The notes below the pieces were generated by a model. The model was not told where the DNA came from and made no database searches. It saw nothing but the letters and a program-made list of their open reading frames with translations. Below are positions 1 to 64,000 of a stretch of 64,000 nucleotides of DNA, piece by piece (position 1 is the first letter of the stretch; the number at the start of each line of letters is the position of its first letter). Where the stretch lies: positions 19,927 through 83,926 of the forward strand of contig JAUSEW010000002.1 of NCBI GenBank assembly GCA_030651475.1. Direction: 5' to 3'. The position numbers and the translations under genes were made by a program. The stretch is from Candidatus Levyibacteriota bacterium. GTDB taxonomy: Bacteria; Patescibacteriota; Microgenomatia; Levybacterales; UBA12049.

Positions 1-66
1 ATCTTCCTCAAACCTTCAGTTTCTAATTGCTAATTTAGGTTTTATTTGTTATCCTATGTAGGAATT

Positions 67-627
67 ATGGACAATACGGTTTCGGAAATGCGGCAGAAGA
101 TGGCAAAGGTTTTGGAGGTTATCAGAGGGGATTTGGCAACGGTTAGAACCGGAAGGGCGACTCCGGCTTTGGTAGAAAATATAGCAGTAAGCGTATATGG
201 AGGAGCGCAAAGGCTTCGAATTATGGAGCTTGCCACAATTGGCGCTTCGGAATCAAATGTTTTGACTCTTACTCCTTTTGATAATTCAATTCTTGACGAA
301 ATTCAAAAAGGAATTTTGGCGGCAAATGTCGGATTAACTCCTTCAACAGACGGACATGTCATCCGCATTATTATTCCGTCTCTTTCCGAAGAAAGGCGCC
401 AGGAATTGACCAAACTTGTGGGACAGAAATTGGAAAACGGCAGAATTATGCTGCGCCAGGTTCGGCATGAGGCAATGGATAGTGTAAAAAAACAATTTAG
501 CGATAAATTAGTTTCCAAAGACGAACTTATGAGACTTGAGAAAGACATACAAAAAGTAACAGACGACATAATGGGGCAGATAGAATTGTTAAGAGAAAAT
601 AAAGAAGCGGAGTTAATGCAGATATAA
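67..627 (+). CDS. frr: ribosome recycling factor
   Basis: ORF 46..627. RRF-like N-terminus (..VRTGRATPALVENIAV..) and ~185 aa length. Start is probably the Met at 67. Confidence 0.85.
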   Translation: MDNTVSEMRQKMAKVLEVIRGDLATVRTGRATPALVENIAVSVYGGAQRLRIMELATIGASESNVLTLTPFDNSILDEIQKGILAANVGLTPSTDGHVIRIIIPSLSEERRQELTKLVGQKLENGRIMLRQVRHEAMDSVKKQFSDKLVSKDELMRLEKDIQKVTDDIMGQIELLRENKEAELMQI

Positions 628-631
628 ATTT

Positions 632-1711
632 ATGGCGAAAAAAATAAGAGTTGGTATCATCGGCGTTGGAAATTGCTTCTCCGGACTAATTCAAGGAATA
701 GAATATTATAAAAAAAACAGAACCAAAGAACCAATCGGTTTAATGCACCCGAAAATCGGACAATACTCTTTTGAAGACATAGAATTTGTTTCCGCCTTTG
801 ATGTCGGCGTCAATAAAATCGGCCAGACTTTGGACAAAGCAGTATTTGCCTCTCCAAATTTGGTGAAATGGACAAAACTTCCCAAGAGCAAAGTTATCGT
901 CAGGGAATCTCCTGTTCTGGATGGGGTGGGATTTTATGTAGAAAACAGAATTAAACCGCTGGCAAAACCAACACCAATCGGTATCCTGGAAAAACAAATT
1001 ATTGCTGAAATCAAGAAATCGAAAACCGAAATTTTGGTAAACTATTTGCCCGTAGGAAGCCAAAAAGCGACTGAATTTTGGGCAGAGATTGCCTTGAAAA
1101 CAGGATGCGCTTTCGTAAATTGTCTTCCGGCTTTCATCGCTTCGAAAGAAAATTGGGCCAAAAGATTTAAAGACAAAAGAATTCCAATTATCGGAGATGA
1201 CATCAAGGGGCAAATCGGAGCGACGATTGTCCACCGCGTTTTGGCTCGCCTTTGCGATGACAGAGGAGCAACGATAGATAAAACTTACCAGATAAATGTC
1301 GGCGGCAACACGGACTTTTTAAATATGCTGGAAAGAACCAGATTGGAAAGCAAAAAAATCAGCAAAACGCAAGCAGTCACCAGCCAAATAAGTAAGGATA
1401 TCCATGCGGATAAGGTTTATATCGGGCCTTCGGATTTCATACCTTTCCTGGGAAATACGAAGCTGGCTTTTATCAGAATTGAAGGTAGAATGTTCGCCGA
1501 TATCCCGTATTCAATTGAATTGAGGCTGGATGTTGACGATAAATCAAACAGCGCGGGAGTGGTTATTGACGCCATACGCTGTGCAAGGCTGGCGTTAGAC
1601 AGAAAACTAGGCGGATATCAGGAAGTAAGTTCATATTTCATGAAGCACCCGCTAGTTCAAGAAACCGACAGTGACGCGAAACAAATCGTCGAAGACTTTA
1701 TTAAAAATTAA
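632..1711 (+). CDS. myo-inositol-1-phosphate (inositol-3-phosphate) synthase, archaeal/bacterial short type
   Basis: N-terminal Rossmann motif IGVGNCFSGLIQGIEYY. The ~360 aa length is typical of archaeal-type MIPS. Confidence 0.65.
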   Translation: MAKKIRVGIIGVGNCFSGLIQGIEYYKKNRTKEPIGLMHPKIGQYSFEDIEFVSAFDVGVNKIGQTLDKAVFASPNLVKWTKLPKSKVIVRESPVLDGVGFYVENRIKPLAKPTPIGILEKQIIAEIKKSKTEILVNYLPVGSQKATEFWAEIALKTGCAFVNCLPAFIASKENWAKRFKDKRIPIIGDDIKGQIGATIVHRVLARLCDDRGATIDKTYQINVGGNTDFLNMLERTRLESKKISKTQAVTSQISKDIHADKVYIGPSDFIPFLGNTKLAFIRIEGRMFADIPYSIELRLDVDDKSNSAGVVIDAIRCARLALDRKLGGYQEVSSYFMKHPLVQETDSDAKQIVEDFIKN

Positions 1712-1714
1712 TTC

Positions 1715-2827
1715 ATGTTTTTAACTATTTTGGTTTTCATCTTAATCCTAAGTGTTCTTGTTCTCATTCATGAAGCAGGACATTTTTTTATGGCAAAAAA
1801 GTTCGGAATAAAAGTAGAAGAATTCGGCTTTGGGCTTCCTCCAAGAATTTTTGGCAAGAAAATTGGCGAGACAATTTATTCTTTGAACTGGCTGCCAATC
1901 GGAGGATTTGTCAAACTTTATGGAGAAGACGACGCCGGAGCGGGACGAGTTAAAAATTCAAAGTTAAAAATTAAAAGTGGGAATATTGGTAGGGCGTTTT
2001 TCGCCAGACCTGCTTGGCAAAGAGCAATGGTTATCGGCGCCGGAGTAGCGATGAATTTTTTGCTCGCAGTTGTAATTATCTCATACCTTTTTGGCGTAGT
2101 CGGAGTAGGAATTCCGGGCAATAAAGTAATAGTCGCAGGTGTTGCCAAAGATGCTCCGGCATATAAAGCCGGATTTATGGTCGGAGATGTTATAGAAAAT
2201 ATAAATGGCGTCAAGATTATTGATCCTGGGCAATTAATTGAAATTACCAAAAACCATCTGGGGAAAAATATAACAGTCAAAATTATCCGAGATTCCAAAG
2301 AAAAGATTCTAAATATAGAACCGCGTAAAACTTACCCAACCAATGAAGGACCGATGGGGATTGCCATAACGCAAAATGTCGAGATAAAAAAATATCCTTG
2401 GTATGAGGCGCCAATCGTTGGTACGAAAGAAGCGCTGAAAAATTCCTGGCTTATCATAGAAGGACTGGGAACGGTTGTTTACGGATTGTTTGTTCAGGGA
2501 GCTTTGCCTAAAGACGTTGCCGGGCCAATTGGCATTGCGCAATTAACAGGACAAGTAGTAACTATGGGAACATTGGCAACTCTTTCCTTCGTATCTTTGC
2601 TTTCTCTAAACCTCGCAATTCTAAATATACTGCCAATTCCGGCGTTGGATGGAGGAAGATTATTTTTCATAATTATTGAGGCTGTGACGAGAAAAAAAGT
2701 AAATCAGAGATTTGAAGCTTGGGCGCACACCGTAGGAATGGTCATTCTTCTTACTTTAATTGCGGTTATTACAGTTCATGACCTGATAAGAGTTATAACC
2801 GGTCAGCCAATTCTTCCAAAACCATAG
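1715..2827 (+). CDS. rseP: RIP metalloprotease RseP (site-2 protease, PDZ domain)
   Basis: HEAGH zinc motif in first TM, central PDZ-like region and C-terminal LDGG motif. Confidence 0.85.
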   Translation: MFLTILVFILILSVLVLIHEAGHFFMAKKFGIKVEEFGFGLPPRIFGKKIGETIYSLNWLPIGGFVKLYGEDDAGAGRVKNSKLKIKSGNIGRAFFARPAWQRAMVIGAGVAMNFLLAVVIISYLFGVVGVGIPGNKVIVAGVAKDAPAYKAGFMVGDVIENINGVKIIDPGQLIEITKNHLGKNITVKIIRDSKEKILNIEPRKTYPTNEGPMGIAITQNVEIKKYPWYEAPIVGTKEALKNSWLIIEGLGTVVYGLFVQGALPKDVAGPIGIAQLTGQVVTMGTLATLSFVSLLSLNLAILNILPIPALDGGRLFFIIIEAVTRKKVNQRFEAWAHTVGMVILLTLIAVITVHDLIRVITGQPILPKP

Positions 2828-2842
2828 AATAGTATAGAAAAT

Positions 2843-3649
2843 ATGAACAAAAGTTTGCAAGAACTAAGACAAAGCTTCGTCAGGTTCTTTCTCAAGGCGG
2901 AAAAAGCAAAATTTACAGATAGGGAAGGACTAACTTTGGTTACAGTTGAGTCTCAAACGAAAGGATTAGGGATTGCAAAACAAATATTATATTTGTTAAC
3001 GGAGAAAAACCCAAATACCGTGCTCTTCCTTTCCGGAGGAAAAACGCCGGAAGATTTATACAGGCAGATTACCGAAGAAGCAAGGCTAAAAGTCGAAGCC
3101 GTTGCGATGGTGGATGAACGATTTGGACCCCGTCTGCATAACAACAGCAATGAAAGAATGATTGGGGAAACAGGATTTTGGTCGTATCTTGAAAAGAAGA
3201 AAATTTCGTTCTATTCAATCTTACGATTACACCCCAAGGGTGTAGCCTCAGACTTTGTGAGAGATTATGATAGAAAGGTTAAATATCTTCTAGGGCATTT
3301 TTCAAAAAAGATCGCAGTTTTGGGCATTGGAAAAGACGGTCATACGGCAGGAATAGCTCCCAACAGAAAAGATTTTATTAATCCTCTTTTTTCGAAATCT
3401 TTATTGGTTGGGTCATTTAAGGATCATAGGAGTATGGATGAGGGAGGTTTTGGGACAAGAATAACCTTAACCTTTGAAGCATTAAGGAAAATGGATATAT
3501 TATTGGTGTTGGCTTTTGGAGAAGAAAAAAAAGAGGCTCTTAGAAAAATGTTCAATAGGGGATCATTGGAGGAAATTCCAGCAAGATTTTATACGTCGGA
3601 ACCGCAAATTGTTCAAAGAACTATTTTAATTACGGATCAGAAAGTATAA
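2843..3649 (+). CDS. pgl: 6-phosphogluconolactonase
   Basis: LFLSGGKTP and GIGKDGHTAGIAP motifs of the NagB/Pgl family. Located immediately upstream of zwf. Contains an in-frame palindromic insertion at 3227-3250. Confidence 0.75.
   Translation: MNKSLQELRQSFVRFFLKAEKAKFTDREGLTLVTVESQTKGLGIAKQILYLLTEKNPNTVLFLSGGKTPEDLYRQITEEARLKVEAVAMVDERFGPRLHNNSNERMIGETGFWSYLEKKKISFYSILRLHPKGVASDFVRDYDRKVKYLLGHFSKKIAVLGIGKDGHTAGIAPNRKDFINPLFSKSLLVGSFKDHRSMDEGGFGTRITLTFEALRKMDILLVLAFGEEKKEALRKMFNRGSLEEIPARFYTSEPQIVQRTILITDQKV
3227..3250. repeat. GC-rich palindromic element (family 2) inserted in frame in pgl
   Basis: TTACACCCCAAGGGTGTAGCCTCA. A near-identical copy lies at 57405-57429 in intergenic DNA. Confidence 0.7.
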
Positions 3650-3658
3650 TATAGTTAT

Positions 3659-5122
3659 ATGCAGAGTTCTTTTGTAATGGTTATTTTTGGTGCAACCGGT
3701 GATTTGGCGCAAAACAAACTTATCCCCTCGCTTTTTTCTCTTTTCAAACAAAAACAACTACCAACAGACTTTTTTATAGTAGGTTTTTCAAGAAGAGAAC
3801 TTAGCGACAGCGATTTTGGATCATATTTCAAAGCTCTTCAAGATAAAGAAGGATGGAATGAGTTTGCCAAACATTTATCTTACCAAAAAGGAAGCTTTGA
3901 TGACATAAGCGGATATTCAGAGCTTATAGATAAACTTAAAAAACTTGACGACAAAATCGGCGCGTGCGTAACTCGCTTTTTTTACCTTGCCACTCCTCCG
4001 GATCATTATCAAAATATTCTTAAGTTTTTGCGGGAAACTAAACTATCGGAGGGGTGCGGTCCCCACTTCGCCCCGCTAAGCGGGGCTTCGAGGAGCAAGC
4101 AAGAGAGTAAGTGGACAAGGATAATTATTGAGAAACCTTTCGGTAAGGATCTAGAGACTGCAAAAGCATTGGATATGAAGCTTTCCGAAGTCTTTGAGGA
4201 GAAACAAATTTTTAGGGTGGATCATTACTTGGGTAAAGAAACAATGCAAAATATTATTGCTTTTAGATTTGCCAATGGAATTTTTGAGCCGGTTTGGAAT
4301 AAAAATTTTATAGACCATGTGCAAATTACTTGGGCGGAGGAACAAGGTGTAAAAGAAAGGGGAAATTTTTTTGACGGAGTAGGATTACTTCGGGATGTCG
4401 GACAAAATCATTTGATGCAGCTTGTTACGGCAGTTGCTATGGAAAGCCCGAAGAGTTTTTCCAAAGAAGGAGTCAGAGATGCAAGAGCAGAGGTTATTAA
4501 AAAAATCCGTTGCGTAGAATCAAGTGAAGTTTCGAAAAATATAGTTAGGGGTCAATATGAAAATTATAGATCGGAAAAAAATGTAGCGAAAAATTCCAAT
4601 ACGGAAACATTCGTTGCTATGAAAATTTTTGTTGATACGGATCGGATGGCAGGCGTGCCTTTTTATATAAGAATGGGTAAAAAAATGCCCAAAAATTTAG
4701 TTGAAATATCTGTTGTTTTTATACAGACTTGCCACATTTTGTTTAAAGAATATGGCTGTCCTGAAATAGGAAATGTTTTGGTGTTTAGAATTCAGCCGGA
4801 TGAAGGAATTAATCTTCGCGTCATCGCAAAAAAGCCCGGCGCCAAGCTTTCTCTAGGAACCGTTAATATGAATTTTTCCTACGAAGATCAATTTAGGACA
4901 AATGGAGCAGATGCGTACGAGAAAGTGCTTCTTGATATTTTTGCAGGCGATCAAATGCTTTTCAATAGATCGGATGAGTTGGAAAGTTCATGGGAATTTA
5001 TAACAAAAATTTTGAAAGGATGGGCTAATTTAGGGGTTGAACCCCTAAAGTATAAGGCGGGAACTTGGGGACCGGAAGAGGCGGAGGCGCTAATCGAAAA
5101 AGACGGGAGGAAGTGGATATAA
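3659..5122 (+). CDS. zwf: glucose-6-phosphate 1-dehydrogenase
   Basis: IFGATGDLA NADP motif, IIEKPFG and RVDHYLGKE active-site motifs. Confidence 0.9.
   Translation: MQSSFVMVIFGATGDLAQNKLIPSLFSLFKQKQLPTDFFIVGFSRRELSDSDFGSYFKALQDKEGWNEFAKHLSYQKGSFDDISGYSELIDKLKKLDDKIGACVTRFFYLATPPDHYQNILKFLRETKLSEGCGPHFAPLSGASRSKQESKWTRIIIEKPFGKDLETAKALDMKLSEVFEEKQIFRVDHYLGKETMQNIIAFRFANGIFEPVWNKNFIDHVQITWAEEQGVKERGNFFDGVGLLRDVGQNHLMQLVTAVAMESPKSFSKEGVRDARAEVIKKIRCVESSEVSKNIVRGQYENYRSEKNVAKNSNTETFVAMKIFVDTDRMAGVPFYIRMGKKMPKNLVEISVVFIQTCHILFKEYGCPEIGNVLVFRIQPDEGINLRVIAKKPGAKLSLGTVNMNFSYEDQFRTNGADAYEKVLLDIFAGDQMLFNRSDELESSWEFITKILKGWANLGVEPLKYKAGTWGPEEAEALIEKDGRKWI
4049..4094. repeat. GC-rich hairpin element inserted in frame in zwf
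   Basis: ~46-bp GC-rich segment in an AT-rich gene with internal stem GCCCCGC-TAA-GCGGGGC. Encodes ~15 extra residues (GCGPHFAPLSGASRS) just before the conserved IIEKPFG. Confidence 0.6.
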
Positions 5123-5233
5123 AGAAAATTCAAAAATCAAATCTCAAAAATCAAAAATAAAGTTTGTAATATTGGGATTTGTAATTTAGAGTTTATTTAG
5201 GATTTAAATATTAGAAATTAGAATTTAAAAAGT

Positions 5234-5557
5234 ATGAATATAACGTTTGATGAGTTTAAAAAGCTTGATATTAGAGTTGGGAAGATTTTGAGTGCGGAGA
5301 AAATTGAGGGAACGGATAAATTGTTGAAATTGGAAGTTGATTTCTCTGATTTTCGCCGTCAAATTGTGTCGGGAATAGCACAGTTTTATAAACCCGAAGA
5401 TTTGGTTGGGAAACTTTCTCCATTTATTCTTAATTTAGAACCAAGGGTAATGCGTGGAGTTGAAAGTCAGGGAATGCTTATGGCAGTTGATGTTGATGGC
5501 AAAGCAGTGCTTTTGAAACCTCTCAAAAAAGTCCCCGCAGGAAGTGCGATAGGATAA
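5234..5557 (+). CDS. tRNA-binding domain protein (CsaA/Trbp111-like)
   Basis: KLDIRVGKI...SQGML EMAP/Myf-type tRNA-binding fold. Confidence 0.7.
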   Translation: MNITFDEFKKLDIRVGKILSAEKIEGTDKLLKLEVDFSDFRRQIVSGIAQFYKPEDLVGKLSPFILNLEPRVMRGVESQGMLMAVDVDGKAVLLKPLKKVPAGSAIG

Positions 5558-5561
5558 AAAT

Positions 5562-6449
5562 ATGAAATTTGGGTTTATTGGATTGGGAAAAATGGGTTCA
5601 AGAATGGTTGGAAAACTTCTTCAAGAAGGGCACGAGGTTGTGGCGTGGAATCGATCGGATAATGAATTAAAAAATACAGAAACCGTTGAAGAGTTAGTAA
5701 AGAGTTTAGGAAAACCTAGAATTGTTTGGTCGATGGTGCCGGCAGGGGAGGCAACGGAAGATATTTTAGATGAAGTTTTAAAGTTTATAGAAAAAGGCGA
5801 TATCGTTATCGACGGAGGAAATTCTCATTTTAAAGATACTCAAAGAAGATTTGATAACTTCAAGAAGAAGGGAATTAGATTTTTGGGAATAGGAGTATCG
5901 GGTGGGATTATTGCGGCAAAAGAAGGATATCCGATGATGGTTGGAGGAGATAAATCAGCATATGAACTTATCAAACCTATTTTAAGCTCACTGGCGAAAC
6001 CGCATGGCGGACATGAATATTTCGGTATTGGCGGAGCAGGACATTTCGTCAAAATGCTTCATAACGGAATAGAGTACGGAATTATGCAAAGTCTTGGAGA
6101 GGGGTTTGAGGTTTTGGAAAAAGCTCCATATAAATTAGATTTATTGAAAGTCGCCAAACTTTGGCAAAAAGGAACGCTTGTTTCCGGTTTTATGCTCGAC
6201 AGAACAGTTGAAGTTTTTGCAAAAGACCCGACGCTATCCGATATTCAAGGCATTATTGCCGAATCCGGTGAAGCACGGTGGACTATTGATCAGGCCAAAG
6301 AAGAAGGAGTAAGAGTTGAGATTATTGAAAGGTCTTTGGATTACAGAAAAAGGTCGCAAAGAGATAAAAAAATCCAGAATTCTTTTACGGCCAAATTAGT
6401 TGCCGCCCTCCGTAATGCTTTCGGAGGTCACAAAGTTAAAAAGATTTGA
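5562..6449 (+). CDS. gnd: 6-phosphogluconate dehydrogenase-like, short NAD(P)-binding form
   Basis: FIGLGKMGSRM Rossmann motif and 6PGDH-family central region, ~295 aa. Ends with TGA. Confidence 0.7.
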   Translation: MKFGFIGLGKMGSRMVGKLLQEGHEVVAWNRSDNELKNTETVEELVKSLGKPRIVWSMVPAGEATEDILDEVLKFIEKGDIVIDGGNSHFKDTQRRFDNFKKKGIRFLGIGVSGGIIAAKEGYPMMVGGDKSAYELIKPILSSLAKPHGGHEYFGIGGAGHFVKMLHNGIEYGIMQSLGEGFEVLEKAPYKLDLLKVAKLWQKGTLVSGFMLDRTVEVFAKDPTLSDIQGIIAESGEARWTIDQAKEEGVRVEIIERSLDYRKRSQRDKKIQNSFTAKLVAALRNAFGGHKVKKI

Positions 6450-7869
6450 GGGCATTGGCAATTATTTTCTTTAGTTTTTCTTCATCTGCTTCGACGAAAA
6501 TCGGTTTATTGGCGAAATTAGATTTAATTGGTCCTTTCTTGCGTATAACTTTAGTCTCCGTAATAAACTCCTCATAAAGCTCGCCGCGATGATAGCGGAC
6601 AGTATAATCAGGATCTTTTAAAATGTGTCCGGTAAGAATTGCAATAACGATTTCATTTTTGTCAAACGCTACATCAGTTCCCTCTTTGACGATTTTTTTA
6701 AGCCCTGCAATAGTAACTGCCGACGCAGGTTCGCAACCAATTCCATCTCTACCAATTATCGCTTTAGCATCGGCAATTTCCTGTTCTGTTACTTGAGCTA
6801 CCCATCCGTCAGTTTCTTTTATCCCGTCCATTGCTTTTTTCCAAGAAATTGGATTTCCGATTTTTATGGCAGTTGCCAAAGTTTTGGCATGAACCGCAAT
6901 AAGATTATCAGGATGATTACTGGTGACTGTTTCGTACAGCGGATTGGCGCCTTTTGCCTGAACAACAGTAATTTTGGGCAGTTTTTTAATAAATCCTAGG
7001 CTTTTTAGTTCCCTAAGAGCTTTTCCTATGGATGATGCATGTCCGAGATTTCCTCCGGGGACAACAATTCTGTCCGGCACTTGCCAATCAAGCTGTTCCA
7101 GTAATTCCAAAACCATAGTTTTTTGTCCTTCTATGCGGAAGGGATTGATTGAATTTACAACATAAACATTAAGAAGAGGCGCAACTTTCATAATTAAATC
7201 CATTGCCTTGTCGAAATCTCCGCCGATTTGAATTGTTAGCGCGCCGTAATCCAAAGACTGGGATAGTTTACCAAAGGAAATCTGGCCTTCAGGAATAAGC
7301 ACAATAGGTAGCATTCCTGCTCGTCTTGCATAAGCTGCTTCAGATGCGGAAGTATTGCCGGTTGAAGAGCAGGCGACTGCTTTGGCTCCCAAAATTTTGG
7401 CTTGAGTTATAGCAGCGCTCATCCCGGGATCTTTGAATGAACCCGTAGGATCAAAGCCTTGATGTTTCACCAAAAGTTTGGGGAGTCCTACATATTTTGC
7501 GCAAGTTGGAGCATTCAAAAGAGGAGTATTTCCTTCGCTCATAGTCACTACATTTTTTGGATTATCGCAAAAAGGCATAATTTCTCTAAATCTCCAAACT
7601 CCGCTTCTGTCCTCCTGTTTTGCAGATATTCTTCTAAGTTTCCATAAAGCTTTTAAACTTTCTGGATCCAGATTTTTGGGGAATTTGTATTTGACATCCA
7701 AAATATCATTGCATTTAGGGCAGTTATAAAGAGGATTTGAATTTGCAGGAAATTTGGATTTGCATTTAATGCATTCGATATAGGCGGTATTGGAAAAACC
7801 GGGATTTGCTTTGAGAATTGCTTCGGTTTCTTTGAGAACATTTATTTGGCGGCTGGATTTGGTAGCCAT
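6436..7869 (-). CDS. thrC: threonine synthase with N-terminal zinc-ribbon
   Basis: PLP fold with SFKDPG lysine motif. N-terminal CxxC...CxxC. Start chosen at MATKSS. Confidence 0.85.
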   Translation of the reverse strand: MATKSSRQINVLKETEAILKANPGFSNTAYIECIKCKSKFPANSNPLYNCPKCNDILDVKYKFPKNLDPESLKALWKLRRISAKQEDRSGVWRFREIMPFCDNPKNVVTMSEGNTPLLNAPTCAKYVGLPKLLVKHQGFDPTGSFKDPGMSAAITQAKILGAKAVACSSTGNTSASEAAYARRAGMLPIVLIPEGQISFGKLSQSLDYGALTIQIGGDFDKAMDLIMKVAPLLNVYVVNSINPFRIEGQKTMVLELLEQLDWQVPDRIVVPGGNLGHASSIGKALRELKSLGFIKKLPKITVVQAKGANPLYETVTSNHPDNLIAVHAKTLATAIKIGNPISWKKAMDGIKETDGWVAQVTEQEIADAKAIIGRDGIGCEPASAVTIAGLKKIVKEGTDVAFDKNEIVIAILTGHILKDPDYTVRYHRGELYEEFITETKVIRKKGPIKSNFANKPIFVEADEEKLKKIIANALKSF

Positions 7870-7961
7870 AAAATTTGCGGATGAAAGAGTTTGGTTAAAC
7901 TTACCAGAATAAACCCCCAAAGTCAAGAAAAAGGAACAGAGAAGAGTATTGAGATTATCGT

Positions 7962-8567
7962 TTATTCTCTTGAAAGTGGATTGTCTTGAGGCATACCACG
8001 TCCTTGGATGATAAGAGTCTGTGCACCATTAAGTACTTTTTGGATAAAACACTCGCGATCGTAAGGAGTAGCGTGTCTAAAGTCTTCCAGCCCTATAGCA
8101 GATATTGTATATACGTGGTGGTCTCCATTCGTAATTATTATATCTCTCGAAGACGCAAATATTTGATTTCGTATCATTTGTTCTTTTTCATCCTTCGTTA
8201 ATTTTCTAAGATCTAATTCCGCTCTAATAACATTATCTGCCAAGTCTGTTGTTAAAGATACGAGCGGTGGTTTGCTGGTTGGTTTTTCGGTAATGGGAGA
8301 AGCCATCCTAACCGTAACTTCGTCTGCTCCTTCGATTGACTCTGCTAATTCCTGAAGAGCTCCTTCACGCCCTTTTTTAGAAAAAGGTACTAGCGACACT
8401 TTTATTGCAGGGGTTCTGGTTTTTTTATGCCTATCAAACCAAACAGCCTCGATTGAACTATCTGGATTTTCCTTTTGCGAATAAATAAGCATTGTTGTTT
8501 CCTGTAAAGTAGGATGCCTAAAGCAAAATCTATATGTAGGTATTTGGCCTTTCTCGATATTAGACAT
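7962..8567 (-). CDS. hypothetical protein
   Basis: 201-aa ORF with no recognisable motifs. Confidence 0.4.
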   Translation of the reverse strand: MSNIEKGQIPTYRFCFRHPTLQETTMLIYSQKENPDSSIEAVWFDRHKKTRTPAIKVSLVPFSKKGREGALQELAESIEGADEVTVRMASPITEKPTSKPPLVSLTTDLADNVIRAELDLRKLTKDEKEQMIRNQIFASSRDIIITNGDHHVYTISAIGLEDFRHATPYDRECFIQKVLNGAQTLIIQGRGMPQDNPLSRE

Positions 8568-8601
8568 AATATGGAATTATACGCTAATTTTTAGAAAATT
8601 T

Positions 8602-8940
8602 CTATTGCGAGGTAATTTTGCCTCTAACGTTTTGATCTATTTGAGCAGGTTGTCTAAGAATTATTTCTTCTGCATCTGTCATAGCGTTAACGATAAGATT
8701 AATAGCATTAGCTCTTTTGTCCTCAGGCAATTTCCTTATTGCGTCTACGGCTTGAGAATTTAAAGATAAAGTTGTCCCATTAGGACTTCTTAGAGCAATC
8801 TGAGTTAGATGGCTTCCATTTAGTTGTCCATTCGCAAGTAACTTAAGCTGCTCCTTATTGTATTTTTTTGGATCCACTACTATCGTAGTCCCTTCAGGTC
8901 CAACAGTAATTTTACTCTTTCTGTGTTCTTCGATTGCCAT
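8602..8940 (-). CDS. hypothetical protein
   Basis: 112-aa ORF with no recognisable motifs. Confidence 0.4.
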   Translation of the reverse strand: MAIEEHRKSKITVGPEGTTIVVDPKKYNKEQLKLLANGQLNGSHLTQIALRSPNGTTLSLNSQAVDAIRKLPEDKRANAINLIVNAMTDAEEIILRQPAQIDQNVRGKITSQ

Positions 8941-9119
8941 AGTTTTGAATTATATAACAATTTTCGAAAATATGCTATACATTTCCCAGATGATGTATGT
9001 TAGTTGAGCATTGAGTAATCAATTGTTCATTATAGAACACCGCTATAGCGTACTGATGCACGGAGATTGGGAAAATTGTTTTTGCCTCAAAACAAGCTTT
9101 CTGGTAGAATAGCTCCACT

Positions 9120-9995
9120 ATGAAAGAGAGAGAAGTGTCGCAATTTGGATCAAATCCAGAATTCGCAATAAGCAAAGATCAAAAGGAACGATTTATTACT
9201 CGTAGAATGGTAGTAAAAATTGGAAGTAGTACCTTGTCTAAGGATGGTGATCCGCTCAATAGGGTGTTTATGGATAGTATTGCTTGCCAATCAAGCAGGC
9301 TTTTTAAAAGTGGAGTTGAGCTTCTTATTGTTTCATCAGGAGCTGTGGTAAGTGGGGATTGGCTAATTAGAGAAAGGGGGATCAATATAAATCAACTTTT
9401 TTCAGGTCACCTGCAGAGCTTAACGGAAAAAGAGGGGAAAGTTTTTTTAGATAGAGTAAGGGCATTTTATGGTCAGGCAGAGTTAATGAGCACATGGAGA
9501 GAGGCTTTTGCACATTACGGAATTTTGGCAGGCCAGGGACTCTATGAAGATAGAAATCTGAAAAAGGAAAACACGAAGGATGTTTTGGAGTCTTGTTGTA
9601 AAATCGGCGTGCCAATAATTAACGCAAACGATGCCGTGAGTGATTTCGAGATGCGACAATTTGCACTTTCTGCCGATAACGATAAGCTTGCCGGGTTTAT
9701 TGCAAGAACCGTAAATGCTGATACTTTGATTCTCTTAACAGATGTTGATGGGGTATTGGATAAGAATGGAGAAGTACTTTCTCACGTTGATAGGCTTGAA
9801 GATATCCAAGAGCTTATAAAAGATACAAGCGGTAGGCCGGGCGGTATGTGGGGTAAAGCCATAGTCGCCAAAACTGCGGCAAGGGATGATAAGCGCGCTT
9901 TTATTGCCAGCGGAAGAGAAAAGGACGTATTGGTTCGAATTGCAAAAGGAGAAAATGTGGGAACTAGATTTAAGAAAGGCTGGATGTTATACTAA
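9120..9995 (+). CDS. amino-acid kinase family protein, glutamate 5-kinase-like
   Basis: VVKIGSS, NANDAV, ADNDKLAG, LTDVDGV and GRPGGMWGKAI correspond to ProB motifs. The true start may be the Met at 9207. Confidence 0.65.
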   Translation: MKEREVSQFGSNPEFAISKDQKERFITRRMVVKIGSSTLSKDGDPLNRVFMDSIACQSSRLFKSGVELLIVSSGAVVSGDWLIRERGININQLFSGHLQSLTEKEGKVFLDRVRAFYGQAELMSTWREAFAHYGILAGQGLYEDRNLKKENTKDVLESCCKIGVPIINANDAVSDFEMRQFALSADNDKLAGFIARTVNADTLILLTDVDGVLDKNGEVLSHVDRLEDIQELIKDTSGRPGGMWGKAIVAKTAARDDKRAFIASGREKDVLVRIAKGENVGTRFKKGWMLY

Positions 9996-9999
9996 AAAT

Positions 10000-10353
10000 A
10001 TGATAAAGACGGTAATTAGTTACGAGGATTTTGATAAAGTAGATATTCGGATCGGGAAAATTATAAAAATAGAAGATTTTCCAGAAGCGAAAAAACCTGC
10101 CTTTAAGCTTACTATCGATTTTGGTTCGGAGGTTGGTATAAAAACTTCCAGCGCACAATTTGTTAAAAACCAGACAAAAGAAGATTTGATGGGGAGGAAA
10201 GTTGCATGCGTTGTAAATTTCGCGCCACGACAGATTGGTCCATTCGTATCGGAAGTTCTCACATTGGGTCCTGACGATGGAACAGAAGATGTAAGCAATT
10301 GGGTCGTGTTGACGCCGTTTAAAGACGTGCCAGTGGGAAGGAATGTAAGGTAA
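10000..10353 (+). CDS. tRNA-binding domain protein (CsaA/Trbp111-like), paralog of 5234..5557
   Basis: KVDIRIGKII...FKLTIDFG EMAP-type fold. Internal ATG at 10000 follows the stop of the upstream kinase. Confidence 0.7.
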   Translation: MIKTVISYEDFDKVDIRIGKIIKIEDFPEAKKPAFKLTIDFGSEVGIKTSSAQFVKNQTKEDLMGRKVACVVNFAPRQIGPFVSEVLTLGPDDGTEDVSNWVVLTPFKDVPVGRNVR

Positions 10354-10354
10354 T

Positions 10355-11620
10355 ATGAGATATTCGAAATTATTTGGGAAGACGATTAAGAATGCGCCAA
10401 GTGATGAAGTCGCGGTTAATGCCAAACTCTTAACGAAAGCGGGATTTATTAGAAAAGAAATAGCAGGCGTTTACAATTTCTTACCCCTTGGCTTAAGAGT
10501 GCTTAACAAAATTTCAAACATCGTCCGTGAAGAAATGAATGCGATAGGAGGTCAGGAGTTGGAGCTTACTACTTTGCAAAATAAACAATCATGGGAGAAA
10601 ACAGGAAGATGGAGTTCTTTTGATGTGCTTTTTAAAGCAAAAAGCCAGCTTGATATAGAATACCCTTTAGGTCCTACTCATGAAGAGGTAATCGTGCCTT
10701 TAGCAAAGCAGTTTGTAAATTCCTACAAAGATTTGCCTCTTTACGTTTACCAAATTCAAACGAAATTTAGGGACGAAAAGAGAGCCCAAAGCGGACTTTT
10801 ACGAGGAAGAGAATTTTTAATGAAGGATTTATATTCGTTCCATACGGATGAAAAGGACTTTGAGAAATATTACGAAATCGCGAAAAAAGCCTACAAGAAA
10901 CTTTTCCAAAGATTAGGACTTGACGCCATAGAAACGCAGGCAGGAGGAGGAACTTTCAGCAAATTTTCCCATGAATATCAAGTGGTTGCAGAAGCAGGAG
11001 AAGATGAGATTATCTATTGTCCCGCCTTCGCCAAGGCTTCGGTGGGCAAGCCGGGCTGTCATTTTTCCCAGAATCAAGAGATAGCAGGGGTAAAAGAAAA
11101 TGAATCATGTCCGATTTGTCAGAAAAAACTCGCCAAAGCCAAAGCGATTGAGGTTGGTAATATTTTTCCCTTGAAGACTAAATTTTCGGAAACTTTTGGG
11201 CTTACGTATAAGGGTAAAGACGGCAAAGAAAATCCTGTTGTGATGGGCTGTTATGGCATTGGCATATCAAGATTAATGGGGACGATTGCTGAAGTTTATA
11301 ATGATGAGAAGGGGATTATTTGGCCGAAAAGTGTGGCGCCATATCAAGTGCACTTGATAATGATTAATGATAAAGGATTAAGGATTAAGAAAAGAGCGGA
11401 TGAGGTTTACGAGAAGCTGCAAAAAGCCGGAATTGAAGTTTTGTATGATGACAGAGAAGATGTTTCCGCAGGAGGGAAATTTGCAGACGCGGATTTAATT
11501 GGAATTCCGGTCAGACTTGTTGTTTCAGAAAAGACTGGGGATAAGATAGAGTGGAAGAAAAGAAGCGAAGAAAAAACAGAATTCTTAAGTGAAGAAGAAC
11601 TAATTAGACGCCTAGTTTAA
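10355..11620 (+). CDS. proS: prolyl-tRNA synthetase (bacterial type lacking INS editing domain)
   Basis: Close N-terminal match to E. coli ProRS (GPTHEEVI, YQIQTKFRDE, REFLMKD). Only 421 aa. Confidence 0.9.
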   Translation: MRYSKLFGKTIKNAPSDEVAVNAKLLTKAGFIRKEIAGVYNFLPLGLRVLNKISNIVREEMNAIGGQELELTTLQNKQSWEKTGRWSSFDVLFKAKSQLDIEYPLGPTHEEVIVPLAKQFVNSYKDLPLYVYQIQTKFRDEKRAQSGLLRGREFLMKDLYSFHTDEKDFEKYYEIAKKAYKKLFQRLGLDAIETQAGGGTFSKFSHEYQVVAEAGEDEIIYCPAFAKASVGKPGCHFSQNQEIAGVKENESCPICQKKLAKAKAIEVGNIFPLKTKFSETFGLTYKGKDGKENPVVMGCYGIGISRLMGTIAEVYNDEKGIIWPKSVAPYQVHLIMINDKGLRIKKRADEVYEKLQKAGIEVLYDDREDVSAGGKFADADLIGIPVRLVVSEKTGDKIEWKKRSEEKTEFLSEEELIRRLV

Positions 11621-11951
11621 GTTTCCACTGCTTGACTTTTTGCCTAGCGTCTGCTGCAACTTCAGCAACAAGCTGTTCTGGCGTAAGAGTTTTTTGTCTT
11701 GCAATTTCTTCTAGAACTGAATCTGCAATGATTGAATGATTCGATGCGACGAATGACGGAGGCAATGGTAATGTGGCGGATCTAATTTGTTTTTCTTTGT
11801 ATTTTTCTATATCCTCCGGAGAAATGTTGCCCGAAAGCATTCTTAATACAGAAGCTTCTTCCGCGATTGTATGACCTCTCATGATATCTCTTACCTTTTC
11901 AGCAAAAGTTTTCCTTACATTACTAACTACTGGTCCTAATTCTATTGTCAT
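11604..11951 (-). CDS. hypothetical protein
   Basis: 115-aa ORF. Confidence 0.35.
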   Translation of the reverse strand: MTIELGPVVSNVRKTFAEKVRDIMRGHTIAEEASVLRMLSGNISPEDIEKYKEKQIRSATLPLPPSFVASNHSIIADSVLEEIARQKTLTPEQLVAEVAADARQKVKQWKLKLGV

Positions 11952-12042
11952 AGAAAATTCCTAAGGTAGATAAAATATCTATTACTTTATTAACAGAAAT
12001 TAGTTTAAAAGTCAAGATGTTGAGCTAATATTATTTTGATAT

Positions 12043-12381
12043 TTAGGGTGCGAAGGGGAGTTTGAAATTGAAGATTTTAACCCACGCAAGCGCATAGATA
12101 ATAACGAAAGTAAATCCTCCCAAAATCCATACCATGGGTGAAATATGTCCATGCGGTTTGACTGAAATAGCTTGAGTTTGGATTTGGGGAGCAGTTGGCA
12201 CTTGCGGCATTTGAGGTTTCGGACTTTCAGGTTGAGGGATTGAGGCAACGGGTGTTGGCATCACCAGTTTAGGCGGAACAGGAGAAGCTTGCGGGCTTGA
12301 GGCAACAGAAGTTCCCATGACCCGTTCGTAAACTTCTTTAAGCTTGGGATCCAGTTGCCCAAATTGCTGCTTGTAATCCAT
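12043..12381 (-). CDS. proline-rich tail-anchored membrane protein
   Basis: Pro/Gln-rich low-complexity region and C-terminal hydrophobic helix. Confidence 0.45.
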   Translation of the reverse strand: MDYKQQFGQLDPKLKEVYERVMGTSVASSPQASPVPPKLVMPTPVASIPQPESPKPQMPQVPTAPQIQTQAISVKPHGHISPMVWILGGFTFVIIYALAWVKIFNFKLPFAP

Positions 12382-12488
12382 AAAATTCCCTCTATTTAAT
12401 AGTAGTTGCCTCGTACTTTATTTGTCAAGTAGTCAGCAAGTTAAGAGTCGATTATTGAATAGGGTTTGGGGATAGAGTATACTAGCTG

Positions 12489-13412
12489 TTGAGTGTAAAT
12501 CGAAACATGAAGATTATAGTTACCCACAGCTCGCCGGATTTAGATGCAATTACCTCTGTCTGGCTGATTAAGAAATTTTTGCAGGGATGGGAAAATGCGA
12601 ATGTTCAGTTCGTGCCGGCAGGAGAAAGACTTGAGAGCTCGGGGCAGCCGCCTCTCACAGCTATAGAAATAATAAATGGAAATGAGGTTGTGCATGTGGA
12701 TACCGGCTTAGGGCCTTTGGATCATCATCAAACCTTGTCAGATGCGGTTTGCGGAGCAAGCCTGACGTGGGATTACGTCAAGACGCATAGCGCAGAATTC
12801 AAATTTGAAAATTCCGATAGAACAAAACAAAAGATTGAAGCGATTTCAAGAATTGTCAGAGTGGTGGTTGAGATAGATCACTTTAAGGAAGTTTTCTGGA
12901 GCGATCCAACGGCTGATTATCACGAATTTGGCTTGGAAGGAATTTTGGACGGTTTGAAGTTGCAAAAACCCGATCAAGACGAATATTATGTGGAATTTAT
13001 TAGTAATTGTCTGGATGCGCTTTTGCATAATTTCGAGAATAGAATTTGGGCAGAAAGAGAAATAAAAGAGAACGGGCAGATATTTGAAACCAGTTTTGGC
13101 AAAGGCATCGGATTTGAGACGATCAATGACGATGTTATCAAGCTTGCCCAAAAAATGGGTTATGTAATAGTTCTGCGAAAAGACCCGCGCAAAGGCTATG
13201 TTCGGATAAAAGCGCTTCCCAAAGCTGAAAATAAGAAAGAAAGCATAGATTTGACGCTTGCCTATGAAAAACTTAGGAAAATGGATCCGGATGCGACTTG
13301 GTTTCTGCATATTTCCAAAAAAATGCTTCTGAATGGTTCTGTAAAAAATCCCAAAATGCGGCCGACAAAATTAAGCTTAAGTGATATAATAAAGGTGTTA
13401 AAAGAGATTTAA
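12489..13412 (+). CDS. DHH family phosphoesterase (NrnA-like)
   Basis: HSSPDLDAITS (DxD) and LDHHQT (DHH) motifs, ~300 aa. Confidence 0.65.
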   Translation: MSVNRNMKIIVTHSSPDLDAITSVWLIKKFLQGWENANVQFVPAGERLESSGQPPLTAIEIINGNEVVHVDTGLGPLDHHQTLSDAVCGASLTWDYVKTHSAEFKFENSDRTKQKIEAISRIVRVVVEIDHFKEVFWSDPTADYHEFGLEGILDGLKLQKPDQDEYYVEFISNCLDALLHNFENRIWAEREIKENGQIFETSFGKGIGFETINDDVIKLAQKMGYVIVLRKDPRKGYVRIKALPKAENKKESIDLTLAYEKLRKMDPDATWFLHISKKMLLNGSVKNPKMRPTKLSLSDIIKVLKEI

Positions 13413-13729
13413 TGAACTGTATTTTTTGCAAAATAAGAGACAGAGAGATTCCGAAAGAATTTACTTATGAAGATGAAGATATTATGGTTTTTCCGGACAT
13501 TAATCCATTAAAACCGATACATCTTTTGGTTATGCCAAAAAAGCACCTGAAGGACTTTTTGGATCTTAAAGATAAGACGCTTTTAGAAAAAATTAAAAAT
13601 ATTATACAAAAAATGATCAAAGAACAAAAACTTGAAGATAAAGGATACCGTTTGGTTATTAATGGCGGAGGAACACAAATAGTAGATCATTTACATGTCC
13701 ATTTGGTTGGACCGTTGGGAGGTGTTTAA
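13412..13729 (+). CDS. HIT family protein
   Basis: C-terminal DHLHVHLVG histidine triad. Confidence 0.8.
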   Translation: MNCIFCKIRDREIPKEFTYEDEDIMVFPDINPLKPIHLLVMPKKHLKDFLDLKDKTLLEKIKNIIQKMIKEQKLEDKGYRLVINGGGTQIVDHLHVHLVGPLGGV

Positions 13730-13732
13730 TTT

Positions 13733-13915
13733 ATGGTAGTTGTTAGAAAAATGCCGGGGGACAGCGATGACGCGCTTATCAGAAAATTTTCCAGAAAAGT
13801 TATCAATGAGGGAATTCTTCAAGAAGCGAAAAGGCGCGCATTTTATCTAAAGCCTTCTTTGGCTCGTAAACAGAAAATACAGGATGCAAGAAGAGCTAAG
13901 AAGATTTGGAGCTAA
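13733..13915 (+). CDS. rpsU: 30S ribosomal protein S21
   Basis: 60 aa, basic, ..FYLKPSLARKQK.. S21 signature. Confidence 0.8.
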   Translation: MVVVRKMPGDSDDALIRKFSRKVINEGILQEAKRRAFYLKPSLARKQKIQDARRAKKIWS

Positions 13916-13919
13916 CTTT

Positions 13920-14306
13920 ATGGACAATATACAAGTCCCAATTTTTGTGGAAAGCAGATATAAAGTTAACAGAAGAAAGATAAAAGAAGCTGTTAATAAG
14001 GTGTTGGGCAAACAGGAAATTACAGGACCGGTTGAGGTTTCTGTGGCTATTGTCGGAGATAGGAAGATGAGGACACTTAGCCGTAAGTACAAAAACGAAG
14101 ATAAAACCAGAAATGTTTTGTCATTTTCTCTAATGGAAGGAGAATCGACACGTATTCCCGATGACATTCTTAGGCTTGGCGATATAATTATTTCTTACCC
14201 GGTAGTGATAAAAGAGGCGTCCAAAGAAGAGATGCTGGTGGATGATAAAGTAAGTCAGCTTGTTGAACACGGGCTAATGCATCTTTTGGGAATTAATCAC
14301 GAGTAA
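13920..14306 (+). CDS. ybeY: rRNA maturation RNase YbeY
   Basis: C-terminal HGLMHLLGINHE metal-binding motif. Start taken at MDNIQ to avoid overlap with rpsU. Confidence 0.8.
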   Translation: MDNIQVPIFVESRYKVNRRKIKEAVNKVLGKQEITGPVEVSVAIVGDRKMRTLSRKYKNEDKTRNVLSFSLMEGESTRIPDDILRLGDIIISYPVVIKEASKEEMLVDDKVSQLVEHGLMHLLGINHE

Positions 14307-14363
14307 TATTTTCGATTACTAGTTAACGGATTAACGAGTTAACGAATAATTGGATAATTAATT

Positions 14364-15833
14364 ATGGTATACTACCGAAAATACCGTCCCCAAACAATTA
14401 ATGAACTCGATAGTAAGGCTGTCAGGCAGACCTTATTGGATGTTTTGTCCGGTAAGGAAATTCCCCATGCGTTTCTATTTACAGGACCAAAAGGACTGGG
14501 TAAAACTTCCACTGCGAGAATTGTGGCGAAAGTAGTTAACTGCGAAAAGAAAAAAAACGATATTGAGCCTTGTAATAAATGCGATCAATGTAGGTCAATA
14601 TCCAACGGCACCAATATGGATATTTTGGAGATTGACGGAGCATCCAACCGGGGAATAGATGAGATAAGGGATTTGAGGGAAAAAGTCAGGCTTTCAGCGC
14701 TTAGGGCAAAAAAGAAGGTTTACATAATCGATGAGGTGCACATGCTAACAACAGAAGCATTCAATGCTCTTCTCAAAACTTTGGAAGAGCCGCCAAGTCA
14801 CGTGATGTTTATTCTCTGCACTACAGAACCGCACAAAGTTCCGGCAACTATAGCTTCCCGATGTTTTCACATCGCTTTTAGAAAAGCAGAGCCGTTGGAG
14901 CTTGTCAGATCGTTTAAAAGAATTGCTAAGAAAGAAAAATTAAATATCGACATGGAGGCTTTGGAGCTTATCGCAAGCCTTTCCGATGGAAGTTTTAGGG
15001 ATGGAGTAAAAATTTTGGAAGAGGTGGTGGGTTTTGCCGGACGAAAGAAAATTACCAAAAAACTCATTGAAGAAAGATATCAAATATCGAATTTAGAACA
15101 CCAAGTTTCTCAAATGATTAAATTTCTGGAAGAGAGAAATACGGCTTCGGCTCTTAAATTAATAAGCGAACTTACGAAACAAGGTTTGGATATGAAATAT
15201 CTGTTGGAACAGATTATTGAAAAGTTGCATTCATTGCTTCTTGCTAGAGCCGGCGTAACCAAAGAAGCCAAAATCTTGGATAGCAATTTGCAGATAGGGG
15301 AGATTAAGGGATTGGTGGAATTGCTGGTAAAAGCCCATCAGGAATTAAAATATGCGATTTTGCCCCAACTGCCGCTTGAAATGGTAATAATTGAATGGGG
15401 AGGCAAAAAAGAAAGAACCGACAATCTGTCGCACATTGCAAATGACGCTCAAAACACTGTTTCTAAAATCCAGTCAAAAACTCCTTCGCTAAGTGAACGC
15501 CAACAGCAAAATTTAACAGAAAATTCAAAGGTTAATCAGTCGGCGTTCAGTTCATTTGCAAGTGAACAGCTAGTCGGTTCTTCAAAAAGAGAGGGCAAGA
15601 GCGATTTTTGGACGAAATTCATAGAAAAGGTCAGACCGTATAATCATTCGGTGGCTGGAGTTTTGCGCGGCTGTTCCTTGAAAGATTATAGCGGAGATAA
15701 GCTTGTGATTGAGACCAAATTCAAATTCCACAAAGAGCGTTTGGATGAAAGAAAAGTTAGGGATATCTTGGAAAAAGCAACGGAAGATATAACAGGCAAA
15801 AAAGTTCAAGTGTCGGTTATATTAAAAAATTAA
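14364..15833 (+). CDS. dnaX: DNA polymerase III subunit gamma/tau
   Basis: MVYYRKYRPQT N-terminus, GPKGLGKTS Walker A and zinc CxxC module. Confidence 0.9.
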   Translation: MVYYRKYRPQTINELDSKAVRQTLLDVLSGKEIPHAFLFTGPKGLGKTSTARIVAKVVNCEKKKNDIEPCNKCDQCRSISNGTNMDILEIDGASNRGIDEIRDLREKVRLSALRAKKKVYIIDEVHMLTTEAFNALLKTLEEPPSHVMFILCTTEPHKVPATIASRCFHIAFRKAEPLELVRSFKRIAKKEKLNIDMEALELIASLSDGSFRDGVKILEEVVGFAGRKKITKKLIEERYQISNLEHQVSQMIKFLEERNTASALKLISELTKQGLDMKYLLEQIIEKLHSLLLARAGVTKEAKILDSNLQIGEIKGLVELLVKAHQELKYAILPQLPLEMVIIEWGGKKERTDNLSHIANDAQNTVSKIQSKTPSLSERQQQNLTENSKVNQSAFSSFASEQLVGSSKREGKSDFWTKFIEKVRPYNHSVAGVLRGCSLKDYSGDKLVIETKFKFHKERLDERKVRDILEKATEDITGKKVQVSVILKN

Positions 15834-15852
15834 AAAAGGGGGGTGAGGATTT

Positions 15853-16137
15853 ATGTTTAATCCGTTCAAACAAATTGGGGATATCAAAAAAATGCGGGAT
15901 CAGGCAATGGCGATTCAAAGAGAGCTTCAGGCTGAAGAAATAGCAGTTGAGAGAAACGGAGTGGCGATTTTGATAACAGGGGACCAGAAAATAATAAACC
16001 TTGCTTCCAACGGCCGTTCGGATGAAGATGTCAAAGAAGCGGTAAATGAAGCGATTAAAAAAGCCCAGGAAGTTGCAGCCCGCAAACTTTCGCAAATGGG
16101 TGGAGGGTTGGGGGGATTATTAGGAGGAGGGAACTAA
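15853..16137 (+). CDS. ybaB: nucleoid-associated protein YbaB/EbfC
   Basis: 94 aa with YbaB-like pattern, in the typical position downstream of dnaX. Confidence 0.7.
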   Translation: MFNPFKQIGDIKKMRDQAMAIQRELQAEEIAVERNGVAILITGDQKIINLASNGRSDEDVKEAVNEAIKKAQEVAARKLSQMGGGLGGLLGGGN

Positions 16138-16140
16138 AAT

Positions 16141-16491
16141 ATGCCAGAAAATAAGCCAGGAGCAGATGCTTTATTTGTTCTTAAGCCAAAAGATGGTAAT
16201 CCAAAGGAAGAATTCAAGAAAGTCATGAAGGGTTTCAATAGCGGAAAGCGAACCGAACGGAAACAGGCAAATAAGCGACTTGTAGAAGAGGCACGAAGGA
16301 TTGGGTTCATGGGTATACTTGGGCCAAGAGAGCGAAAGGCCTTAGATCTTAGATTCCCGGAAGAGGGGGAAGAAGATATAACGCAAAAGGAGTGTGGCAA
16401 ATATTTTGGAGTCAGCCCGACCAGAGTACAACAGATCGAAGCAAAAGCTTTAGCCAAGCTTAGAGTCGCTAGTCGAAAATCTGCAGGATAA
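16141..16491 (+). CDS. stand-alone sigma-70 region 4-like HTH protein
   Basis: LGPRERKALDLRF ... YFGVSPTRVQQIEAKALAKLR matches sigma region 4.2. Confidence 0.6.
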   Translation: MPENKPGADALFVLKPKDGNPKEEFKKVMKGFNSGKRTERKQANKRLVEEARRIGFMGILGPRERKALDLRFPEEGEEDITQKECGKYFGVSPTRVQQIEAKALAKLRVASRKSAG

Positions 16492-16539
16492 ACGCCTTAA
16501 TCCTTATTGATAAGCGCATTTTACAATAGTAGAATAGGG

Positions 16540-16570
16540 TTATGACCCTTCGACTTCGCTCAGGGTCATA
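16540..16570. repeat. palindromic element (family 1) in prs 5' region
   Basis: TTATGACCCTTCGACTTCGCTCAGGGTCATA lies after a TTGATA-17-TAGAAT promoter. Confidence 0.7.
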
Positions 16571-16586
16571 GTGAGGTATTCGAACT

Positions 16587-17507
16587 ATGAAGATATTTAG
16601 CGGAACTTCCAATGAGCCTTTGGCTAAGAAAATCGCGGAAGGCTTAAGACTTACCTTGTCTCCTTTGGAAATCCACGTTTTCCCTGACGGCGAAAAAAGA
16701 ATAAGGGTATTGGATGAAGTTGTGGAAGAAAATTGCATAGTTATCCAAAGCACATCTCCAAACGTTAATGAGAATTACATCGAGCTTTTCTTTATCGTGG
16801 ACGCTTTGAAGCGAAGCGGAGCAAAGTCTGTGATAGCGGTTATTCCGTATCTTGGTTATCAAAGGCAGGATCATGTATTTCGAGAAGGAGAGGCAGTTTC
16901 CATAGAGGTGATGATAAAAACTTTACAGGCGTCCGGAGTAGATAAAATTATAACTTTTGATCTTCATTCCATAAAAATTCCAGAGTTTTTCGCAATTCCC
17001 ATAGCTCATTTATCTGCTTTGCCGCTTTTTGCCGAAAAAATAAGGGTGATATCGGAAGAAGGCGCGTTATCAGGAGCATCACCAATTCTAATCTCTCCGG
17101 ATATGGGAGGAATAAGAAGGATAAAATTGCTTTCGGAGCTTTTGGGAGATATGCCGTATGCGAGCATAGAAAAGGATAGGAATTTAAAAACAGGAGAAAT
17201 TAAAATCAAAAATATTCATGTAGCGCCGAACATCAATCTCAAAGGACGTTTCGCCTTTATCGTGGATGACATGATTGCAAGCGGGGGAACTATAGACAAA
17301 GCAGTAAATTTCCTAAAGAAAAAAGGACTAGCGAAGGTTTGGATTTTCGCAACACATGCGATTTTTGCCGAAAATGCGAAATTGATTTTGAAAAAGATAA
17401 AAGCAGAAAAAATATACGTTACCAACAGCGTTTTTATCCCTAAAGAAAAACAATTTCCCAAGCTCCAGATCCTTTCAATCGCCAGAATAGTAATTGAGAA
17501 TTTATGA
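16587..17507 (+). CDS. prs: ribose-phosphate pyrophosphokinase
   Basis: PRPP synthetase N-terminal domain and DDMIASGGT PRPP-binding motif. Confidence 0.9.
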   Translation: MKIFSGTSNEPLAKKIAEGLRLTLSPLEIHVFPDGEKRIRVLDEVVEENCIVIQSTSPNVNENYIELFFIVDALKRSGAKSVIAVIPYLGYQRQDHVFREGEAVSIEVMIKTLQASGVDKIITFDLHSIKIPEFFAIPIAHLSALPLFAEKIRVISEEGALSGASPILISPDMGGIRRIKLLSELLGDMPYASIEKDRNLKTGEIKIKNIHVAPNINLKGRFAFIVDDMIASGGTIDKAVNFLKKKGLAKVWIFATHAIFAENAKLILKKIKAEKIYVTNSVFIPKEKQFPKLQILSIARIVIENL

Positions 17508-18118
17508 AAATCCCAAAAGCCATACAAAACCTTATAGAGGCATTCGAGAGATTGCCGGGAATTGGACCTAAAACTGCGCAGCGGCTTACATTTTATCTTT
17601 TGCACGTTCCGCAAGGCGAATTGGATAAGTTTGCATCTTCAATTCAAAGCTTAAAAAAAGAAACAGTTATTTGTTCATCCTGTTTTTCAATTGGAGAAAG
17701 TAACCCGTGCGATATATGTTCGGATCAGGCAAGAGATGCTTCAACTATCTGTGTGGTGGAGGAGCCATTGGACATTATCGCTTTGGAAAAAAACGGACAG
17801 TACAAAGGGCTTTACCATGTGCTTCATGGAAGGATAGATCCGCTTAATAATATCGGGCCGGATGAAATTTATATAAAACAGTTATTGGATAGGATAAAAA
17901 ATTCTAAAAACGGAAAAGGGATAAAAGAAGTAATCTTAGCCACGAACCCGACCATGGAAGGCGAGGGGACAGCGATGTATATTGCAAAACAGCTAAGATC
18001 TCAAAACGCAAACTTCAAAATTACTAGGATTGGGCGGGGACTGCCGGTCGGAGCAGATATAGAATACGCTGATGAAGTAACGCTCCAAAGAGCAATGGAA
18101 GGCCGAAGCGAATATTAA
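17504..18118 (+). CDS. recR: recombination protein RecR
   Basis: LPGIGPKTAQR HhH, C4 zinc finger and Toprim region. Confidence 0.9.
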   Translation: MKIPKAIQNLIEAFERLPGIGPKTAQRLTFYLLHVPQGELDKFASSIQSLKKETVICSSCFSIGESNPCDICSDQARDASTICVVEEPLDIIALEKNGQYKGLYHVLHGRIDPLNNIGPDEIYIKQLLDRIKNSKNGKGIKEVILATNPTMEGEGTAMYIAKQLRSQNANFKITRIGRGLPVGADIEYADEVTLQRAMEGRSEY

Positions 18119-18999
18119 GCTTTTTGTAAAACGGCTGGAACGTAAATTTCCCAAGGCCCAATACCTCTTTTTCTTGCTGCTTCAGCGGTAAGTCCGACTA
18201 CTGCGTTACCGTTTGCCGTCTTTGCATAGTAGCCTAAATTGTCAGTAAGCGTCGTTAGATTAAATGCTTCAGAAACATTTAGTGATTTTCCAAAATATGC
18301 CCTGCGTTCATTAAATCTAACCATCAATGCGTTATCGTGAGGGGAACGTATCATATTATCCTTCTCTCGTACTGCTTTCTGCATTTCAGGGGTTATAAAA
18401 GCAGCGGTTTTGTAAGGACGCTTTTTGTACGTCGGAAGAGAGGTCACTAATTGAGAACGAAGATTCCAAGAGGTATCCCAGTCATCGTTTAAATAAGGCG
18501 GACATTCACTATAGGGCATAGATACATTTAATTCTGTAAGACGGTTACCTTCAGTTAGGTCATAAGTAACAGCAACAACTCTATTTTGGATCACACCGGC
18601 AATTCTGATGAGAGAGGGAAAGAATTCCCCTTTTCCATTACGAATTTTTATTTGTCTTGCAATTTCCAAGGTAGCAGCTGCATCGTCTAAATGGTTATTT
18701 ATAAAAGCCTCTTTTTGACTAGGACGTTTGCCTAAAACTAGTAATGGTAGCGTGTCTTCGGAGGGGTTGGCGGGGATCCACTTTATTGACTCTAATTTCA
18801 TGTCTTTGATTAAGGAATCTGGAATCTTTACGCCCGCGTTTACAATAAGAAAAAGCTCGACTGCCGCAAAAGCTGATGGTCGATCTTTGTGTACTGGAGC
18901 AGTTTCAAGTAAACTAGAAAGATAAGATTCCCCTATCCTTTTTCTTCCTGCTGCATCTGGTGAGTAAAGAGTACCTCTCTCTAAAGGTTGTCCTGCCAT
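18115..18999 (-). CDS. hypothetical protein (294 aa)
   Basis: Long ORF, GC-richer than neighbours, no recognisable motifs. Divergent from the TrpR-like regulator. Confidence 0.5.
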   Translation of the reverse strand: MAGQPLERGTLYSPDAAGRKRIGESYLSSLLETAPVHKDRPSAFAAVELFLIVNAGVKIPDSLIKDMKLESIKWIPANPSEDTLPLLVLGKRPSQKEAFINNHLDDAAATLEIARQIKIRNGKGEFFPSLIRIAGVIQNRVVAVTYDLTEGNRLTELNVSMPYSECPPYLNDDWDTSWNLRSQLVTSLPTYKKRPYKTAAFITPEMQKAVREKDNMIRSPHDNALMVRFNERRAYFGKSLNVSEAFNLTTLTDNLGYYAKTANGNAVVGLTAEAARKRGIGPWEIYVPAVLQKA

Positions 19000-19155
19000 A
19001 GGCTTGCTTTATATCATATTGCTTTCAGTTTGTCAAAAAAATGAGAGCTTGGATTAGTTTTTGGCAACTTCCTTTGCTCTTTCGTTCAAATGCCCCAGAT
19101 AAAAAATCGTAGACATTCGTAGGTATTATTACATATTGTTGATATTGACAAGTCA

Positions 19156-19179
19156 CTTTAATAATATATATTATTAAAG
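19156..19179. promoter_or_regulatory. 24-bp perfect AT palindrome overlapping the -10 region and abutting the start codon of the TrpR-like gene
   Basis: CTTTAATAATATATATTATTAAAG, with TTGACA at 19145-19150. ATG at 19181, so the transcript is leaderless. Confidence 0.6.
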
Positions 19180-19180
19180 T

Positions 19181-19624
19181 ATGACACAGATTTCTAAATA
19201 CCCTGTTCATAAAAAAGTTGAAGAGAGAATGTTTGAGGTTCTTCGAGAAACAATCTCTCATCTAAATAACGCAGAAGACATAGAAGATTTTCTAACCGAT
19301 TTCCTTTCTCCTGTTGAAAAGATTATGTTGGCAAAACGGCTTTCTATTGCCATTCTCTTGCATAAGGGATATAAATATGGAACTATAGCGGAAATATTAA
19401 GGGTTACGCCTCCAACAATTGCGACAGTCAGCTTATTGCTTAGATATTCCGGTAAGGGTTACAGAAAGGCTGTAGGGAAAATAGCGGCAAACGAAAAAAT
19501 GAATCTATTTTGGGAAAAAGTGGAGGATATGCTATCTAAAATACCTAATTCAAAAGGGAGCGATTGGGTATATCAGAAGAGAGAATACGAGAGAAAGAAA
19601 AGCGTCCGCAAAAAAGCTTTTTAG
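19181..19624 (+). CDS. TrpR-like DNA-binding protein (YerC/YecD family)
   Basis: LSPVEKIMLAKRLSIAILL and GYKYGTIAEILRVTPPTIATVS helix-turn-helix. Confidence 0.7.
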   Translation: MTQISKYPVHKKVEERMFEVLRETISHLNNAEDIEDFLTDFLSPVEKIMLAKRLSIAILLHKGYKYGTIAEILRVTPPTIATVSLLLRYSGKGYRKAVGKIAANEKMNLFWEKVEDMLSKIPNSKGSDWVYQKREYERKKSVRKKAF

Positions 19625-19632
19625 AATACTCA

Positions 19633-19656
19633 CTTAAATAATATATATTATTTAAG
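19633..19656. promoter_or_regulatory. second 24-bp AT palindrome, near-identical to 19156-19179
   Basis: CTTAAATAATATATATTATTTAAG, upstream of ORF 19741. Confidence 0.55.
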
Positions 19657-19740
19657 TATTTGAGACGTTGGAGTTTTTGAAATGATTAGGGTAGAATCTA
19701 AAATAGAGGATAATTGGGATTATAGGGTTTGGTTTTATTT

Positions 19741-20259
19741 ATGGATGATAGCGGAATTTTGGGTAAAGCATTGGGGCAGTTGGGGACTATTGCCAAAAAA
19801 ACAGGCGAAGAAATTATCAAAAAACCTGAAGAGATGGCAGGCGATGTTGCTTCGGAGTTTGGTTTGAAAACCGATATTGCTCCTCAATCCCCCAAACCGA
19901 CATCTTCCGATGAACAGGCTACGAAAGAGGTCGTGAAAAGTTTATACGCGCCAAGCGAAAAACCAAAAGACACTTCGCAATCTCCAAAACCCGATGATTC
20001 TGAATTTGCCAAGCAAATTGCCAATGAAACTCCGGAAGAACAGCAAAAACTGATAACTCTTAGACAGCAGCTGCACAAAGAGTATTATGAGAAATTAGTC
20101 AATCCGCCGAAGCCTCAGGAAGAAAGACCGGCAGAGAAAGTGGAGAAAGAAAAAAAGCAGGAGATGGCAGAACTCCAAAAAAAAGAAGAGAAAAAACCGT
20201 CACCTTTAATTCAAAGAGCAAGGGAAAGAGTAGAGAAATTTCCCGGCGCATCGGGATAA
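19741..20259 (+). CDS. hypothetical charged low-complexity protein
   Basis: Lys/Glu/Pro-rich protein. Start chosen at MDDSG. Confidence 0.45.
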   Translation: MDDSGILGKALGQLGTIAKKTGEEIIKKPEEMAGDVASEFGLKTDIAPQSPKPTSSDEQATKEVVKSLYAPSEKPKDTSQSPKPDDSEFAKQIANETPEEQQKLITLRQQLHKEYYEKLVNPPKPQEERPAEKVEKEKKQEMAELQKKEEKKPSPLIQRARERVEKFPGASG

Positions 20260-20291
20260 GGATTACGTTGTCAGGATGACATGAAGAATAT

Positions 20292-21707
20292 ATGTTGAAA
20301 ATCTATAATACGCTAACAAAAAAGGTTGAGGAGTTTAAGCCGATTAATTCTCCAAAGGTTAATATCTATTCCTGCGGTCCCACGGTTTATGATTACCAAC
20401 ACATAGGGCATATGAGAAGGTATGTGGGTGATGATATTTTGATTAGGGTTTTGGATTTCAATAACTTCAGGGTTAAGCACGTAATGAATATTACGGATGT
20501 CGGACATTTGGTTTCGGATGCGGATACAGGCGAGGATAAGATGGAAAAGGGTGCCCGAAAGTTTAATAAGACTGTTTGGGAGATTGCGAAAATGTTTGAA
20601 GAGCAGTTTTTTGCATCCGCGAAAGCTTTGAATATCAAAAAACCGGATCTGGTGATGCATGCAACAGATTACATTAAAGAGCAAATTGTTTTTATTCAGG
20701 CGCTTGAAAAGAAAGGATATACGTATAAAATAGATGACGGGATTTATTTCGATACTTCGAAATTCTCAAACTACAACAAGCTTTCCGGTCAAAACCTTAA
20801 GGATATGAAAGCGGGCGCAAGAGTAGAGATGGTTAAAGGCAAAAAACATCCGTCAGATTTCGCTCTCTGGAAATTTAGCCCCAACCCTTCGACAAGCTCA
20901 GGGCAACCTAAAAGGTTGATGGAGTGGGAAAGCCCTTTTGGTATTGGATTTCCCGGTTGGCATATTGAGTGTTCAACTATGGCGATAAAGGGTTTGGAAA
21001 CCGAGACTTTGGATATTCATACAGGAGGAATTGATCATATTGCCATTCATCATACCAATGAAATTGTTCAAAGCGAGGCCGCAACAGGAAAAACGTTTGT
21101 TAAATACTGGATGCATCATAATTTTCTGCTGGTTGACGGGCAAAAAATGAGCAAAAGCCTGGGGAATATTTATACTGTCGAAGATATTATTAAAAAAGCC
21201 ATGCCTGCCGGCAGGCAGGGTTTTGAGCCTCTGGCTCTTCGCTATCTTTATTTGCAAACTCATTATCGGCAGGAAGCAAATTTTACATTTGAGGCTTTGG
21301 AATCGGCGCAAACCGCATTAAACCGCTTAAGGGAGAATATTTCCAATTGGGGAAAACCAAAAGTGGGATGCGCGGAATTTGAAGAAAGATTTTTGCAGGC
21401 GATTAACAATGATTTAAATATGCCGGAAGCGCTTTCTATCGTTTGGGAATTAGTGAAATCCGATTATCCGACATCTGCCAAAGCGGAAAGCTTGTTCAAA
21501 ATGGATCAGGTTCTAGGCCTAAATCTTGGACAAGATCAGAAGCTTGAAGTACCGGAAGAGATAATGAAAATGGTCAAAGAACGAGAAGAGCTAAGGAAGA
21601 TTCAGAGTTACCATCTGGCAGATCAAATGAGAGGCAGAATTAAGAAATTGGGCTACAATGTTTTGGACACGGAAAAAGGCTCTCTGGTAAAAAAGATTGG
21701 AAAATAG
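20292..21707 (+). CDS. cysS: cysteinyl-tRNA synthetase
   Basis: CGPTVYDYQHIGH (HIGH) and KMSKSLGN motifs. Carries an in-frame palindromic insertion. Confidence 0.9.
   Translation: MLKIYNTLTKKVEEFKPINSPKVNIYSCGPTVYDYQHIGHMRRYVGDDILIRVLDFNNFRVKHVMNITDVGHLVSDADTGEDKMEKGARKFNKTVWEIAKMFEEQFFASAKALNIKKPDLVMHATDYIKEQIVFIQALEKKGYTYKIDDGIYFDTSKFSNYNKLSGQNLKDMKAGARVEMVKGKKHPSDFALWKFSPNPSTSSGQPKRLMEWESPFGIGFPGWHIECSTMAIKGLETETLDIHTGGIDHIAIHHTNEIVQSEAATGKTFVKYWMHHNFLLVDGQKMSKSLGNIYTVEDIIKKAMPAGRQGFEPLALRYLYLQTHYRQEANFTFEALESAQTALNRLRENISNWGKPKVGCAEFEERFLQAINNDLNMPEALSIVWELVKSDYPTSAKAESLFKMDQVLGLNLGQDQKLEVPEEIMKMVKEREELRKIQSYHLADQMRGRIKKLGYNVLDTEKGSLVKKIGK
20882..20907. repeat. palindromic element (family 1) inserted in frame in cysS
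   Basis: AACCCTTCGACAAGCTCAGGGCAA encodes PSTSSGQ between the conserved ALWKF and WESPFG segments. Confidence 0.7.
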
Positions 21708-21744
21708 ACATCTAAATGCTATAATTTGCTTACATTTTATATAA

Positions 21745-22503
21745 ATGGCTGAACCAAGAACCGAGACGACACAACCAATAGCTACAATAGAAATTAAGAA
21801 GGGCTTAAGTAGATTGGCAATTAATCCTCATGGTGCAAGAATTGAAGAGTTAACGTTAAAAGGGCAGAAGATTCTTACTAAAGTAAGAAGAGCGGATCTT
21901 ACCCAAGCATCCACCCATCCGTGTATTCCTATTTTTGGTCCCGAAACCACGACTAGATTTGGTATTCCGCAGCATGGATCTGCAAGAAAAAAAGATTTTG
22001 ACGTTTCTATAGTAGAAGGACATATTATTTTATCTCAAGAAATTGTAGACGGTCAATATCCCAAAGGATTAAGCATAAGACAGGTTCATAGTCTTTCGGA
22101 AGAAGAATATTCCTTAACAACAATTGTTTCAAATAGCTCTACAGAAGCACTTCCCGTTAATTTCGCAGAACATTTTTATTGGGATACTCCTGGCGGGTGG
22201 GGTGGTTTGATCATTAACGGCAAAGATGTTGAAGACATCGTGAGAAGAGATGGGGCAATCCCTGCACTAAAAGGAAAAAATGTGATTCATATACCATTGA
22301 GGAGGGAGATAATTTTAGACGCAAAAGGATTTTCTATTCTTCAGCTGTGGACAGGCAAAAATCCAGAAGGTAAATTTGATCAACATTATGTTTGCATAGA
22401 ACCAGCAGAGGGTAATCCTGCAGAGAATTTTTTTGGCTCCAAAGATTCAATGATAAAACCCCAACAATCGAGAACTACAGAAATTAAGATTAGCTTACAA
22501 TGA
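21745..22503 (+). CDS. aldose 1-epimerase family protein
   Basis: INPHGARIEELTLKG and mutarotase-like fold motifs. Confidence 0.65.
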   Translation: MAEPRTETTQPIATIEIKKGLSRLAINPHGARIEELTLKGQKILTKVRRADLTQASTHPCIPIFGPETTTRFGIPQHGSARKKDFDVSIVEGHIILSQEIVDGQYPKGLSIRQVHSLSEEEYSLTTIVSNSSTEALPVNFAEHFYWDTPGGWGGLIINGKDVEDIVRRDGAIPALKGKNVIHIPLRREIILDAKGFSILQLWTGKNPEGKFDQHYVCIEPAEGNPAENFFGSKDSMIKPQQSRTTEIKISLQ

Positions 22504-23267
22504 ATACTTCTTGGCAGAAAGTTTCCGGATGGTATAAAAATTTGGTCAAGGAAAAGGGGCATTATTTTCACGAGCATTTGGTTATCCCAAGATCATTAGC
22601 GCTTCTTTCGTTGGATAGTGAGAGCAGCCTGCCTACCGGCGAGGCAAGTCTTTTGGATTTGGGATGCGGAGAAGGGGTTTTGGCAAGGGCAATCCCTAAA
22701 AATATTTATTATCAAGGGGTTGATATTGCGACCTCTTTGATAGATTATGCTAAAAAAAACGACCATAATCCGTTGCATAAATATGCGGTTGGCAATGTCG
22801 CTAGACCTCTTCCGATATCCAAGAAAGATTTTACTCATGCAGTTTTTATTCTCGCTCTGCAAAATATTTCCGAACCTTTTTTGGCGTTGCAAAATGCTGC
22901 TTCCTATCTCAAAAAAGGCGGAAAACTGCTGATAGTTCTGAACCATCCATATTTCCGAATTCCCAGGCAAACGTCCTGGGGGATTGATGAAAAAAATAAA
23001 ACCCAGTACCGAAGAATCGACCGCTACCTAACGCCTCTTAAAATTCCGATAAATATGCATCCGGGAGAAAAGGAATCTTCAGTAACTTGGTCTTTCCATT
23101 TTTCTCTTTCTGCTTACAGTAAATTTCTTTTTGATTCAGGTTTGGTAATAGAGAAAATAGAGGAGTGGACTTCGGATAAAATAAGCGTTGGCAAAGCGGC
23201 AAAAATGGAAAATAGAAGCCGGGAAGAATTCCCTCTTTTCATGGCAATCCTCGCAAAACTTGGATAA
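22500..23267 (+). CDS. class I SAM-dependent methyltransferase
   Basis: LLDLGCGEGVL motif I. Confidence 0.7.
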   Translation: MNTSWQKVSGWYKNLVKEKGHYFHEHLVIPRSLALLSLDSESSLPTGEASLLDLGCGEGVLARAIPKNIYYQGVDIATSLIDYAKKNDHNPLHKYAVGNVARPLPISKKDFTHAVFILALQNISEPFLALQNAASYLKKGGKLLIVLNHPYFRIPRQTSWGIDEKNKTQYRRIDRYLTPLKIPINMHPGEKESSVTWSFHFSLSAYSKFLFDSGLVIEKIEEWTSDKISVGKAAKMENRSREEFPLFMAILAKLG

Positions 23268-23291
23268 GGATTTTTTGATATAATACAATTT

Positions 23292-24200
23292 ATGGATTTC
23301 GGATTTATCATTTTAACTGTTCTCGGGCTTTCGCTGTTTGAGATAATCACCAGCGTTGATAATGCCATTATCAATGCGGAAGTATTAAGAGGAATGAGCC
23401 AAAGAGCAAGAAAATGGTTTCTCCTGTGGGGTTTTCTTTTTGCAGTTTTTGTCGTCCGCGGTTTACTGCCTCTTCTTATTGTGTGGATTGCAAATCCCCA
23501 GATTGGCGTAATCAGGATATTTTTTGCAGCATTTTCTTCAGATCCTCAAATCGCAGAAGCTGTTGAGAAAACATCGCCTTTTCTTCTTTTGGGTGGAGGA
23601 GTATTCCTTTTATTCTTATTTTTCAACTGGCTGTTTTTGGAACCTAAGAATTTCGGATTAAAAGGAGAACGATTTTTCCAAGCCCAAGGAGCTTGGTTTT
23701 TTGCCATTGTCTCTATTCTTCTTGCCGTAATAGTGTGGTTTGCCTTGCAAAAAGACTCTATGCTCGCATTTGCGGCAGTTATAGGTTCTACGGCATTTTT
23801 TATCATTCATGGATTCAGGCAATTTGCAGAAGAACAGGAAAGAAAGCTTATTGCCGGAAATATGTCGGATATAAGCAAGATTGCCTATCTTGAGGTTTTA
23901 GATTCAACTTTTTCAATCGACGGAGTAATAGGGGCATTTGCTTTTACATTTTCAATACCGTTAATTCTTTTGGGAAATGGCCTTGGGGCATTGGTTCTGC
24001 GGAAGCTGACGGTAAGCAATATAGAAAGAATAAAAAAGTATAAATATTTAAAAAACGGAGCCATGTATTCAATATTATTTTTGGGAATAATAATGATTTT
24101 AGACAGTTTCGGATTCTATATTCCCAATTTCGTTTCTCCTATTATTGCTTTTGGAACAGTTGGCTATTTTTTCCTCAAATCCAAAGCCGAATTATTGTGA
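23292..24200 (+). CDS. integral membrane protein, TerC/DUF475-like
   Basis: Multi-TM protein with SVDNAIINA motif. Confidence 0.5.
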   Translation: MDFGFIILTVLGLSLFEIITSVDNAIINAEVLRGMSQRARKWFLLWGFLFAVFVVRGLLPLLIVWIANPQIGVIRIFFAAFSSDPQIAEAVEKTSPFLLLGGGVFLLFLFFNWLFLEPKNFGLKGERFFQAQGAWFFAIVSILLAVIVWFALQKDSMLAFAAVIGSTAFFIIHGFRQFAEEQERKLIAGNMSDISKIAYLEVLDSTFSIDGVIGAFAFTFSIPLILLGNGLGALVLRKLTVSNIERIKKYKYLKNGAMYSILFLGIIMILDSFGFYIPNFVSPIIAFGTVGYFFLKSKAELL

Positions 24201-24205
24201 AAAAC

Positions 24206-24234
24206 TTGACAATCGACTATTAATCGACTATAAT
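24206..24234 (+). promoter_or_regulatory. perfect consensus sigma-70 promoter upstream of fic
   Basis: TTGACA, 17-nt spacer, then TATAAT. The spacer contains the direct repeat TCGACTAT x2. Confidence 0.6.
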
Positions 24235-24314
24235 CCGATTATCCACCGCATTTTACCTTTCGCCTTTTCAGTACTATTCGTACACGGCTCAAGGAGCAAT
24301 GTTGGCGGACAAGT

Positions 24315-25343
24315 ATGTTCTATCCAAAATATACTATTACCGATCGGCTTCTTGCTAATATAAAAAGAATTAATATCTTAGTAAGCGAATTGAACAATAG
24401 ACGGTTTCCTCATGTTGTTTTATTAGAATTAGAGAGAGTAGCTAGGGAAGTATCTGCTTATGCTTCAACTAGCATTGAGGGTAATCCATTGCCCCTAACA
24501 GAAGTCAAAAAAATTCTTAAATCAACGCCCGTACACATACGAGACAGCGAGAGAGAAATATTAAATTATAATCAAGCACTGCAAGATTTAAATAGAAAAC
24601 TTAAGGAAGAGAGTGCGCGTTTATCCCTTGACCTTATTTTACAAATTCAAAAACAAGTTATGAGGGATTTATTGTCGGAATCTGAAGCAGGAAGACTTCG
24701 AGAAAAACCGGTAGTTGTTAACGATCCGCGAACGGGACAGGTTGTATATTTGCCGCCTGAAATTAAAGACGTAAAACGCCTTATGGAAGATTTGATTTCG
24801 TTTGTCAATTCGAATAGGGAAGCTATTGATTCCCTCATTCTTGCCGGTATTTTCCACAAACAAATGGTTATTATTCATCCCTTTATGGATGGTAACGGAA
24901 GAACAACTCGTCTTGCAACTAAGGTGTTACTTGCTGAAATGGGACTTAACACATTTAATCTCTTTAGCTTTGAAAATTACTATAATAAAAATGTTACAAA
25001 GTATTTCCAAACAGTAGGGGAATTTGGCAATTATTATGATTTAACCGAAGAAATTGACTTTACTTCTTTTCTTGAATATTTTACTGAAGGAATTATCGAT
25101 GAGCTCTTACGAGTAAAAAAAATACTGCCAAAATTTGCGGCAACTCCGCAAACGCAATTACAAACTTATCACTTGAAATTACTTAAGCATATTCGAGAAG
25201 AAGGTTTTATTAACGATAGGAATTATGCTCAATTGACAGATCGAGCTAAAGCAACAAGGACACAAGACTTTAAAAAGCTGCTAAAATTGGGTTTAATTGA
25301 AAAAAAAGGGAAAGGTAAAGCCACATATTATATTTTGAAATAA
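24315..25343 (+). CDS. fic: Fic family protein (class II, AMPylase-type motif)
   Basis: HPFMDGNGRTTR Fic motif, N-terminal inhibitory-helix motif STSIEG ([ST]xxxE[GN]) and C-terminal wHTH-like tail. Confidence 0.85.
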   Translation: MFYPKYTITDRLLANIKRINILVSELNNRRFPHVVLLELERVAREVSAYASTSIEGNPLPLTEVKKILKSTPVHIRDSEREILNYNQALQDLNRKLKEESARLSLDLILQIQKQVMRDLLSESEAGRLREKPVVVNDPRTGQVVYLPPEIKDVKRLMEDLISFVNSNREAIDSLILAGIFHKQMVIIHPFMDGNGRTTRLATKVLLAEMGLNTFNLFSFENYYNKNVTKYFQTVGEFGNYYDLTEEIDFTSFLEYFTEGIIDELLRVKKILPKFAATPQTQLQTYHLKLLKHIREEGFINDRNYAQLTDRAKATRTQDFKKLLKLGLIEKKGKGKATYYILK

Positions 25344-25365
25344 AGATAAAACTCCCAATAAAAAT

Positions 25366-25394
25366 TTGACAAACGCCTTATAGCGTGATATAAG
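25366..25394 (+). promoter_or_regulatory. leaderless promoter, conserved motif copy A
   Basis: TTGACAAACGCCTTATAGCGTGATATAAG. About 26 nt are shared with 27285-27314. ATG follows 8 nt after the -10. Confidence 0.55.
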
Positions 25395-25402
25395 CTAAAC
25401 AT

Positions 25403-25603
25403 ATGCCAGCGGAACGTTTGAAGAAAGGACAACCGACAGATAGAGGAACTAAAAACGCAGTAAACGAATTCAGTTCCCATGTCGCTCATGTTGTCGTTGC
25501 CGACCCTGATGGTGGTTTCAGTGTCGTCGTCGACCGAGGTGTTGCCAATAACCTTGATCCTTTCAGCCGCACTGTTCGTCCGGTAGTGGCAAAAAATAAA
25601 TAG
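25403..25603 (+). CDS. small GC-rich ORF (66 codons) of unknown function; possibly non-coding
   Basis: GC content higher than surroundings and shares a promoter motif with the DGR target. No homology recognised. Confidence 0.3.
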   Translation: MPAERLKKGQPTDRGTKNAVNEFSSHVAHVVVADPDGGFSVVVDRGVANNLDPFSRTVRPVVAKNK

Positions 25604-25676
25604 GAAATTGGGTTTTAGCCTCCGCATATCTTGCGGTATTGCAATTTTAACCACACTGGCTTAAGATTTACTTAAG

Positions 25677-26456
25677 GTGAGATTGGAAAATAAAGTTGCG
25701 ATTGTTACAGGCGGGGGAAGCGGAATCGGGCAGGCGATAGCTATTCTGTTCGCCAAAGAAGGCGCCAAAGTCGTTGCTGCCGGCAGAAGGATTGAGGCTT
25801 TGCAAAGTACAGTAGCGGAAATTGTCCGCCAAAGGCGGATCAGCCTAGGGCTGAAAAAATCAGGCGGTGAAGCTCTAGCAGTAACAGCAGACGTTTCTTC
25901 TTTTTCTTCAATACAAAATCTTATCCAAAAAACTCTGGAAAAATTTGGCAGAATTGATATTCTGGTCAACAATGCTGGCATTTATTTAGCCGGCGACGCA
26001 GTATCGACAACCGAAGAAGATTGGGATAAAGTTCTGGCAATTGACGCCAAAGGAACATTTTTGTGTTCCAAAGCAGCTCTTCCATCGATGATAAAACAGG
26101 GAAAAGGGAAAATCGTCAATACAGCTTCTATAGCCGGATGGATAGGTTTCGAAGAAAGCATAGCTTACTGTGCGGCAAAAGGCGCGGTTGTTAATATGAC
26201 TAGGGAGATGGCTTTGGATTTCGGACCAAAAAATATCAATGTCAATGCAATTGCGCCCGGTGTCGTAGAAACGGATATGACCCAAAGTTTTTTGCAGGAT
26301 GAAAACGCCAAAAAATCCTTTTTGGATAAAATCCCAATAGGAAGAATTGGAAAACCTTTGGATATTGCTTATGCGGCCTTGTATTTGGCATCGGATGAAT
26401 CGGATTTTGTTACTGGAGAAACGCTGATAGTTGACGGCGGATGGACAGCCAGATAA
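25677..26456 (+). CDS. SDR family oxidoreductase (FabG-like)
   Basis: TGGGSGIG NAD(P) motif, NNAG and catalytic YxxxK (YCAAK). Confidence 0.85.
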   Translation: MRLENKVAIVTGGGSGIGQAIAILFAKEGAKVVAAGRRIEALQSTVAEIVRQRRISLGLKKSGGEALAVTADVSSFSSIQNLIQKTLEKFGRIDILVNNAGIYLAGDAVSTTEEDWDKVLAIDAKGTFLCSKAALPSMIKQGKGKIVNTASIAGWIGFEESIAYCAAKGAVVNMTREMALDFGPKNINVNAIAPGVVETDMTQSFLQDENAKKSFLDKIPIGRIGKPLDIAYAALYLASDESDFVTGETLIVDGGWTAR

Positions 26457-26566
26457 TGGAGAGAAAAATTTCGGTAACACATCTAAATGTAAGACAGAGC
26501 ATTTTCTTTTTGCTTCAGAAAAACACGTCTTAGCGGAAAAAGTTATAGAAGAAGAGAAAAGATAGA

Positions 26567-27223
26567 TTATAAAGCTGCGACCGAAACTGTAAGAATTTCG
26601 CCGTCATAATCAAACTTAAATTCTATGGGTACATTTTTATTATTGGTTATATAGAGATTTTGTACCTGATTTGAATAGCTTTTGCCAGGATCATCATAAA
26701 TAGCTACCCCAAACTCTTTTGGAATTTCCGGAATAGGCGTAAAATCATGGTTGGTAGGCGCTTTTGCCTCAAGACCTGCATCTTTCGCAGCCCAATAAAT
26801 AATTGAAGCTAAATGACAAATTCCATCACCTACAAGATAACCGTCGGATTTGAAGCCCTCCTGTGAATTAAAATGAGCATTTGTAGTTTTTACAATCTTC
26901 TCTTGGTATTCCGGCAACACATCATCGTGGAAAGAAAATACCTCGTTTGGTTTTAAAGTCCATTTATAATGGAAAGGTTTTCCTATCTCTTGCCAGTTTA
27001 TGCTCGCGTTTTTGCCAACTTTATCCGCCATATAGGCAATATTTAGCAAAATGTTGTCTTTGAAAATATCATTTACGAATTTATTGGAATAACGTTTTTC
27101 CAAAGATATGGCACGAGAGGATAGCACCTGTTCAGAGGGTTTATTTTGTTGGGGAAGGTTTTGTACGATAGGCAGGTTTATGCCAAAAAACAGCACAGCT
27201 CCTAAAAGTGTTGATGTAAACAT
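26567..27223 (-). CDS. VanW-like protein with N-terminal membrane anchor
   Basis: GDGICHLASIIYWAA resembles the VanW GGGVCQ motif. N-terminal hydrophobic segment. Confidence 0.5.
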   Translation of the reverse strand: MFTSTLLGAVLFFGINLPIVQNLPQQNKPSEQVLSSRAISLEKRYSNKFVNDIFKDNILLNIAYMADKVGKNASINWQEIGKPFHYKWTLKPNEVFSFHDDVLPEYQEKIVKTTNAHFNSQEGFKSDGYLVGDGICHLASIIYWAAKDAGLEAKAPTNHDFTPIPEIPKEFGVAIYDDPGKSYSNQVQNLYITNNKNVPIEFKFDYDGEILTVSVAAL

Positions 27224-27284
27224 AAGTGTTGCAGTATATCACACTATAAGCCCAAAGTCAAGTATAGACTATTCGATTTAGAGC

Positions 27285-27314
27285 TTGACAAGACGCCTTA
27301 TAGTGTGATAATAT
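27285..27314 (+). promoter_or_regulatory. leaderless promoter, conserved motif copy B (DGR target gene)
   Basis: TTGACAAGACGCCTTATAGTGTGATAATAT. ATG at 27324. Confidence 0.55.
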
Positions 27315-27323
27315 CTTAAAATT

Positions 27324-28109
27324 ATGACAATGCGACACATTGAAAGCAAAGAAGGATTAGGAGAATTCGTTGGGGATCCCAATGGCGATAAAGCCAAATT
27401 AGCAATAACTCTCATAGAGGGCGCAAGAAAATGGAGGGAGACATTTGGAGATATTTCTTTGCCATCTGTTACAGCTTCAGTTGAAGTAAAACCATTTTCT
27501 CCAGAAGCAGTTACTAATTATTGGCGAACAAAATTACAAGCAGATGGTAAAAGAATAGGACTTTCTATTTCCGTGCCAGATTGTAGTTGGACAGAAGCAG
27601 AAATAAGAAAGCCAATGGTAGATGTTAAAGGAAACGAAGTTCCTTCAATGTTAGTTTATGTTCCGCAAGAGCTTATGGGAAAAGAAGGATTAGTAAGATT
27701 AGGACAGATGTATCCAAAGATGAATAACTGGTCTGTTCAAGAAGACACTAGCGTGCAAAATAGTCCTGATGCAAACAAAAAAGGCGGATGGGTTAAAGTA
27801 GAAGCAATTGTTGATGCCCCAAATCTTAATACTACTCAGGAAGATCTTGAACAGCATGCCAAAGATAAAAAATATTTCGCACAAACATTAAATACTTTTA
27901 TTCTTGCTTCTCAAGCAAATAAAGATTTAACAGGACGTTACTTAGATGAAGGATCGACATGGTCTCGTTTGCTTGGTTCTCGTCGCGCGAGCGGTGTGGT
28001 TCATGCCGACTTCGGTTCGGGTGGGTACTTGTTTGTCGGTTGGGGTCTGGGTCCGCAGGGTCACGGTTCGGGCATAGGCGGGCGTTTTGAAGAAGTGAAG
28101 AAAGCTTAA
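27324..28109 (+). CDS. DGR variable (target) protein, C-terminal CLec/FGE-like variable region
   Basis: C-terminus carries the VR (..GSTWSRLLGSRRASGVVHADFGSGGYLFVGWGLGPQGHGSGIGGRF..). Confidence 0.8.
   Translation: MTMRHIESKEGLGEFVGDPNGDKAKLAITLIEGARKWRETFGDISLPSVTASVEVKPFSPEAVTNYWRTKLQADGKRIGLSISVPDCSWTEAEIRKPMVDVKGNEVPSMLVYVPQELMGKEGLVRLGQMYPKMNNWSVQEDTSVQNSPDANKKGGWVKVEAIVDAPNLNTTQEDLEQHAKDKKYFAQTLNTFILASQANKDLTGRYLDEGSTWSRLLGSRRASGVVHADFGSGGYLFVGWGLGPQGHGSGIGGRFEEVKKA
27971..28097 (+). repeat. DGR variable repeat (VR)
   Basis: 127 bp aligned to the TR without gaps. 26 of 28 mismatches are at TR adenines. Confidence 0.85.
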
Positions 28110-28430
28110 ACCTTTGCCTCTTTGTCCTTTTAGCTCCTTTGACTTTCGTTTTTTTATAGTCCTCCCAAACTATTTTATGCTACAATACTCCTGAGAGTAG
28201 GTTAATACATTCTTAAGCTAAGACTTTAGAATTACCGAAATCCTTGATTTTCAAAATTTTGTTCGATTTCTGTTGTTTATGGATAACAGAAGAATACAAA
28301 AGAAAAACAAGACACTTCTTGCCTAATGCTTGCGAAGATGTCCTGAGCTTGTCGAAGGACTACTTCCAAATAAAATACAACAGTAAGAGTAATCAAACTG
28401 TGGTGGTAATTGATGGCATAAGGCAAAAAA

Positions 28431-28557
28431 GCTTGGTTCTCGTAACGAGAGCAATGTGGTTAATGCCAACTTCAATTCGGATGGTAACTTGAATGTCAAT
28501 TGGAATCTGAATCCGCAGAATCACAATTCGAACATAGGCGGGCGTTTTGGAGAAGTA
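28431..28557 (+). repeat. DGR template repeat (TR)
   Basis: AAY-codon-rich (Asn) copy: ..NVVNANFNSDGNLNVNWNLNPQNHNSNIGGRF.. Confidence 0.85.
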
Positions 28558-28564
28558 GCTTGTT

Positions 28565-28861
28565 TTAAATTTGAGTTAATGATCTTTTCCATCCTCCAAG
28601 CATCCTGCCAACTTCTTGGAGGAATTGTTCTAACTGTAGATATTTATTATTGTCAAGAGATTGAACATCTTTAGCCAGTCTGAGCAATATCTTTAAAAGA
28701 TCTAATGAGATGATAGCTTTTTCAAGATAAAGAAGCTTTTTGTCTTTCTGACTTGTTCCTGCCATAAGGATTAGTTCGAAAATTGTAAGCGTTAGACTAT
28801 CCAGCTTTTGTCCTAAAGTGTAGCGGTCTTTTTTGGGGAAAAGCTTCAGGTATCCATACAA
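28565..28861 (-). CDS. avd: accessory variability determinant (Avd), four-helix-bundle family
   Basis: C-terminal EVGRMLGGWKRS matches Bordetella phage Avd EVGRILGSWIAR, and FPKKDRYTLGQKL is the helix-2 signature. TTG start. The frame stays open upstream through the (AC)n tract. Confidence 0.75.
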   Translation of the reverse strand: MYGYLKLFPKKDRYTLGQKLDSLTLTIFELILMAGTSQKDKKLLYLEKAIISLDLLKILLRLAKDVQSLDNNKYLQLEQFLQEVGRMLGGWKRSLTQI

Positions 28862-28911
28862 TAATTTGTAGAAATCATAGAATCTTTGAATAAGAGGTAT
28901 GTCAAAGTCAG

Positions 28912-28932
28912 GTGTGTGTGTGTGTGTGTGTG
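28912..28932. repeat. (GT)10 dinucleotide microsatellite between divergent avd and RT
   Basis: GTGTGTGTGTGTGTGTGTGTG. Confidence 0.9.
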
Positions 28933-28947
28933 AATATCTTTATCTGT

Positions 28948-30012
28948 ATGCATATTGATACATTCGACGGTGCCGAGCACCGCTCAGTATCAACCCTGAG
29001 CGAAGTCGAACGGGTTGATTATTCCAAGCTTATCTCAATAGAAAATTTATTTCAAGCATGGAAAGAGTTTAGAAAAGGAAAAGCTAAGCGTTTTGATGTT
29101 GCGGAATTTGAAAGGAATTTAGAAGATAATTTATTTGAATTACATTTAAAATTGAAAAATAAAAGTTATAAACATGGAGGTTACGAATCATTTTATGTTC
29201 ACGACCCAAAACAGCGGCATATTCATAAAGCAAGTGTTATAGATAGGGTAGTTCATCATCTGCTTTACACCTTTTTGTATAAGTTGTTTGACAGAGTATT
29301 TATTTATGATTCCTATTCCTGCAGACTTAATAAAGGAACCCATAAAGGAGTAAAGAGATTAGCGGAACTTACAAGAAAAGTTTCTAAAAACTATACAAGA
29401 CCTTGTTTTGCTTTAAAATTAGATATTAAAAAGTTTTTTGCCAGCGTTGACCATGAAGTTTTACTTACCTTACTTAAGAAAAAGGTTAAAGATAAAGATA
29501 TTATTTGGTTGTTAGTACAGATAATCAATAGTTTTTACTCGGATAAAGGAGAAGGGAAAGGAATGCCTCTTGGCAATTTAACCAGTCAGGTTTTTGCCAA
29601 TATTTACCTCAATGAACTTGACCAGTTTACAAAACATAAGTTAAAAGTAAAATATTATCTTCGTTATGCAGATGATTTTCTGTTTTTATCAAAGAATAAA
29701 GAGTTATTGTGTAAATATATTGACGTATTAAGACAATTCCTGAGCAACGGACTTAAACTTGAACTTCATCCTAATAAGATTATCTTTCGTAAATTAGAAT
29801 GGGGAATTGATTTCTTAGGCTACATAGTTTTACCTCATTATATTTTGCCAAGGACAAAAACTAGAAAAAGGATTTTTAAAAAATTAAAGGAAAATGTTGG
29901 TTCAGAAAACTTTAATCAATCCTTGCAATCCTATTTAGGATATTTAGGGCATGCCAGCAGTTTTAAAATAGCCCAATCTCTACTTTACTTTTACCAAAAA
30001 TATAGCTTATGA
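28948..30012 (+). CDS. DGR reverse transcriptase
   Basis: N-terminus ENLFQAWKEFRKGK resembles Brt. GNLTSQVFANIYLNELD carries the DGR SQ motif. RYADDFLFL is the YxDD motif. Start could instead be GTG 28912. Confidence 0.85.
   Translation: MHIDTFDGAEHRSVSTLSEVERVDYSKLISIENLFQAWKEFRKGKAKRFDVAEFERNLEDNLFELHLKLKNKSYKHGGYESFYVHDPKQRHIHKASVIDRVVHHLLYTFLYKLFDRVFIYDSYSCRLNKGTHKGVKRLAELTRKVSKNYTRPCFALKLDIKKFFASVDHEVLLTLLKKKVKDKDIIWLLVQIINSFYSDKGEGKGMPLGNLTSQVFANIYLNELDQFTKHKLKVKYYLRYADDFLFLSKNKELLCKYIDVLRQFLSNGLKLELHPNKIIFRKLEWGIDFLGYIVLPHYILPRTKTRKRIFKKLKENVGSENFNQSLQSYLGYLGHASSFKIAQSLLYFYQKYSL
28990..29018. repeat. palindromic element (family 1, inverted orientation) within the RT 5' region
   Basis: TCAACCCTGAGCGAAGTCGAACGGGTTGA. 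Confidence 0.65.
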
Positions 30013-30019
30013 TGGATAT

Positions 30020-30700
30020 ATGAAGAGAGTTTCGATTTTCCTTTCAATAGTTTTCCTTCTTGTTTTGGGAGTTTTCGTCTACAAGCACAATACTGATAAC
30101 ACATGCGGGAATTCAATTTCCTGCGCCAAAAATCTTACGGGTAAATACGAAAATACGAATTCGGGGATATTTTTGGGCAGGAAAGTAAGTATTCCCAGCG
30201 AAGTCGCGGATAAGATCCTTGCAGGGGGAGTAAGGTCGGTTTTGGGCGATACAACTGTTCAGAAAAGAATTGAAGTTAATCTTAACACCCAGCATCTTTA
30301 CGCATTTGAGGGTAATGAAGTCGTTATGGATTTTCCCATATCATCCGGCAAATGGTATCCTACCCCAACAGGCACATTTCATATTTGGTCGAAATTTCGC
30401 TTCGTGCGCATGGAGGGCGGAAATCCGGCAGCTAATACGTATTATAATTTGCCCAACGTACCTTTTGTGATGTTTTATTACAATGACGACATCGTACAGT
30501 CCAGAGGCTTTAGTCTGCACGGAACCTATTGGCATAATAATTTCGGTCATCCGATGAGCCACGGGTGCGTAAATATGAGAACAGAAGATGCTCAAAGAGT
30601 TTATTATTGGTCTAATCCGCCTGTTTCGGAGAATTCCACTTTCGCCAAAAACAACGAAGGAACAGAAATTATTGTTTACGGACAAGCTCCGGAGGAATAA
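30020..30700 (+). CDS. L,D-transpeptidase (YkuD domain), signal-anchored
   Basis: HGT...SHGCVNM catalytic motif and N-terminal TM. Confidence 0.8.
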   Translation: MKRVSIFLSIVFLLVLGVFVYKHNTDNTCGNSISCAKNLTGKYENTNSGIFLGRKVSIPSEVADKILAGGVRSVLGDTTVQKRIEVNLNTQHLYAFEGNEVVMDFPISSGKWYPTPTGTFHIWSKFRFVRMEGGNPAANTYYNLPNVPFVMFYYNDDIVQSRGFSLHGTYWHNNFGHPMSHGCVNMRTEDAQRVYYWSNPPVSENSTFAKNNEGTEIIVYGQAPEE

Positions 30701-30704
30701 GTAT

Positions 30705-31316
30705 ATGGGTTTTGGAAAAAGTGAAATCAAGATAATAGTAGGCAGCATCGTATTTTTAATTCTTGCTGCGATTTCTTACAAATTGTATTTTGCCGGGCAA
30801 ACGTCTATATCTCAAAATCAAATACTACGGCCTTATCCAAGCCAAGTTCAGCCTTTGGCAGTTCATTCCGGAGACGGAACAGCACAGCTCATTATGCGCA
30901 AAGCCAGTCAAAAAGACGGTTCTGTTCTTTACTCATTTTTCACTGCCAATGCTTCAGGCAAAATTGAAAGAACCTTATTTACCAAAAATATTCCAACTTC
31001 AGACGCTATGGTAATTCCTGCCAATACTTGGTCTCCGGATAACAAATACGTGTTTTTGCGGGAAAATAATTCTAATTCTTTCAGCATATTCGTATTTAAG
31101 GCATCAGGTGAAACTTTCAGCAACAAAGAGCAATATCTTGATCTGACTTCACTTTTTGACCAACGGAATTTGCCTTATGCTGTGGCTGACGTAACGGGAT
31201 GGGATTCCGAAACGCTTTTGCATATGCATACAACTGCCAAGGAGAAAAACAGCAGAGGACCTTCGTATTGGTTCGACGTTACGGATCGGGCACTCCTCCA
31301 ACTCGCCAATCTCTGA
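30705..31316 (+). CDS. hypothetical membrane-anchored protein
   Basis: GGAGG SD precedes ATG at 30705. One N-terminal TM. Confidence 0.45.
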   Translation: MGFGKSEIKIIVGSIVFLILAAISYKLYFAGQTSISQNQILRPYPSQVQPLAVHSGDGTAQLIMRKASQKDGSVLYSFFTANASGKIERTLFTKNIPTSDAMVIPANTWSPDNKYVFLRENNSNSFSIFVFKASGETFSNKEQYLDLTSLFDQRNLPYAVADVTGWDSETLLHMHTTAKEKNSRGPSYWFDVTDRALLQLANL

Positions 31317-31420
31317 TAACTCGCATTGGGTTTTCCTATTGAGATAAAAAGTTCATAATTCTTTTAAGTGTGTTTTTTTGGCTATTGACAAAGTTATAGC
31401 TTTGTTATAACATGGTTATA

Positions 31421-31441
31421 ACCCTTCGATAAACTCAGGGT
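31421..31441. repeat. palindromic element (family 1) between promoter and antitoxin start
   Basis: ACCCTTCGATAAACTCAGGGT, preceded by TTGACA-17-TAACAT. Confidence 0.65.
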
Positions 31442-31447
31442 AAATAT

Positions 31448-31690
31448 ATGGAACAAACAGTAATGCAAGTTGGCAATTCTTTAGCAGTCACTTTACCCAA
31501 GCAATTTGTTGACGCTAAAAAAATAAAAGCAGGACAAAAAATGCTTGTGGATGCAGACAATGATCTCTCTGTGGTTCAAATAAGAACAAAGAATTCTAAA
31601 GCCTCCAAGATTACTCCCGAATTTAAGAACTGGCTTGACGCATTCAATACCCGCTACAAGACAGCGCTTACTGAGCTTGCAAAAAAGTGA
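31448..31690 (+). CDS. AbrB/MazE-family antitoxin
   Basis: VGNSLAVTLPK swapped-hairpin motif. Overlaps doc by 4 nt. Confidence 0.7.
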   Translation: MEQTVMQVGNSLAVTLPKQFVDAKKIKAGQKMLVDADNDLSVVQIRTKNSKASKITPEFKNWLDAFNTRYKTALTELAKK

Positions 31691-32079
31691 GACAGACTAA
31701 GCACCTTATCCTCGACGAAGTAATTGCGATACACGATAGCATGATCGAACAGTATGGAGGAAGTTTCGGAATTCGCGATATTGGACTACTTCAGTCAGCG
31801 ATTAGCAGGCCGCAGGCATCATTTGGGGGCGTTGATCTTTATCCAACTATATTTGATAAGGCTGCCGCTCTTTTTCATTCATTGATGTTCAACCATGCTT
31901 TCATGGATGGAAACAAGAGGACAACCATGACAACAACTGCCAGATTCCTTGCAATAAATGGTTACTTGGTTGTAGTAGAACAAAGAGAATTTGTAGATTT
32001 TCCTCTTCGAGTGGAGAATAAACACCTCTCTCTTGGGGAAATCGTCGCTTGGCTGAAGAAACATACAAAGAAGATGTAA
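31687..32079 (+). CDS. doc: Doc toxin (Fic-fold kinase)
   Basis: HAFMDGNKRT Doc motif, 130 aa. Confidence 0.8.
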   Translation: MRQTKHLILDEVIAIHDSMIEQYGGSFGIRDIGLLQSAISRPQASFGGVDLYPTIFDKAAALFHSLMFNHAFMDGNKRTTMTTTARFLAINGYLVVVEQREFVDFPLRVENKHLSLGEIVAWLKKHTKKM

Positions 32080-32092
32080 TTTGGGAGAGATA

Positions 32093-32107
32093 AAATTCCC
32101 CAAACCT
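32093..32107 (+). repeat. 3' motif AAAATTCCCCAAACC (copy 1 of 5)
   Basis: Starts 13 nt after the doc stop. Confidence 0.5.
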
Positions 32108-32161
32108 CACTAATTTGTCATATTTTTTGTTTTTAAGCGTGATTTTTGTTATAATAAATAT

Positions 32162-32641
32162 ATGGGTAAAGATACAGCTCCTGTCGTTGATGATTTTAAA
32201 GCTTACTCTGACTGGGTTAAGCTTCCTGAGGGAGCGTCCAATGAAAAGTTGACTAATTGGTTTGACCAGATTTTTGTTCAGTGGAGGCGTGATCCTGGAG
32301 ATTTTACTAGCAGCGGGTTGTTGAAAGCAATGAAGGAGTTGGGTCAAAAGGACTGGACATTTACGTTGACTTTGTTTAAAGGTCAGAATCGGAACGATGT
32401 ACCGGATGGAATAGAAACTGTAGCAAGAGAAGCTTATAAAGGTTCTAATGCTTACCATCACGATATTTCTGCTCGGGCAATCGGATTTGCTAACGCTGAC
32501 TCACAGTTGTTTTTAGGAGTATCCCAAGATCATTTGACGTTGAGTAGACGGAGAGCTGGTTTGATCAAAGCCTTCAAAGCAGATGAGGTTATTGGTCTCC
32601 GGGCGGTGGCGCCTAAAAAAGACGCGAGCAAAATAGGCTAA
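32162..32641 (+). CDS. hypothetical protein
   Basis: 159-aa ORF. Confidence 0.4.
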   Translation: MGKDTAPVVDDFKAYSDWVKLPEGASNEKLTNWFDQIFVQWRRDPGDFTSSGLLKAMKELGQKDWTFTLTLFKGQNRNDVPDGIETVAREAYKGSNAYHHDISARAIGFANADSQLFLGVSQDHLTLSRRRAGLIKAFKADEVIGLRAVAPKKDASKIG

Positions 32642-32690
32642 AAGGTTTCGTGCTCAACTTCTGGGGTCTGGCTTCGGAGTCAGATCTCAT

Positions 32691-32706
32691 AAAATTTCCC
32701 AAACCT
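32691..32706 (+). repeat. 3' motif AAAATTTCCCAAACC (copy 2)
   Basis: Downstream of 32162..32641. Confidence 0.45.
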
Positions 32707-32724
32707 CTTTGCATTTTCAAAATT

Positions 32725-33507
32725 CTACTTTAATCTTTTTATATCGTCTTCTGTTGGCAGACGAACTCCATGTATCCAGATTGGTTCTTTGCGTTCGTTG
32801 AGAATCTCTAACAATGCACTTTCATAGTCAGGAACAGAAAGAGATAGGGTTCTCGTAAGAAGTTTTCTTTTGATGCTTTGGGCAACTAGTCTAGTTCTAA
32901 TGTTTCTATCCGTTTGTATTTTTTGATTTTGATAATTAGCCCATACTGTTTGCGGAAAGATTAAATAAGAAAACCTATCGCTTGGCACTATATGTTCTTT
33001 TGGTTTTCCTATGGTTTCGAGACCTTCAAATCTTTCTTTTCTGGATGTAAATAAAAAGTGACTCGATTTTTTCATTAATTCATCCATAGTCTCATTAATT
33101 ACAATAAGAAATGAGGAGGATATTCTAGCTTCTAAAATTTCCTTTGCGCCGTTTTTATCCACCTCTTCTTGGGACCATGCGGGTAATTGATCAATTGGGT
33201 CAGGCTCTTTAAGACGATAGCTTGGCCTTTCTGTCATTACCGGCAGAACAGAAATATTCCTAAGATAAAGGGCATCTTCTAAATTGTTAGAAAAAGCTTG
33301 AAGGTTCTCATGCAAGTGCGGAGGGAAAATCAGTCTAAAAGATATAAAATCTTTAGGAGATAGATCTCCAGATCCAAAATATAATGAGCTTTCCCTTCGT
33401 AATCTACCAGCTGATTTAAGGCCATCTTTTAGTATGCTGTTAATAATCTCTGCCCGTTGTGCGGCAACTTCAGCTGTAGCATTAATCTTAGGCAATACTT
33501 CTGACAT
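32725..33507 (-). CDS. hypothetical protein
   Basis: 260-aa ORF. Confidence 0.4.
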   Translation of the reverse strand: MSEVLPKINATAEVAAQRAEIINSILKDGLKSAGRLRRESSLYFGSGDLSPKDFISFRLIFPPHLHENLQAFSNNLEDALYLRNISVLPVMTERPSYRLKEPDPIDQLPAWSQEEVDKNGAKEILEARISSSFLIVINETMDELMKKSSHFLFTSRKERFEGLETIGKPKEHIVPSDRFSYLIFPQTVWANYQNQKIQTDRNIRTRLVAQSIKRKLLTRTLSLSVPDYESALLEILNERKEPIWIHGVRLPTEDDIKRLK

Positions 33508-33615
33508 ATAATTTAAAGTCGCTAAATTGTATCAGTCTGATATTATACAATAAATTGCGTTTTTAATCTTGTTAAGGACGAAGTTTTAATAATTTTTCTG
33601 ATATAATGAGAGTTC

Positions 33616-35160
33616 ATGTTGTCCAATATATCAAATTCACAAAAAATAACTGTTATGATCGGGGTTATGCTTGCCATACTTTTGTCTGCGCTTGATCAGA
33701 CGATTGTGGCAACCGCAATGCCGCGAATTGTCAGCGAACTCAAAGGATTAGAACACTTCAGCTGGGTATTTACCGCCTATATGCTTGCCTCTACGGTAAC
33801 GGTGCCAATATACGGAAAACTGTCTGATATTTACGGAAGAAAATGGTTCTTTTTCGGAGGAATTGTCATTTTTATTTTGGGTTCAATCCTGTCAGGGCTA
33901 TCGCAAAATATGACGCAGCTTATTGTCTTTCGCGGTTTGCAGGGAATAGGCGGAGGGGCAATGATGGCAAATTCATTCGCTATTATCGGTGATTTATTTG
34001 TTCCGTCAGAACGGGGAAGATGGCAGGGAATGTTGGGAGGAATGTTTGGCTTGGCTTCTGTTATTGGCCCGACGCTTGGCGGATGGATTACGGATAATGC
34101 TTCATGGAGGTGGAATTTCTTTGTTAATATTCCTATAGGTATTTTAGCGCTTGCGGCAATCGGATTTTTGATGCCAAAAATTACTTCAGGTATAAAAGAA
34201 AGAAGCATTGATTATCTTGGCGCTCTCGCCTTAACGCTTGGATTGGTTCCGTTTCTTTTGGCTCTTGTTTGGGGAGGAAATCAGTATGCTTGGAGTTCTA
34301 TGATGGAAATTGGACTATTTATTATGTCGATGATATTTCTTACCCTTTTTGTTATTACAGAGCGGTTTGCCAAAGAGCCGATTATACCATTGGGACTTTT
34401 TAAAAATTCCATCTTTACTGTTTCAGTTATCATTACTTTTTTAACCGCCATGGGAATGTTTGGCGCCATACTATACATCCCTCTTTTTTCCCAAGTAGTT
34501 CTTGGATTAAGCGCTACGAATTCGGGCACAATTCTGACGCCTCTAATGTTTGCGTTGGTCATCGCAAGTATTATTTCCGGGCAAGTTATTTCCAAAACGG
34601 GAAAATATAAGCGGATAGCGATATTTGGTATGGCAATAGTTGTGGTAGGGATGTATTGGCTTTCAACAGTCACTTCTACGACTACTCAAGTGGAATTACT
34701 GATGCGGATGATTGCGTTGGGAGTTGGTTTGGGAATAACAATGCCTATTTTTACTATCGCCGTGCAGAATTCATTTGACAATTCTAAATTAGGAGTGGTT
34801 ACTGCTTCAACTCAAGTTGCCAGAAGCATTGGGGGAACAGTCGGAGTGGCGATATTTGGAAGCGTATTGAATAATGCTTTGACGGGGAAATTAGGCAATA
34901 TGGCAACCGATCCGTTCGTCCAAACATTATCCAAAGCAAATCCCAAGTTCGCAATTACGAATATTAGTGCGAATAATTTACAGGGATTTCTCGATGTCTT
35001 TACAGGAGCAATTACAGAGGTTTTTCTTCTCGGTACCATTCTTATGGGCGTAGCTTTTGTCGTCACATTTTTCTTAAAAGAAATACCGCTGCGAAAATCT
35101 CACAGCGTACGGCCAATTCTTGAGGAAGCGGGAATTGAAGTAGCAGTGGAAGAGGAATAA
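33616..35160 (+). CDS. MFS transporter, DHA2 (EmrB/QacA) family
   Basis: 14-TM topology with LDQTIVATAMP and GKLSDIYGRK motifs. Confidence 0.85.
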   Translation: MLSNISNSQKITVMIGVMLAILLSALDQTIVATAMPRIVSELKGLEHFSWVFTAYMLASTVTVPIYGKLSDIYGRKWFFFGGIVIFILGSILSGLSQNMTQLIVFRGLQGIGGGAMMANSFAIIGDLFVPSERGRWQGMLGGMFGLASVIGPTLGGWITDNASWRWNFFVNIPIGILALAAIGFLMPKITSGIKERSIDYLGALALTLGLVPFLLALVWGGNQYAWSSMMEIGLFIMSMIFLTLFVITERFAKEPIIPLGLFKNSIFTVSVIITFLTAMGMFGAILYIPLFSQVVLGLSATNSGTILTPLMFALVIASIISGQVISKTGKYKRIAIFGMAIVVVGMYWLSTVTSTTTQVELLMRMIALGVGLGITMPIFTIAVQNSFDNSKLGVVTASTQVARSIGGTVGVAIFGSVLNNALTGKLGNMATDPFVQTLSKANPKFAITNISANNLQGFLDVFTGAITEVFLLGTILMGVAFVVTFFLKEIPLRKSHSVRPILEEAGIEVAVEEE

Positions 35161-35161
35161 A

Positions 35162-35731
35162 TTATTCTTTGGGTTCAGGAGGAAGGAATTCTTCACCGCC
35201 ATTATCAGTTTTGTCAGCTTGTTGGGGGTATTCTTCAGGTTTAAGCCAATAAACATAAGGACATCCGGTTGCTTGGCGCGCAACTTTATCCCATCCCGAA
35301 GTACTGCATTTCTTCATCTTTTTGCCATTGGCGGTTGTATAAAGAACTAGTTTCTCTCCGCACTGGGGGCATTCTTCATCAAGCGGTTCTGTTGTACCGT
35401 TAATCCATTCGATGTAATCGCATCCGATGGCTTTTTTGGCTTCTTTATCCCAACTGCCACTGGAGCATTTTTTCATTTTCTTGCCAAAGCGGGTAACTGC
35501 CAAAATTAATTTACTGCCGCATTTGGGACATTTCTCGTCAAGCTCTTGAGGTTCAACCTCAAACCATTTGACATAATCGCATCCTTCATTCTTTCTGGTT
35601 TCGGGATTCCATGAGCCCTTAGAACATCTTTGAAGCTTGCGTCCTGTTTTGGTAATAGTTATTTCTGCAAGCGGAGAACCGCAATTAGGACACATTCCTT
35701 CTGGAGTTTTTTGTTCATTTGCTTTTGCCAT
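35162..35731 (-). CDS. triple zinc-ribbon protein (topoisomerase-type C4 zinc finger repeats)
   Basis: Three ~55-aa repeats CPxCGxKL..GKKMKKCS.GSWDK....GCDY..W. Confidence 0.6.
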   Translation of the reverse strand: MAKANEQKTPEGMCPNCGSPLAEITITKTGRKLQRCSKGSWNPETRKNEGCDYVKWFEVEPQELDEKCPKCGSKLILAVTRFGKKMKKCSSGSWDKEAKKAIGCDYIEWINGTTEPLDEECPQCGEKLVLYTTANGKKMKKCSTSGWDKVARQATGCPYVYWLKPEEYPQQADKTDNGGEEFLPPEPKE

Positions 35732-35878
35732 AGGTTTCTATAGTACTGTGTTTAAAAGAAATAAGTCAAGGAGCATATTACGAAACAATTTAGGAAAGTC
35801 ATAATTTTGTCAGGTAAATGTCAAGCCGCAGATTTTTTTTCGATTACACTTATTGTCGAGGGTAAATTTTACTAACAG

Positions 35879-38560
35879 ATGACAACTACAGAAATCAAAG
35901 GGTTTGAAATTGGTAACGCTAGGGAAGCTATAGGGCAACTTCCGTTAACAGTTTTCTTAGAAGATCCCCGGGCGAAGAGAATAGATCTTGTTGGAGGAAA
36001 AGGAGCAAGTCTTGCAGAGCTTAATACAATTCCCGGCGTAAAAGTTCCAGAAGCTTTTGTTATAACCACTTCTTTATGCAATCAACTTCTTGAGCAGAAC
36101 TCCGAAATCAGAGAAAAAGTCGATAAATTAGATAGTCTATCGGTTAGTTGGCTAAGAGCAAAGCTAGCCGGAGATAGTGGGGAAGCGGAACGATTAGAGA
36201 AACAAATGTCTATTGGCGGAAAATCTTTAAGAGAGCAATTGATTGGCATAGAGTTATCACCAGGCGTAAAAAACGAAATTATTGAAGCTTACGGTAAATT
36301 ATGTGAGACAACTGGAGTAGAAAATGTAGATGTTGCAGTGCGGAGTTCGGGTAAGAGTGAAGATGGAGGAAGCAACAGTTCTGCCGGACAATACGAAACC
36401 TTTCTTCATCAAGAAGGAGAAAAAGAAGTACTAAATTCCGTTAAGAAATGTTTAGCTTCTCAATTTACAGAAAGAGTAATTGTTTATAGGAATGAGGCAA
36501 GACTTGCAATTACAGATCAAGTATTAAAAGATTATCCAGAAGATATAGAAAAGGCATTGGCAGAAAGCAAAAAGTTTTCCCATAGAGAAGCAGGGCTGGC
36601 AGTTGTTGTACAGAGAATGGTAAATGCTCATTCTGCAGGAGTTGGTTTCTCAATAGATTCGATTAGCGGAGCAAAAGTTGCCCGCATAGACGTAAATTAT
36701 GGTTTAGGTGAATCAGTCGTTAGCGGTAGTGTTACCCCAGACGCTTATTTTGTTGATCCTATTACAGGGGAGATAGTCGGGCGAACTTTAGGAGCAAAAA
36801 CAGTTAGAACTGTTTACATTGAAGGAGGGACGGAAAACGTAGCGGTTCCAGAAGAAGAAAGAAAGAGATTTGTTCTTCCAGATGAGAAAATAAAACAGAT
36901 TGCACGTGCGATTACAGCCATAAGCGAACATTATGAAAAACCCATGGACACAGAATTTGCTTTAGGTGCGGATGGAGAAGTCTATTTTACTCAAGCAAGA
37001 CCCGAGACAGTTGCTTCAAATAAGGATCAGATGGTAGTACGAATGAAAGAATATGTTGTTTCTGAAGAGGCAGCTGGGGCAGCAGAGGAAATTTTTAAAG
37101 GTGGAGTATCCGGTTGTCCGGGAGCTGCTGCCGGAATAAAGCTAATTGCAGGGACGGTAGATGAAGCAAATATTCTTCTTAAGTCTGACAGATATAAAGG
37201 CAAAGAGGTAATTTTGGTGACTGATAGAACCGACCCTGATTGGGTTCTTATAATGAAAAAGGTTAAGGGTATTATTACTCGTGTAGGAGGACCGAATTGT
37301 CATGCTGCAATTGTTAGTCGTGAATTAGGTATTCCTTGTCTTGTAGGAGTAGGGGATAAAATAGAAGCCCTTAAGGATAGTGAGGTTCAAGAAATAACAT
37401 TAGATGTTAGAGGATTGAAAGTTTACAAAGGCAAATTGCCTTTGAAGGAGGTAGGAGTAGATATAGATGTCAGAGAAATACTGAATAATCCTACAGAAAC
37501 CATAGTGGGAGTAAATATGGCGATGCCTGAAGAAGCGAGGAAACTGCATGCCTTAGCGGAATTGGGAGAAAAGTTTAAGATTTCTCTTTTGCGTATTGAG
37601 TTCCTTCTACAGGATATTGGAGTACATGTAAATGCCTTAGTGGATTTCGATGAGAGAAAGATAGATCCCAACTCCGATTTATATAAAGGAATAGCAGATA
37701 AAATTGCAGGCTATGGAAGTGGAAGAGAGTACTATATAGGGAAACTTTCGGAAGGGATTGCCAGCATCGCTTCTACTTTCCCCAATAGCGATATAGTTCT
37801 AAGAACTACAGATTTTAAAACGAATGAATATCGAAGCTTAATTGGCGGTGAAAGATACGAGGTCATTGAAGCTAATCCCATGATGGGAGAAAGAGGGTTA
37901 GTCCGCTCGTTATTTCCAAAAAATAGAGCGGCATTTAAATGGGAGTTAGAGGCAATTAAAAAAGCTAGAGATATGGGATATAAAAGTGTCAAGATTATGT
38001 TTCCTGTCGTACGGGATCCTAAAGAATTAACAGGCGGTCCTGAATTAGTTGCAATCCGTTTTAAAGGTGCATATGAGATTATGGAAGAGGTTGGTATGAG
38101 AAGAGGCAAGGATGGGCTGAAGGTTGGAATAATGGTTGAGGATCCGGCAAATGTAGTAAGGATAAATGATTTCATTGATGCGGGTCTAGATTTTATTTCC
38201 TTTGGGACGAATGACCTTACCCAATTTACTTTGGCAGTTGATAGGGATAACGGCGTGTTAGCAAAGATACCATGGTATGGGGAAACAAATCCTGCGGTTG
38301 TCAGTCAAGTCAGGAGAGTGATTCAGATTTGTAAGAGCCGTGGTGTGGAAACTGGCATTTGCGGTAATGCCCCATCTAATAGTCCAGAATTTGTCCGAAT
38401 GTTAGTTGAAGAAGGAATAGATTCAATTGGAGTTACGCCGGATAGATTATTGCCGACTTATGAATTGGTGAGGCAGGAGGAGAGAAAAAGAAAGATAAAG
38501 GGGGGAACAATATTTATTAGTGCTTCTGGAAGCGTTGGCGGAAATGGTAGCCGTCCATAA
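35879..38560 (+). CDS. ppsA: phosphoenolpyruvate synthase / PEP-utilising enzyme
   Basis: VGGKGASLAEL ATP-grasp start, GPNCHAAIVSRELGIPCLVG phospho-His domain and SFGTNDLTQFTLAVDRDN PEP-binding domain. Confidence 0.8.
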   Translation: MTTTEIKGFEIGNAREAIGQLPLTVFLEDPRAKRIDLVGGKGASLAELNTIPGVKVPEAFVITTSLCNQLLEQNSEIREKVDKLDSLSVSWLRAKLAGDSGEAERLEKQMSIGGKSLREQLIGIELSPGVKNEIIEAYGKLCETTGVENVDVAVRSSGKSEDGGSNSSAGQYETFLHQEGEKEVLNSVKKCLASQFTERVIVYRNEARLAITDQVLKDYPEDIEKALAESKKFSHREAGLAVVVQRMVNAHSAGVGFSIDSISGAKVARIDVNYGLGESVVSGSVTPDAYFVDPITGEIVGRTLGAKTVRTVYIEGGTENVAVPEEERKRFVLPDEKIKQIARAITAISEHYEKPMDTEFALGADGEVYFTQARPETVASNKDQMVVRMKEYVVSEEAAGAAEEIFKGGVSGCPGAAAGIKLIAGTVDEANILLKSDRYKGKEVILVTDRTDPDWVLIMKKVKGIITRVGGPNCHAAIVSRELGIPCLVGVGDKIEALKDSEVQEITLDVRGLKVYKGKLPLKEVGVDIDVREILNNPTETIVGVNMAMPEEARKLHALAELGEKFKISLLRIEFLLQDIGVHVNALVDFDERKIDPNSDLYKGIADKIAGYGSGREYYIGKLSEGIASIASTFPNSDIVLRTTDFKTNEYRSLIGGERYEVIEANPMMGERGLVRSLFPKNRAAFKWELEAIKKARDMGYKSVKIMFPVVRDPKELTGGPELVAIRFKGAYEIMEEVGMRRGKDGLKVGIMVEDPANVVRINDFIDAGLDFISFGTNDLTQFTLAVDRDNGVLAKIPWYGETNPAVVSQVRRVIQICKSRGVETGICGNAPSNSPEFVRMLVEEGIDSIGVTPDRLLPTYELVRQEERKRKIKGGTIFISASGSVGGNGSRP

Positions 38561-38573
38561 GTAAAAGGTTTTC

Positions 38574-38912
38574 TTATTCAGAAAAAGACTTTTGTTTTTT
38601 GAGAGCAGCGATATAAACTCCATATAGTGCGAAATCAAATGCCGCGCTAGGGGTACGCTTGACGCAATTTATCCAAGGACCGAATTTCCAGAGAGCTTCT
38701 GCTACTTGGCTATGGGAATGTACTATACCATTTGTTATGTCCGACGCTAGTTGAAGGAGCTTTTTCTCTCCTCCCTGAAGAGTTAAAGAGCTATCCATGG
38801 GAACGTTATTGTTGGGATATCCGTAGAAGCTTGCTAAAGTTCTAACTGCAGTTTCAGCCTGTTCAATAGTGGGTCTAAGCAAATCTGAATGTCTTCCAAG
38901 ATCTTTTTCCAT
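38574..38912 (-). CDS. hypothetical protein
   Basis: 112-aa ORF. Confidence 0.35.
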   Translation of the reverse strand: MEKDLGRHSDLLRPTIEQAETAVRTLASFYGYPNNNVPMDSSLTLQGGEKKLLQLASDITNGIVHSHSQVAEALWKFGPWINCVKRTPSAAFDFALYGVYIAALKKQKSFSE

Positions 38913-38970
38913 GTGCCAAATTATAAGTCTGTATTAATAGATTGTCAATAATTTCTGTTATAATGTTTCT

Positions 38971-39591
38971 GTGAAACTTTTTTTGGCTTCGGAAGTAAAA
39001 AATCCTCAAACGACAAAGAAATTGGAGGAATATATGGGCGGATTTAAAAGAAAGAAAATTGCTTATATTCCAACCGCCGGAAATGGGGAAGGATGGGGAT
39101 CTTGGAAAAGCGGCGGATCTTGGAAGCTGGTTCAAAAACTTGACGCGGAAATTACTTTATTGCAATTAGAAAATTATTGGGATAAAGATGTAATAAATAA
39201 ATTAGAGGGAAAAGATGTTATTTGGTTTGCAGGAGGGCAAGCGGGATACCTTATGTATTGGATAAGAAGAACCCAAATTGATAAACACATAAAAAGAATA
39301 TTGAATAACGGTACTCTTTTTTTGGGTTCTAGCGCAGGAAGTATGATTACAGGAAAAACATTGGATGTTACAGGTTGGTACATTAAAGAGAATGAGTACG
39401 GGGCAAACGTTATTCCCGGTCTTGGTTTAGTTGATTTTGACATTTATCCTCATTACCAAGAAAGCTTCCTTAATGAAATAAAAAGTCATTATAAAGGCAA
39501 TAAGTTATATTTGCTAAAAAATGGGGAAGAGATTATTGTCGAAGATCAAAAGATCACTGTAATAGGAGAAGAAAGAATAGTTACCGGTTAA
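38971..39591 (+). CDS. peptidase S51 (dipeptidase E-like) family
   Basis: IAYIPTAG and LGSSAGSMI motifs. Confidence 0.6.
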   Translation: MKLFLASEVKNPQTTKKLEEYMGGFKRKKIAYIPTAGNGEGWGSWKSGGSWKLVQKLDAEITLLQLENYWDKDVINKLEGKDVIWFAGGQAGYLMYWIRRTQIDKHIKRILNNGTLFLGSSAGSMITGKTLDVTGWYIKENEYGANVIPGLGLVDFDIYPHYQESFLNEIKSHYKGNKLYLLKNGEEIIVEDQKITVIGEERIVTG

Positions 39592-39605
39592 AATAAATCC
39601 CGGTA

Positions 39606-39620
39606 AAATTCCCCAAACCC
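39606..39620 (+). repeat. 3' motif AAAATTCCCCAAACC (copy 3)
   Basis: Starts 14 nt after the stop of 38971..39591. Confidence 0.5.
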
Positions 39621-39703
39621 CAGAGCGCAATCTCCACGCATTATAACAGTCAGTGGTACGGCATTGACATGAAAAAGTAATTGTGATAGATTGTCGCTAA
39701 TAA

Positions 39704-40098
39704 TGAACGAAGCATTAAGGCCGGAAAATTCAGGAAAACCAAACATTATAAATACCACTATTTTGGTAAAAGAAAATGAGGTCGTAATTCCGACAGTCGA
39801 TGGTAAGCCATATAGAGAAAGAAAGCCCGCCCAATTGGGAAAAAGATTTGTTTGCGCACAGGAAATAGTGAGCGTATCGACTCGTGAAATTGTAGATCCT
39901 AAAACAAATGAATCCACTATGGTTACTACTCAAACATCCGAATTACAATCGGGCGAATTCAAAGATACAAATGGAAATTCTATTAATTTAGGTTGCGGAA
40001 CTCAAGTATTATGTACAAAAGCATCTGATGGTATACCATCTTGTTGTGATATTCCTATGACTTTAGTGCAGCCGAAGCCTCTTCCTTCCTCGGATTAA
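39704..40098 (+). CDS. hypothetical protein
   Basis: Preceded by TTGACA-17-TAGATT. Cys-rich C-terminus. Confidence 0.35.
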
Positions 40099-40137
40099 GA
40101 TAATAAAATTATACCAGGTAATATTTTGGGTTGAGAG

Positions 40138-40152
40138 AAAATTCCCCAAGCC
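40138..40152 (+). repeat. 3' motif AAAATTCCCCAAGCC (copy 4)
   Basis: Downstream of 39704..40098. Confidence 0.45.
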
Positions 40153-40652
40153 TACGCTGTAATTAATTTTAGGATTTCTTTTGGAGATAGTGTTCCATCA
40201 ATAAATCGGATACCGAGAGCTTTTGCTTCTTCCTCATTTTTGTCTGCCCATTCAAGAACTACCTGTTTTTGGAAATCTGTTTTTCCCATAGGATTTTTTC
40301 GGCTTTGATGATCGAGTCTTTGAATCAGTACATTCTTTGGGACTTTAAGAAAATATATTTTGTCAAACAAATCTATCATCTTTGACGCATTGCCTGAATT
40401 CCCAAATAAGTAAATATCAGGATTTTGTGCAAGAAAATTCTTCAAGAATTTTCTATCCCAAAGAAATTCGTGGTTGTCCATAAATTCTTTTCCTGCATCA
40501 CGAGGGAAGGGAACTTTTTTCTTTTGTGAATCATACCAACCATGTAATCCTTCCAACTCATCGGTATCAAAGACATTTAATCCCATTTTCTTAAACTCTT
40601 TTGAGAGATGGGTTTTTCCTGCTCCTGATGGTCCAATAATCAATATTTTCAT
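40152..40652 (-). CDS. P-loop NTPase / small-molecule kinase-like protein
   Basis: IIGPSGAGKTHLSK Walker A. Confidence 0.6.
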   Translation of the reverse strand: MKILIIGPSGAGKTHLSKEFKKMGLNVFDTDELEGLHGWYDSQKKKVPFPRDAGKEFMDNHEFLWDRKFLKNFLAQNPDIYLFGNSGNASKMIDLFDKIYFLKVPKNVLIQRLDHQSRKNPMGKTDFQKQVVLEWADKNEEEAKALGIRFIDGTLSPKEILKLITA

Positions 40653-40721
40653 AGATTAATTATACCTTAGTATTTCAAATTATGGTAATACTTTCAAACA
40701 CGGCATTTTATTTAAAAATTC

Positions 40722-40730
40722 TGCTATAAT
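40722..40730 (+). promoter_or_regulatory. extended -10 promoter TGCTATAAT (family AAAATTCTGCTATAAT)
   Basis: TTAAAAATTCTGCTATAATC lies 5-7 nt upstream of the TTG/GTG start of 40737. Confidence 0.5.
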
Positions 40731-40736
40731 CAGGTT

Positions 40737-41075
40737 GTGATAATTACGAAAACAACTCCTTTTACCAAAGAAGAAATTAGAAAGTTAAGAGAGCAATTTG
40801 GCGTTTATATAAAAACAGTTATTGATATCAAGAAAAAGATTTGTTCTGCTGGTTGTGATAGGCATTTTGAATCAGAAAAAATTCTTCTTGACGCTGGATC
40901 AAAACAAGAAGATATCTGGGGTGGAGGATTGGATATCGAAACAAAAATTATAGACTGTAACTCTTTTATCAATATCAGACCTGCTGATAAAAATACCAGT
41001 AATGAGATTCAAGACGCTAATAAAAGGAAGAAATTTGAAATTTTGACAAAGTATTTCTTTGGAGAAATCTTATGA
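40737..41075 (+). CDS. hypothetical protein
   Basis: 112-aa ORF with a non-ATG start. Confidence 0.35.
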   Translation: MIITKTTPFTKEEIRKLREQFGVYIKTVIDIKKKICSAGCDRHFESEKILLDAGSKQEDIWGGGLDIETKIIDCNSFINIRPADKNTSNEIQDANKRKKFEILTKYFFGEIL

Positions 41076-41338
41076 ATAATAAAGTGGCCTTATCTTCTTT
41101 GGCAATGGATTTGAAGAGGGTAGCATTGGGATACCATCGCGGATCTTGGGCTTTAGCGAATCGCTTTTTCGCTGAAGCATTAAAAAGAAGAGGAGAAATA
41201 AATAAAACCTCATTGAAGCCTTACCTAATAAGATTTTTAAAGGATATGGACAAACTTAAAGATGAACGAGATAACATGAAAAAAGCAGAAGATGCTTTGA
41301 TGTATAGCACGCTTTTCCAAAACGCCGCTCTTAAATAA
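41072..41338 (+). CDS. hypothetical protein
   Basis: 88-aa ORF overlapping the previous gene by 4 nt. Confidence 0.35.
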   Translation: MNNKVALSSLAMDLKRVALGYHRGSWALANRFFAEALKRRGEINKTSLKPYLIRFLKDMDKLKDERDNMKKAEDALMYSTLFQNAALK

Positions 41339-41346
41339 GATTCGGT

Positions 41347-41360
41347 AAAATTCCCCAACC
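41347..41360 (+). repeat. 3' motif AAAATTCCCCAACC (copy 5)
   Basis: Downstream of 41072..41338. Confidence 0.45.
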
Positions 41361-41372
41361 TGTTATAAAATC

Positions 41373-41381
41373 TGCTATACT
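41373..41381 (+). promoter_or_regulatory. extended -10 promoter TGCTATACT
   Basis: AAAATCTGCTATACT lies 14 nt upstream of ATG 41396. Confidence 0.45.
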
Positions 41382-41395
41382 TCTGGTGTTGGAAT

Positions 41396-42343
41396 ATGAA
41401 ATTCAAGAAGGCTCTGATAATAAATATCAGCGAAGATAAATTAGACCCGACCTATTGGGAAAAGTTAGATAAGTTAGTTGAGAATAGAGTAGGTCTTCCA
41501 AAAGACAGTCCTCAAATTCAAAAAGAATTATCTGATGCAGATTGTATATTAACAGGATTTCAAGTAAATATTGGTAAAAAGGAAATAGATTCTGCGCCAA
41601 ATTTAAAATATATCAGTGTTTTGGCTACGGCTTATGGAAAAATTGACGCAAATTATGCAAAGAAAAAAGGGATAGTTGTAACTAATGTTCCGGGTTATGC
41701 TACAGAATCAGTAGCGGAACTCGTTTTTGCAGTAATTTTAGACAAAATAAGGGAGATAGCTAAAGCAAAGAAGCGGGGAAGTAAGGGTGATTATTCAGAA
41801 GTAGGATTAAAAGCAACAGAGATAAAGGACAAAATATTTGGAGTAATTGGTTTGGGAAGAATTGGAAGAAGAGTAGCGGAAATTGCAAAAGGTTTTGGGA
41901 CAGATGTCAGATATTGGTCGAAAAATAGAAAAAAGGATTTAGAGAAAGCAAGCATTAAATATCAAGCTGCCGACAAATTAATTTCCCAAGCGAATATAAT
42001 TTCTCTCCATTTGGCAGAAACTCCTGAAACAAAACATTTTTTGAACAAAACAAGGATAAATAATGTTAAATCAGGCAGTTTGATTATAAGTACAGTTCCC
42101 AATGAAATTACAGACTTAATTGCATTGGAAGATAGACTTAAAAAAGGAGATATAACTTTTATTACTGATCATGCAGATGAATTAGATCCAAAAGACGCTA
42201 AACGATTATCTAAGTATGAAAATTGCATATTCTATCCACCTATTGGTTATATTTCGGATGAAGCAAGGATTGCCAAGCAAGAGATTTTTATTGGTAATAT
42301 GGAAAGTTTTTTAAATGGAGAACCCCAAAACGTAGTGAATTAA
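41396..42343 (+). CDS. D-isomer-specific 2-hydroxyacid dehydrogenase
   Basis: GVIGLGRIGRRVA NAD-binding motif. Confidence 0.8.
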   Translation: MKFKKALIINISEDKLDPTYWEKLDKLVENRVGLPKDSPQIQKELSDADCILTGFQVNIGKKEIDSAPNLKYISVLATAYGKIDANYAKKKGIVVTNVPGYATESVAELVFAVILDKIREIAKAKKRGSKGDYSEVGLKATEIKDKIFGVIGLGRIGRRVAEIAKGFGTDVRYWSKNRKKDLEKASIKYQAADKLISQANIISLHLAETPETKHFLNKTRINNVKSGSLIISTVPNEITDLIALEDRLKKGDITFITDHADELDPKDAKRLSKYENCIFYPPIGYISDEARIAKQEIFIGNMESFLNGEPQNVVN

Positions 42344-42381
42344 ATCTCGATAGCTTCCAAAAGATTTTAGAATTAAAATTC

Positions 42382-42390
42382 TGCTATAAT
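42382..42390 (+). promoter_or_regulatory. extended -10 promoter TGCTATAAT
   Basis: TTAAAATTCTGCTATAATC. ATG at 42399, about 8 nt after the -10, so the transcript is leaderless. Confidence 0.5.
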
Positions 42391-42398
42391 CTTCAAAG

Positions 42399-43148
42399 AT
42401 GAGCTTTACTTTAAAAGACTATAAAAAGATAAGAACGCCTTTTGCATTTTTTGATGAGACGGGAAGCATTAATGATAAAGCTAATAGATTTTTCTGCCTA
42501 GGAATGATTAAATGCATGCAGCCGTTTTTCCTTGATTCAAGAATTAGGGAAGTGCGAGAAAGGAATCATTTTTACGATGAAATTAAATGGAATACTTTAT
42601 CAAAGGCAAAGTCAGCAGTGATTTTGGATATAATAAAAGCCGTTTTCGATACGCCGGGCATATATTTCTCATGCATAGTTATTGATAAAAACAATGTAAA
42701 TTTTGAAAAAGAATTTGATAATAATCCATATAAAGCTTACCAAGAATTTACCGAAATTCTTTTAAAGCAAGGCATAGAGGAGGACGAGATATTAACGATT
42801 TTAGCGGACTTCGTTACCACTCCTAAAAATATTAAATTTGAAGTTGATGTTAAACATAACATCAATAAAAATCTAGATAGATTAGCAATTGGAGGAATAC
42901 ATAGGGTGGATTCAAAAGGAGTAAATATAATACAAATTGTAGATTTGTTTATAGGGGCGGTTTCTTATTCTTACAAAATAAATTTGAAATTGGTATCAGG
43001 GGACAAAAATAAAATTAAGGTTTTAAATGCTATTTTACGTAAGCTTAATATGAAAAGTTTTGCAGGAGGATTAAACTTAAAATACTTCAAAGTGTTTGAG
43101 CATAATAATGGACTAGGAACAGGAAACAAAAAAGGGCCATCATCCTAA
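42399..43148 (+). CDS. DUF3800 family protein
   Basis: N-terminal FFDETGS, 249 aa. Confidence 0.5.
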   Translation: MSFTLKDYKKIRTPFAFFDETGSINDKANRFFCLGMIKCMQPFFLDSRIREVRERNHFYDEIKWNTLSKAKSAVILDIIKAVFDTPGIYFSCIVIDKNNVNFEKEFDNNPYKAYQEFTEILLKQGIEEDEILTILADFVTTPKNIKFEVDVKHNINKNLDRLAIGGIHRVDSKGVNIIQIVDLFIGAVSYSYKINLKLVSGDKNKIKVLNAILRKLNMKSFAGGLNLKYFKVFEHNNGLGTGNKKGPSS

Positions 43149-43220
43149 CGGTTGACGCCCTATTTATAAATATATGTTATCAGATGTTAGTATGAGTGTC
43201 AATAGTCTATTTTATAATTT

Positions 43221-44318
43221 ATGAATTTGTCGGTTGGGATAGTTGGGCTGCCGAATGTGGGGAAGAGTACGCTGTTTAATGCGCTTCTAAAAAAGCAGGC
43301 GGCATTTGTGGCAAATTATCCTTTCGCCACAATTGAGCCAAATGTCGGAGTTGTTCCTGTGCCGGATTCAAGACTTCAAAAGTTAGCAGAAATTACCAAG
43401 GAAGAAGAAAAAATGTCCGCGTTTCCTCCGATAAAACCAGCTATTGTAAATTTTGTGGACATTGCCGGACTTGTTAAGGGTGCCAGTGAGGGAGCGGGTT
43501 TGGGAAATAAATTTTTGTCTCACATCAGAGAGGTTTCGATAATTGCTCATGTTGTCCGCGCGTTTGAGGATTCAGATATTATTCGTGAAGGTTCTATGGA
43601 CCCCAAAAGCGATTACGAAACTATAAATACAGAGCTGATGCTGGCTGATTTGCAAACAGTTAAGCAGGCCCAAGGCAGGGCTAGGAAGTTTCAGAAGCAG
43701 TCGGAAAAAGACGCAATTGATAAATTGTATAAAGGTTTGGATAGCGGAAAACCCGCAAGGGAAATAGAGCTGACGGATGAAGAGCGGGAATTCGCAAATA
43801 CCTTTTTTCTGCTTTCTGCAAAACCGGAACTTATTGTCTTGAATGTTTCGGAACAAACGCTGAAAGACGCGGACAAGATAATTCAGAACTACGCGGAATT
43901 GTTGGGAATTAGTAAGGAAAAGTTTGTTGTCATATCTGCCAAAATCGAAGCGGAGCTGGCAGAACTTTCCGAGGAAGAACAGAAAATATATCTTGCGGAT
44001 TTGGGCTTACAAACTTCAGGTTTGGAACGACTTATCAAAAAAGCCTACGAAACTCTTGGTTTAATCTCGTTTTTAACTTGCGGGGAAAAAGAGGTAAGGG
44101 CATGGACCATTCGGCTCGGTTCAACCTCGCTCATGGCCTCCGGCACTATACACACTGATTTCATGAAAAACTTTATCAAGGCAGAGATTGTTTCATTTAA
44201 AGATTTTGTAAGTTTGAATGGTTGGAAAAAAGCCAGAGAACAAGGGCGCGCAAGATCCGAAGGCCGGGATTATATAATGCAGGATGGGGAAGTGGTGGAA
44301 TTTAAGATTGGACAATAG
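43221..44318 (+). CDS. ychF: ribosome-binding ATPase YchF
   Basis: GIVGLPNVGKSTLFNAL G1 motif and C-terminal TGS domain. Confidence 0.9.
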   Translation: MNLSVGIVGLPNVGKSTLFNALLKKQAAFVANYPFATIEPNVGVVPVPDSRLQKLAEITKEEEKMSAFPPIKPAIVNFVDIAGLVKGASEGAGLGNKFLSHIREVSIIAHVVRAFEDSDIIREGSMDPKSDYETINTELMLADLQTVKQAQGRARKFQKQSEKDAIDKLYKGLDSGKPAREIELTDEEREFANTFFLLSAKPELIVLNVSEQTLKDADKIIQNYAELLGISKEKFVVISAKIEAELAELSEEEQKIYLADLGLQTSGLERLIKKAYETLGLISFLTCGEKEVRAWTIRLGSTSLMASGTIHTDFMKNFIKAEIVSFKDFVSLNGWKKAREQGRARSEGRDYIMQDGEVVEFKIGQ

Positions 44319-44462
44319 GGATGGGTCTTATACGCTCTCGTGATTTTATCTTTTTATCCGCAATAAGTTTTTTAATAAGATTATCGTATGCTTTTCTTTG
44401 TGTTTGTAATTTTAGCATTTTGATTATTGTTTCATTCGTAAGACCTTTTCCCCTTAGATTTA

Positions 44463-44875
44463 TTATTTCGCTGATTGCTTTTGGGAGATAAGGTTTGGTT
44501 TAATACGCGGACTTTTAAGTAGCTCGAGATTTTTTTTCGCTTCTAGGTCTATTTCAACTTCCAACTTTGTCCAGATATCTCCTGAGTTGGGATCGTAAAT
44601 AACCGCATTTATATGCCGTGTTACTCGTTCTAATGGGATTTTCAGAATAGTAGCAACAGCATTAGGGCTTTTTAGCTTTTTGGCTGACACTCCTCTTTTT
44701 TCTCCAAAGAGAGACCGTTTAGTCTGTCTATGCAACCGGCTATTATTTTCCCAATAGGATAGCTCTCGAAAAGAGCAATATTTAGATTTGCCAGTAAGCT
44801 ACTATTATCTGGCTTAGTAGGTTCGGTAACTTGTTTTCCTAAAGAATTGATCGTTTCAGGTGCCATAATAAACAA
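44463..44875 (-). pseudogene. possible frameshifted HTH-protein gene remnant
   Basis: Two overlapping minus-strand ORFs in different frames (44672..44875 and 44463..44735). Confidence 0.3.
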
Positions 44876-44943
44876 CCCATAGTTTACAAGATTAAGCGGA
44901 ATATGTCAACCCGCATATCAGCTCCAATAATTTTTTTGACTTT

Positions 44944-45525
44944 TTGAATTCACTTCTGTATACTCTCTGCCATATGTCAATTGAGACAGGAGAGCGAGCA
45001 GGAATTGGTGATGGTTTTAGGCCAATGGAAGGATTTAATTATAATGGTAGCTTTTCTACCGTAATGCAGGTGAATGAGGAAGCTATTAATAAGGCTTTTG
45101 GGATTGCCGGTCTAGCTTACGGTGGGATAGATATTAAATCTATGCCTCAATCAGGCAAAGATATAGACAAAGGCCTGCGTAAAAATCCCTTACTTACAAC
45201 TGCTAAGGTAAATAACCGATGGAGAATTGAAATCGATGATGTGGCAATGGTTACAAAATTAGTAAAAGAAGGATCAGGAGGAGGTAATCAGAAAAGATTT
45301 ATCCAACAATTCGACAGTCTTATGAAAGCTGCAGTTTTAGAATGTGTAATAAAAGAGAAGCATTTAGAGACGCAATCAGAAGACTTTTCAGCCTTAGTTT
45401 TAAAGACAATTACATTAGACTTTTCAGCTCTAGCTTTGAAGACATTTCCTTGGTACGACATCGCAAGGTGCTGGCTTTTCCTTTATCCAAAAAATGGAAT
45501 AACGCTGGTTAGAGAGAGTAAGTAA
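44944..45525 (+). CDS. hypothetical protein with internal 30-bp tandem repeat
   Basis: Protein repeat DFSALVLKTITL / DFSALALKTF. Confidence 0.35.
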   Translation: MNSLLYTLCHMSIETGERAGIGDGFRPMEGFNYNGSFSTVMQVNEEAINKAFGIAGLAYGGIDIKSMPQSGKDIDKGLRKNPLLTTAKVNNRWRIEIDDVAMVTKLVKEGSGGGNQKRFIQQFDSLMKAAVLECVIKEKHLETQSEDFSALVLKTITLDFSALALKTFPWYDIARCWLFLYPKNGITLVRESK

Positions 45526-45662
45526 AATCCGCATTTTTCTGGCTTGGATTTTGACAATTCCTGCAACCATGATCTTCGGAGGCCTCCTTAGCCTGGTATT
45601 TAAATTCTAAAACCACAAAGGGGCTTGTTTTGTATTTTTTTATATGATAGGATAATTGCATT

Positions 45663-45941
45663 ATGCGTACATACGAGTTGGTTTTGGTTCTGAAAACCTC
45701 CCTTACCAAAGACAAAGTAAAAAAGCTTATCGGAGAAATTGGTAAATGGTTAAAAGACATAAAAATTGTTAAACAGGATGAATTAGGAGAAAAAGAATTG
45801 GCTTTTAAAATAAAAAAAGAAACAAGAGGAATTTTTTTGGATTTAAAGCTGGAAGGAAAAGACGTGGTTTCTTCGGATTTTGAAAAAAGAATTCGGGAAG
45901 AAGCAGATATTTTAAGACACTTACTGTTAAGGGAACAATAA
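45663..45941 (+). CDS. rpsF: 30S ribosomal protein S6
   Basis: MRTYELVLVL start and rpsF-ssb-rpsR synteny. Confidence 0.8.
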   Translation: MRTYELVLVLKTSLTKDKVKKLIGEIGKWLKDIKIVKQDELGEKELAFKIKKETRGIFLDLKLEGKDVVSSDFEKRIREEADILRHLLLREQ

Positions 45942-46034
45942 AATTATAAGCACTAAGCACTAAATTCTAAATAAATTCAAAGAACTAAAATACAAAATTC
46001 AAAACAGTTTAGGATTTAGGATTTTTGAAGAATT

Positions 46035-46571
46035 ATGGCACGAAGTTTGAATAGGGTACAATTAATCGGAAATTTGACTAGAGATCCGGAACTGCGATAC
46101 ACGCCAAACGGCACAGCTGTTTGCTCTTTCTCTATCGCAACCAATAGAACTTGGAAAACAGAAGCCGGAGAGAAACGCGAAGAAACGGAATTTCATAGGA
46201 TTGTTTCCTGGAATAAGCTGGCGGAATTATGCAGCCAGTTTTTAACTAAAGGAAGAAAAGTGTACGTTGAGGGACGGCTTACAACTAGAAGCTGGACAGG
46301 ACAGGACGGAAATCAAAGGACAACAACGGAAATAGTTATCCAAGACATGATACTTCTTGATCGAAGACCTGAGGGAGTTGCGGCTTCGGAAAATGGCAAT
46401 GAACAGACAACGGGAGAAGATGAAAAGAAAGCGCCTAAAGTGAGTAAAGAGCCTGTTAAAAAAGAAAAAAGCGAAGAAGTAACTGAAGAGACGGCCGCCT
46501 CCGCTAAGAGCTCCGGCGAGCCAAAGGAAGAAGGAAGCGAAGAAGTTGCACCGGACGATATACCTTTTTAA
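46035..46571 (+). CDS. ssb: single-stranded DNA-binding protein
   Basis: OB fold and acidic DDIPF tail. Confidence 0.9.
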   Translation: MARSLNRVQLIGNLTRDPELRYTPNGTAVCSFSIATNRTWKTEAGEKREETEFHRIVSWNKLAELCSQFLTKGRKVYVEGRLTTRSWTGQDGNQRTTTEIVIQDMILLDRRPEGVAASENGNEQTTGEDEKKAPKVSKEPVKKEKSEEVTEETAASAKSSGEPKEEGSEEVAPDDIPF

Positions 46572-46573
46572 AT

Positions 46574-46816
46574 ATGGCTAAAGAAAAATTTACAAAACGA
46601 AGAAGAATAAAGCCTGCACCCAAAGAGTGTTTTTTCTGCAGTAAAAAACTGGAGCCTTCTTTTAAAGAGGCGGAAGTTCTAAGAAGATGGCTTACGGAAC
46701 GGGGCAAGATTGTTCCTGCATCCAGAAATGGTCTTTGCTCAAAACACCAAAAGGCTCTTGGTAAAAATATAAAACTTGCCAGATTTTTGGCTCTTTTGCC
46801 ATACGTCGTAGTTTAA
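46574..46816 (+). CDS. rpsR: 30S ribosomal protein S18
   Basis: CFFCSKK...RRWLTERGKI S18 signature. Confidence 0.85.
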   Translation: MAKEKFTKRRRIKPAPKECFFCSKKLEPSFKEAEVLRRWLTERGKIVPASRNGLCSKHQKALGKNIKLARFLALLPYVVV

Positions 46817-46823
46817 TCTTCTG

Positions 46824-48092
46824 ATGAAAAACAATACTGCCTTTCGCATAGTTCTAATAATTTTAATTTCTGCGCTTTTTGGCTACTACATCGGCGTTAA
46901 TAAAGTTGCAGTTGATTGGAAAAACTACAAACCCAAGATTTCTATATCAAGCAAAGAGCCTCCTTCAGTTTTGACCAATATTGATTTTTCACTTTTTTGG
47001 ACAGTGTGGGATAAACTTTCCCTTGATTACTACGATAAGTCCAAACTCGATTCCCAAAAAATGCTTAACGGCGCAATTTCAGGTATGATTCAAAGTCTTG
47101 GAGACCCATACACTGTTTATCTTCCGAAAGTACAAAATAACAATTTCAAAGAGGGATTGGCAGGACAGTTTTCTGGAATCGGAGCAGAGCTTGGGATGAA
47201 AGATAAAGATATTATAGTTATAGCTCCTCTTAACGGAAGTCCTGCGGAAAAGGCAGGGATAAAACCTGGAGATACTATTCTTAAAGTTGATAAAGAAACA
47301 ATTGCAGGATGGTCGCTTCAGCAGGCAGTTTCCAAAATACGAGGGGAAAAAGGTACGCCGGTTACATTAACATTAGTGCATAAGGATGCCACCAGTCCTT
47401 CAGAAATTACCATAGTAAGAGATATAATTACAATTAAAAGCGTTGATGGATGGATCAAGCCTTGGAAGATAGAAAATGGAAGATGGAAGATAGATGAAGA
47501 ATGTAAAAATTGCGCTGAAGTGGCTTACATCCAGCTTTCGCAGTTCGGAGACGCTACCAATCAGGACTGGACGAATCTTATAAATAAATTAAATTTGCGA
47601 ATTCAGCAGAACAAAAATGTAAAAGGTTTGGTTTTGGATCTGCGTAACAATCCGGGCGGGTATCTTACTGATGCTGTTTTTATTGCTTCTGAATTTCTTA
47701 AACAGGGTCAACCGGTGGTTATAGAAGACAGAGGGGAAAAAGGACAGAAAACTCTTTCTGTTTCACGCAAAGGAACGCTGTATGACACGCCTTTGGTGGT
47801 TTTGATGAATAAAGGTAGTGCTTCGGCAAGCGAAATTGTTGCCGCAGCCTTAAAAGATAATAAGCGGGCGATTTTGATAGGCGAGGTTTCATTTGGAAAA
47901 GGAACAATACAGCAGGCGGAAGATTTGGGAGATGGAGTAGGCCTGCATGTGACAATTGCCAAGTGGTTAACGCCAAAAGGCATATGGATTAATGGCGAAG
48001 GACTTAAACCGGATATTCAGATTGCCCTTGATCCAAAAGATCCAACCAAAGATACCCAGCTTGAAAAAGCAGTAGAAGAGCTAATAAAATAA
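46824..48092 (+). CDS. carboxy-terminal processing protease (S41), PDZ domain
   Basis: PDZ (GIKPGDTILKVD) plus S41 catalytic region GSASASEIVA. Confidence 0.8.
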   Translation: MKNNTAFRIVLIILISALFGYYIGVNKVAVDWKNYKPKISISSKEPPSVLTNIDFSLFWTVWDKLSLDYYDKSKLDSQKMLNGAISGMIQSLGDPYTVYLPKVQNNNFKEGLAGQFSGIGAELGMKDKDIIVIAPLNGSPAEKAGIKPGDTILKVDKETIAGWSLQQAVSKIRGEKGTPVTLTLVHKDATSPSEITIVRDIITIKSVDGWIKPWKIENGRWKIDEECKNCAEVAYIQLSQFGDATNQDWTNLINKLNLRIQQNKNVKGLVLDLRNNPGGYLTDAVFIASEFLKQGQPVVIEDRGEKGQKTLSVSRKGTLYDTPLVVLMNKGSASASEIVAAALKDNKRAILIGEVSFGKGTIQQAEDLGDGVGLHVTIAKWLTPKGIWINGEGLKPDIQIALDPKDPTKDTQLEKAVEELIK

Positions 48093-48135
48093 TTCTGCTT
48101 TGTAAACTTTTAAAAAACGTGTTAGTGTAAATATT

Positions 48136-49827
48136 GTGGGAGATTTTTTCCTTGAGCTAACAATCCTTGTTTGCATAGCTTCCTTTCTTGCTATTGTTTT
48201 TAGGATTTTAAAACAACCCCCAATACTTGCTTATATCTTAACAGGTATATTAATTGGACCTCTAAGTTTTTTTAATTTTTCAAATAAAGATTTTCTTCAA
48301 ACTATGGCTGAGTTGGGCGTTACTCTTCTTTTATTCATGATAGGCCTTGAGCTTAGATTTAGTGAGCTTCGTACCGTAGGTAAGGTGGCGGTATTAACAG
48401 GCATTGGGCAAATTGTCTTTACTTCTGTAATTGGTTATCTTATCTGTATTGCTCTTGGATTTTCTCCACTTACATCTTTATATCTTAGCATTGCACTGAC
48501 TTTCTCAAGCACGATAATTATCGTAAAGCTTTTGTCCGATAAAAAAGATCTAAATAGTCTATACGGAAAAATATCAGTGGGTTTTTTGCTAGTTCAGGAC
48601 TTTTTTGCAATTATATTCCTAATCTTTCTTTCCGGCTTTAATAATGTTGGCGGTAATACTATAAACATTTGGGATTTCCTAATTGTATTTATTAAGGGGG
48701 CAATTTTGCTAGGGGGTATAGTTTATCTAAGCAAAACATTTTTGCCAAAACTTGTTGATGTAATTGCTCGTTCTCCGGAAACACTGTTTTTATTTAGCAT
48801 CGCTTGGGCTTTTGGATTAGCTGCTTTAGTAAGTTCTCCAATCATAGGATTTTCGATAGAAATTGGAGGATTTTTAGCTGGTCTTTCTTTGGCTAACTCA
48901 AGCGAAAATTTTCAAATAGCCTCGAAAATAAAGCCGCTAAGGGATTTTTTTATTACCATTTTCTTTGTAATCCTAGGCACAAATCTTGTATTTAATAACA
49001 TGCAGGAAATACTCTTGCCATCGCTTATTCTTTCAACATTTGTACTCATAGGCAATCCTTTAATTGTAATGGCAATAATGGGTTTTATGGGTTATCGCAA
49101 AAGAACTTCATTTTTGGCAGGCTTAACTGTGGCTCAAATTTCTGAATTTAGCTTAATTTTGGTTTTTTTGGGACAAAGGCTTGGTCATTTAGATTATAAA
49201 GCTGTATCTTTAATAACAGCTGTTGGAATAATTACGTTTACACTTTCGACATATATGATAGTTAATGGCAATAAGCTATATTTATTTTTAAGTAGATTTT
49301 TAGGAATATTTGAGAGAAGAAATGCCCATAGTGAGCAAATGGCTTATGGCTTAGAAGATATGGAAAATCTTAAAGACCATGTAGTATTGGTAGGAGCAGA
49401 CCAGATGGGACAAAGAATTCTGGATGCCTTGGGGGATTTAGGAAAAGACGTTGTAGTAATTGATTTTGATCCGGATATCGTCAGAAGGCTTGGAGAAAAA
49501 CATGTCCGCAGACTTTTCGGAGACATAGGCGATTATGAAATTCAAAAAAAGGCAAATCTTGATACGGCGAAACTTGTTATTTCTACAATACCAGATACGG
49601 AAGATAATTTACTCATTCTTAAGGAACTAAATAAAGAAAATAGAAGAGCGAAAGTTGTAGTTATGGCTCTTGATTCCCAGGATGCGAAAATTTTATACAA
49701 AGCAGGTGCGGATTATGTGATTTTGCCTCATTTGGCAGGCGGACGGCAAATAGCGAGACTTATTAGGGAAAACAATCTGGAAAATATTGGAAAGCTAAAA
49801 GAAAAAGACTTAAGCTATCTTGTCTAA
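48136..49827 (+). CDS. monovalent cation:proton antiporter (CPA2) with C-terminal RCK/TrkA-N domain
   Basis: ~12 TM followed by [11 protein letters not shown] Rossmann motif. Confidence 0.8.
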
Positions 49828-50712
49828 ATTTTCCCTTACAGTTTCGATAACTTTAATCAACTCTTCACCCTCAAGTATTGATTCGATGTTTCGCCAGGAT
49901 TTGCCTATCCGATGATCCGTAAGTCTGTCCTGCGGAAAATTATAGGTTCTGATTTTTTCCGCTCGCATACCTCTTCCTATCTGCGTAGATTTAAGAGAAG
50001 AAATTTCGCTATGTTGTTTTTCAACTTCTATTTCCCAAAGTTTGGATCTTAAAAGTTCCATAGCAATACTTCTATTTTGTATTTGGAAACGTTCGGTTTG
50101 GGCGGTAACTACAATGCCTGTAGGTTTATGAGTAAGCCTTACCGCTGTTGAAACTTTGTTGACATTTTGGCCTCCATGACCGCCGCTTCTATACGCTTCA
50201 AATTGTATATCGTCGGGATTTATATGAAGATCAATATCCTCAAGCTCCGGAAGCACCGAGACGGTGGCGGTAGAAGTGTGAATACGGTCTCTTTTCTCTG
50301 TGGTTGGAATTCTTTGGACCCTGTGTACTCCAGCCTCGTATTTAAAAAGACCGAAAGGATTATTTTCTGGTACACCTGCTATCTTGATAACATTTTCGTC
50401 AACTTTTTCAACTTTAAATGCTTTTTTTTGGGAGTACCTGACATACATTTTCATTAGTTCTTCTGCCCAAAGTTTGGCTTCTTCTCCTCCTGCAGCCCCT
50501 TTTATTTCCAGAATAACGTTTCTCGTATCTAGAGATTCTTCTACCGTCGGCTGGCTCTCTTTAATACTTTTTTCAAGCTCGTTTTTTTGCTGTTCCAAAC
50601 CTTTTAGCTCCGTATCTGCCAACGCGGAAAGTTCAGGATCGGAAAGCAATTTCTTGGTTTCTTCTATTTTTTGCAGTAACTCTTGAAGCTGTATGTATCT
50701 ATAGTCATCCAT
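49810..50712 (-). CDS. prfA: peptide chain release factor 1 (short N-terminus)
   Basis: GGQ motif, RIPTTE (PxT tripeptide type) and [16 protein letters not shown] match RF1 rather than RF2. Confidence 0.85.
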
Positions 50713-50856
50713 AATATATTTTGACGGTAGAAAATAGAATGTAGAATATGGAACATATGAAGATAGAAGATTGAGGATGGATTATTAAGAGAATTTCTAA
50801 TTTCTATTTTCCAGTTTCAAATATCTATCTTCTAGTTTCCATCATCTACCGTCTAG
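50713..50856. promoter_or_regulatory. AT-rich intergenic region with imperfect long inverted repeat (GACGGTAGA arms)
   Basis: ..ttgacggtagaaaatagaatgtagaat.. / ..ccatcatctaccgtctag.. Confidence 0.35.
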
Positions 50857-51156
50857 CTACTTTATTGCCATGAGCATCTCTCGGAGTGTTTTTGGCGCTT
50901 CCTGCTTTTTCTTTATTTCCTCATGCTTTTTCTCTCTTAATGTCTCATACTTTTTGGCAACTTCTTGTTTTTGCTGGAACTTTTGGATTTTGGAAGCGCT
51001 GTCTACGAATCTTTGCTCTCCGGTATAAAACGGATGGCATTTATTGCAAAGCTCCACATGAATTAATTCTTTGGTTGAGCCAATGGTAAATTTATTGCCG
51101 CAAACACAAATAACTTGCGCACTTTCGAAATACTTTGGATGAATAGCTGTTTTCAT
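50857..51156 (-). CDS. rpmE: 50S ribosomal protein L31 with C-terminal Lys/Glu-rich extension
   Basis: IHPKY..CVCGN..CNKCHPFYTG. Confidence 0.8.
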   Translation of the reverse strand: MKTAIHPKYFESAQVICVCGNKFTIGSTKELIHVELCNKCHPFYTGEQRFVDSASKIQKFQQKQEVAKKYETLREKKHEEIKKKQEAPKTLREMLMAIK

Positions 51157-51196
51157 ATAGTATAATTATACCCTATTTTGAAAAACCAAGCAAGCA

Positions 51197-52390
51197 TTAA
51201 GAGGCTAGCAATTTTTCGATTTCGTTTTGTAAAACTGTTTTTTGGTTGCGGGTTTTCATATTTTTAAGAGTAACCATATTTTTCGAAACTTCATCCGGGC
51301 CGATAATTATCGCATAAGGAATTTGTTTTTTGTCAGCGTATTTTAATTGTTTATCCATTTTGACATTTTCCTCCAAATATATTTCCGTATTTATTCCTTT
51401 CTCACGAAGAAGCGTTGTGATTTGTAAAGATTTCTCTTTTAATTCCGGGGAAAAAACAGTGACCAAGATTTTTGTTGTCTGCAGATCTTTTGGAAAAAGA
51501 TTAAGATCTTCCATCGCTTCCATAAGCCTGTCAAATCCAAACGCAAACCCAACAGCAGGAATTTGTTTCCCTGCAAACATTCCGATCAAATTATCATATC
51601 TTCCTCCTCCGCAAACACTTCCTGCAGAATATCCCTCAATTTCAATTTCAAAAATCATTCCCGTATAATAATCAAGTCCACGAGCTAAAGTCGGAAAAAA
51701 TTCACAGTTACTTTGGTTAATTCCCAGATTGTTAAGCGTTTTTAAAATAACGTCAGTCGTTTCTAAGGGCTTTGAATTTTCGATTTTGTTCAAAATCTCC
51801 TTACTGTTAATTCTTTCTAATTCTTCCTCAACTTTCTTCGGTCCAATCTTTCCCAGTTTGTCTAAAATTTTGATTGATTCCAAATCGATATTTTCAAAAA
51901 TTTTTCTGTCATTCACTTTTATTTTATATTTTTTAAAACCAAGCGTTTCCAAGCTTTTATTCGCGAGGGCTATTATTTCCGCGTCGGCAAGGGGAGAGGA
52001 AACGCCGACAATATCTGCATCGCATTGGAGGAATTCTCTATAGCGGCCTTTTTGGGTGTTTTCTGCGCGCCAGACATTTTGAATTTGATAACGTTTAAAT
52101 GGCATTGGCAGTTCGTTTTGGCCTTGGGCGACAACGCGGGCTAGAGGAACTGTCTGATCGTATCTTAAAGCGACTTTTCTTTTTCCATTATCTTCAAATC
52201 TGTACATCAATTTATCGCCTTCGTCTCCGTACTTGCCCAGCAAAATTTCCTCGTACTCCAAAGCCGGAGTCTCCAAAGGTTCAAAGCCATAGGACTCAAA
52301 CACTTTTTTCAAAGTGTCCAAAACGTACTGTCTTTTTTTCGCCTCCTTAGGCAAAAAATCTCTAAAACCCTTCAGAGTTTGATTAACCAT
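51197..52390 (-). CDS. hisS: histidyl-tRNA synthetase
   Basis: LKGFRDFLP motif and class II core. Confidence 0.9.
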   Translation of the reverse strand: MVNQTLKGFRDFLPKEAKKRQYVLDTLKKVFESYGFEPLETPALEYEEILLGKYGDEGDKLMYRFEDNGKRKVALRYDQTVPLARVVAQGQNELPMPFKRYQIQNVWRAENTQKGRYREFLQCDADIVGVSSPLADAEIIALANKSLETLGFKKYKIKVNDRKIFENIDLESIKILDKLGKIGPKKVEEELERINSKEILNKIENSKPLETTDVILKTLNNLGINQSNCEFFPTLARGLDYYTGMIFEIEIEGYSAGSVCGGGRYDNLIGMFAGKQIPAVGFAFGFDRLMEAMEDLNLFPKDLQTTKILVTVFSPELKEKSLQITTLLREKGINTEIYLEENVKMDKQLKYADKKQIPYAIIIGPDEVSKNMVTLKNMKTRNQKTVLQNEIEKLLAS

Positions 52391-52476
52391 ATCAATATCA
52401 TATCATAAATTATTGTATTTTAAGTTTCGGATTTAGTTTATCTAGCTGGGTATGAAATCTTTAGAGAAGAAAGAGA

Positions 52477-52974
52477 CTATCTTGGATTAAATTGCCATTT
52501 CCGGGGTACTTTACCTAGGGCTGCTTTAATTATCGATTTTGCGTCTCTTTCGGAAAGTCTTGTGAATAGCTTAATTTTGTCAACAAACAATAATCCTAGA
52601 TTATCTTCTAAGTCTTTATTAAATGCTATTCCAGCAACAAATTCCGTAGGACGCCATATTTGTCTTTCCTCTTTTCCCCTAGTCTCTGGTTCTCTTCTCT
52701 TGAGCGGGCCGGTTATATAAATAATCGAATCAAATTCTTTAAGTTTATTTACCCTAAAGAGAGTAGGGGTAGGGAATATAATCCCTAAATCTCTTTCGGA
52801 TTGATTAGTCCGTATGGATGTATTTACATCAAGACCTTTAATAAATGCAATTACTTCATGAAGTGGATATCCAGCGTTAATATTGCCTAGTCCTTTTCCT
52901 AGTGTTTCTAATTTGAGCGGTGGTAGAATTCTCTCTTGTTGTTTTGGTTTATCAACTGTTACCAACTCAGTCAT
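52477..52974 (-). CDS. hypothetical protein
   Basis: 165-aa ORF. Confidence 0.4.
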   Translation of the reverse strand: MTELVTVDKPKQQERILPPLKLETLGKGLGNINAGYPLHEVIAFIKGLDVNTSIRTNQSERDLGIIFPTPTLFRVNKLKEFDSIIYITGPLKRREPETRGKEERQIWRPTEFVAGIAFNKDLEDNLGLLFVDKIKLFTRLSERDAKSIIKAALGKVPRKWQFNPR

Positions 52975-52992
52975 ATGAATGTCTAGGTAATA

Positions 52993-54135
52993 TTATAATT
53001 CAATAAGTTCTCTTGAGCAACGGGTTAAGAAGCGGGGACCGGATTTTCCTAGGACTACCAAATCTTCAATTCTTACCCCTCCAAATCCGGGAATGTAGAT
53101 CCCCGGTTCTATAGAGAAAACCATATTTTCTTTTAAAATATCTTTCGAAAGGGGAGAAAGGCGAGGAGATTCATGTACCTCAAGGCCAATGCCGTGGCCA
53201 AGAGAATGAGGAATTGTCGGGAATCCTTTCGTAGTAATATAATCTCTGGCGATTTTATCAATTTCGGATGCCTTTATTGCTAATTGCTTCATTGTTAAAT
53301 TGTTTAATTGCTGAATTGCTTTTTGCTGGGCTTCTAGAACCGTTTGGTACATCTTTTTAAATTCTGCATTTGCAGAACCAAAGAAAACGGTTCTTGTCAT
53401 ATCGGAACAATAATTATTCAGTTTCACGCCAAAATCCAGCAATACGATTTGGTCTTTAGCCGTTAGTCTTTGGTCGCTAGCTTGATGGTGGGGGACAGAA
53501 GAATTTTTTCCAAAGGCAACGATAGGAGGAAAAGATATATTAGCCCCCTGTTTTTTGATAAAAAATTCTATTTCAAGGGCAATTTCTTTTTCACTTATTC
53601 CTTCTTTTATTTTCTTTAAAACATATTCAAAAGCTTTGTCTCCCAATTCGCATGCTTTTTCAATTTTAGAAATCTCATCAGGCGTTTTAACGCTTCGTAG
53701 ATTCGAAATACTTAAATGATATATATTATTAAAGTATTTTGACAGCCTTTTGTGTTCTAGAAAACTAATATTGTGACCTTCGAATCCTAATCGTTTTATG
53801 TTATTTTTTTGTGTAAGATTTTTTATTGCTTCTCCAAAAGAAAGTTTTGAAGAAATTTCAATAAGTTCAAAATCTTTGACTTGTTTTTTAACGGCTTCAG
53901 AATATCGCCCATCGGTAAGAATATACCCCAAAACCCCAGGGGTTCCGTGCGTCAACCCCTGGGGTTGAGCCACGATTAAAAGGAAAGCTTCCCGTTCATC
54001 CTTGGAGAAATTGGAAAATCCTGTTAGGTAAGTAATGTTAGGAACGGAGGAAATGAGTAGTCCGTCAATGTTCTTATTTAGCATTAAACTTTTTAAATTT
54101 AAGAGACGATTATTCATAAATTTAACATGTTTCAT
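52993..54135 (-). CDS. pepP: Xaa-Pro aminopeptidase (M24B)
   Basis: HGLGHGIGLEVHE and pita-bread fold motifs. In-frame palindromic insertion near the N-terminus. Confidence 0.85.
   Translation of the reverse strand: MKHVKFMNNRLLNLKSLMLNKNIDGLLISSVPNITYLTGFSNFSKDEREAFLLIVAQPQGLTHGTPGVLGYILTDGRYSEAVKKQVKDFELIEISSKLSFGEAIKNLTQKNNIKRLGFEGHNISFLEHKRLSKYFNNIYHLSISNLRSVKTPDEISKIEKACELGDKAFEYVLKKIKEGISEKEIALEIEFFIKKQGANISFPPIVAFGKNSSVPHHQASDQRLTAKDQIVLLDFGVKLNNYCSDMTRTVFFGSANAEFKKMYQTVLEAQQKAIQQLNNLTMKQLAIKASEIDKIARDYITTKGFPTIPHSLGHGIGLEVHESPRLSPLSKDILKENMVFSIEPGIYIPGFGGVRIEDLVVLGKSGPRFLTRCSRELIEL
53932..53966. repeat. duplicated 13-bp GC palindrome inserted in frame in pepP
   Basis: AACCCCAGGGGTT-ccgtgcgtc-AACCCCTGGGGTT encodes ..QPQGLTHGTPGVLG.. 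Confidence 0.65.
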
Positions 54136-54220
54136 TTTTCATTTATCATTGGTTTCTTCATTTAAGCAATTATTGATTATGTGAATAAATGGTAAATGGT
54201 GTCTGATAAATGATAAATAT

Positions 54221-54961
54221 TTACTTCGTGATTGGAGTTAATTTTTTTCCGCTTCCTGTTGAAGGTATAATTGCCTGATTAGGACTTAATGCTTCTTGGG
54301 CCACGGTAATATTGGGATTTTTGGGAATGTTAGGGAAAATATACAGGTTATTTCCTACAATTATGATATTTTGATTTTCTTTAACTTTGGAAAATCCCAA
54401 ACGCGCAAGCCCTGCGTCTTTGGTATAAGAAAGAATTTTAGTTGTCGTTTCTATGTCAACACTTAGTATTTTATTGCTGTCAGTCGCAACAGAGAAATTA
54501 AAATTTTTGCTGTCAATAGAGATGATTACTCCATGGGTAATAGTTGGAAGAGAAATTACGTTTACGAAACGCCCCAAAAGTCTTCGAGATTCTTTATTGT
54601 ATAGTCCTAAAACCTCCAAGGTGTCACCTTTTGAAATATCGGAAATGCCGAAAGAGCCTTTCGCATTCGGAGAAGAAAACTTAGTTAATTCATCTACGTC
54701 AACAAATCTAATTCTTCCCGCAAGATCGGAAAGGGTAACTTGGGTATTGGACACATCCGAAACTTTGCCGACAATTCCGCGTTTTTCAACCAGTTTTAAT
54801 TGAGCTACTTTAGAGGCGATATTATTGATTAGATCTTGTTTTATTTGATCGGTTGCATTAGGAGTAGGCGTTGCGGCAGAAACAGAAATGAAAAATGAAA
54901 AATGAAAAATGAAAAATAAGGAAAAAAAGAATAAAATAAATTTAGACAAGTTTTTTTTCAT
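54221..54961 (-). CDS. secreted hypothetical protein with repeat-containing signal peptide
   Basis: Hydrophobic N-terminus FILFFFSLFFIFHFSFFISVSAATP. Confidence 0.5.
   Translation of the reverse strand: MKKNLSKFILFFFSLFFIFHFSFFISVSAATPTPNATDQIKQDLINNIASKVAQLKLVEKRGIVGKVSDVSNTQVTLSDLAGRIRFVDVDELTKFSSPNAKGSFGISDISKGDTLEVLGLYNKESRRLLGRFVNVISLPTITHGVIISIDSKNFNFSVATDSNKILSVDIETTTKILSYTKDAGLARLGFSKVKENQNIIIVGNNLYIFPNIPKNPNITVAQEALSPNQAIIPSTGSGKKLTPITK
54886..54917. repeat. heptanucleotide tandem repeat (AAAAATG / TTTTTCA) x ~4.5 in signal-peptide coding region
   Basis: aaatgaaaaatgaaaaatgaaaaatgaaaaat. There is also an A8/T8 tract at 54951-54958 next to the start codon. Confidence 0.85.
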
Positions 54962-54963
54962 AG

Positions 54964-55443
54964 TTAGAATTCCTCCATGGAATAAGTTACAGTTCTGGTA
55001 ATTTTTGTTTCCTCACCGTTGGCCGCGATAGCGGTTATTTCTATAACACTTGATCCGTTACCTAAATTTACCGTTGTTGAAAAATCTCCATTGAGCGATG
55101 GCGAAACAACCTGTTCGAAGTTGTTGGAAATTATTACGATTGTTGCATCCGGCATAGATTTGCCAGAAATAGTCAGCGTTTTATTGTTAACAACGCTTTC
55201 GTCAGCGGGAGTTATTAGATTTAAGAAGATAGATGGTTTTGGCGTTGGAGTTGGTATAGTTATCGCTATCGGCTTTATTTTGGACGAGGGTATAGCTCTT
55301 GTTGTTTGATATATATAGAAGACTATTCCTGCAACTAAAAGTCCGCCCAATATTGCAATAAAAGATAATACAAGTTTTTCTGTTTTCATCTGGGTGCGGG
55401 GTTGATAATACGATAAAAATATCCTCTTGTCAAGGAAAGGCAA
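54964..55443 (-). CDS. hypothetical membrane-anchored protein
   Basis: One TM followed by a Pro/Thr-rich linker. Confidence 0.4.
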   Translation of the reverse strand: MPFLDKRIFLSYYQPRTQMKTEKLVLSFIAILGGLLVAGIVFYIYQTTRAIPSSKIKPIAITIPTPTPKPSIFLNLITPADESVVNNKTLTISGKSMPDATIVIISNNFEQVVSPSLNGDFSTTVNLGNGSSVIEITAIAANGEETKITRTVTYSMEEF

Positions 55444-55462
55444 GCTATGTTAGGATTGGGGA

Positions 55463-55987
55463 GTGGATATAGCAATCGTTAATGAAAGTTCAATAAAAAT
55501 TCGGGGAAAACACGTTGGTTTTATTATAGACCCGCCCATAGATGGTCCAAAAATAAGCGCGGACGGCGTTATTTATCTTTCCAATGATTTACCCGTTGAC
55601 GTTTCCAGAGTAGAGGAATATAGAGTAATAATTAAAGGTCCGGGCGAATATCAGGTAAGCGGAGCAATGATTACAGGAGTAAAAGCGGACAAAGAATATG
55701 TTTATAAAATAGTCCTTGATGATGTACAAATTTTAGTTGCCAAAGCAAGCGACATATCTAAATTTAAAGGAGATATGGATTCATCCGAAGTTCTAATTTT
55801 GAATGTAAATTCTGAAATTGAAGCATCGGTTATAACGAATATGGAACCCAGGGTTGTGATATTGTACGGGGAGAAAAAAGAAGAGGCTGCAAAAATTTTG
55901 GGCAAAAGCGAAATAAAAAAAACGGAAAAAGCAACCGTTTCCAAAGAGCAATTACCGGAAATGATGGAAGTAATAGTATTGGGATAA
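55463..55987 (+). CDS. hypothetical protein
   Basis: 174-aa ORF. Confidence 0.4.
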   Translation: MDIAIVNESSIKIRGKHVGFIIDPPIDGPKISADGVIYLSNDLPVDVSRVEEYRVIIKGPGEYQVSGAMITGVKADKEYVYKIVLDDVQILVAKASDISKFKGDMDSSEVLILNVNSEIEASVITNMEPRVVILYGEKKEEAAKILGKSEIKKTEKATVSKEQLPEMMEVIVLG

Positions 55988-55994
55988 ACTTCAT

Positions 55995-57323
55995 ATGGCA
56001 AACATTAAAGTTCCTCCGCATAATGACGAAGCAGAAGAAAGCGTCTTGGGCGCTATACTTCTTGACAAGGATGCGGTAAGTACGGTTTCTCAAATTATCT
56101 CCCCAATGGATTTTTATAACCAGATAAACGGAATAATTTTCGATTCCATGCTCTCTTTGTATGAACAAGGAAAACCGATTGACATTCTGACTCTTAAAAC
56201 TCATCTCAAAAAACAAAAAGGCGAGACGAAGATTGAATCTTCTTATCTTACGGAATTGGTGAATGCTGTTCCAACCGCAGCCAATGTAGAGCATTACGCA
56301 ACAATTATTAAGGAAGCATCTACGAAAAGGTCGCTAATTCAAACAGGCTCACGAATGGTGGAAATGGCTTTTATGGAAGACAAAGAAGTGGGCGACCTTT
56401 TAAATAAAGCGGAATCTTCGATATTTGCTATTTCTCAAAAAAGTTCGCTTAAAACTTTTATTCCGCTTAAGGAAGCTCTTGCGGAAAGTTTTGATAGGAT
56501 AGATGAGCTTCATAAAAAAGGAGTAGGGTTTAGAGGGCTTCGGACAGGATTTGTTGATTTGGATAATATGTTATCCGGAATGCAGCCGTCAAACCTGATA
56601 ATTCTTGCGGCAAGACCAGGACAGGGAAAAACCGCGATGGCTGTAAACATCGCCCAAAATGTGGCGGTAATTGATAAAAAAGCAGTAGGAATATTTTCTT
56701 TAGAAATGAGCAAGGAAGAGTTGGTAGACAGGCTTTTGGTTGGACAGGCAGATGTGGATGCTTGGAGAATAAAGACAGGCAAACTTTCAGAAACAGATTT
56801 TACTAAACTTTCGCGCGCGATGGGAGAATTGGCAGATGCGCCGATTTTTATAGACGATACTCCGGGAATTTCAATGTCCGAAATGAGAACCAAAGCCAGA
56901 AGGCTCCAGCTTGAACACAACGTATCTTTATTTATAGTTGATTATTTACAGCTTGCCGATCCGGGAAGAAGATATGACAACAGGGTACAGGAAGTTTCTA
57001 TTGTTTCCCAATCGCTGAAAAATTTGGCAAGAGAATTAAAGGTTCCTGTTCTCGCAGTTTCCCAGCTTTCCCGTGCAGTTGAGCATAGAGGAGAGAAGAG
57101 GCCCCAGCTTGCGGATCTAAGAGAGTCAGGGGCTATTGAACAGGATGCGGACGTGGTAATGTTTCTGTATAGGCCCGAAGATGAATATGCTCCGACAATG
57201 CAAACCAAACTTTTGGTGGCAAAGCATCGAAACGGGCCTTTGGGAGAGATAGATTTACTTTTCCGCGGAGACAGGGTAAAATTTTATAATGTTGACAGAA
57301 AACGAACCGAAGAATCCGCCTGA
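55995..57323 (+). CDS. dnaB: replicative DNA helicase
   Basis: N-terminal PHNDEAEESVLG, Walker A GQGKTA and RecA-like core. Confidence 0.9.
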   Translation: MANIKVPPHNDEAEESVLGAILLDKDAVSTVSQIISPMDFYNQINGIIFDSMLSLYEQGKPIDILTLKTHLKKQKGETKIESSYLTELVNAVPTAANVEHYATIIKEASTKRSLIQTGSRMVEMAFMEDKEVGDLLNKAESSIFAISQKSSLKTFIPLKEALAESFDRIDELHKKGVGFRGLRTGFVDLDNMLSGMQPSNLIILAARPGQGKTAMAVNIAQNVAVIDKKAVGIFSLEMSKEELVDRLLVGQADVDAWRIKTGKLSETDFTKLSRAMGELADAPIFIDDTPGISMSEMRTKARRLQLEHNVSLFIVDYLQLADPGRRYDNRVQEVSIVSQSLKNLARELKVPVLAVSQLSRAVEHRGEKRPQLADLRESGAIEQDADVVMFLYRPEDEYAPTMQTKLLVAKHRNGPLGEIDLLFRGDRVKFYNVDRKRTEESA

Positions 57324-57404
57324 ACTTGCCTCGATTGAAGAAAAGTTAGCAGCAATTTCTGCAAAACTCGGCGCTTAGAACAGGCTTTTTAGACTTTGTA
57401 TAGC

Positions 57405-57429
57405 TTTACACCCCAAGGGTGTAGCCTCA
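57405..57429. repeat. GC-rich palindromic element (family 2), intergenic copy
   Basis: TTTACACCCCAAGGGTGTAGCCTCA lies between convergent dnaB and the hydrolase gene. Confidence 0.7.
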
Positions 57430-57433
57430 AACT

Positions 57434-58021
57434 TTATAGTGAAAGCTTGAGGAGGGAATTTAAAACGATGGGGAGTTTGACTACATCATCTTCATCGGTA
57501 AAATGTCCCCTTGCGTGTTCAATAATTGTTTTTGTTCCCAATTCTTTTTCAAATATTTCTTTATTGTCAAGCGGAACATAAGGATCATTATCGGAGAAAA
57601 TGGCAATACTTTTAGGAAGATGAGATTTAACTTTTGCTAAATTTATAGAAGTATTTAGCCATGGAGATATAATTTCTTTTTCTTCATCCGTTAGGTTTGC
57701 GAGAGTAGATTCTCCAGTTGAAAAGAAACCGGCAACGAAAACTGTTCCGCCAACTTTTATATTTTCAGGTAATTTTTCTAGAAATCTTAAAATCGTTTGG
57801 CATCCTACGCTATGTCCTACGAAATAAGTTTTGTCATCGGGTTTGTTGACGGATTCATAAAGACAATCAACCCAGTCTTTGATTGTAGGTTCTTCCGGAT
57901 GAGGCATTACTGGGATATAAACTTCAAAATTATTTTTCTCAAGTTCCTTTTTAAGCCAAGAATACCAATCTCTTTTTGGATGTCCATCCCATCGGTGAAC
58001 AATAAAAACTCGCTTCTTCAT
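57434..58021 (-). CDS. alpha/beta hydrolase (RBBP9/YdeN-like serine hydrolase)
   Basis: VGHSVGC nucleophile elbow. Confidence 0.7.
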   Translation of the reverse strand: MKKRVFIVHRWDGHPKRDWYSWLKKELEKNNFEVYIPVMPHPEEPTIKDWVDCLYESVNKPDDKTYFVGHSVGCQTILRFLEKLPENIKVGGTVFVAGFFSTGESTLANLTDEEKEIISPWLNTSINLAKVKSHLPKSIAIFSDNDPYVPLDNKEIFEKELGTKTIIEHARGHFTDEDDVVKLPIVLNSLLKLSL

Positions 58022-58023
58022 TG

Positions 58024-59400
58024 TTATTTTTCAAGCGCGATAATTTTGAGCTGTGTTAATTCGCGAAATCCATGTTCTCCATGCTCGCGTCCCATCCCTG
58101 AATTCTTATATCCGCCAAAAGGATTACAGGGCAGCCAATGATTCCCTTGATTAATATCAATTGCACCTGCATCTATCTTAGATATCATCTTGAGAGCGCG
58201 ATTTTTGTCTTTGCAATAAATCTGCGCGCCCAAGCCATAGCTGGTATCGTTGGCAAGTTCTATCGCTTCCTGTTCTGTTTTAAAAGGTACAATTACCAGG
58301 ACGGGACCAAAGGTTTCCTCTGCCCAAACCCTCATATTTTTCTTAACATTAGTTAAGATAGTTGGTAGATAATAAGCGCCTTTCAAATCTCTTGGTCTTC
58401 TTCCGCCGGTAATAATTTTAGCCCCTTTTCTAATCGCATCCTCAACTTGCGATTCAAGCAGATCTAATTGTCTTTTTGCCGCTAGGCTTCCGATATCTGT
58501 GTTTTTATTTTGCGGATCGTTGACTATTTTTGTCTCAATTAACGCTTTGAGTTCTTTCACGATTTTATCAAAAATCGATTCGTGTACGATTAATCTTTTT
58601 ACAGCATCGCAAACCTGACCGCAATTCAAAAACCTCCTGATATAAATCTTGCTAATAATTTCTTCTACGTTTACGTCAGCAAAAACAATCGCCGGATTTG
58701 ATCCTCCCATTTCCAGAACGGTCTTGATAAATTTCCGGCCGGCAATTTCATAAAGTTTTTTTCCTACCTTCGTACTGCCTGTAAACCAGATAAGATTAAC
58801 ATCTTGGTTTGCTAATTGTTCGCCGACTTTGCCATCGCCATAAACTTCAGCAAATACGCCTTTTGGAAGCTGGCTTTTATTCATAACTTCTTCTATAAAC
58901 TTTCCCGTCAGGGGACATTCTTCAGAATGTTTGAATACTACGGTATTTCCGGCAATTAGATTAGGAATTACTGCCCAAAGAAATGTATCGAAAGGGAAAT
59001 TCCATGGTGTTATGACTGCGGCAACACCGATTGGCTCATAAACTATTTTATGAACGGATTTATCATCTTCAAAAGTTTTCTCCGCAGCTAAATATTTTTC
59101 GCCATTTTCCAAAAACCATTTAAAGTAACCTTCGTCCCAAGCGATATCATCCAGGCTTTCCGTTATCGGCTTACCTATTTCTTTGGTGATAAGAAGAGCA
59201 AGCTCTGCTTTTTTACTCATGAATTCGCTAAGAAGCGGTTTGATTAGCTCAATTCTTTTTGCAACTCCAAGTTCTTTCCAGAGAGTTTTTGCTTTTTGAG
59301 CCATTGCCACTTTCTGTTTTATTTCGGAAAGAGTAGAAATGGGAACAGAGCCAACTTGTTCATAATTTCGAGCAGGATTAGTAGAGATTAGTTGCTTCAT
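58024..59400 (-). CDS. NAD(P)-dependent aldehyde dehydrogenase
   Basis: FTGSTKVGKKL, EMGGSNP and catalytic Cys (CGQVCDA). Start taken at MKQLIS. Confidence 0.85.
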   Translation of the reverse strand: MKQLISTNPARNYEQVGSVPISTLSEIKQKVAMAQKAKTLWKELGVAKRIELIKPLLSEFMSKKAELALLITKEIGKPITESLDDIAWDEGYFKWFLENGEKYLAAEKTFEDDKSVHKIVYEPIGVAAVITPWNFPFDTFLWAVIPNLIAGNTVVFKHSEECPLTGKFIEEVMNKSQLPKGVFAEVYGDGKVGEQLANQDVNLIWFTGSTKVGKKLYEIAGRKFIKTVLEMGGSNPAIVFADVNVEEIISKIYIRRFLNCGQVCDAVKRLIVHESIFDKIVKELKALIETKIVNDPQNKNTDIGSLAAKRQLDLLESQVEDAIRKGAKIITGGRRPRDLKGAYYLPTILTNVKKNMRVWAEETFGPVLVIVPFKTEQEAIELANDTSYGLGAQIYCKDKNRALKMISKIDAGAIDINQGNHWLPCNPFGGYKNSGMGREHGEHGFRELTQLKIIALEK

Positions 59401-59451
59401 TATTATTTGTTGATAGGGAATATCGAAAAGTATATAATATGTTGAGGTTTT

Positions 59452-59534
59452 GGGCAAGTGGCGGAATGGTATACGCGGTAGTCTCAAAAACTACTGGTCG
59501 CAAGGCCATGAGGGTTCGACTCCCTCTTTGCCCA
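59452..59534 (+). tRNA. tRNA-Leu (anticodon CAA), type II with long variable arm
   Basis: Acceptor GGGCAAG/CTTTGCCC, D-arm GCGGAATGGTATACGC, anticodon stem GTAGT/ACTAC with loop CTCAAAA, T-arm GAGGGTTCGACTCCCTC. The 3' CCA is not encoded. Confidence 0.7.
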
Positions 59535-59541
59535 CAAAAAT

Positions 59542-62085
59542 ATGGCAGAAAAAAACACAAAAAATGTAAGACTCCCGAATCATGTTGTTCCAGAGCGTTA
59601 TTCGATAACTCTTTTTCCCAATCTTAATGAATTTACTTTTAAAGGAGAAGAGGAGATTCTTCTGGAATTTACAAAATCTGCGAAAGAAATTACTCTTCAC
59701 GCGGCAGAATTGGAGATTGAATCTTGCGAAATGCTTGTGGGGGCAAAAAAAATGAAAGCTCAAAATATTTCCTATGATGAGCAATCTGAAACTGCAACAA
59801 TTTCATTTGACAGAGTTGTTTCAAAAGGTCAAAGCAAATTAAAACTTAATTTTACAGGAATTTTGAATGACAAGATGCGTGGATTTTATAGAAGTAAATA
59901 TGAAATTGAGGGAAAAGATCACCATATGGCTGTTACGCAATTTGAATCAACAGATGCAAGACGGGCTTTTCCTTCATTTGATGAACCGGCAAAAAAAGTA
60001 ATTTTTGACGTTCGGCTAATTGTTCCGCAAGATCATACTGCAATTTCAAATACTATCGAAACAGAAATTGCAGAGCATTCGCCCGGATATAAAATTGTCA
60101 CATTTGAACCAACTCCTAAAATGTCAACCTATCTTTTGGCTTTTATCGTTGGGAAATTTGAGCATATAGAGACCAAAACAAAAGCTGATGTAAAAGTTAG
60201 GGTTTTTACAACCCCCGGTAAAAAACACCAAGCCAAATTTGCTTTGGAAACAGCAGTGAAGGTTCTGGAATTCTACGAAGAATATTTTGGAATTCCATAT
60301 CCTTTGCCTGTTTTAGATCTAATCGCGATTCCGGATTTTGCTGCCGGGGCAATGGAAAATTGGGGAGCAGTCACATATCGCGAAACAGCATTATTAGTTG
60401 ACGAAGAACTTTCTTCAACAGCGAACAGACAGCACGTTGCGCTTGTCATCGCGCATGAATTGGCGCACATGTGGTTTGGGAATTTGGTGACAATGGAATG
60501 GTGGACGCATTTGTGGCTTAATGAAGGATTTGCGTCATACATAGAATATTTGGCAGTTGATCATTTATTCCCTGCCTGGCATGTCTGGACGCAATTTGTT
60601 TTTATGGATCATGCAAGAGCTCTAGGGCTGGATGGGTTGAAAAATACACATCAGATTGAAGTCGAGGTATATCATTCATTGGAAATAAGTGAAATTTTCG
60701 ATGCAGTCAGTTATTCAAAAGGAGCATCAATCATAAGAATGCTGGCCGCTTATTTGGGGGAAAAAGTTTTCCAAAAAGGCCTTCAGGCGTATCTAAAAAA
60801 ACATCAATATGCCAATGCAAAAACGATAGATTTATGGGCATCTTTGGAAAAAGTATCCGGAAAAAAAGTGCAAAAAATTATGGAAAATTGGACAGGCAAA
60901 CCCGGATATCCATTGGTAAATATTTCAGATGTAGGCAAAAAATTAAAACTTACTCAAGCAAGATTTTTTTCCAGCCCCATTTCCGCAAAGGAATCAAAAG
61001 ACAAAACACTTTGGTCAATTCCCTTAGATTCTCTTCTATTTTCCAAAAAATCTCTTTTTATACCAAAATCAAAAGGATGGGTGAAATTTAATAGGGGAGA
61101 AACCAGCTTTATTCGCGTTCAGTATCCGTCCTCTCTTTTGAAATTGTTGGGAAAACCAATAAGCGAAAAAGTTCTGTCTCCGGAGGACCGCTATGGATTA
61201 ATTAGAGATGTATTTATGCTGGCTCAATCAGGACACAGTTCAACTGTTGATGCTTTACGTCTGACGCAGACTTTTGAAAAAGAAGATGATTATATAGTTT
61301 GGGTAGAAATTGCCTCTAATTTGCATTCGATTGATAATCTGATTTTTAAAGAAAATTTTTATGAGGAATATAGATCTTTTTGCCGAAAAGTTTTTAAGCC
61401 AATTGCCGAAAAATTAGGATGGAATAAAAAAGAAGGGGAGTCGCATTTTCAAACACTTTTAAGAAGTATGGCTTTGTATGGGTTAGGAACAAATGGGGAA
61501 GAAAGCATTATTCAAAAAGCAAAAGAATTTTTTGAGAAATCTGTTTTGGGAAGAACTAAACTGGATTCTGATTTGCGAAGCGTTGTTTATAATTTGGTTG
61601 CGGAAAATGGAGGAGAAAAAGAGTATTTAGAGCTTAAAAATCTTTATGCAGGGACTCCTTTTCAGGAAGAGAAAGACCGTATCTTTAGGGCGCTTTGTTC
61701 GTTTAGAAACGAAAACTTACTGGAAAAATCACTGGAAATGGCATTTTCGGAAAAAATGAGAGCTACCGATCGAGTTAAGGCAGTGAGTTTCGTTTGGGCA
61801 AATCCTCTGGGACAAGATTTGGCTTGGGAGCATGTTAAGAAAAACTGGAAATCAATTCAGAAGACCTTTGCCGGAGGACATCTATATTCGAGATTTATTC
61901 AACCGGCTGTTAATTTCGTAGACAGCAAAAAAGCCAAAGAAATAGAAGATTTTTTCAAAAAAAATACGCCAAAAGGGCTTGAGCGGACAATAGCTCAAGT
62001 TGCAGAACAAATTCGGGCAAATGATCTTTGGTTAAAACGGGACAGAACCAAAATCTCCGTGTTTCTTCGTCAGACAACGAATTAG
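59542..62085 (+). CDS. pepN: aminopeptidase N (M1 family)
   Basis: GAMENWG and HELAHMWFGNLVTMEWW...E gluzincin motifs. Confidence 0.9.
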   Translation: MAEKNTKNVRLPNHVVPERYSITLFPNLNEFTFKGEEEILLEFTKSAKEITLHAAELEIESCEMLVGAKKMKAQNISYDEQSETATISFDRVVSKGQSKLKLNFTGILNDKMRGFYRSKYEIEGKDHHMAVTQFESTDARRAFPSFDEPAKKVIFDVRLIVPQDHTAISNTIETEIAEHSPGYKIVTFEPTPKMSTYLLAFIVGKFEHIETKTKADVKVRVFTTPGKKHQAKFALETAVKVLEFYEEYFGIPYPLPVLDLIAIPDFAAGAMENWGAVTYRETALLVDEELSSTANRQHVALVIAHELAHMWFGNLVTMEWWTHLWLNEGFASYIEYLAVDHLFPAWHVWTQFVFMDHARALGLDGLKNTHQIEVEVYHSLEISEIFDAVSYSKGASIIRMLAAYLGEKVFQKGLQAYLKKHQYANAKTIDLWASLEKVSGKKVQKIMENWTGKPGYPLVNISDVGKKLKLTQARFFSSPISAKESKDKTLWSIPLDSLLFSKKSLFIPKSKGWVKFNRGETSFIRVQYPSSLLKLLGKPISEKVLSPEDRYGLIRDVFMLAQSGHSSTVDALRLTQTFEKEDDYIVWVEIASNLHSIDNLIFKENFYEEYRSFCRKVFKPIAEKLGWNKKEGESHFQTLLRSMALYGLGTNGEESIIQKAKEFFEKSVLGRTKLDSDLRSVVYNLVAENGGEKEYLELKNLYAGTPFQEEKDRIFRALCSFRNENLLEKSLEMAFSEKMRATDRVKAVSFVWANPLGQDLAWEHVKKNWKSIQKTFAGGHLYSRFIQPAVNFVDSKKAKEIEDFFKKNTPKGLERTIAQVAEQIRANDLWLKRDRTKISVFLRQTTN

Positions 62086-62148
62086 ATTGATAATTGCAGC
62101 GCGCTCGTTTTATGAGTATAATTGAAAAACCTTTAACAATTTTATTTT

Positions 62149-62703
62149 ATGATTCCAGTGACATCACTTAGAAGCGGTATTACTTTCAGAGAGGACGGCG
62201 ATATTTTCGTAATCGTTTCCTACAGCCATCTCCATCTTAGAAAAACAAGCGCGGTTGTTAAGGTAAAGGCGAGAAATATCAGAAACGGTTCTTTGGTTGA
62301 GAAAAGTTTTGGCAGCAATGCGAAAGTGAACGATGTGCATGTTGAGAAAAAGGATTTGCAATTTCTTTATAAAGACGCTGACAGCGCGTATTTTATGAAT
62401 CCTACGACTTTTGATCAAATTACCATTCCTCTTTCGGTAATTTTAGATTATCAATACCTAAAAGAAGGAGCTTCCTTTACCATCAGCTTTTTGGGAGAAG
62501 ATCCAATAGCTGTAGCTTTTCCTCCCAAAATGGATTTTAAGGTTACGGAAACAGGTCCGTCGGTCAGGGGAAATTCCGCAACCAATGTTTTTAAAGACGC
62601 GACTTTGGAAAACGGACTTAAGACAAAAATTCCTTTATTTGTCGATGCCGGCGATATAATCCGTGTGGATACCAGGACAGGGGAGTACAGCGAAAAAGCC
62701 TAA
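62149..62703 (+). CDS. efp: elongation factor P
   Basis: 184 aa with a three-domain EF-P pattern. Confidence 0.9.
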   Translation: MIPVTSLRSGITFREDGDIFVIVSYSHLHLRKTSAVVKVKARNIRNGSLVEKSFGSNAKVNDVHVEKKDLQFLYKDADSAYFMNPTTFDQITIPLSVILDYQYLKEGASFTISFLGEDPIAVAFPPKMDFKVTETGPSVRGNSATNVFKDATLENGLKTKIPLFVDAGDIIRVDTRTGEYSEKA

Positions 62704-62712
62704 ATAGAATCT

Positions 62713-63981
62713 ATGACTAACGATATTTTCAAGGTTTTGAAGGTTAGGCCATTTCTCTTTATGATGGTTTCCGAGTTCTTTTCCCAATTTGCTTTCAACA
62801 TGCAGAATTTCGTGCTGATATTTATTGTCTATGGGATTACCCATTCCAATACTGCGGTTTCCGGAATAGTGCTTTCGTTTACCATACCCGCAGTTTTCTT
62901 AAGCTTGGTAAGCGGGGTATATGTGGATAGATGGGATAAGAAAAAAGTGCTGTTTTTTACCAATCTTATTCGGGGGCTACTGCTTTTGTTTTTCTTAATC
63001 CCAAACCTTCATGTTGGGTTTATCTACACTCTTACATTTTTCATCGCTGTTGCAACGCAATTTTTTATCCCCGCGGAATCTGCTTTTATTCCAAGACTTG
63101 TTCCTCAAAGACTTATTTTGTCCGCCAATTCAATCTTTTCCTTAGGAATATACAGTACTATTTTGATAGGCTATGTGGTTTCAGGACCTTCGCTTCTTCT
63201 TTTGGGGAAAAATGCCACGATAATTTTTCTTTCATCATTATTTCTGCTGGCATCTCTGGCAACGCTTCTTATAAAACCCCTAACTAAAGGAAATGCCATG
63301 GAATTACAGCCAAAAAACAATGGCGTTTCGGATTTAAAGCTTGAGATACAGGAGATATTTACTTTTCTTTCAAAAGCCAAAAAAGTAATGAGGGCGTTAA
63401 TTGCCATAACGTTGGCGCAGGCAATAATTTTCACCTTTTCGGTATTGGCTCCGGGATATATGACCAGCATTCTGAATGTCCAGATAGAAAGCCTTTCCTG
63501 GATTTTGCTTGCTCCTGCTGGTTTGGGAATGGGATTTGGCGCGCTTTTGCTAGGCACTATTGGCAAAAGATATGAGCATAAGTGGCTTATCAAAGTTGGT
63601 TTTATAATTTCAGGCGTTATCTTTATTCTTTTTCCCTTCGCCAGCAAAGTCACGTCCAGAGCATTCATACAAACCCTAAATGATTTCTTGCCCAACTTTC
63701 TAGATGTAACCATATTGCATTTAGTAATTGTCCTGGCTTTTATTGTAGGTTTTGCCAATTCTTTGATTTTCGTTACCTCAAATACCGCAATCCAAGTTTC
63801 GGCAGGGGAGGGAATTAGAGGAAGAATATACGGGCTTTTAAATGCTTTGGTTGGGGCAGTTTCATTTCTCCCCGTAGTTTTGGCAGGAGCACTCGCTGAT
63901 CTCTTGGGAGTCGGAACTGTAATTACAGCGATAGGAATTTTGATGCTTTTAGTTGCTGTTCTATTTTCTGTCTTCGATTGA
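62713..63981 (+). CDS. MFS transporter
   Basis: 12-TM protein with YVDRWDKKK motif between TM2 and TM3. Confidence 0.75.
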   Translation: MTNDIFKVLKVRPFLFMMVSEFFSQFAFNMQNFVLIFIVYGITHSNTAVSGIVLSFTIPAVFLSLVSGVYVDRWDKKKVLFFTNLIRGLLLLFFLIPNLHVGFIYTLTFFIAVATQFFIPAESAFIPRLVPQRLILSANSIFSLGIYSTILIGYVVSGPSLLLLGKNATIIFLSSLFLLASLATLLIKPLTKGNAMELQPKNNGVSDLKLEIQEIFTFLSKAKKVMRALIAITLAQAIIFTFSVLAPGYMTSILNVQIESLSWILLAPAGLGMGFGALLLGTIGKRYEHKWLIKVGFIISGVIFILFPFASKVTSRAFIQTLNDFLPNFLDVTILHLVIVLAFIVGFANSLIFVTSNTAIQVSAGEGIRGRIYGLLNALVGAVSFLPVVLAGALADLLGVGTVITAIGILMLLVAVLFSVFD

Positions 63982-64000
63982 AATTATGTATTTTTTATTC

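Follow-up and report, generated by a model that had tools for sequence, protein, structure and literature searches.

A directly repeated motif at points of gene-content change upstream of ychF in one lineage of Candidatus Levybacteria

Results

The hypervariable region upstream of ychF

The DNA considered here, a 64-kb stretch (the window), comes from a metagenome-assembled genome of Candidatus Levybacteria, an uncultured bacterium of the candidate phyla radiation. It contains a hypervariable region (Table 1), defined by synteny maps of the window against five related contigs (L141, L191, L192, L193, and L195). The region is built of small independent units, in which an extended -10 promoter, AAAATTCTGCTATAAT, usually about 6 to 12 nt before the start codon, is followed by one or two genes. 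In unit 2, for example, the promoter TTTTTGTTATAAT lies about 6 nt before the ATG of gene B. About half of the units in the region end in a short motif, which we call M; four units of the window do not (those encoding an MFS transporter, PPDK, a 2-hydroxyacid dehydrogenase, and DUF3800). The AAA_18 gene is common to the window, L141 (88% nucleotide identity), and L191 (80%). The decayed promoter-like sequence after M2 corresponds to TTTTCAAATTTCTGCTATAATC in L192 and L193.

Table 1. Features of the hypervariable region, by position in the window
Feature	Position	Strand	Remarks
Hypervariable region	31317..43157	.	From conserved 242-aa gene to ychF; contains all five M copies
Unit 1: MazE-like antitoxin and Doc toxin	31448..32079	+	Pfam MazE_antitoxin, Fic/DOC
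M1 GATAAAATTCCCCAAACCTC	32089..32108	+	12 nt past Doc toxin stop codon
Unit 2: own promoter and 159-aa gene B	32143..32641	+	No family match
M2 CATAAAATTTCCCAAACCTC	32688..32707	+	49 nt past gene B stop codon; convergent genes around
Decayed promoter-like sequence TTTTCAAAATTCTACTTTAATC	32714..32735	+	After M2; no plus-strand gene behind it
Multi-zinc-ribbon protein gene	35162..35731	-	Anchor; kept in L141, L193, and L195
Unit 3: promoter and peptidase S51 gene	38952..39591	+	Gene called at 39034-39591
M3, extended form TTAAAATAAATCCCGGTAAAATTCCCCAAACCCC	39588..39621	+	Begins at peptidase S51 stop codon
Unit 4: 131-aa gene	39703..40098	+	No family match
M4 GAGAAAATTCCCCAAGCCTA	40135..40154	+	39 nt past stop codon of 131-aa gene; abuts stop codon of minus-strand AAA_18
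AAA_18 kinase-like gene	40152..40652	-	Conserved anchor within variable region
Unit 5: promoter AAAATTCTGCTATAATC, DUF5674 gene, and 88-aa gene	40715..41338	+	
M5, extended form TTAAATAAGATTCGGTAAAATTCCCCAACCTG	41331..41362	+	8 nt past stop codon of 88-aa gene
ychF	43221..44318	+	Conserved right-hand anchor; all M copies in all genomes are on the ychF strand

Occurrence of M in the window

A search of both strands of the window with the core of M, AAAATTCCCCAAACC, allowing at most two mismatches, found copies at 32092, 32691, 39605, 40138, and 41347, all on the plus strand, and no other match. The original prediction of five plus-strand copies, each following a plus-strand stop codon, is borne out, with two of its starts (32093 and 39606) off by one base. 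The gaps between stop codon and motif, which it had put at 13 to 65 nt, measure 12, 49, 13, 39, and 8 nt for copies 1 through 5, a range of 8 to 49 nt. A longer form, G(A/G)TAAAATTCCCCAAACC, had been ascribed to three copies; it is exact in only two, at 32089 and 39602, and copy 5 fits it given a 1-nt deletion. Copy 2 has CATAAAATTTCCC instead, and copy 4 has GAGAAAATTCCCCAAGCC. Copies 2 and 4 sit between convergent genes.

The frequency of M in the window is above expectation: shuffled sequences carried a mean of 0.65 copies, and the five observed were not reached in any of 100 shuffles. When three mismatches were allowed, the additional matches, 13 where 6.6 were expected, fell in the range of chance. 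A census of k-mers in the window found AAAATTCCCCAA to be the sole dispersed 12-mer, low-complexity sequences aside, with four copies. Shuffles and census together rule out a chance or low-complexity repeat. A small open reading frame spanning M is ruled out by inspection, as reading frames and flanks vary among the copies.

M in related genomes

The window was compared with six related contigs (L141, L191, L192, L193, L194, and L195), the YchF proteins of the set being 76 to 93% identical. These contigs hold 12 further copies of M, giving 17 over seven genomes, and all 17 share the strand of ychF and lie no more than about 12 kb upstream of it. About 435 kb of sequence from more distant relatives contained no M, and a profile made from the 17 copies found nothing comparable in the roughly 547 kb searched (the next match had E = 0.17). 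A scan of a genome collection with TAAAATTCCCCAAACC gave at least 120 single matches, apparently due to chance. The conserved part of M is one contiguous stretch of 24 to 35 nt, its full consensus being roughly (TAAAATAAATCCC)GGTAAAATTCCCCAAACCC(C)ATTT. A core of 13 to 15 nt is intact in most copies, although adjacent orthologous coding DNA is just 72 to 88% identical.

Gene content between the anchors (the 242-aa gene, the zinc-ribbon gene, AAA_18, and ychF) is different in every one of the seven genomes. One relative has four copies of M within 2.2 kb. In L192, the copies form an array, 218aa-M-173aa-M-(173aa,117aa)-M-(222aa, minus strand)-M-promoter-NYN-ychF, which contains a reversed unit flanked by direct copies of M.

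Most copies (14/17) begin within 50 nt past the stop codon of a gene on the same strand; three times, the TAA within M itself serves as the stop codon. The next promoter lies 10 to 45 nt past M in 11 or 12 of the 17. Two copies, L192-9322 and L195-1522, are found in divergent intergenic regions, with no same-strand gene upstream. In L192, L193, and L195, M and promoter travel together as a 50-nt module, of which the window retains a decayed form.

This placement, past a gene and ahead of a promoter, would suit a sequence-specific 3' expression signal, an unstructured, C-rich, G-free element of RNA or template that ends or stabilises the transcripts of accessory genes. M might then be a compact Rho-loading patch, the site of a lineage-specific RNA-binding or termination factor, or a shield protecting the next promoter from read-through. 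As RNA it reads UUCCCCAAACCCC, with no G, its core is better conserved than the flanking DNA, and a terminator combined with a promoter would account for the conserved 50-nt module. Against such a signal, all other gene ends in the 64 kb, those of housekeeping operons included, do without M, as do four plus-strand units of the window despite independent promoters or convergent genes after them. Convergent gene pairs 1 to 17 nt apart are tolerated with no signal between them; about eight minus-strand genes in these regions (counted from the gene tables) have no copy on their own strand; and the two copies in divergent regions have no same-strand gene upstream of them. A 3' signal of this kind is possible but rather unlikely.

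Like Rho-independent terminators, M lies just past stop codons and ahead of the next promoter; unlike them, it has neither GC-rich hairpin nor U tract and is defined by sequence, not by structure. The terminator-like sites found between 30 and 44 kb (a hairpin followed by a run of T) miss all copies of M, in agreement with what had been said of the motif at the outset. A search of Rfam found only a tRNA-Leu gene in the window and nothing in the six related loci. A classic terminator or structured RNA is rejected on these grounds, the folds of individual copies being mutually inconsistent and giving no consensus. The suggestion that M might be a signal for RNA processing or stability received no positive support, considering the lack of conserved fold or Rfam match, the two copies with no same-strand gene upstream, and the minus-strand genes of the region, none of which has a copy on its own strand; it counts as rather unlikely, not as rejected.

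Proximity to the next promoter raises another explanation, that M is the site of a DNA-binding protein, acting as operator, silencer, or insulator and often overlapping the -35 region of that promoter. The 3' end of M is 10 to 26 nt from the next -10 element in about nine of the 17 copies, and the 50-nt module shows M and promoter moving together. In four genomes of sister lineages, moreover, an analogous repeat, GGAAAATCAAGC, lies 14 to 16 nt from TATAAT upstream of AAA_18. Within the lineage of the window, however, the distance between M and the -10 element is anywhere from 10 to 43 nt, which rules out a fixed promoter element, and no promoter follows three of the copies. M has no consistently linked regulator gene, and it stays with the unit upstream when the unit downstream changes (see below). 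A protein-binding site is improbable. The repeat of the sister lineages is analogous to M and nothing more: homology was rejected, since the two can be aligned in two opposite orientations, neither of them significant by profile.

Where similarity between genomes breaks off

Where a flank of an M copy can be matched elsewhere, the match is one-sided and ends within about 16 nt of M (M1 against L141; M4 against L141 and L191; M5 against L193; L192-7105 against L195; L192-9322 against L141; and L195-1522). M1 may serve as an example. The 3' end of the Doc gene and the motif are alike in the window and L141, similarity ends at window position 32104, and what follows is gene B in the window and the promoter of the MFS transporter gene in L141. 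The unit comprising the DUF5674 and 88-aa genes recurs in L193 together with its M5 motif, with different neighbours on both sides. In both these comparisons of orthologues, M keeps its upstream unit while the downstream unit changes. The nucleotide at which similarity ceases is not fixed: it falls after CCCCAAA for M1 against L141 and after AAAA for L192 against L195.

Unrelated genes, in turn, are joined to the same element. The 34-nt element of M3 follows an unrelated 218-aa gene in L192 (91% identity), and unrelated genes share 26 to 34 nt of the element from the stop codon on, both in the two copies of L194 and in the pair M3 and L192-7105. At the 3' end of AAA_18, three different genes terminate in M, one of 131 aa in the window, one of 243 aa in L141, and a nucleotidyltransferase-like gene of 193 aa in L191. 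M2 and the next 35 nt match the motif-plus-promoter module of L192 with 85% identity. Copies of M are direct repeats in a single orientation, located at changes in gene content between close relatives, and the comparison of gene content proposed earlier places the motif where agreement in gene order between genomes ends.

Not every change in the region involves M. A homologue of gene B (75% identical) lies elsewhere in L141, after the zinc-ribbon gene, so that the gene has been relocated between genomes, and in L141 there is no intact M on either side of it. Nothing occupies the interval between the 242-aa gene and the zinc-ribbon gene in L195, where M is missing as well. In a sister lineage, a segment was recently replaced between strains (the flanks are 99.5 to 100% identical), and because the breakpoints lie away from the analogous repeat, the region can evidently change without such repeats.

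The relocation of gene B and the replacement in the sister lineage would fit an explanation in which M is a functionless remnant, spread with recombining intergenic DNA, and in which the region turns over when DNA has been taken up and recombines homologously with the conserved genes at its flanks, the mechanism put forward for the minimal mobile elements of Neisseria. The failure to find a dedicated enzyme (see below) is also in keeping with this explanation. But the core is intact amid diverged neighbouring DNA, orientation is strictly uniform, and one element is attached to many unrelated genes right at the stop codon. These three properties point to selection or active propagation, and we consider a remnant very improbable.

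Discussion

M as a possible junction between cassettes

Our tentative interpretation, to which we would give a little short of an even chance, is that M is a junction element, acting at the level of DNA, in a cassette-like hypervariable region that precedes ychF in one lineage of Levybacteria. Recombination at M or next to it would let units enter, leave, and be swapped. A site-specific recombinase whose gene lies in another part of the genome might be responsible, or RecA might make use of the 25 to 50 nt of identity offered by M or by the motif-plus-promoter module after DNA has been taken up. The original prediction that M marks cassette boundaries is supported insofar as it concerns boundaries, by the seven-genome comparison, the hypervariable region, and the single orientation. 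That M is a recombination site we only infer: some rearrangements bypass M, no recombinase was found, and M has neither dyad symmetry nor the paired arms for protein binding that recombinase core sites usually show. A scan with Pfam found no integrase, recombinase, or transposase domain in the window (covering most ORFs of at least 150 aa), nor was any found in the cargo genes of relatives that were scanned. The minus-strand genes of unknown function adjoining M do not conceal a shared recombinase, as they are mutually unrelated and match no family.

Several other origins for such a site were considered and rejected. With regard to an att site of a phage or plasmid, scans of IMG/VR for exact patterns gave only single matches, in coding or unrelated contexts, and a BLAST search of plasmids with M gave one chance match. 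Duplication of the 3' end of a tRNA or tmRNA, as in an att core, is discounted, since the only tRNA gene is the tRNA-Leu gene at 59452 and M, by inspection, has no T-loop-like sequence. M is unlike the repeat ends of the diversity-generating retroelement at 27 to 30 kb, and in relatives that carry M the stretches examined contain no such element. A DNA uptake sequence, Chi, or KOPS-type motif would be spread through the sequence, while M is confined to one region.

Bacteria of the candidate phyla radiation have tiny genomes with few recognisable mobile elements, and little is understood of the way in which accessory genes enter and leave them. With its conserved anchors, a boundary repeat present in 17 copies of one orientation, and wholly different cargo in seven close relatives, the region described here is a defined hotspot from which gene flow in these bacteria can be studied in concrete, testable terms. 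A dedicated recombinase acting on M would make this a cassette system of a new type; if M is instead a sequence-defined signal for transcript ends, that would likewise be unusual for bacteria.

One might go further and suppose that Levybacteria, and perhaps other bacteria of the candidate phyla radiation, possess an undescribed cassette-capture system upstream of ychF, in which a recombinase encoded elsewhere would insert and excise single-gene units with their own promoters at a short (about 24 to 35 nt), unstructured, lineage-specific site. It would be a functional analogue of the integron with a different site. We regard this as a speculative extension, and a rather unlikely one.

Comparison with known systems

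The layout resembles that of an integron cassette array, but the site is unlike attC. As in integrons and CALINs, the arrays that lack an integrase, small units, mostly of one gene and one orientation, stand in arrays with repeats of the same orientation, and the cargo includes many toxin-antitoxin pairs and genes whose function is unknown. Also shared are repeats uniform within a lineage and different between lineages, stop codons at times within the repeat, the occasional reversed cassette, and rapid change of gene content among close relatives. The attC sites of integrons are imperfect palindromes of 55 to 141 bp with R''/L''/L'/R' boxes (R' = GTTRRRY), which fold as single strands. M is about 24 to 35 nt long, forms no palindrome, and has no RYYYAAC/GTTRRRY boxes (its CCCAAAC/GTTTGGG, by inspection, is a misfit), and there is neither a second conserved box 40 to 120 nt away nor a consensus fold. 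Furthermore, no intI, attI, or Pc was found, the domain scans having covered most window ORFs of at least 150 aa and cargo genes of the relatives. Integron cassettes are promoterless, co-oriented, and each terminated by the site; here, co-orientation together with a 3' site is found in about half of the units, the units carry extended -10 promoters of their own, and genes without M and minus-strand genes are interspersed.

The pdif (XerC/XerD) modules of Acinetobacter plasmids resemble the region in that short sites of some tens of nt bound small modules in varied contexts, and in that their recombinase is encoded elsewhere. The pdif sites are 28 bp long, with a dyad of 11-6-11, and successive sites face opposite ways. 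When the 17 copies of M were aligned and inspected, no dyad and no arm resembling TTATGTTAAAT was seen, and all copies are direct repeats. REP/BIME, Correia, BOX, and RUP elements are, like M, short intergenic repeats often found just past genes; they are palindromic or bounded by inverted repeats and are dispersed over the genome in both orientations. M, by comparison, is non-palindromic and occurs in one region and one orientation.

The minimal mobile elements of Neisseria occupy a site between conserved genes, with different whole-gene cassettes in different strains of a bacterium that likely takes up DNA, and they encode no mobility gene. Their exchange is explained by homologous recombination within the genes on either side, which are conserved, and requires no internal repeat. 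Here too the anchors are conserved, and seven genomes differ in what lies between them. The term, with a reference to Saunders and Snyder 2002, occurs in PMC1538595. Unlike anything in the definition of minimal mobile elements, the region upstream of ychF has a conserved, oriented repeat at its internal junctions, where it forms arrays.

Copies of the motif in the window

A scan of the window for AAAATTCCCCAAACC, allowing at most two mismatches, gives five copies of the short oriented motif M (M1 to M5, left to right), and all five lie on the plus strand behind plus-strand genes, as the original prediction had it. In 100 dinucleotide-preserving shuffles the mean is 0.65 copies, and none of the 100 has five. 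There is no sixth copy at this threshold on either strand of the whole 64 kb, and a search with three mismatches adds matches at chance level only. The 12-mer AAAATTCCCCAA occurs four times, the sole dispersed, non-low-complexity 12-mer in the window to do so. Three of the five starts first proposed hold and two are slightly displaced; the closeness of M to stop codons also holds, with the distances revised, and the "longer form" of the motif requires small correction in its first wording.

The genes ahead of the five copies are unrelated to one another. M2 and M4 are located between convergent genes, and four plus-strand units of the window have no M. Most units carry their own extended -10 promoter, approximately AAAATTCTGCTATAAT, a consensus found across the lineage (the window and related contigs L141, L191, L192, L193 and L195). 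Since it lies only about 6-12 nt ahead of the start codon, many mRNAs of the lineage are suggested to be leaderless or nearly so. The first seven bases of this promoter, AAAATTC, are also the start of M.

Coordinates of the motif copies and other features
Feature	Sequence	Position	Remarks
M1	window	32092	12 nt after stop codon; behind MazE/Doc toxin-antitoxin pair
M2	window	32691	49 nt; behind gene B (159 aa, no family match)
M3	window	39605	13 nt; behind peptidase S51 gene
M4	window	40138	39 nt; behind 131-aa gene (no family match)
M5	window	41347	8 nt; behind DUF5674 gene and 88-aa gene
AAAATTCTGCTATAAT-type promoters	window	32143, 33593, 38952, 40715, 41367, 42375	
(TTGGGG)CGGAAAATCAAGC repeat, examples	L143	9246, 9792, 16902, 17449	
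(TTGGGG)CGGAAAATCAAGC repeat, examples	L149	272, 7334, 7881	
Replaced segment	L148	125-1541	
Replaced segment	L143	7568-8627	
GCTCCGAGGAATAG	L167	957, 4105, 5892, 10560	
Diversity-generating retroelement	window	27324-30012	
Target gene	window	27324-28109	
Variable repeat	window	27971-28096	
Template repeat	window	28431-28556	
Reverse transcriptase ORF	window	28912-30012	Pfam RVT_1; start inside (GT)n run 28912-28932
Palindromes ACTTTAATAATATATATTATTAAAGT, ACTTAAATAATATATATTATTTAAGT	window	19155-19180, 19632-19657	
Trp-repressor-like gene	window	19181-19624	
GGTTATRACCCTTCGA...CTCAGGGT	window	16537-16570	upstream of ribose-phosphate pyrophosphokinase gene (16587)
GGTTATRACCCTTCGA...CTCAGGGT	window	31415-31441	upstream of MazE-like gene (31448)
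Leader of 243-aa gene	L141	3260-3475	
(AAATGAA) tandem repeat	window	54886-54912	
246-aa ORF	window	54221-54961	minus strand
342-aa Fic-domain gene	window	24315-25343	
Doc toxin gene	window	31687-32079	

The motif in related genomes

Protein matches place the window in a metagenome-assembled Candidatus Levybacteria genome (locus-tag prefix Q7R31). Contigs of the same lineage were gathered through homologues of gene B, the kinase-like AAA_18 gene and YchF. The six compared (L141 and L191 to L195), whose YchF is 76-93% identical to that of the window, add 12 copies, making 17 in seven genomes. Every one of the 17 lies upstream of ychF, at a distance of about 12 kb or less, and on the same strand as ychF. 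Aligned, they yield GGTAAAATTCCCCAAACCC(C)ATTT as consensus; in one subfamily this is extended to the left by TAAAATAAATCCC, starting from the stop codon. Run over about 547 kb, a profile of the 17 copies retrieves precisely this set, the next match having E = 0.17; no M was found in the roughly 435 kb of that space that comes from more distant Levybacteria-like loci. A metagenome scan found no member of the M lineage among AAA_18 relatives, a scan of a genome collection gave chance single matches only, among the matches listed, and viral-contig scans and a plasmid search gave no relevant match.

Gene order at the motif

Gene order was compared through BLAST maps of the window against its relatives. 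Between the anchors (a 242-aa gene, a multi-zinc-ribbon gene, the AAA_18 gene and ychF), gene content differs in every genome. The window and L141 share Doc and its M, and similarity stops at window position 32104; gene B follows in the window, and directly the promoter of an MFS transporter in L141. At the 3' end of AAA_18, M is always present in the window, L141 and L191, preceded by a gene that varies (131 aa, 243 aa and a 193-aa nucleotidyltransferase-like gene, respectively). The DUF5674/88-aa unit recurs with its M in L193, where the neighbours to its left and right are different. L192 has a 218-aa gene with a homologue, 88% identical, in L195; their shared sequence reaches as far as the first AAAA in M, and from there L192 continues with M and three more units and L195 at once with a promoter. 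In no comparison among the seven genomes was an M copy seen inside a block collinear on both sides.

L192 has an array of four copies within 2.2 kb, in which one unit is reversed and still flanked by direct copies of M. From the stop codon onward, 26-34 nt of the element are common to unrelated genes (the two L194 copies; M3 and the copy at L192 position 7105). With TTTTCAAATTTCTGCTATAATC following it, M makes up a 50-nt module in L192 and L193, of which L195 has a decayed version, as does the window after M2.

Two copies, L192-9322 and L195-1522, are located between divergent genes, where no same-strand gene precedes them. In the L191 copy, L192-8649 and L193-4188, the TAA inside M serves as a stop codon.

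Tests for an RNA-level signal

Given its place behind stop codons, M could be a sequence-specific 3' expression signal, though this seems unlikely. None of the five window copies coincides with a terminator-like site, in agreement with the earlier claim that M lacks a hairpin and T run. Folds of single copies are mutually inconsistent, and RNAalifold gives no consensus structure for 14 copies. Rfam matches only a tRNA-Leu gene in the window and nothing in the related loci. By the gene tables, none of roughly eight minus-strand genes in these regions has M on its own strand, and convergent genes 1-17 nt apart are tolerated with no signal between them.

Sister and distant lineages

The sister-lineage contigs L142-L151 (AAA_18 protein 65-72% identical) have no M; there, AAA_18 is flanked on either side by another oriented repeat, (TTGGGG)CGGAAAATCAAGC, whose upstream copy is 14-16 nt from a TATAAT box. 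Both AAA_18 paralogues of L143 are flanked in this way. In L142, L143 (both paralogous copies), L149 and L150 the common AAA_18 block stops precisely at the repeat, with different neighbouring genes, a placement that parallels that of M. Neither sequence comparison nor profile established homology between the two. In the variable region, the strains L148 and L143 have different segments of 1.0-1.4 kb, one cleanly replacing the other between flanks 99.5-100% identical, with no recognisable repeat at either breakpoint.

The more distant L167 has four co-oriented, intergenic copies of GCTCCGAGGAATAG. Three adjoin three ORFs, each of exactly 266 aa, perhaps a repeated gene resembling an insertion sequence.

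A possible junction element

The best-fitting reading takes M for a junction element, at the DNA level, in a cassette-like region, recombination taking place, by hypothesis, at or beside it. This is suggested by its limitation to one region, the uniform orientation of all copies, the arrays, its attachment to unrelated genes exactly at gene ends, and its constant presence where gene order ceases to match. Also, M is linear, unstructured and better conserved than adjacent coding DNA (72-88% identical). That M is instead a protein operator or insulator we consider quite improbable, and that it is a functionless remnant very improbable.

Several observations speak against a junction element. No enzyme for M was found among the larger window ORFs scanned, in which no domain of a recombinase, integrase or transposase was seen. 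Dyad symmetry is absent from M, breakpoints vary in position within it, gene B has been relocated without an intact M, and one empty site has none. Also, the recent replacement between nearly identical sister-lineage strains has its breakpoints away from the analogous repeat. Because these points for and against are weighed together, the junction reading is advanced only tentatively, at somewhat less than an even chance. In layout the region is like an array of integron cassettes, but it does not appear to be one, since M lacks the architecture of attC, no intI was found, and the units carry promoters of their own.

Other features of the window and its relatives

The remainder of the window is mostly housekeeping: tRNA synthetases, RRF, DnaB, SSB, EF-P and pentose-phosphate enzymes. 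It also holds a complete diversity-generating retroelement, in which 25 of the 27 mismatches between template and variable repeats coincide with a template-repeat adenine. A pair of nearly identical AT-rich palindromes of 26 nt directly flanks the start and stop of a Trp-repressor-like gene; they are probably operator sites. The hairpin-forming GGTTATRACCCTTCGA...CTCAGGGT, present just upstream of two genes, may be a 5' leader element. In L141, a possibly structured leader about 190 nt long, without an Rfam match, extends from a consensus promoter to the 243-aa gene, which has a weak JAB-domain match. A tandem repeat of 7-nt period lies within a 246-aa ORF without a family match. On the left of the accessory region there is a second Fic-domain gene, distinct from that of the Doc toxin and coding for a larger protein (342 aa).

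Follow-up and report, generated by a model that had tools for sequence, protein, structure and literature searches.

A GC-rich double palindrome within the pepP gene of a Levybacteria genome is probably an intragenic REP-type element

The window analyzed here, a 64-kb stretch of a Candidatus Levyibacteriota genome, carries on its minus strand a 380-aa open reading frame (52993–54135) for an M24B Xaa-Pro peptidase, called pepP below. A short part of this gene forms a GC-rich double palindrome, and the locus raises the question of what kind of element this is and how it came to be translated as part of a peptidase. The host protein comprises a Creatinase_N domain (residues 10–139) and a Peptidase_M24 domain (residues 157–362). 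It is 100% identical to the NCBI entry [quoted passage not shown] (P0001), and its relatives in the PDB are Xaa-Pro dipeptidases (E ~1e-61).

The unit occupies 35 nt at positions 53932–53966. On the plus strand it consists of AACCCCAGGGGTT (53932–53944), the 9-nt spacer CCGTGCGTC (53945–53953) and AACCCCTGGGGTT (53954–53966), with CGTC immediately 5' of the arm at 53954. An earlier sequence-only reading had reported two self-complementary 13-mers 9 nt apart at this place, and both its coordinates and its sequence proved exact. In the sense of the gene (minus strand), arm 1 (53954–53966; coding strand AACCCCAGGGGTT) encodes (Q)PQGL, the loop (53945–53953; coding strand GACGCACGG) encodes THG, which is THK in most orthologs, and arm 2 (53932–53944; coding strand AACCCCTGGGGTT) encodes TPGV. 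The family consensus of the pepP loop is GACGCACAA. The translation of the unit is QPQGLTHGTPGV, found in the protein context ..LIVAQPQGLTHGTPGVLGYILTDGRY.., and stop codons are confined to one of its six reading frames. Together with its neighboring bases, arm 1 forms a 15-nt palindrome, CAACCCCAGGGGTTG. A conserved core of 45 nt (53932–53976, minus strand) comprises ATCGTGGCTC followed by arm, loop and arm.

Each 13-mer is self-complementary about its central base, and a repeat search identified the two as perfect reverse complements of each other; the best fold is thus a single perfect 13-bp stem with a 9-nt loop, with a folding energy of -14.8 kcal/mol as DNA (z about -3.7) and -28.4 kcal/mol as RNA. 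The pair is also a direct repeat with one mismatch, so that its description as “duplicated” was correct as far as it went and left out the inverted arrangement. The proposed contrast in base composition was confirmed, the GC content of the unit being 65.7% vs 34.7% for the remainder of the pepP gene. With up to one mismatch allowed, AACCCCWGGGGTT matched twice in the 64 kb, both times at the arms of the pepP unit; dinucleotide-preserving shuffles yielded 0.05 matches on average, and none of 100 reached two. Two further perfect GC-rich palindromes were seen within genes of the window.

In an AlphaFold2 model of the protein (mean pLDDT 91.4), residues 56–69 form a low-confidence loop (pLDDT <60) between strands 50–55 and 70–74 of the N-terminal domain. 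The position of this loop between two strands indicates a permissive insertion site, and the unit is predicted to occupy a disordered surface loop of the peptidase.

The best 120 database relatives, 57–100% identical to the window protein, included 117 full-length sequences of the Levybacteria type. The alignment of these orthologs showed that the segment is not ancestral. The empty state, present in 80 of the 117, is a turn of 4–5 residues that separates LLIx from YILTDGRY and mostly reads KNKQ. The remaining 37 are filled: they have the 15-residue sequence AQPQGLTHKTPGVxG or one of its variants and are longer at this site by a net 11 residues (33 nt). In codon alignments of close pairs, 48 nt of the filled allele (GTG GCT ... 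NNN GGN; V-A-...-x-G) stand against 15 nt of the empty one (TTA/GCA AAA AAC AAA CAA; L/T-K-N-K-Q). In the window, these 48 nt correspond to residues 55–70 (VAQPQGLTHGTPGVLG; 53926–53973, minus strand), which add a net 33 nt in frame. The earlier proposal of an in-frame insertion thus holds with respect to the missing segment in most orthologs and the preserved frame, while the difference between filled and empty alleles is a replacement and not a clean 33-nt insertion. The codon alignments showed no target-site duplication at the pepP junctions.

Roughly two thirds of the filled orthologs have an intact peptide. Decayed versions include ARPLGSSHETSDIVG and EVLG, the latter being a probable deletion remnant, and some genes carry partial extra half-copies beside the unit (AQPH-AQPQGL, AQPL-AQPQGL and AHPV-AQPRGL). 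In one genome (L173), a different palindrome pair, GACCTACGAGGTC present twice with an 11-nt spacer, is located at the identical position of pepP.

The filled state is polyphyletic and dispersed over the pepP tree. The filled protein P0012 is 84% identical to the empty P0088 but only 71% to its closest filled relative, identity is also 84% between P0013 and the empty P0104, and the filled P0003 and the empty P0006 share 89% identity. The tree and these nearest-neighbor identities rule out a single ancient insertion followed by vertical descent. Two very close genomes, L166 (empty) and L167 (filled), have 99% identical RF1 and 95% identical HisRS, whereas their PepP proteins are only 87% identical. 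Their DNA identity falls to 0.4–0.7 near the site, from about 10 codons upstream to 15 codons downstream, vs 0.9–0.98 in the rest of the gene, and a second close filled/empty pair shows a similar local dip. We infer from these comparisons that the patchiness may be explained by the exchange of alleles through short recombination patches.

Intact copies were compared at the nucleotide level using the DNAs of L167, L169, L170, and L171, which had been retrieved by protein identifier and not by pattern, and whose proteins are 59–78% identical to that of the window. The 45-nt core is identical in all four, and the window copy departs from it only in the loop (AA to GG, changing K to G). With the window copy included, the core is 98% identical, and its third codon positions are 100% identical vs 42–47% in the 60-nt flanks. 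The identity breaks off precisely where the second arm ends on its 3' side. In L172, the changes C5>T and G9>A are present in both arms; of these four changes three are nonsynonymous, and both arm palindromes and the full 13-bp stem are preserved. The same CCTC/GAGG variant recurs at the peptide level in folD (STSEV...EPLRF). Synonymous-site identity, the decay of the peptide and the concerted change in L172 indicate that the conserved entity is the DNA or RNA structure and not the protein. The identity of intact copies would reflect either a constraint on nucleic-acid structure or young, renewed copies. The patchy filled state within recombination patches and the combination of a third-position-identical core with a concerted four-base change are the unusual features of this locus.

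The unit is not confined to pepP. A strict-pattern scan of metagenome contigs identified 32 loci, nearly all of 32–40% GC, among them nine in pepP and four in folD (Pfam THF_DHG_CYH); 20 of the 28 unique low-GC sites are located within stop-free frames of at least 200 aa. The folD copies (L122, L127, L130, and L131) read AACCCCTGGGGTT-GACG[CT]ACAAA-AACCCCAGGGGTT, with the same arms and loop as in pepP, their spacer being GACGCACAA(A). The frame differs from that of pepP, so that the unit is read as STPGVDxQKPQGF, and in L122 the left flank CATGGCTC is also common to the pepP unit. Decayed versions are frequent in folD, whose loop also has empty forms and unrelated palindromic-looking inserts. 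A leuS gene of Microgenomates (L077; Pfam), identified in a scan of genomes, carries the unit as well; its 9-nt loop agrees at six of nine positions, and the translation of the unit is QPQGLTDKTPGVE. The same 13-mer arms, combined with other loops, make up sister units in cysS, argS, secA, a gene for a UvrD/PD-(D/E)XK helicase, carB and intergenic DNA. Many sister copies also occur in metagenome contigs of one project (L120, L125–L128, L136, L139, L142, and L144–L149). The occurrence of the same unit inside other genes bears out the suggestion that pepP carries one member of a family of in-frame palindromes within genes. As at pepP, where ATCGTGGCTC on one side and TTGGGG on the other mark the junctions, no direct repeats were present at the junctions in folD and leuS. 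The strict pattern had no matches in viral contigs. A looser genome pattern (ACCCCWGGGGT, gap 3–25) was discarded, since the matches listed were mostly generic hairpins of many phyla. The copy number is low, with one unit in the 64-kb window and only two, both flanking units, in 20 kb of L174.

At three Patescibacteria loci, units nearly identical to that of pepP bracket transposase genes. In L132, two units (CTAACCCCTGGGGTT-CGAGGCACGCT-AACCCCAGGGGTTA) with identical 13-mer arms surround a 221-aa open reading frame matching Pfam Y1_Tnp (IS200-like; 30.6 bits, cutoff 23). Its sole NCBIfam match is “REP-associated tyrosine transposase,” at 41 bits vs an equivalog cutoff of 80, and the transposase-like proteins as a group score 34–48 bits with this REP_Tyr_transpos model, below the same cutoff. 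They carry HUH (NHFH) and R/G-Y-I/V-H-x-N motifs; a sequence search of the PDB with a transposase-like protein gave no match. Homologs in L117 (Patescibacteria, 62% identical to the L132 protein) and L174 (Shapirobacteria) are bracketed likewise by CACCCC[W/S]GGGGTG units. The pepP loop ACGCACAA is similar to those of the flanking units, which are AGGCACAA in L117 and L174, with one mismatch in eight positions, and GAGGCAC in L132. The idea that the loop keeps one orientation toward the transposase gene was rejected, since in L117 and L174 it is inverted while the flanks are identical.

The transposase-like family has 654 database matches, and the named ones belong to Shapiro-, Gottesman-, Davies-, and Levybacteria (Microgenomates). 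In Levybacteria the gene has a conserved neighborhood (Mur ligase / Y1_Tnp / holB-like / T2SSE) and has on either side another hairpin, nested and 58 nt long, with AACACCGGGTGTT as its inner palindrome. In L171, which has a filled pepP, a Y1 gene located 4.3 kb away is bracketed by ACACCTCGGAGGTGT units. All seven transposase genes inspected have palindromes specific to their clade on both sides, which corresponds to the “REPtron” layout of REP/RAYT systems. Since the Levybacteria RAYT-like genes retrieved are flanked by AACACCGGGTGTT or ACACCTCGGAGGTGT and not by AACCCCWGGGGTT, the likely cognate enzyme of the pepP unit was seen only in Shapirobacteria-type genomes. The 64-kb window contains no Y1 transposase gene by tblastn with five RAYT-like proteins, a blastn search of it with three types of flanking repeat matched only the arms of the pepP unit itself, and ACACCSGGTGT, the palindrome at the flanks of Levybacteria RAYT-like genes, does not occur there.

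In our assessment, the pepP unit is very likely one member, lying within a gene, of a palindromic family with dispersed copies. It is probably an intragenic REP-type element of Microgenomates, with a RAYT-like Y1/HUH transposase as the likely cognate enzyme; that the Y1 family itself mobilizes the unit is, judging from the bracketing of its genes, somewhat favored. Such a transposase would recognize the hairpin on single-stranded DNA and would have copied the unit into pepP once. Copies in essential genes would survive only if they were in frame, free of stop codons and placed in a permissive loop. The filled allele could then have moved among Levybacteria lineages, or have been replaced by empty alleles, via short homologous-recombination patches. 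The arms may evolve together, as symmetry gives every base partners in alternative hairpins, and the change in both arms could result from mismatch correction in such alternative forms or from selection for recognition. The encoded peptide is most likely a passenger. Several observations count against the REP-type explanation. The window has a single copy and no Y1 gene, the Levybacteria RAYT-like genes retrieved have other palindromes at their flanks, and the transposase scores lie under the NCBIfam cutoff, with no PDB match. In addition, the replacement of 15 nt by 48 nt is not predicted by simple peel-and-paste insertion, the low copy numbers are unlike those of classical REPs, and identity boundaries as sharp in all lineages as those observed are not expected from plain recombination.

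The last of these would be accounted for by a live REP–RAYT system in the candidate phyla radiation (CPR) that renews or re-installs the unit, always at one and the same codon of pepP (and folD), by homing-like, site-specific replacement instead of a single insertion event. Such renewal would explain the identity of synonymous sites across deeply diverged species, the razor-sharp boundaries of intact copies and the alternation of filled and empty states between genomes with 95–99% identical neighbor genes. We regard it as unlikely.

A nucleic-acid signal that acts in cis and is retained by the host, such as a protein-binding double palindrome, an mRNA hairpin with an effect on translation or decay, or an uptake or recombination signal spread by recombination and not by transposition, would also fit the invariant third positions of a sharply bounded 45-nt core among such divergent orthologs. 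It would equally fit the polyphyletic distribution with recombination patches and the stability of the RNA hairpin, and the four changes in L172 preserve the self-complementarity of each arm, beyond that of the stem alone. Against a signal of this kind, the unit is also present in unrelated genes, in other frames and in intergenic DNA, brackets transposase genes, and is free to decay in many lineages of pepP and folD, and no Rfam family matched at the pepP unit. DNA uptake sequences (DUS/USS) number hundreds to thousands per genome, about one per kb; the single unit with its two 13-mers in 64 kb is too few for such a sequence. A signal maintained by the host thus has a low probability.

Local origin within pepP, by replication slippage, template switching or completion of a quasi-palindrome, would make the hairpin unrelated to the other copies. 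The half-copies beside the pepP unit show that local duplication occurs, and a filled allele that is a replacement rather than a clean insertion would agree with such an origin. This is nevertheless very unlikely, because folD has identical 13-mer arms with the same 9–10-nt loop and, in L122, the same flank, a close copy is present in leuS, and the arms recur at the flanks of transposase genes, while the number of chance matches to the strict doublet in the collections scanned, estimated from base frequencies, is ~0.01.

Selection on the peptide QPQGLTHKTPGV as a lineage-specific functional loop, with an incidental palindrome, would account for the majority of filled orthologs that keep the peptide intact. 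However, synonymous sites are invariant, L172 accepted three nonsynonymous changes while base pairing was kept, folD reads the same DNA in other frames, close relatives lack the loop, and the loop, with its predicted disorder, belongs to the N-terminal domain, outside the catalytic Peptidase_M24 domain. Pure peptide-level selection is ruled out by the L172 changes, the third-position identity and the decay in folD, and a functional loop of this kind is highly improbable. An assembly or sequencing artefact has a negligible probability, as the same unit is found at the same codon in >15 independent assemblies (NCBI, JGI, ENA, and Logan).

The interpretation of the unit as a REP-type element can be compared with known systems. 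Rickettsia palindromic elements (RPEs), reportedly described by Ogata and co-workers in 2000, are palindromic repeats located in frame in the housekeeping genes of a reduced AT-rich genome, where they are translated as extra surface loops. They are present or absent among orthologs, and RPE-1 is 100–150 bp long; no transposase is known for RPEs. The pepP unit is likewise in frame, variably present among orthologs and located at a permissive surface site, but with its 35–45 nt it is much shorter than RPE-1, and its host belongs to the Levybacteria. Elements of the IS200/IS605 family (IS608, ISDra2) move by peel-and-paste transposition: they encode a Y1 HUH transposase with subterminal hairpins of one DNA strand as its recognition sites, and they excise seamlessly, without target-site duplication. 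The pepP unit differs in having no transposase gene of its own, and the related transposase gene is apparently single-copy and syntenic; no conserved target tetranucleotide was recognizable at the pepP junctions. The absence of a target-site duplication also shows that the unit is not a MITE.

The unit also resembles in build the REP/REPIN-RAYT “REPtrons” (Nunvar 2010, PMC2817692; Bertels & Rainey 2011, PMC3116915; Ton-Hoang 2012, PMC3333891), which share with the pepP unit a GC-rich palindrome of 20–40 nt, and with the present family a single-copy Y1/HUH gene bracketed by units and a repeat sequence specific to each transposase clade. The stem-loop required of a REP is present in pepP, and the bracketing of a Y1 gene is observed for the family in L132, L117, and L174. 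REPs are typically extragenic, whereas the unit lies inside the pepP reading frame, as do the published intragenic REPs (PMC3733652). The present family further differs from REP/RAYT systems in its host (CPR/Patescibacteria), in a transposase of ~225 aa that scores below the NCBIfam RAYT cutoff, in very low copy number with many intragenic copies, in arms that are each a palindrome of 13–17 nt, and in lacking the conserved GTAG tag.

In-frame REPs tagged with GTAG or CGTC, more than half of them dimers and encoding 20–30 aa, were described by Di Nocera et al. (2013; PMC3733652) in genes for repair and replication and for tRNA synthetases. According to that paper, their occurrence in unrelated proteins argues against a function of the peptide. 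In that work, RPE-4 and RPE-6 of Rickettsia were equated with CGTC REPs, for which no dedicated transposase was found (PMC3733652). The present unit works in a similar way, and the range of host genes is alike, comprising aminoacyl-tRNA synthetase genes, a UvrD-like gene, ligA, secA, folD, and pepP. The phylum and the sequence family are different, and the present family brackets a transposase gene. The position of the tag differs as well: in most pepP and folD copies CGTC adjoins one arm from inside the loop instead of standing at an outer end, and L133, L137, L138, and the transposase-flanking units lack it. Our literature search found no paper tying REP/RAYT systems or in-frame palindromes to Patescibacteria or Microgenomates.

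Intragenic REP- and RPE-like elements have thus already been described in other phyla, and the pepP unit is an element of a known kind that involves no new principle. As an intragenic REP-type element, it would extend REP/RAYT-type elements to the CPR and indicate that very small CPR genomes, like those of Rickettsia, tolerate selfish hairpin DNA mainly within essential genes. Annotation and phylogenomics of CPR proteins are affected, because inserts of this kind introduce spurious lineage-specific loops as well as GC-rich, low-complexity peptides. Many naturally occurring alleles, whether filled, empty, decayed or mutated in concert, are available at the pepP and folD sites, a data set on the maintenance of identity among REP-type hairpins and on their entry into and exit from genes.

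The loop of the M24B Xaa-Pro peptidase PepP that receives the 35-nt GC-rich hairpin in the window carries a second type of palindrome in other orthologs. In the pepP ortholog of contig L173 (1501-2661, protein P0095), and likewise in the related protein P0120, a different palindrome pair occupies the same loop. The L173 loop comprises two direct repeats of GACCTACGAGGTC separated by an 11-nt spacer and translated as RPTRSKASRPTRS. This second repeat type was either inserted at the pepP site or evolved there from existing sequence. A hypervariable loop is also present in FolD orthologs (P0241-P0360), following the ..ILEKIx motif. Its forms include an empty loop, a pepP-type unit, either intact or decayed, a TSEV..TSEV direct repeat and long low-complexity expansions, along with other palindromic-looking inserts, TRILLARGWQGVSF and ATPSRWPNGLLEGGF.

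Two further palindromes are located inside genes of the window. The cysteinyl-tRNA synthetase gene (20280-21704, plus strand; Pfam tRNA-synt_1e) contains a perfect 16-nt GC-rich palindrome, TGCCTGCCGGCAGGCA, at 21202-21217, whose translation is ..MPAGRQG.. and which probably belongs to the other in-frame palindrome families counted in the sequence-only reading. The 17-nt palindrome GCCCCGCTAAGCGGGGC (4070-4086), enclosed in a 63-nt GC-rich island (4041-4103), lies within the glucose-6-phosphate dehydrogenase gene (3650-5119, plus strand; Pfam G6PD_N/G6PD_C).

A 372-aa ORF of the window (28894-30009) matches the Pfam reverse-transcriptase domain RVT_1 at 81 bits, and a 126-nt GC-rich stretch (27964-28089) is located about 800 nt upstream. 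This arrangement may point to a group II intron or to a retron-like element. An Rfam search of the whole window revealed one tRNA above threshold and no other family.

RAYT-like Y1_Tnp genes are found on Levybacteria contigs L152-L165 in a conserved neighbourhood comprising Mur ligase, Y1_Tnp, holB-like and T2SSE genes. Copies of a nested 58-nt hairpin, ATCCTTAGGTTCAGATACAAAACAACACCGGGTGTTGACTAGCTTCGAACCTAAGGAT, flank these transposase-like genes on either side, as exemplified by L158 (2880-3000 and 3690-3750).

Hairpins with ACCCCWGGGGT arms are present in frame in Chloroflexota/Thermoflexia/Anaerolineales genomes (L010, L012, and L017; 58-61% GC). Among these three, one hairpin, QTPGVSENPWGL, lies in an amino-acid-binding protein, where it occupies the orthologous site in two genomes, and another, read as NPRGFPKPLGF, lies in NAD-dependent DNA ligase. 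Many Anaerolineae loci with this hairpin motif occur among the matches listed. A separate repeat family of Clostridium/Clostridiaceae combines ACCCCWGGGGT arms with a conserved, partly palindromic 19-nt loop (e.g., TCATTCCATAATATGGAATGA); among the matches listed, it is represented by loci L001, L021, L030, L045, L062, L064, L078, L081, L088, L101, L104, and L113, with several copies per genome in Clostridium species at 28-37% GC.

Contig L004 (CAZYIC010000024.1) is labelled as an uncultured Gammaproteobacteria MAG but has a GC content of 38% and carries an insert-containing pepP of the Levybacteria type, so mis-binning is probable. In the Patescibacteria MAG H41-bin253_1, a unit with a 12-nt loop, AACCCCAGGGGTT-TCCGGGCGTCTT-AACCCCTGGGGTT, is present on at least four contigs (L023, L025, L068, and L096). 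Its copies share common flanks, ACTTTCTCCTT.., and are often located at contig ends. This unit is a multi-copy member of the pepP-unit family and breaks assemblies.

Follow-up and report, generated by a model that had tools for sequence, protein, structure and literature searches.

In Neisseria, the opa genes carry CTCTT pentamers within the coding sequence of the leader peptide, and the rate of change in these tracts is ~1e-3 per cell and generation (PMC3745409). The locus described here resembles opa in that a non-triplet repeat encodes the hydrophobic leader of a predicted exported protein, where a change in unit number shifts the reading frame. It differs in that its tract consists of 4.6 units of 7 nt, occurs with the same number in the comparable relative and was not found OFF in any of ~160 assemblies, whereas opa tracts are longer, strain-variable and commonly OFF in sequenced genomes.

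Heptanucleotide units are known from Haemophilus influenzae, with (TGAAAGA)13-38 in the promoters of hmw1A and hmw2A, (AATTTTG)14 in hmw1A and (AACAACC)1-13 at TonB-dependent receptor genes, upstream of one and inside an HI1369 homologue; heptamer tracts in this species reach 6-38 units and are strain-variable, and truncated ORFs have been observed (PMC2651432). The arrays examined here are like these simple sequence repeats (SSRs) in their 7-nt unit, in the position of some of them inside an ORF and in their frameshift consequences. In H. influenzae, however, heptamers are rare exceptions among tetranucleotide SSRs, whereas in the Levybacteria DNA surveyed period 7 is essentially the only array period. 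In Helicobacter pylori, oipA carries a CT dinucleotide repeat in its 5' region, with ON/OFF status documented in isolates (PMC10564699). It is like our locus in having a slipped-strand repeat near the 5' end of an exported-protein gene, and unlike it in its dinucleotide unit and in the ON/OFF states documented among isolates.

By description, the Levybacteria arrays also recall the cyanobacterial STRR sequences, being short 7-nt arrays that are scattered and share some units between several loci (here ATTAGAA). These STRR (short tandemly repeated repetitive) heptanucleotide arrays were reportedly described by Mazel et al. in 1990. They are short 7-nt arrays dispersed in the genome, mostly intergenic, and use a few fixed G+C-containing units. 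The Levybacteria units, unlike these, are many and A+T-rich and are built into coding sequence in two places. Bacteria of the Candidate Phyla Radiation (CPR) are uncultured and have reduced genomes, and their surface proteins mediate host attachment and phage exposure. To our knowledge, variation of CPR surface proteins is largely unknown apart from diversity-generating retroelements, and a literature search found no paper linking Patescibacteria with slipped-strand variation and none on phase variation in the CPR.

A heptanucleotide array in a predicted signal peptide

The DNA analysed, hereafter the window, is a 64-kb stretch from a Candidatus Levybacteria metagenome-assembled genome. A first-pass annotation had reported a heptamer repeat of about 4.5 units in the signal-peptide region of the gene at 54221..54961, and this was correct: the minus strand of 54886..54917 holds (ATTTTTC)4.57, a maximal perfect period-7 run of 32 nt that lies in the hydrophobic core of the signal peptide. 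The array occupies gene positions 45-76, or codons 15-26 (L15-S26, LFFIFHFSFFIS) of a 246-aa protein, and the 5' end of the gene reads ATG AAAAAAAA C TTG ... CTT(ATTTTTC)4ATTT CTG on the minus strand. TRF assigns the tract a period of 7, 4.6 copies, 100% matches and a score of 64, the joint highest of 50 rows, and a run search recovered it as the sole perfect tandem run in the 64-kb window with a unit of at least 4 nt and more than 3 copies. A 21-mer of three units, searched with up to 2 mismatches, has 3 matches in the window against 0.01 expected from dinucleotide shuffles.

The accompanying statement that gain or loss of one unit shifts the frame was borne out in silico, where changes of −1, −2, +1 and +2 units lead to stops after 37, 29, 36 and 44 aa, respectively, and changes of ±3 units keep the focal frame. 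All three frames are used in reading the 7-nt unit, which gives the peptide a period of 7 residues, here FFIFHFS. The tandem repeat is real and non-random, is of a kind that shifts the frame and lies in the DNA that encodes the signal peptide of a predicted secreted protein.

Directly after the ATG lies an A8 homopolymer (54951..54958, minus strand; codons 2-4, Lys-Lys-Asn; run search), which had been proposed as a second slippage substrate. The tract is present after the start codon as described, but it can be ruled out as a special one, being one of 14 A8/T8 tracts in the 64-kb window (none longer than 8) and unchanged in two relatives, L166 and L005 (L-numbers denote loci and P-numbers proteins). 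A change of ±1 nt in A8 truncates the product in silico. The tract does no more than encode Lys-Lys-Asn, as is the case in most MKK... signal peptides of this family, and for this genome it is unremarkable.

The focal gene and its neighbourhood

The focal ORF (54221..54961, minus strand) encodes the hypothetical protein Q7R31_00485, which belongs to a Levybacteria-wide family with 835 homologues at E<=1e-3. Its match to Pfam DUF5666 (PF18914) is weak, with 17.4 bits against a gathering cut-off of 27 (E = 0.0057), and precomputed PF18914 matches are present on several of its homologues. On inspection of the translation, the N-terminus consists of MKKNLSK, an 18-residue hydrophobic stretch (F8-I25) and VSA|A, with TPTP next, and the A-x-A/TPTP junction is conserved family-wide. 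With these features the N-terminus looks like a Sec-type cleavable signal peptide, and the product is predicted to be a secreted or surface protein. The predicted signal-peptide segment, residues 1-29 (54875..54961, minus strand), is hypervariable and is referred to below as the cassette.

In the AlphaFold model (pLDDT 82), a helix at residues 3-22 is followed by a low-confidence linker, a second helix at 36-55, two beta-barrels (58-136 and 141-209) and a disordered tail that ends in the conserved PSTGSGKKLTPI. The best PDB match of this fold is the Mpa/ARC double-OB interdomain, at a low TM-score. The C-terminal tail, (I/T/V)PSTGSGKKLTPI(T/V)K (window 54224-54265), is nearly invariant in all orthologues and is LPXTG-like, but neither the hydrophobic segment nor the charged tail that a sortase signal has is present.

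Gene order is conserved, running from a Glucodextran_B protein through the focal gene, pepP and a hypothetical gene to hisS. The upstream partner (54964..55389, minus strand; Pfam, synteny) is co-oriented with the focal gene and encodes 141 aa from its ATG, with an N-terminal membrane anchor and an Ig-like Glucodextran_B domain; 2 nt separate its stop codon from the focal ATG, and it carries no heptamer array. Downstream lies pepP (52993..54135, minus strand; ORF, Pfam), which encodes an M24 Xaa-Pro peptidase. Rfam searches of the whole window at gathering thresholds returned one tRNA only.

Period-7 arrays in the orthologous signal peptides

Approximately 165 orthologue loci were recovered, which represent 143 distinct 5' ends, and a segment was counted as an array when at least 20 of 24 positions matched at a given lag within the first ~110-140 nt. 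Lag-7 arrays are found in 41 of the 143 distinct 5' ends (~30%), in the signal-peptide core, and lags 2-6 and 8-12 yielded 0/143 at the same threshold. Controls for lag 7 gave 0/134 for the membrane anchor of the upstream gene, 0/142 for an internal region of the focal gene and 1/143 for shuffled 5' ends. The recurrence of period-7 arrays at the same site in ~30% of relatives argues that this is a real slippage hotspot.

Perfect arrays of 30-35 nt (4.3-5.0 copies) occur in 11 alleles, and 5.0 perfect units is the maximum for the family. Ten of these lie in the hydrophobic core, and the remaining one, in L046 (AAGGCAA), is at the very N-terminus. There are ~20 distinct T-rich units among the 32 longest runs; those in perfect arrays include ATTTTTC (window), TTTACTA, TTACTTG, TTTTTTA, TTGTTAT, TTCTATA, TTACTTA and TTACTAC, and 7-residue peptide periods in the family include LLIVNCS, LLVISY. 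and LLLTTYY beside the FFIFHFS of the window. The arrays place polar His, Ser, Asn, Cys and Tyr inside the h-region, and polar residues forced into this region point to repetition driven by the DNA rather than by the protein. The convergence on T-rich units is itself forced by the coding of hydrophobic residues and is therefore no proof of common ancestry of the arrays. Several contigs that are clearly Levybacteria-like (e.g., L006, L009, and L012) were submitted as “uncultured Gammaproteobacteria bacterium” (TPA_asm binchicken/SRP co-assemblies), a title that is probably a labelling artefact.

Copy number and reading frame among relatives

The first-pass annotation had taken the repeat for a candidate phase-variation locus. 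The slippage-prone repeat holds up, but its use as an ON/OFF switch is unsupported: the tract has only 4.6 units, and none of the ~160 assembled loci has an out-of-frame (OFF) allele. Assemblies show the majority allele, and OFF subpopulations would be hidden. Judged from the assembled sequences, every copy is ON and nothing indicates that the array serves as an on/off switch. Five loci have no recognisable in-frame signal start, four of them at contig ends and one with a signal peptide that contains no Lys/Arg.

Several proteins that looked like products of OFF alleles were set aside. P0135 and P0136 (“MAASIATT...”; 90% clusters) are alternative start calls with DNA identical to the full-length allele, P0106 is an internal-Met gene call and P0122 (L168), on a single rearranged or chimeric 1.4-kb contig, was not counted. 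L168 (ENA ANAN16-1 scaffold_59309, 1420 nt, ~500-560) is an orthologue of L090 in which everything that precedes the last ~2 heptamer units is unrelated, and its 5' end has no start codon and contains an in-frame TAA. The contig reflects either a rearrangement whose breakpoint fell in the array or a chimeric assembly.

Searches for the exact flanks joined by 1-5 units gave 0 matches in metagenome contigs, the exact focal protein had no record in the contig index searched, and protein-guided scans of genomes and metagenomes returned best relatives of 83-91% aa identity and no conspecific. The sole relative with a window-type cassette is L166 (P0130, in the 90% cluster of P0007). Its tract, ATTTTTC GTTTTGC ATTTTGC ATTTTTC ATTTC, has the same copy number as the window and differs from it by 3 substitutions, with flanks that are 85-87% identical and a cassette that is 86-90% identical depending on the alignment. 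Repeated same-species assemblies of other orthologues have identical 5' ends (P0121 was found on 28 contigs).

Comparison of repeat number across related genomes, the check that the annotation had put forward, showed no change in L166, the only relative with the same cassette; one other pair of orthologues differs. L169 and L170, whose flanks are 93-94% identical, carry (ATTTTTT)3.71 and (ATTTTTT)2.71, exactly one unit apart. A +10-nt difference 18 nt upstream compensates for the shift, and a short stretch reads MKQALLIF in one and IFLVYASFA in the other. This pair shows that arrays at the orthologous site do gain and lose units, and the repair of the frame by a different indel, not by reverse slippage, argues against very high switching rates. 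The tract length of 4.57 units, with a family maximum of 5.0 perfect units, compares with 6-38 units reached in documented heptanucleotide tracts (PMC2651432). Set against an opa-type contingency locus, the gene has the non-triplet repeat in the 5' part of its ORF and loses its product in silico when one unit changes, but copy-number variation was absent from the same-cassette relative L166 and natural OFF alleles were absent from ~160 loci.

Mosaic cassettes

The flanks of L166 group with those of L167, L001, and L005, with 94% identity for the upstream gene and 90% for the mature part (90-94% for L167-like flanks), whereas its cassette is window-like (86-90%) and only ~60% alignable to the GTTATTA-type array that these three loci carry. 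The cassettes of L140 and L116 are 90% identical, whereas the flanks of L140 are 85-94% identical to L104 and only 65-78% to L116. Of six close pairs with at least 90% identity in the mature part, three have unrelated signal-peptide DNA. The history of the signal-peptide segment is therefore decoupled from that of its flanks. From sequence comparison, this decoupling could be due to short-patch recombination or to long-lived polymorphism, and that it serves to rescue broken alleles is speculation. Identical array stretches of 29-35 nt are also shared by very divergent orthologues, which is suggestive of lateral cassette transfer but weak as evidence, since the pairs were picked for a shared unit among ~10,000 possible pairs.

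Period-7 arrays outside the focal gene

A survey of array periods covered 749 kb, made up of 147 non-redundant loci and the window, that is, DNA around the focal locus plus one 64-kb window. At a threshold of at least 20/24 matches, lag 7 gave 75 segments, 41 of them in the focal gene and 34 elsewhere, and lag 14, which is a harmonic at twice period 7, gave 31. The remaining lags between 2 and 13 contributed 5 segments at lag 9, 2 at lag 8, 1 each at lags 2, 12, and 13 and 0 at all others. For the window alone, at 18/24 or better, lag 7 gave 8 segments versus 0-2 at other lags. As in STRR-like repeats, period 7 is over-represented relative to all other periods, non-coding DNA included.

About 14 of the non-focal arrays lie in pepP orthologues, in one hypervariable loop and all in frame, and most of the others are intergenic. 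This loop (aa ~275-290) holds arrays or inserts in L001, L005, L025, L040, L046, L061, L064, L101-L103, L129, L131, L134, and L162 as well as in the window (examples of the arrays are LNTKYSILNTIK, INGQLSMVNGQL, and LNSLFMIHNSIP). In the window it contains a degenerate CAATTAA-like array (53272..53321, minus strand; TRF, orthologues), and the loop constitutes a second heptamer hotspot. Another degenerate period-7 array (54185..54218; ATTTATC/ATTTACC on the minus strand; TRF) occupies the spacer past the focal stop codon and is conserved in L006.

At the start of pepP, TRF and a pattern search identified a further period-7 array (54126..54150), built from the reverse complement of the signal-peptide unit with 2 mismatches over the 21 nt searched. 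The inverted relation is coincidental, because the array is also found in L006, whose signal-peptide unit differs. An inversion switch between the two arrays was rejected on the same grounds, and there is no invertase nearby.

Intergenic period-7 arrays include those at 5124-5234 and 50728-50856 of the window, 437-483 of L020, 3867-3906 of L025 and 350-385 of L093. Several genomes and two sites of the window share the unit ATTAGAA/TTAGAAA (window 5210-5231; L020, L025, L093), and some intergenic arrays form inverted pairs (L088 390-460).

The 7-nt unit length is a lineage-wide property of the DNA and not evidence of selection for frameshifting. The earlier argument that the unit length is not divisible by 3 loses its force here, since period 7 is essentially the only array period and is also found in intergenic DNA and, in frame, in the housekeeping gene pepP.

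GC-rich inserts at the arrays

GC-rich in-frame inserts of ~26-33 nt are present inside the signal-peptide arrays of L140, L088, L010, L135, and L011, with units on both sides. The L140 array corresponds to that of L116 plus CTTGCCCCTCGAAGCCTTGGCGAAGTGGGG, and the L010 insert resembles a hairpin beside the reverse transcriptase of a diversity-generating retroelement in the window (described below). In other species the pepP loop contains in-frame GC-rich hairpin inserts that encode HLGGGRMDSSEV, SERSEESP or LRPQDDG. These share a conserved stem, CACCTCGGAGG...CCTCCGAGGTG, and occupy the same loop as the arrays.

Origin and maintenance of the arrays

We consider it somewhat probable that the tract belongs to a class of lineage-wide, slippage-prone heptamer arrays, tolerated in the weakly constrained h-region, with the gene kept ON by purifying selection. 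A DNA-level process in Levybacteria, likely replication slippage or unit duplication, would produce tandem arrays almost exclusively of period 7, and these would persist where constraint is weak, as in intergenic spacers, the h-region of the signal peptide and a single surface loop of PepP. Where the DNA is coding, frame-keeping states alone would survive, and the gene would be inactivated by a change of ±1 unit. Such events do take place over evolutionary time, and the frameshifted alleles would then be eliminated, revert, acquire a second, compensating indel or be replaced through short-patch recombination by the cassette of another lineage. The locus would thus be a mutational hotspot held ON by purifying selection rather than a demonstrated contingency switch. 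That slippage generates the arrays and that selection keeps the gene ON are both points that we infer.

Several features would equally be expected of an opa-type contingency locus, where slipped-strand mispairing in the heptamer would frequently turn the secreted protein ON and OFF and confer a bet-hedging advantage, for instance against phage or in host-cell contact of a probably episymbiotic bacterium. The unit is not divisible by 3 and changes of 1-2 units truncate the product at 29-44 aa, the position in leader-peptide coding sequence matches Neisseria opa (PMC3745409), and arrays at one site in 41/143 orthologues, across a phylum-level lineage and in a predicted secreted protein, have the look of a contingency locus. 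Lineages carry internally homogeneous arrays of different units, one close pair is exactly one unit apart, and the cassette mosaicism could reflect rescue of OFF alleles. Phase-variable genes are often OFF in sequenced genomes, however, and no OFF allele appeared in ~160 assemblies. The tract has 4.6 units only in a family whose maximum is 5.0 perfect, copy number is identical in L166, repeated same-species assemblies of other orthologues are identical, the frame of L169/L170 was restored by an indel other than reverse slippage, and like arrays lie in frame in the cytoplasmic PepP and in intergenic DNA, all of which leave high-frequency switching an unlikely account of the locus. Rather less probable still is an origin of the arrays as footprints of, or favoured targets for, small mobile GC-rich hairpin elements or their transposase instead of ordinary polymerase slippage, for example as 7-bp target duplications left by cycles of insertion and excision. 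Both coding hotspots carry in-frame GC-rich inserts, clearly palindromic in pepP, where the CACCTCGGAGG...CCTCCGAGGTG inserts occupy the array loop; in L140, L088, L010, L135, and L011 the insert inside the signal-peptide array is flanked by units, and the exclusive 7-nt period suggests an enzyme with a fixed stagger. Any insertion into an array would nevertheless leave units on both sides, and the pepP hairpin, which many species retain, may go back to one old event. Neither a transposase nor a copy of an element was identified adjoining the locus, and no target-site duplication was demonstrated. Selection on the protein for a signal or anchor helix with heptad periodicity, with the DNA repeat as a secondary consequence, would agree with 7 residues making about two helical turns and with the widespread peptide periodicity in the family, but it is very improbable given the perfect nucleotide identity from unit to unit (synonymous positions included), the polar His/Ser/Asn forced into the h-region, the same period in intergenic arrays and the lack of any array in the neighbouring membrane anchor. 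Chance low complexity arising from T-rich hydrophobic codons, in a signal peptide rich in Phe/Ile/Leu and a genome of 36-40% G+C, has practically no likelihood against 3 matches where 0.01 are expected, 41/143 versus 1/143 in shuffled 5' ends and no other lag. Both heptad selection and chance are effectively excluded.

A more far-reaching reading, which we regard as a tentative and rather doubtful possibility, is that in Levybacteria a process that is highly specific, if not dedicated, writes short arrays of exactly 7-nt units into permissive DNA, and that at one conserved gene for a surface or secreted protein they form the signal peptide, a cassette that is self-renewing and laterally exchanged, with frameshifts that produce low-frequency ON/OFF variants. 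If true, the CPR would gain its first described SSR-type contingency locus, or its first STRR-like system. The site is conserved and phylum-wide, with a signal peptide literally built from a 7-nt microsatellite, and the mutational signature is sharply period-specific. The locus is an example of how signal peptides may arise and turn over via repeat expansion and, whether or not switching is adaptive, it offers a concrete place where read-level indel counts can test phase variation in the CPR.

A retroelement elsewhere in the window

A diversity-generating retroelement occupies 27324-30012 of the window, with its variable repeat (VR) at 27971-28096, its template repeat (TR) at 28431-28556 and a reverse transcriptase ORF at 28912-30012 (RVT_1, Pfam E = 1.2e-22). 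One copy of the 126-nt repeat pair is at the 3' end of ORF 27324..28109 and the other 460 nt downstream, and 25 of the 27 mismatches between them fall on adenines of the second copy. Between the template repeat and the conserved part of the reverse transcriptase ORF lies a perfect (GT)10.5 (28912-28932), the sole di- or trinucleotide run of at least 5 copies in the window, and 3' of this run is the GC-rich hairpin CAACCCTGAGCGAAGTCGAACGGGTTG (~28994-29020).
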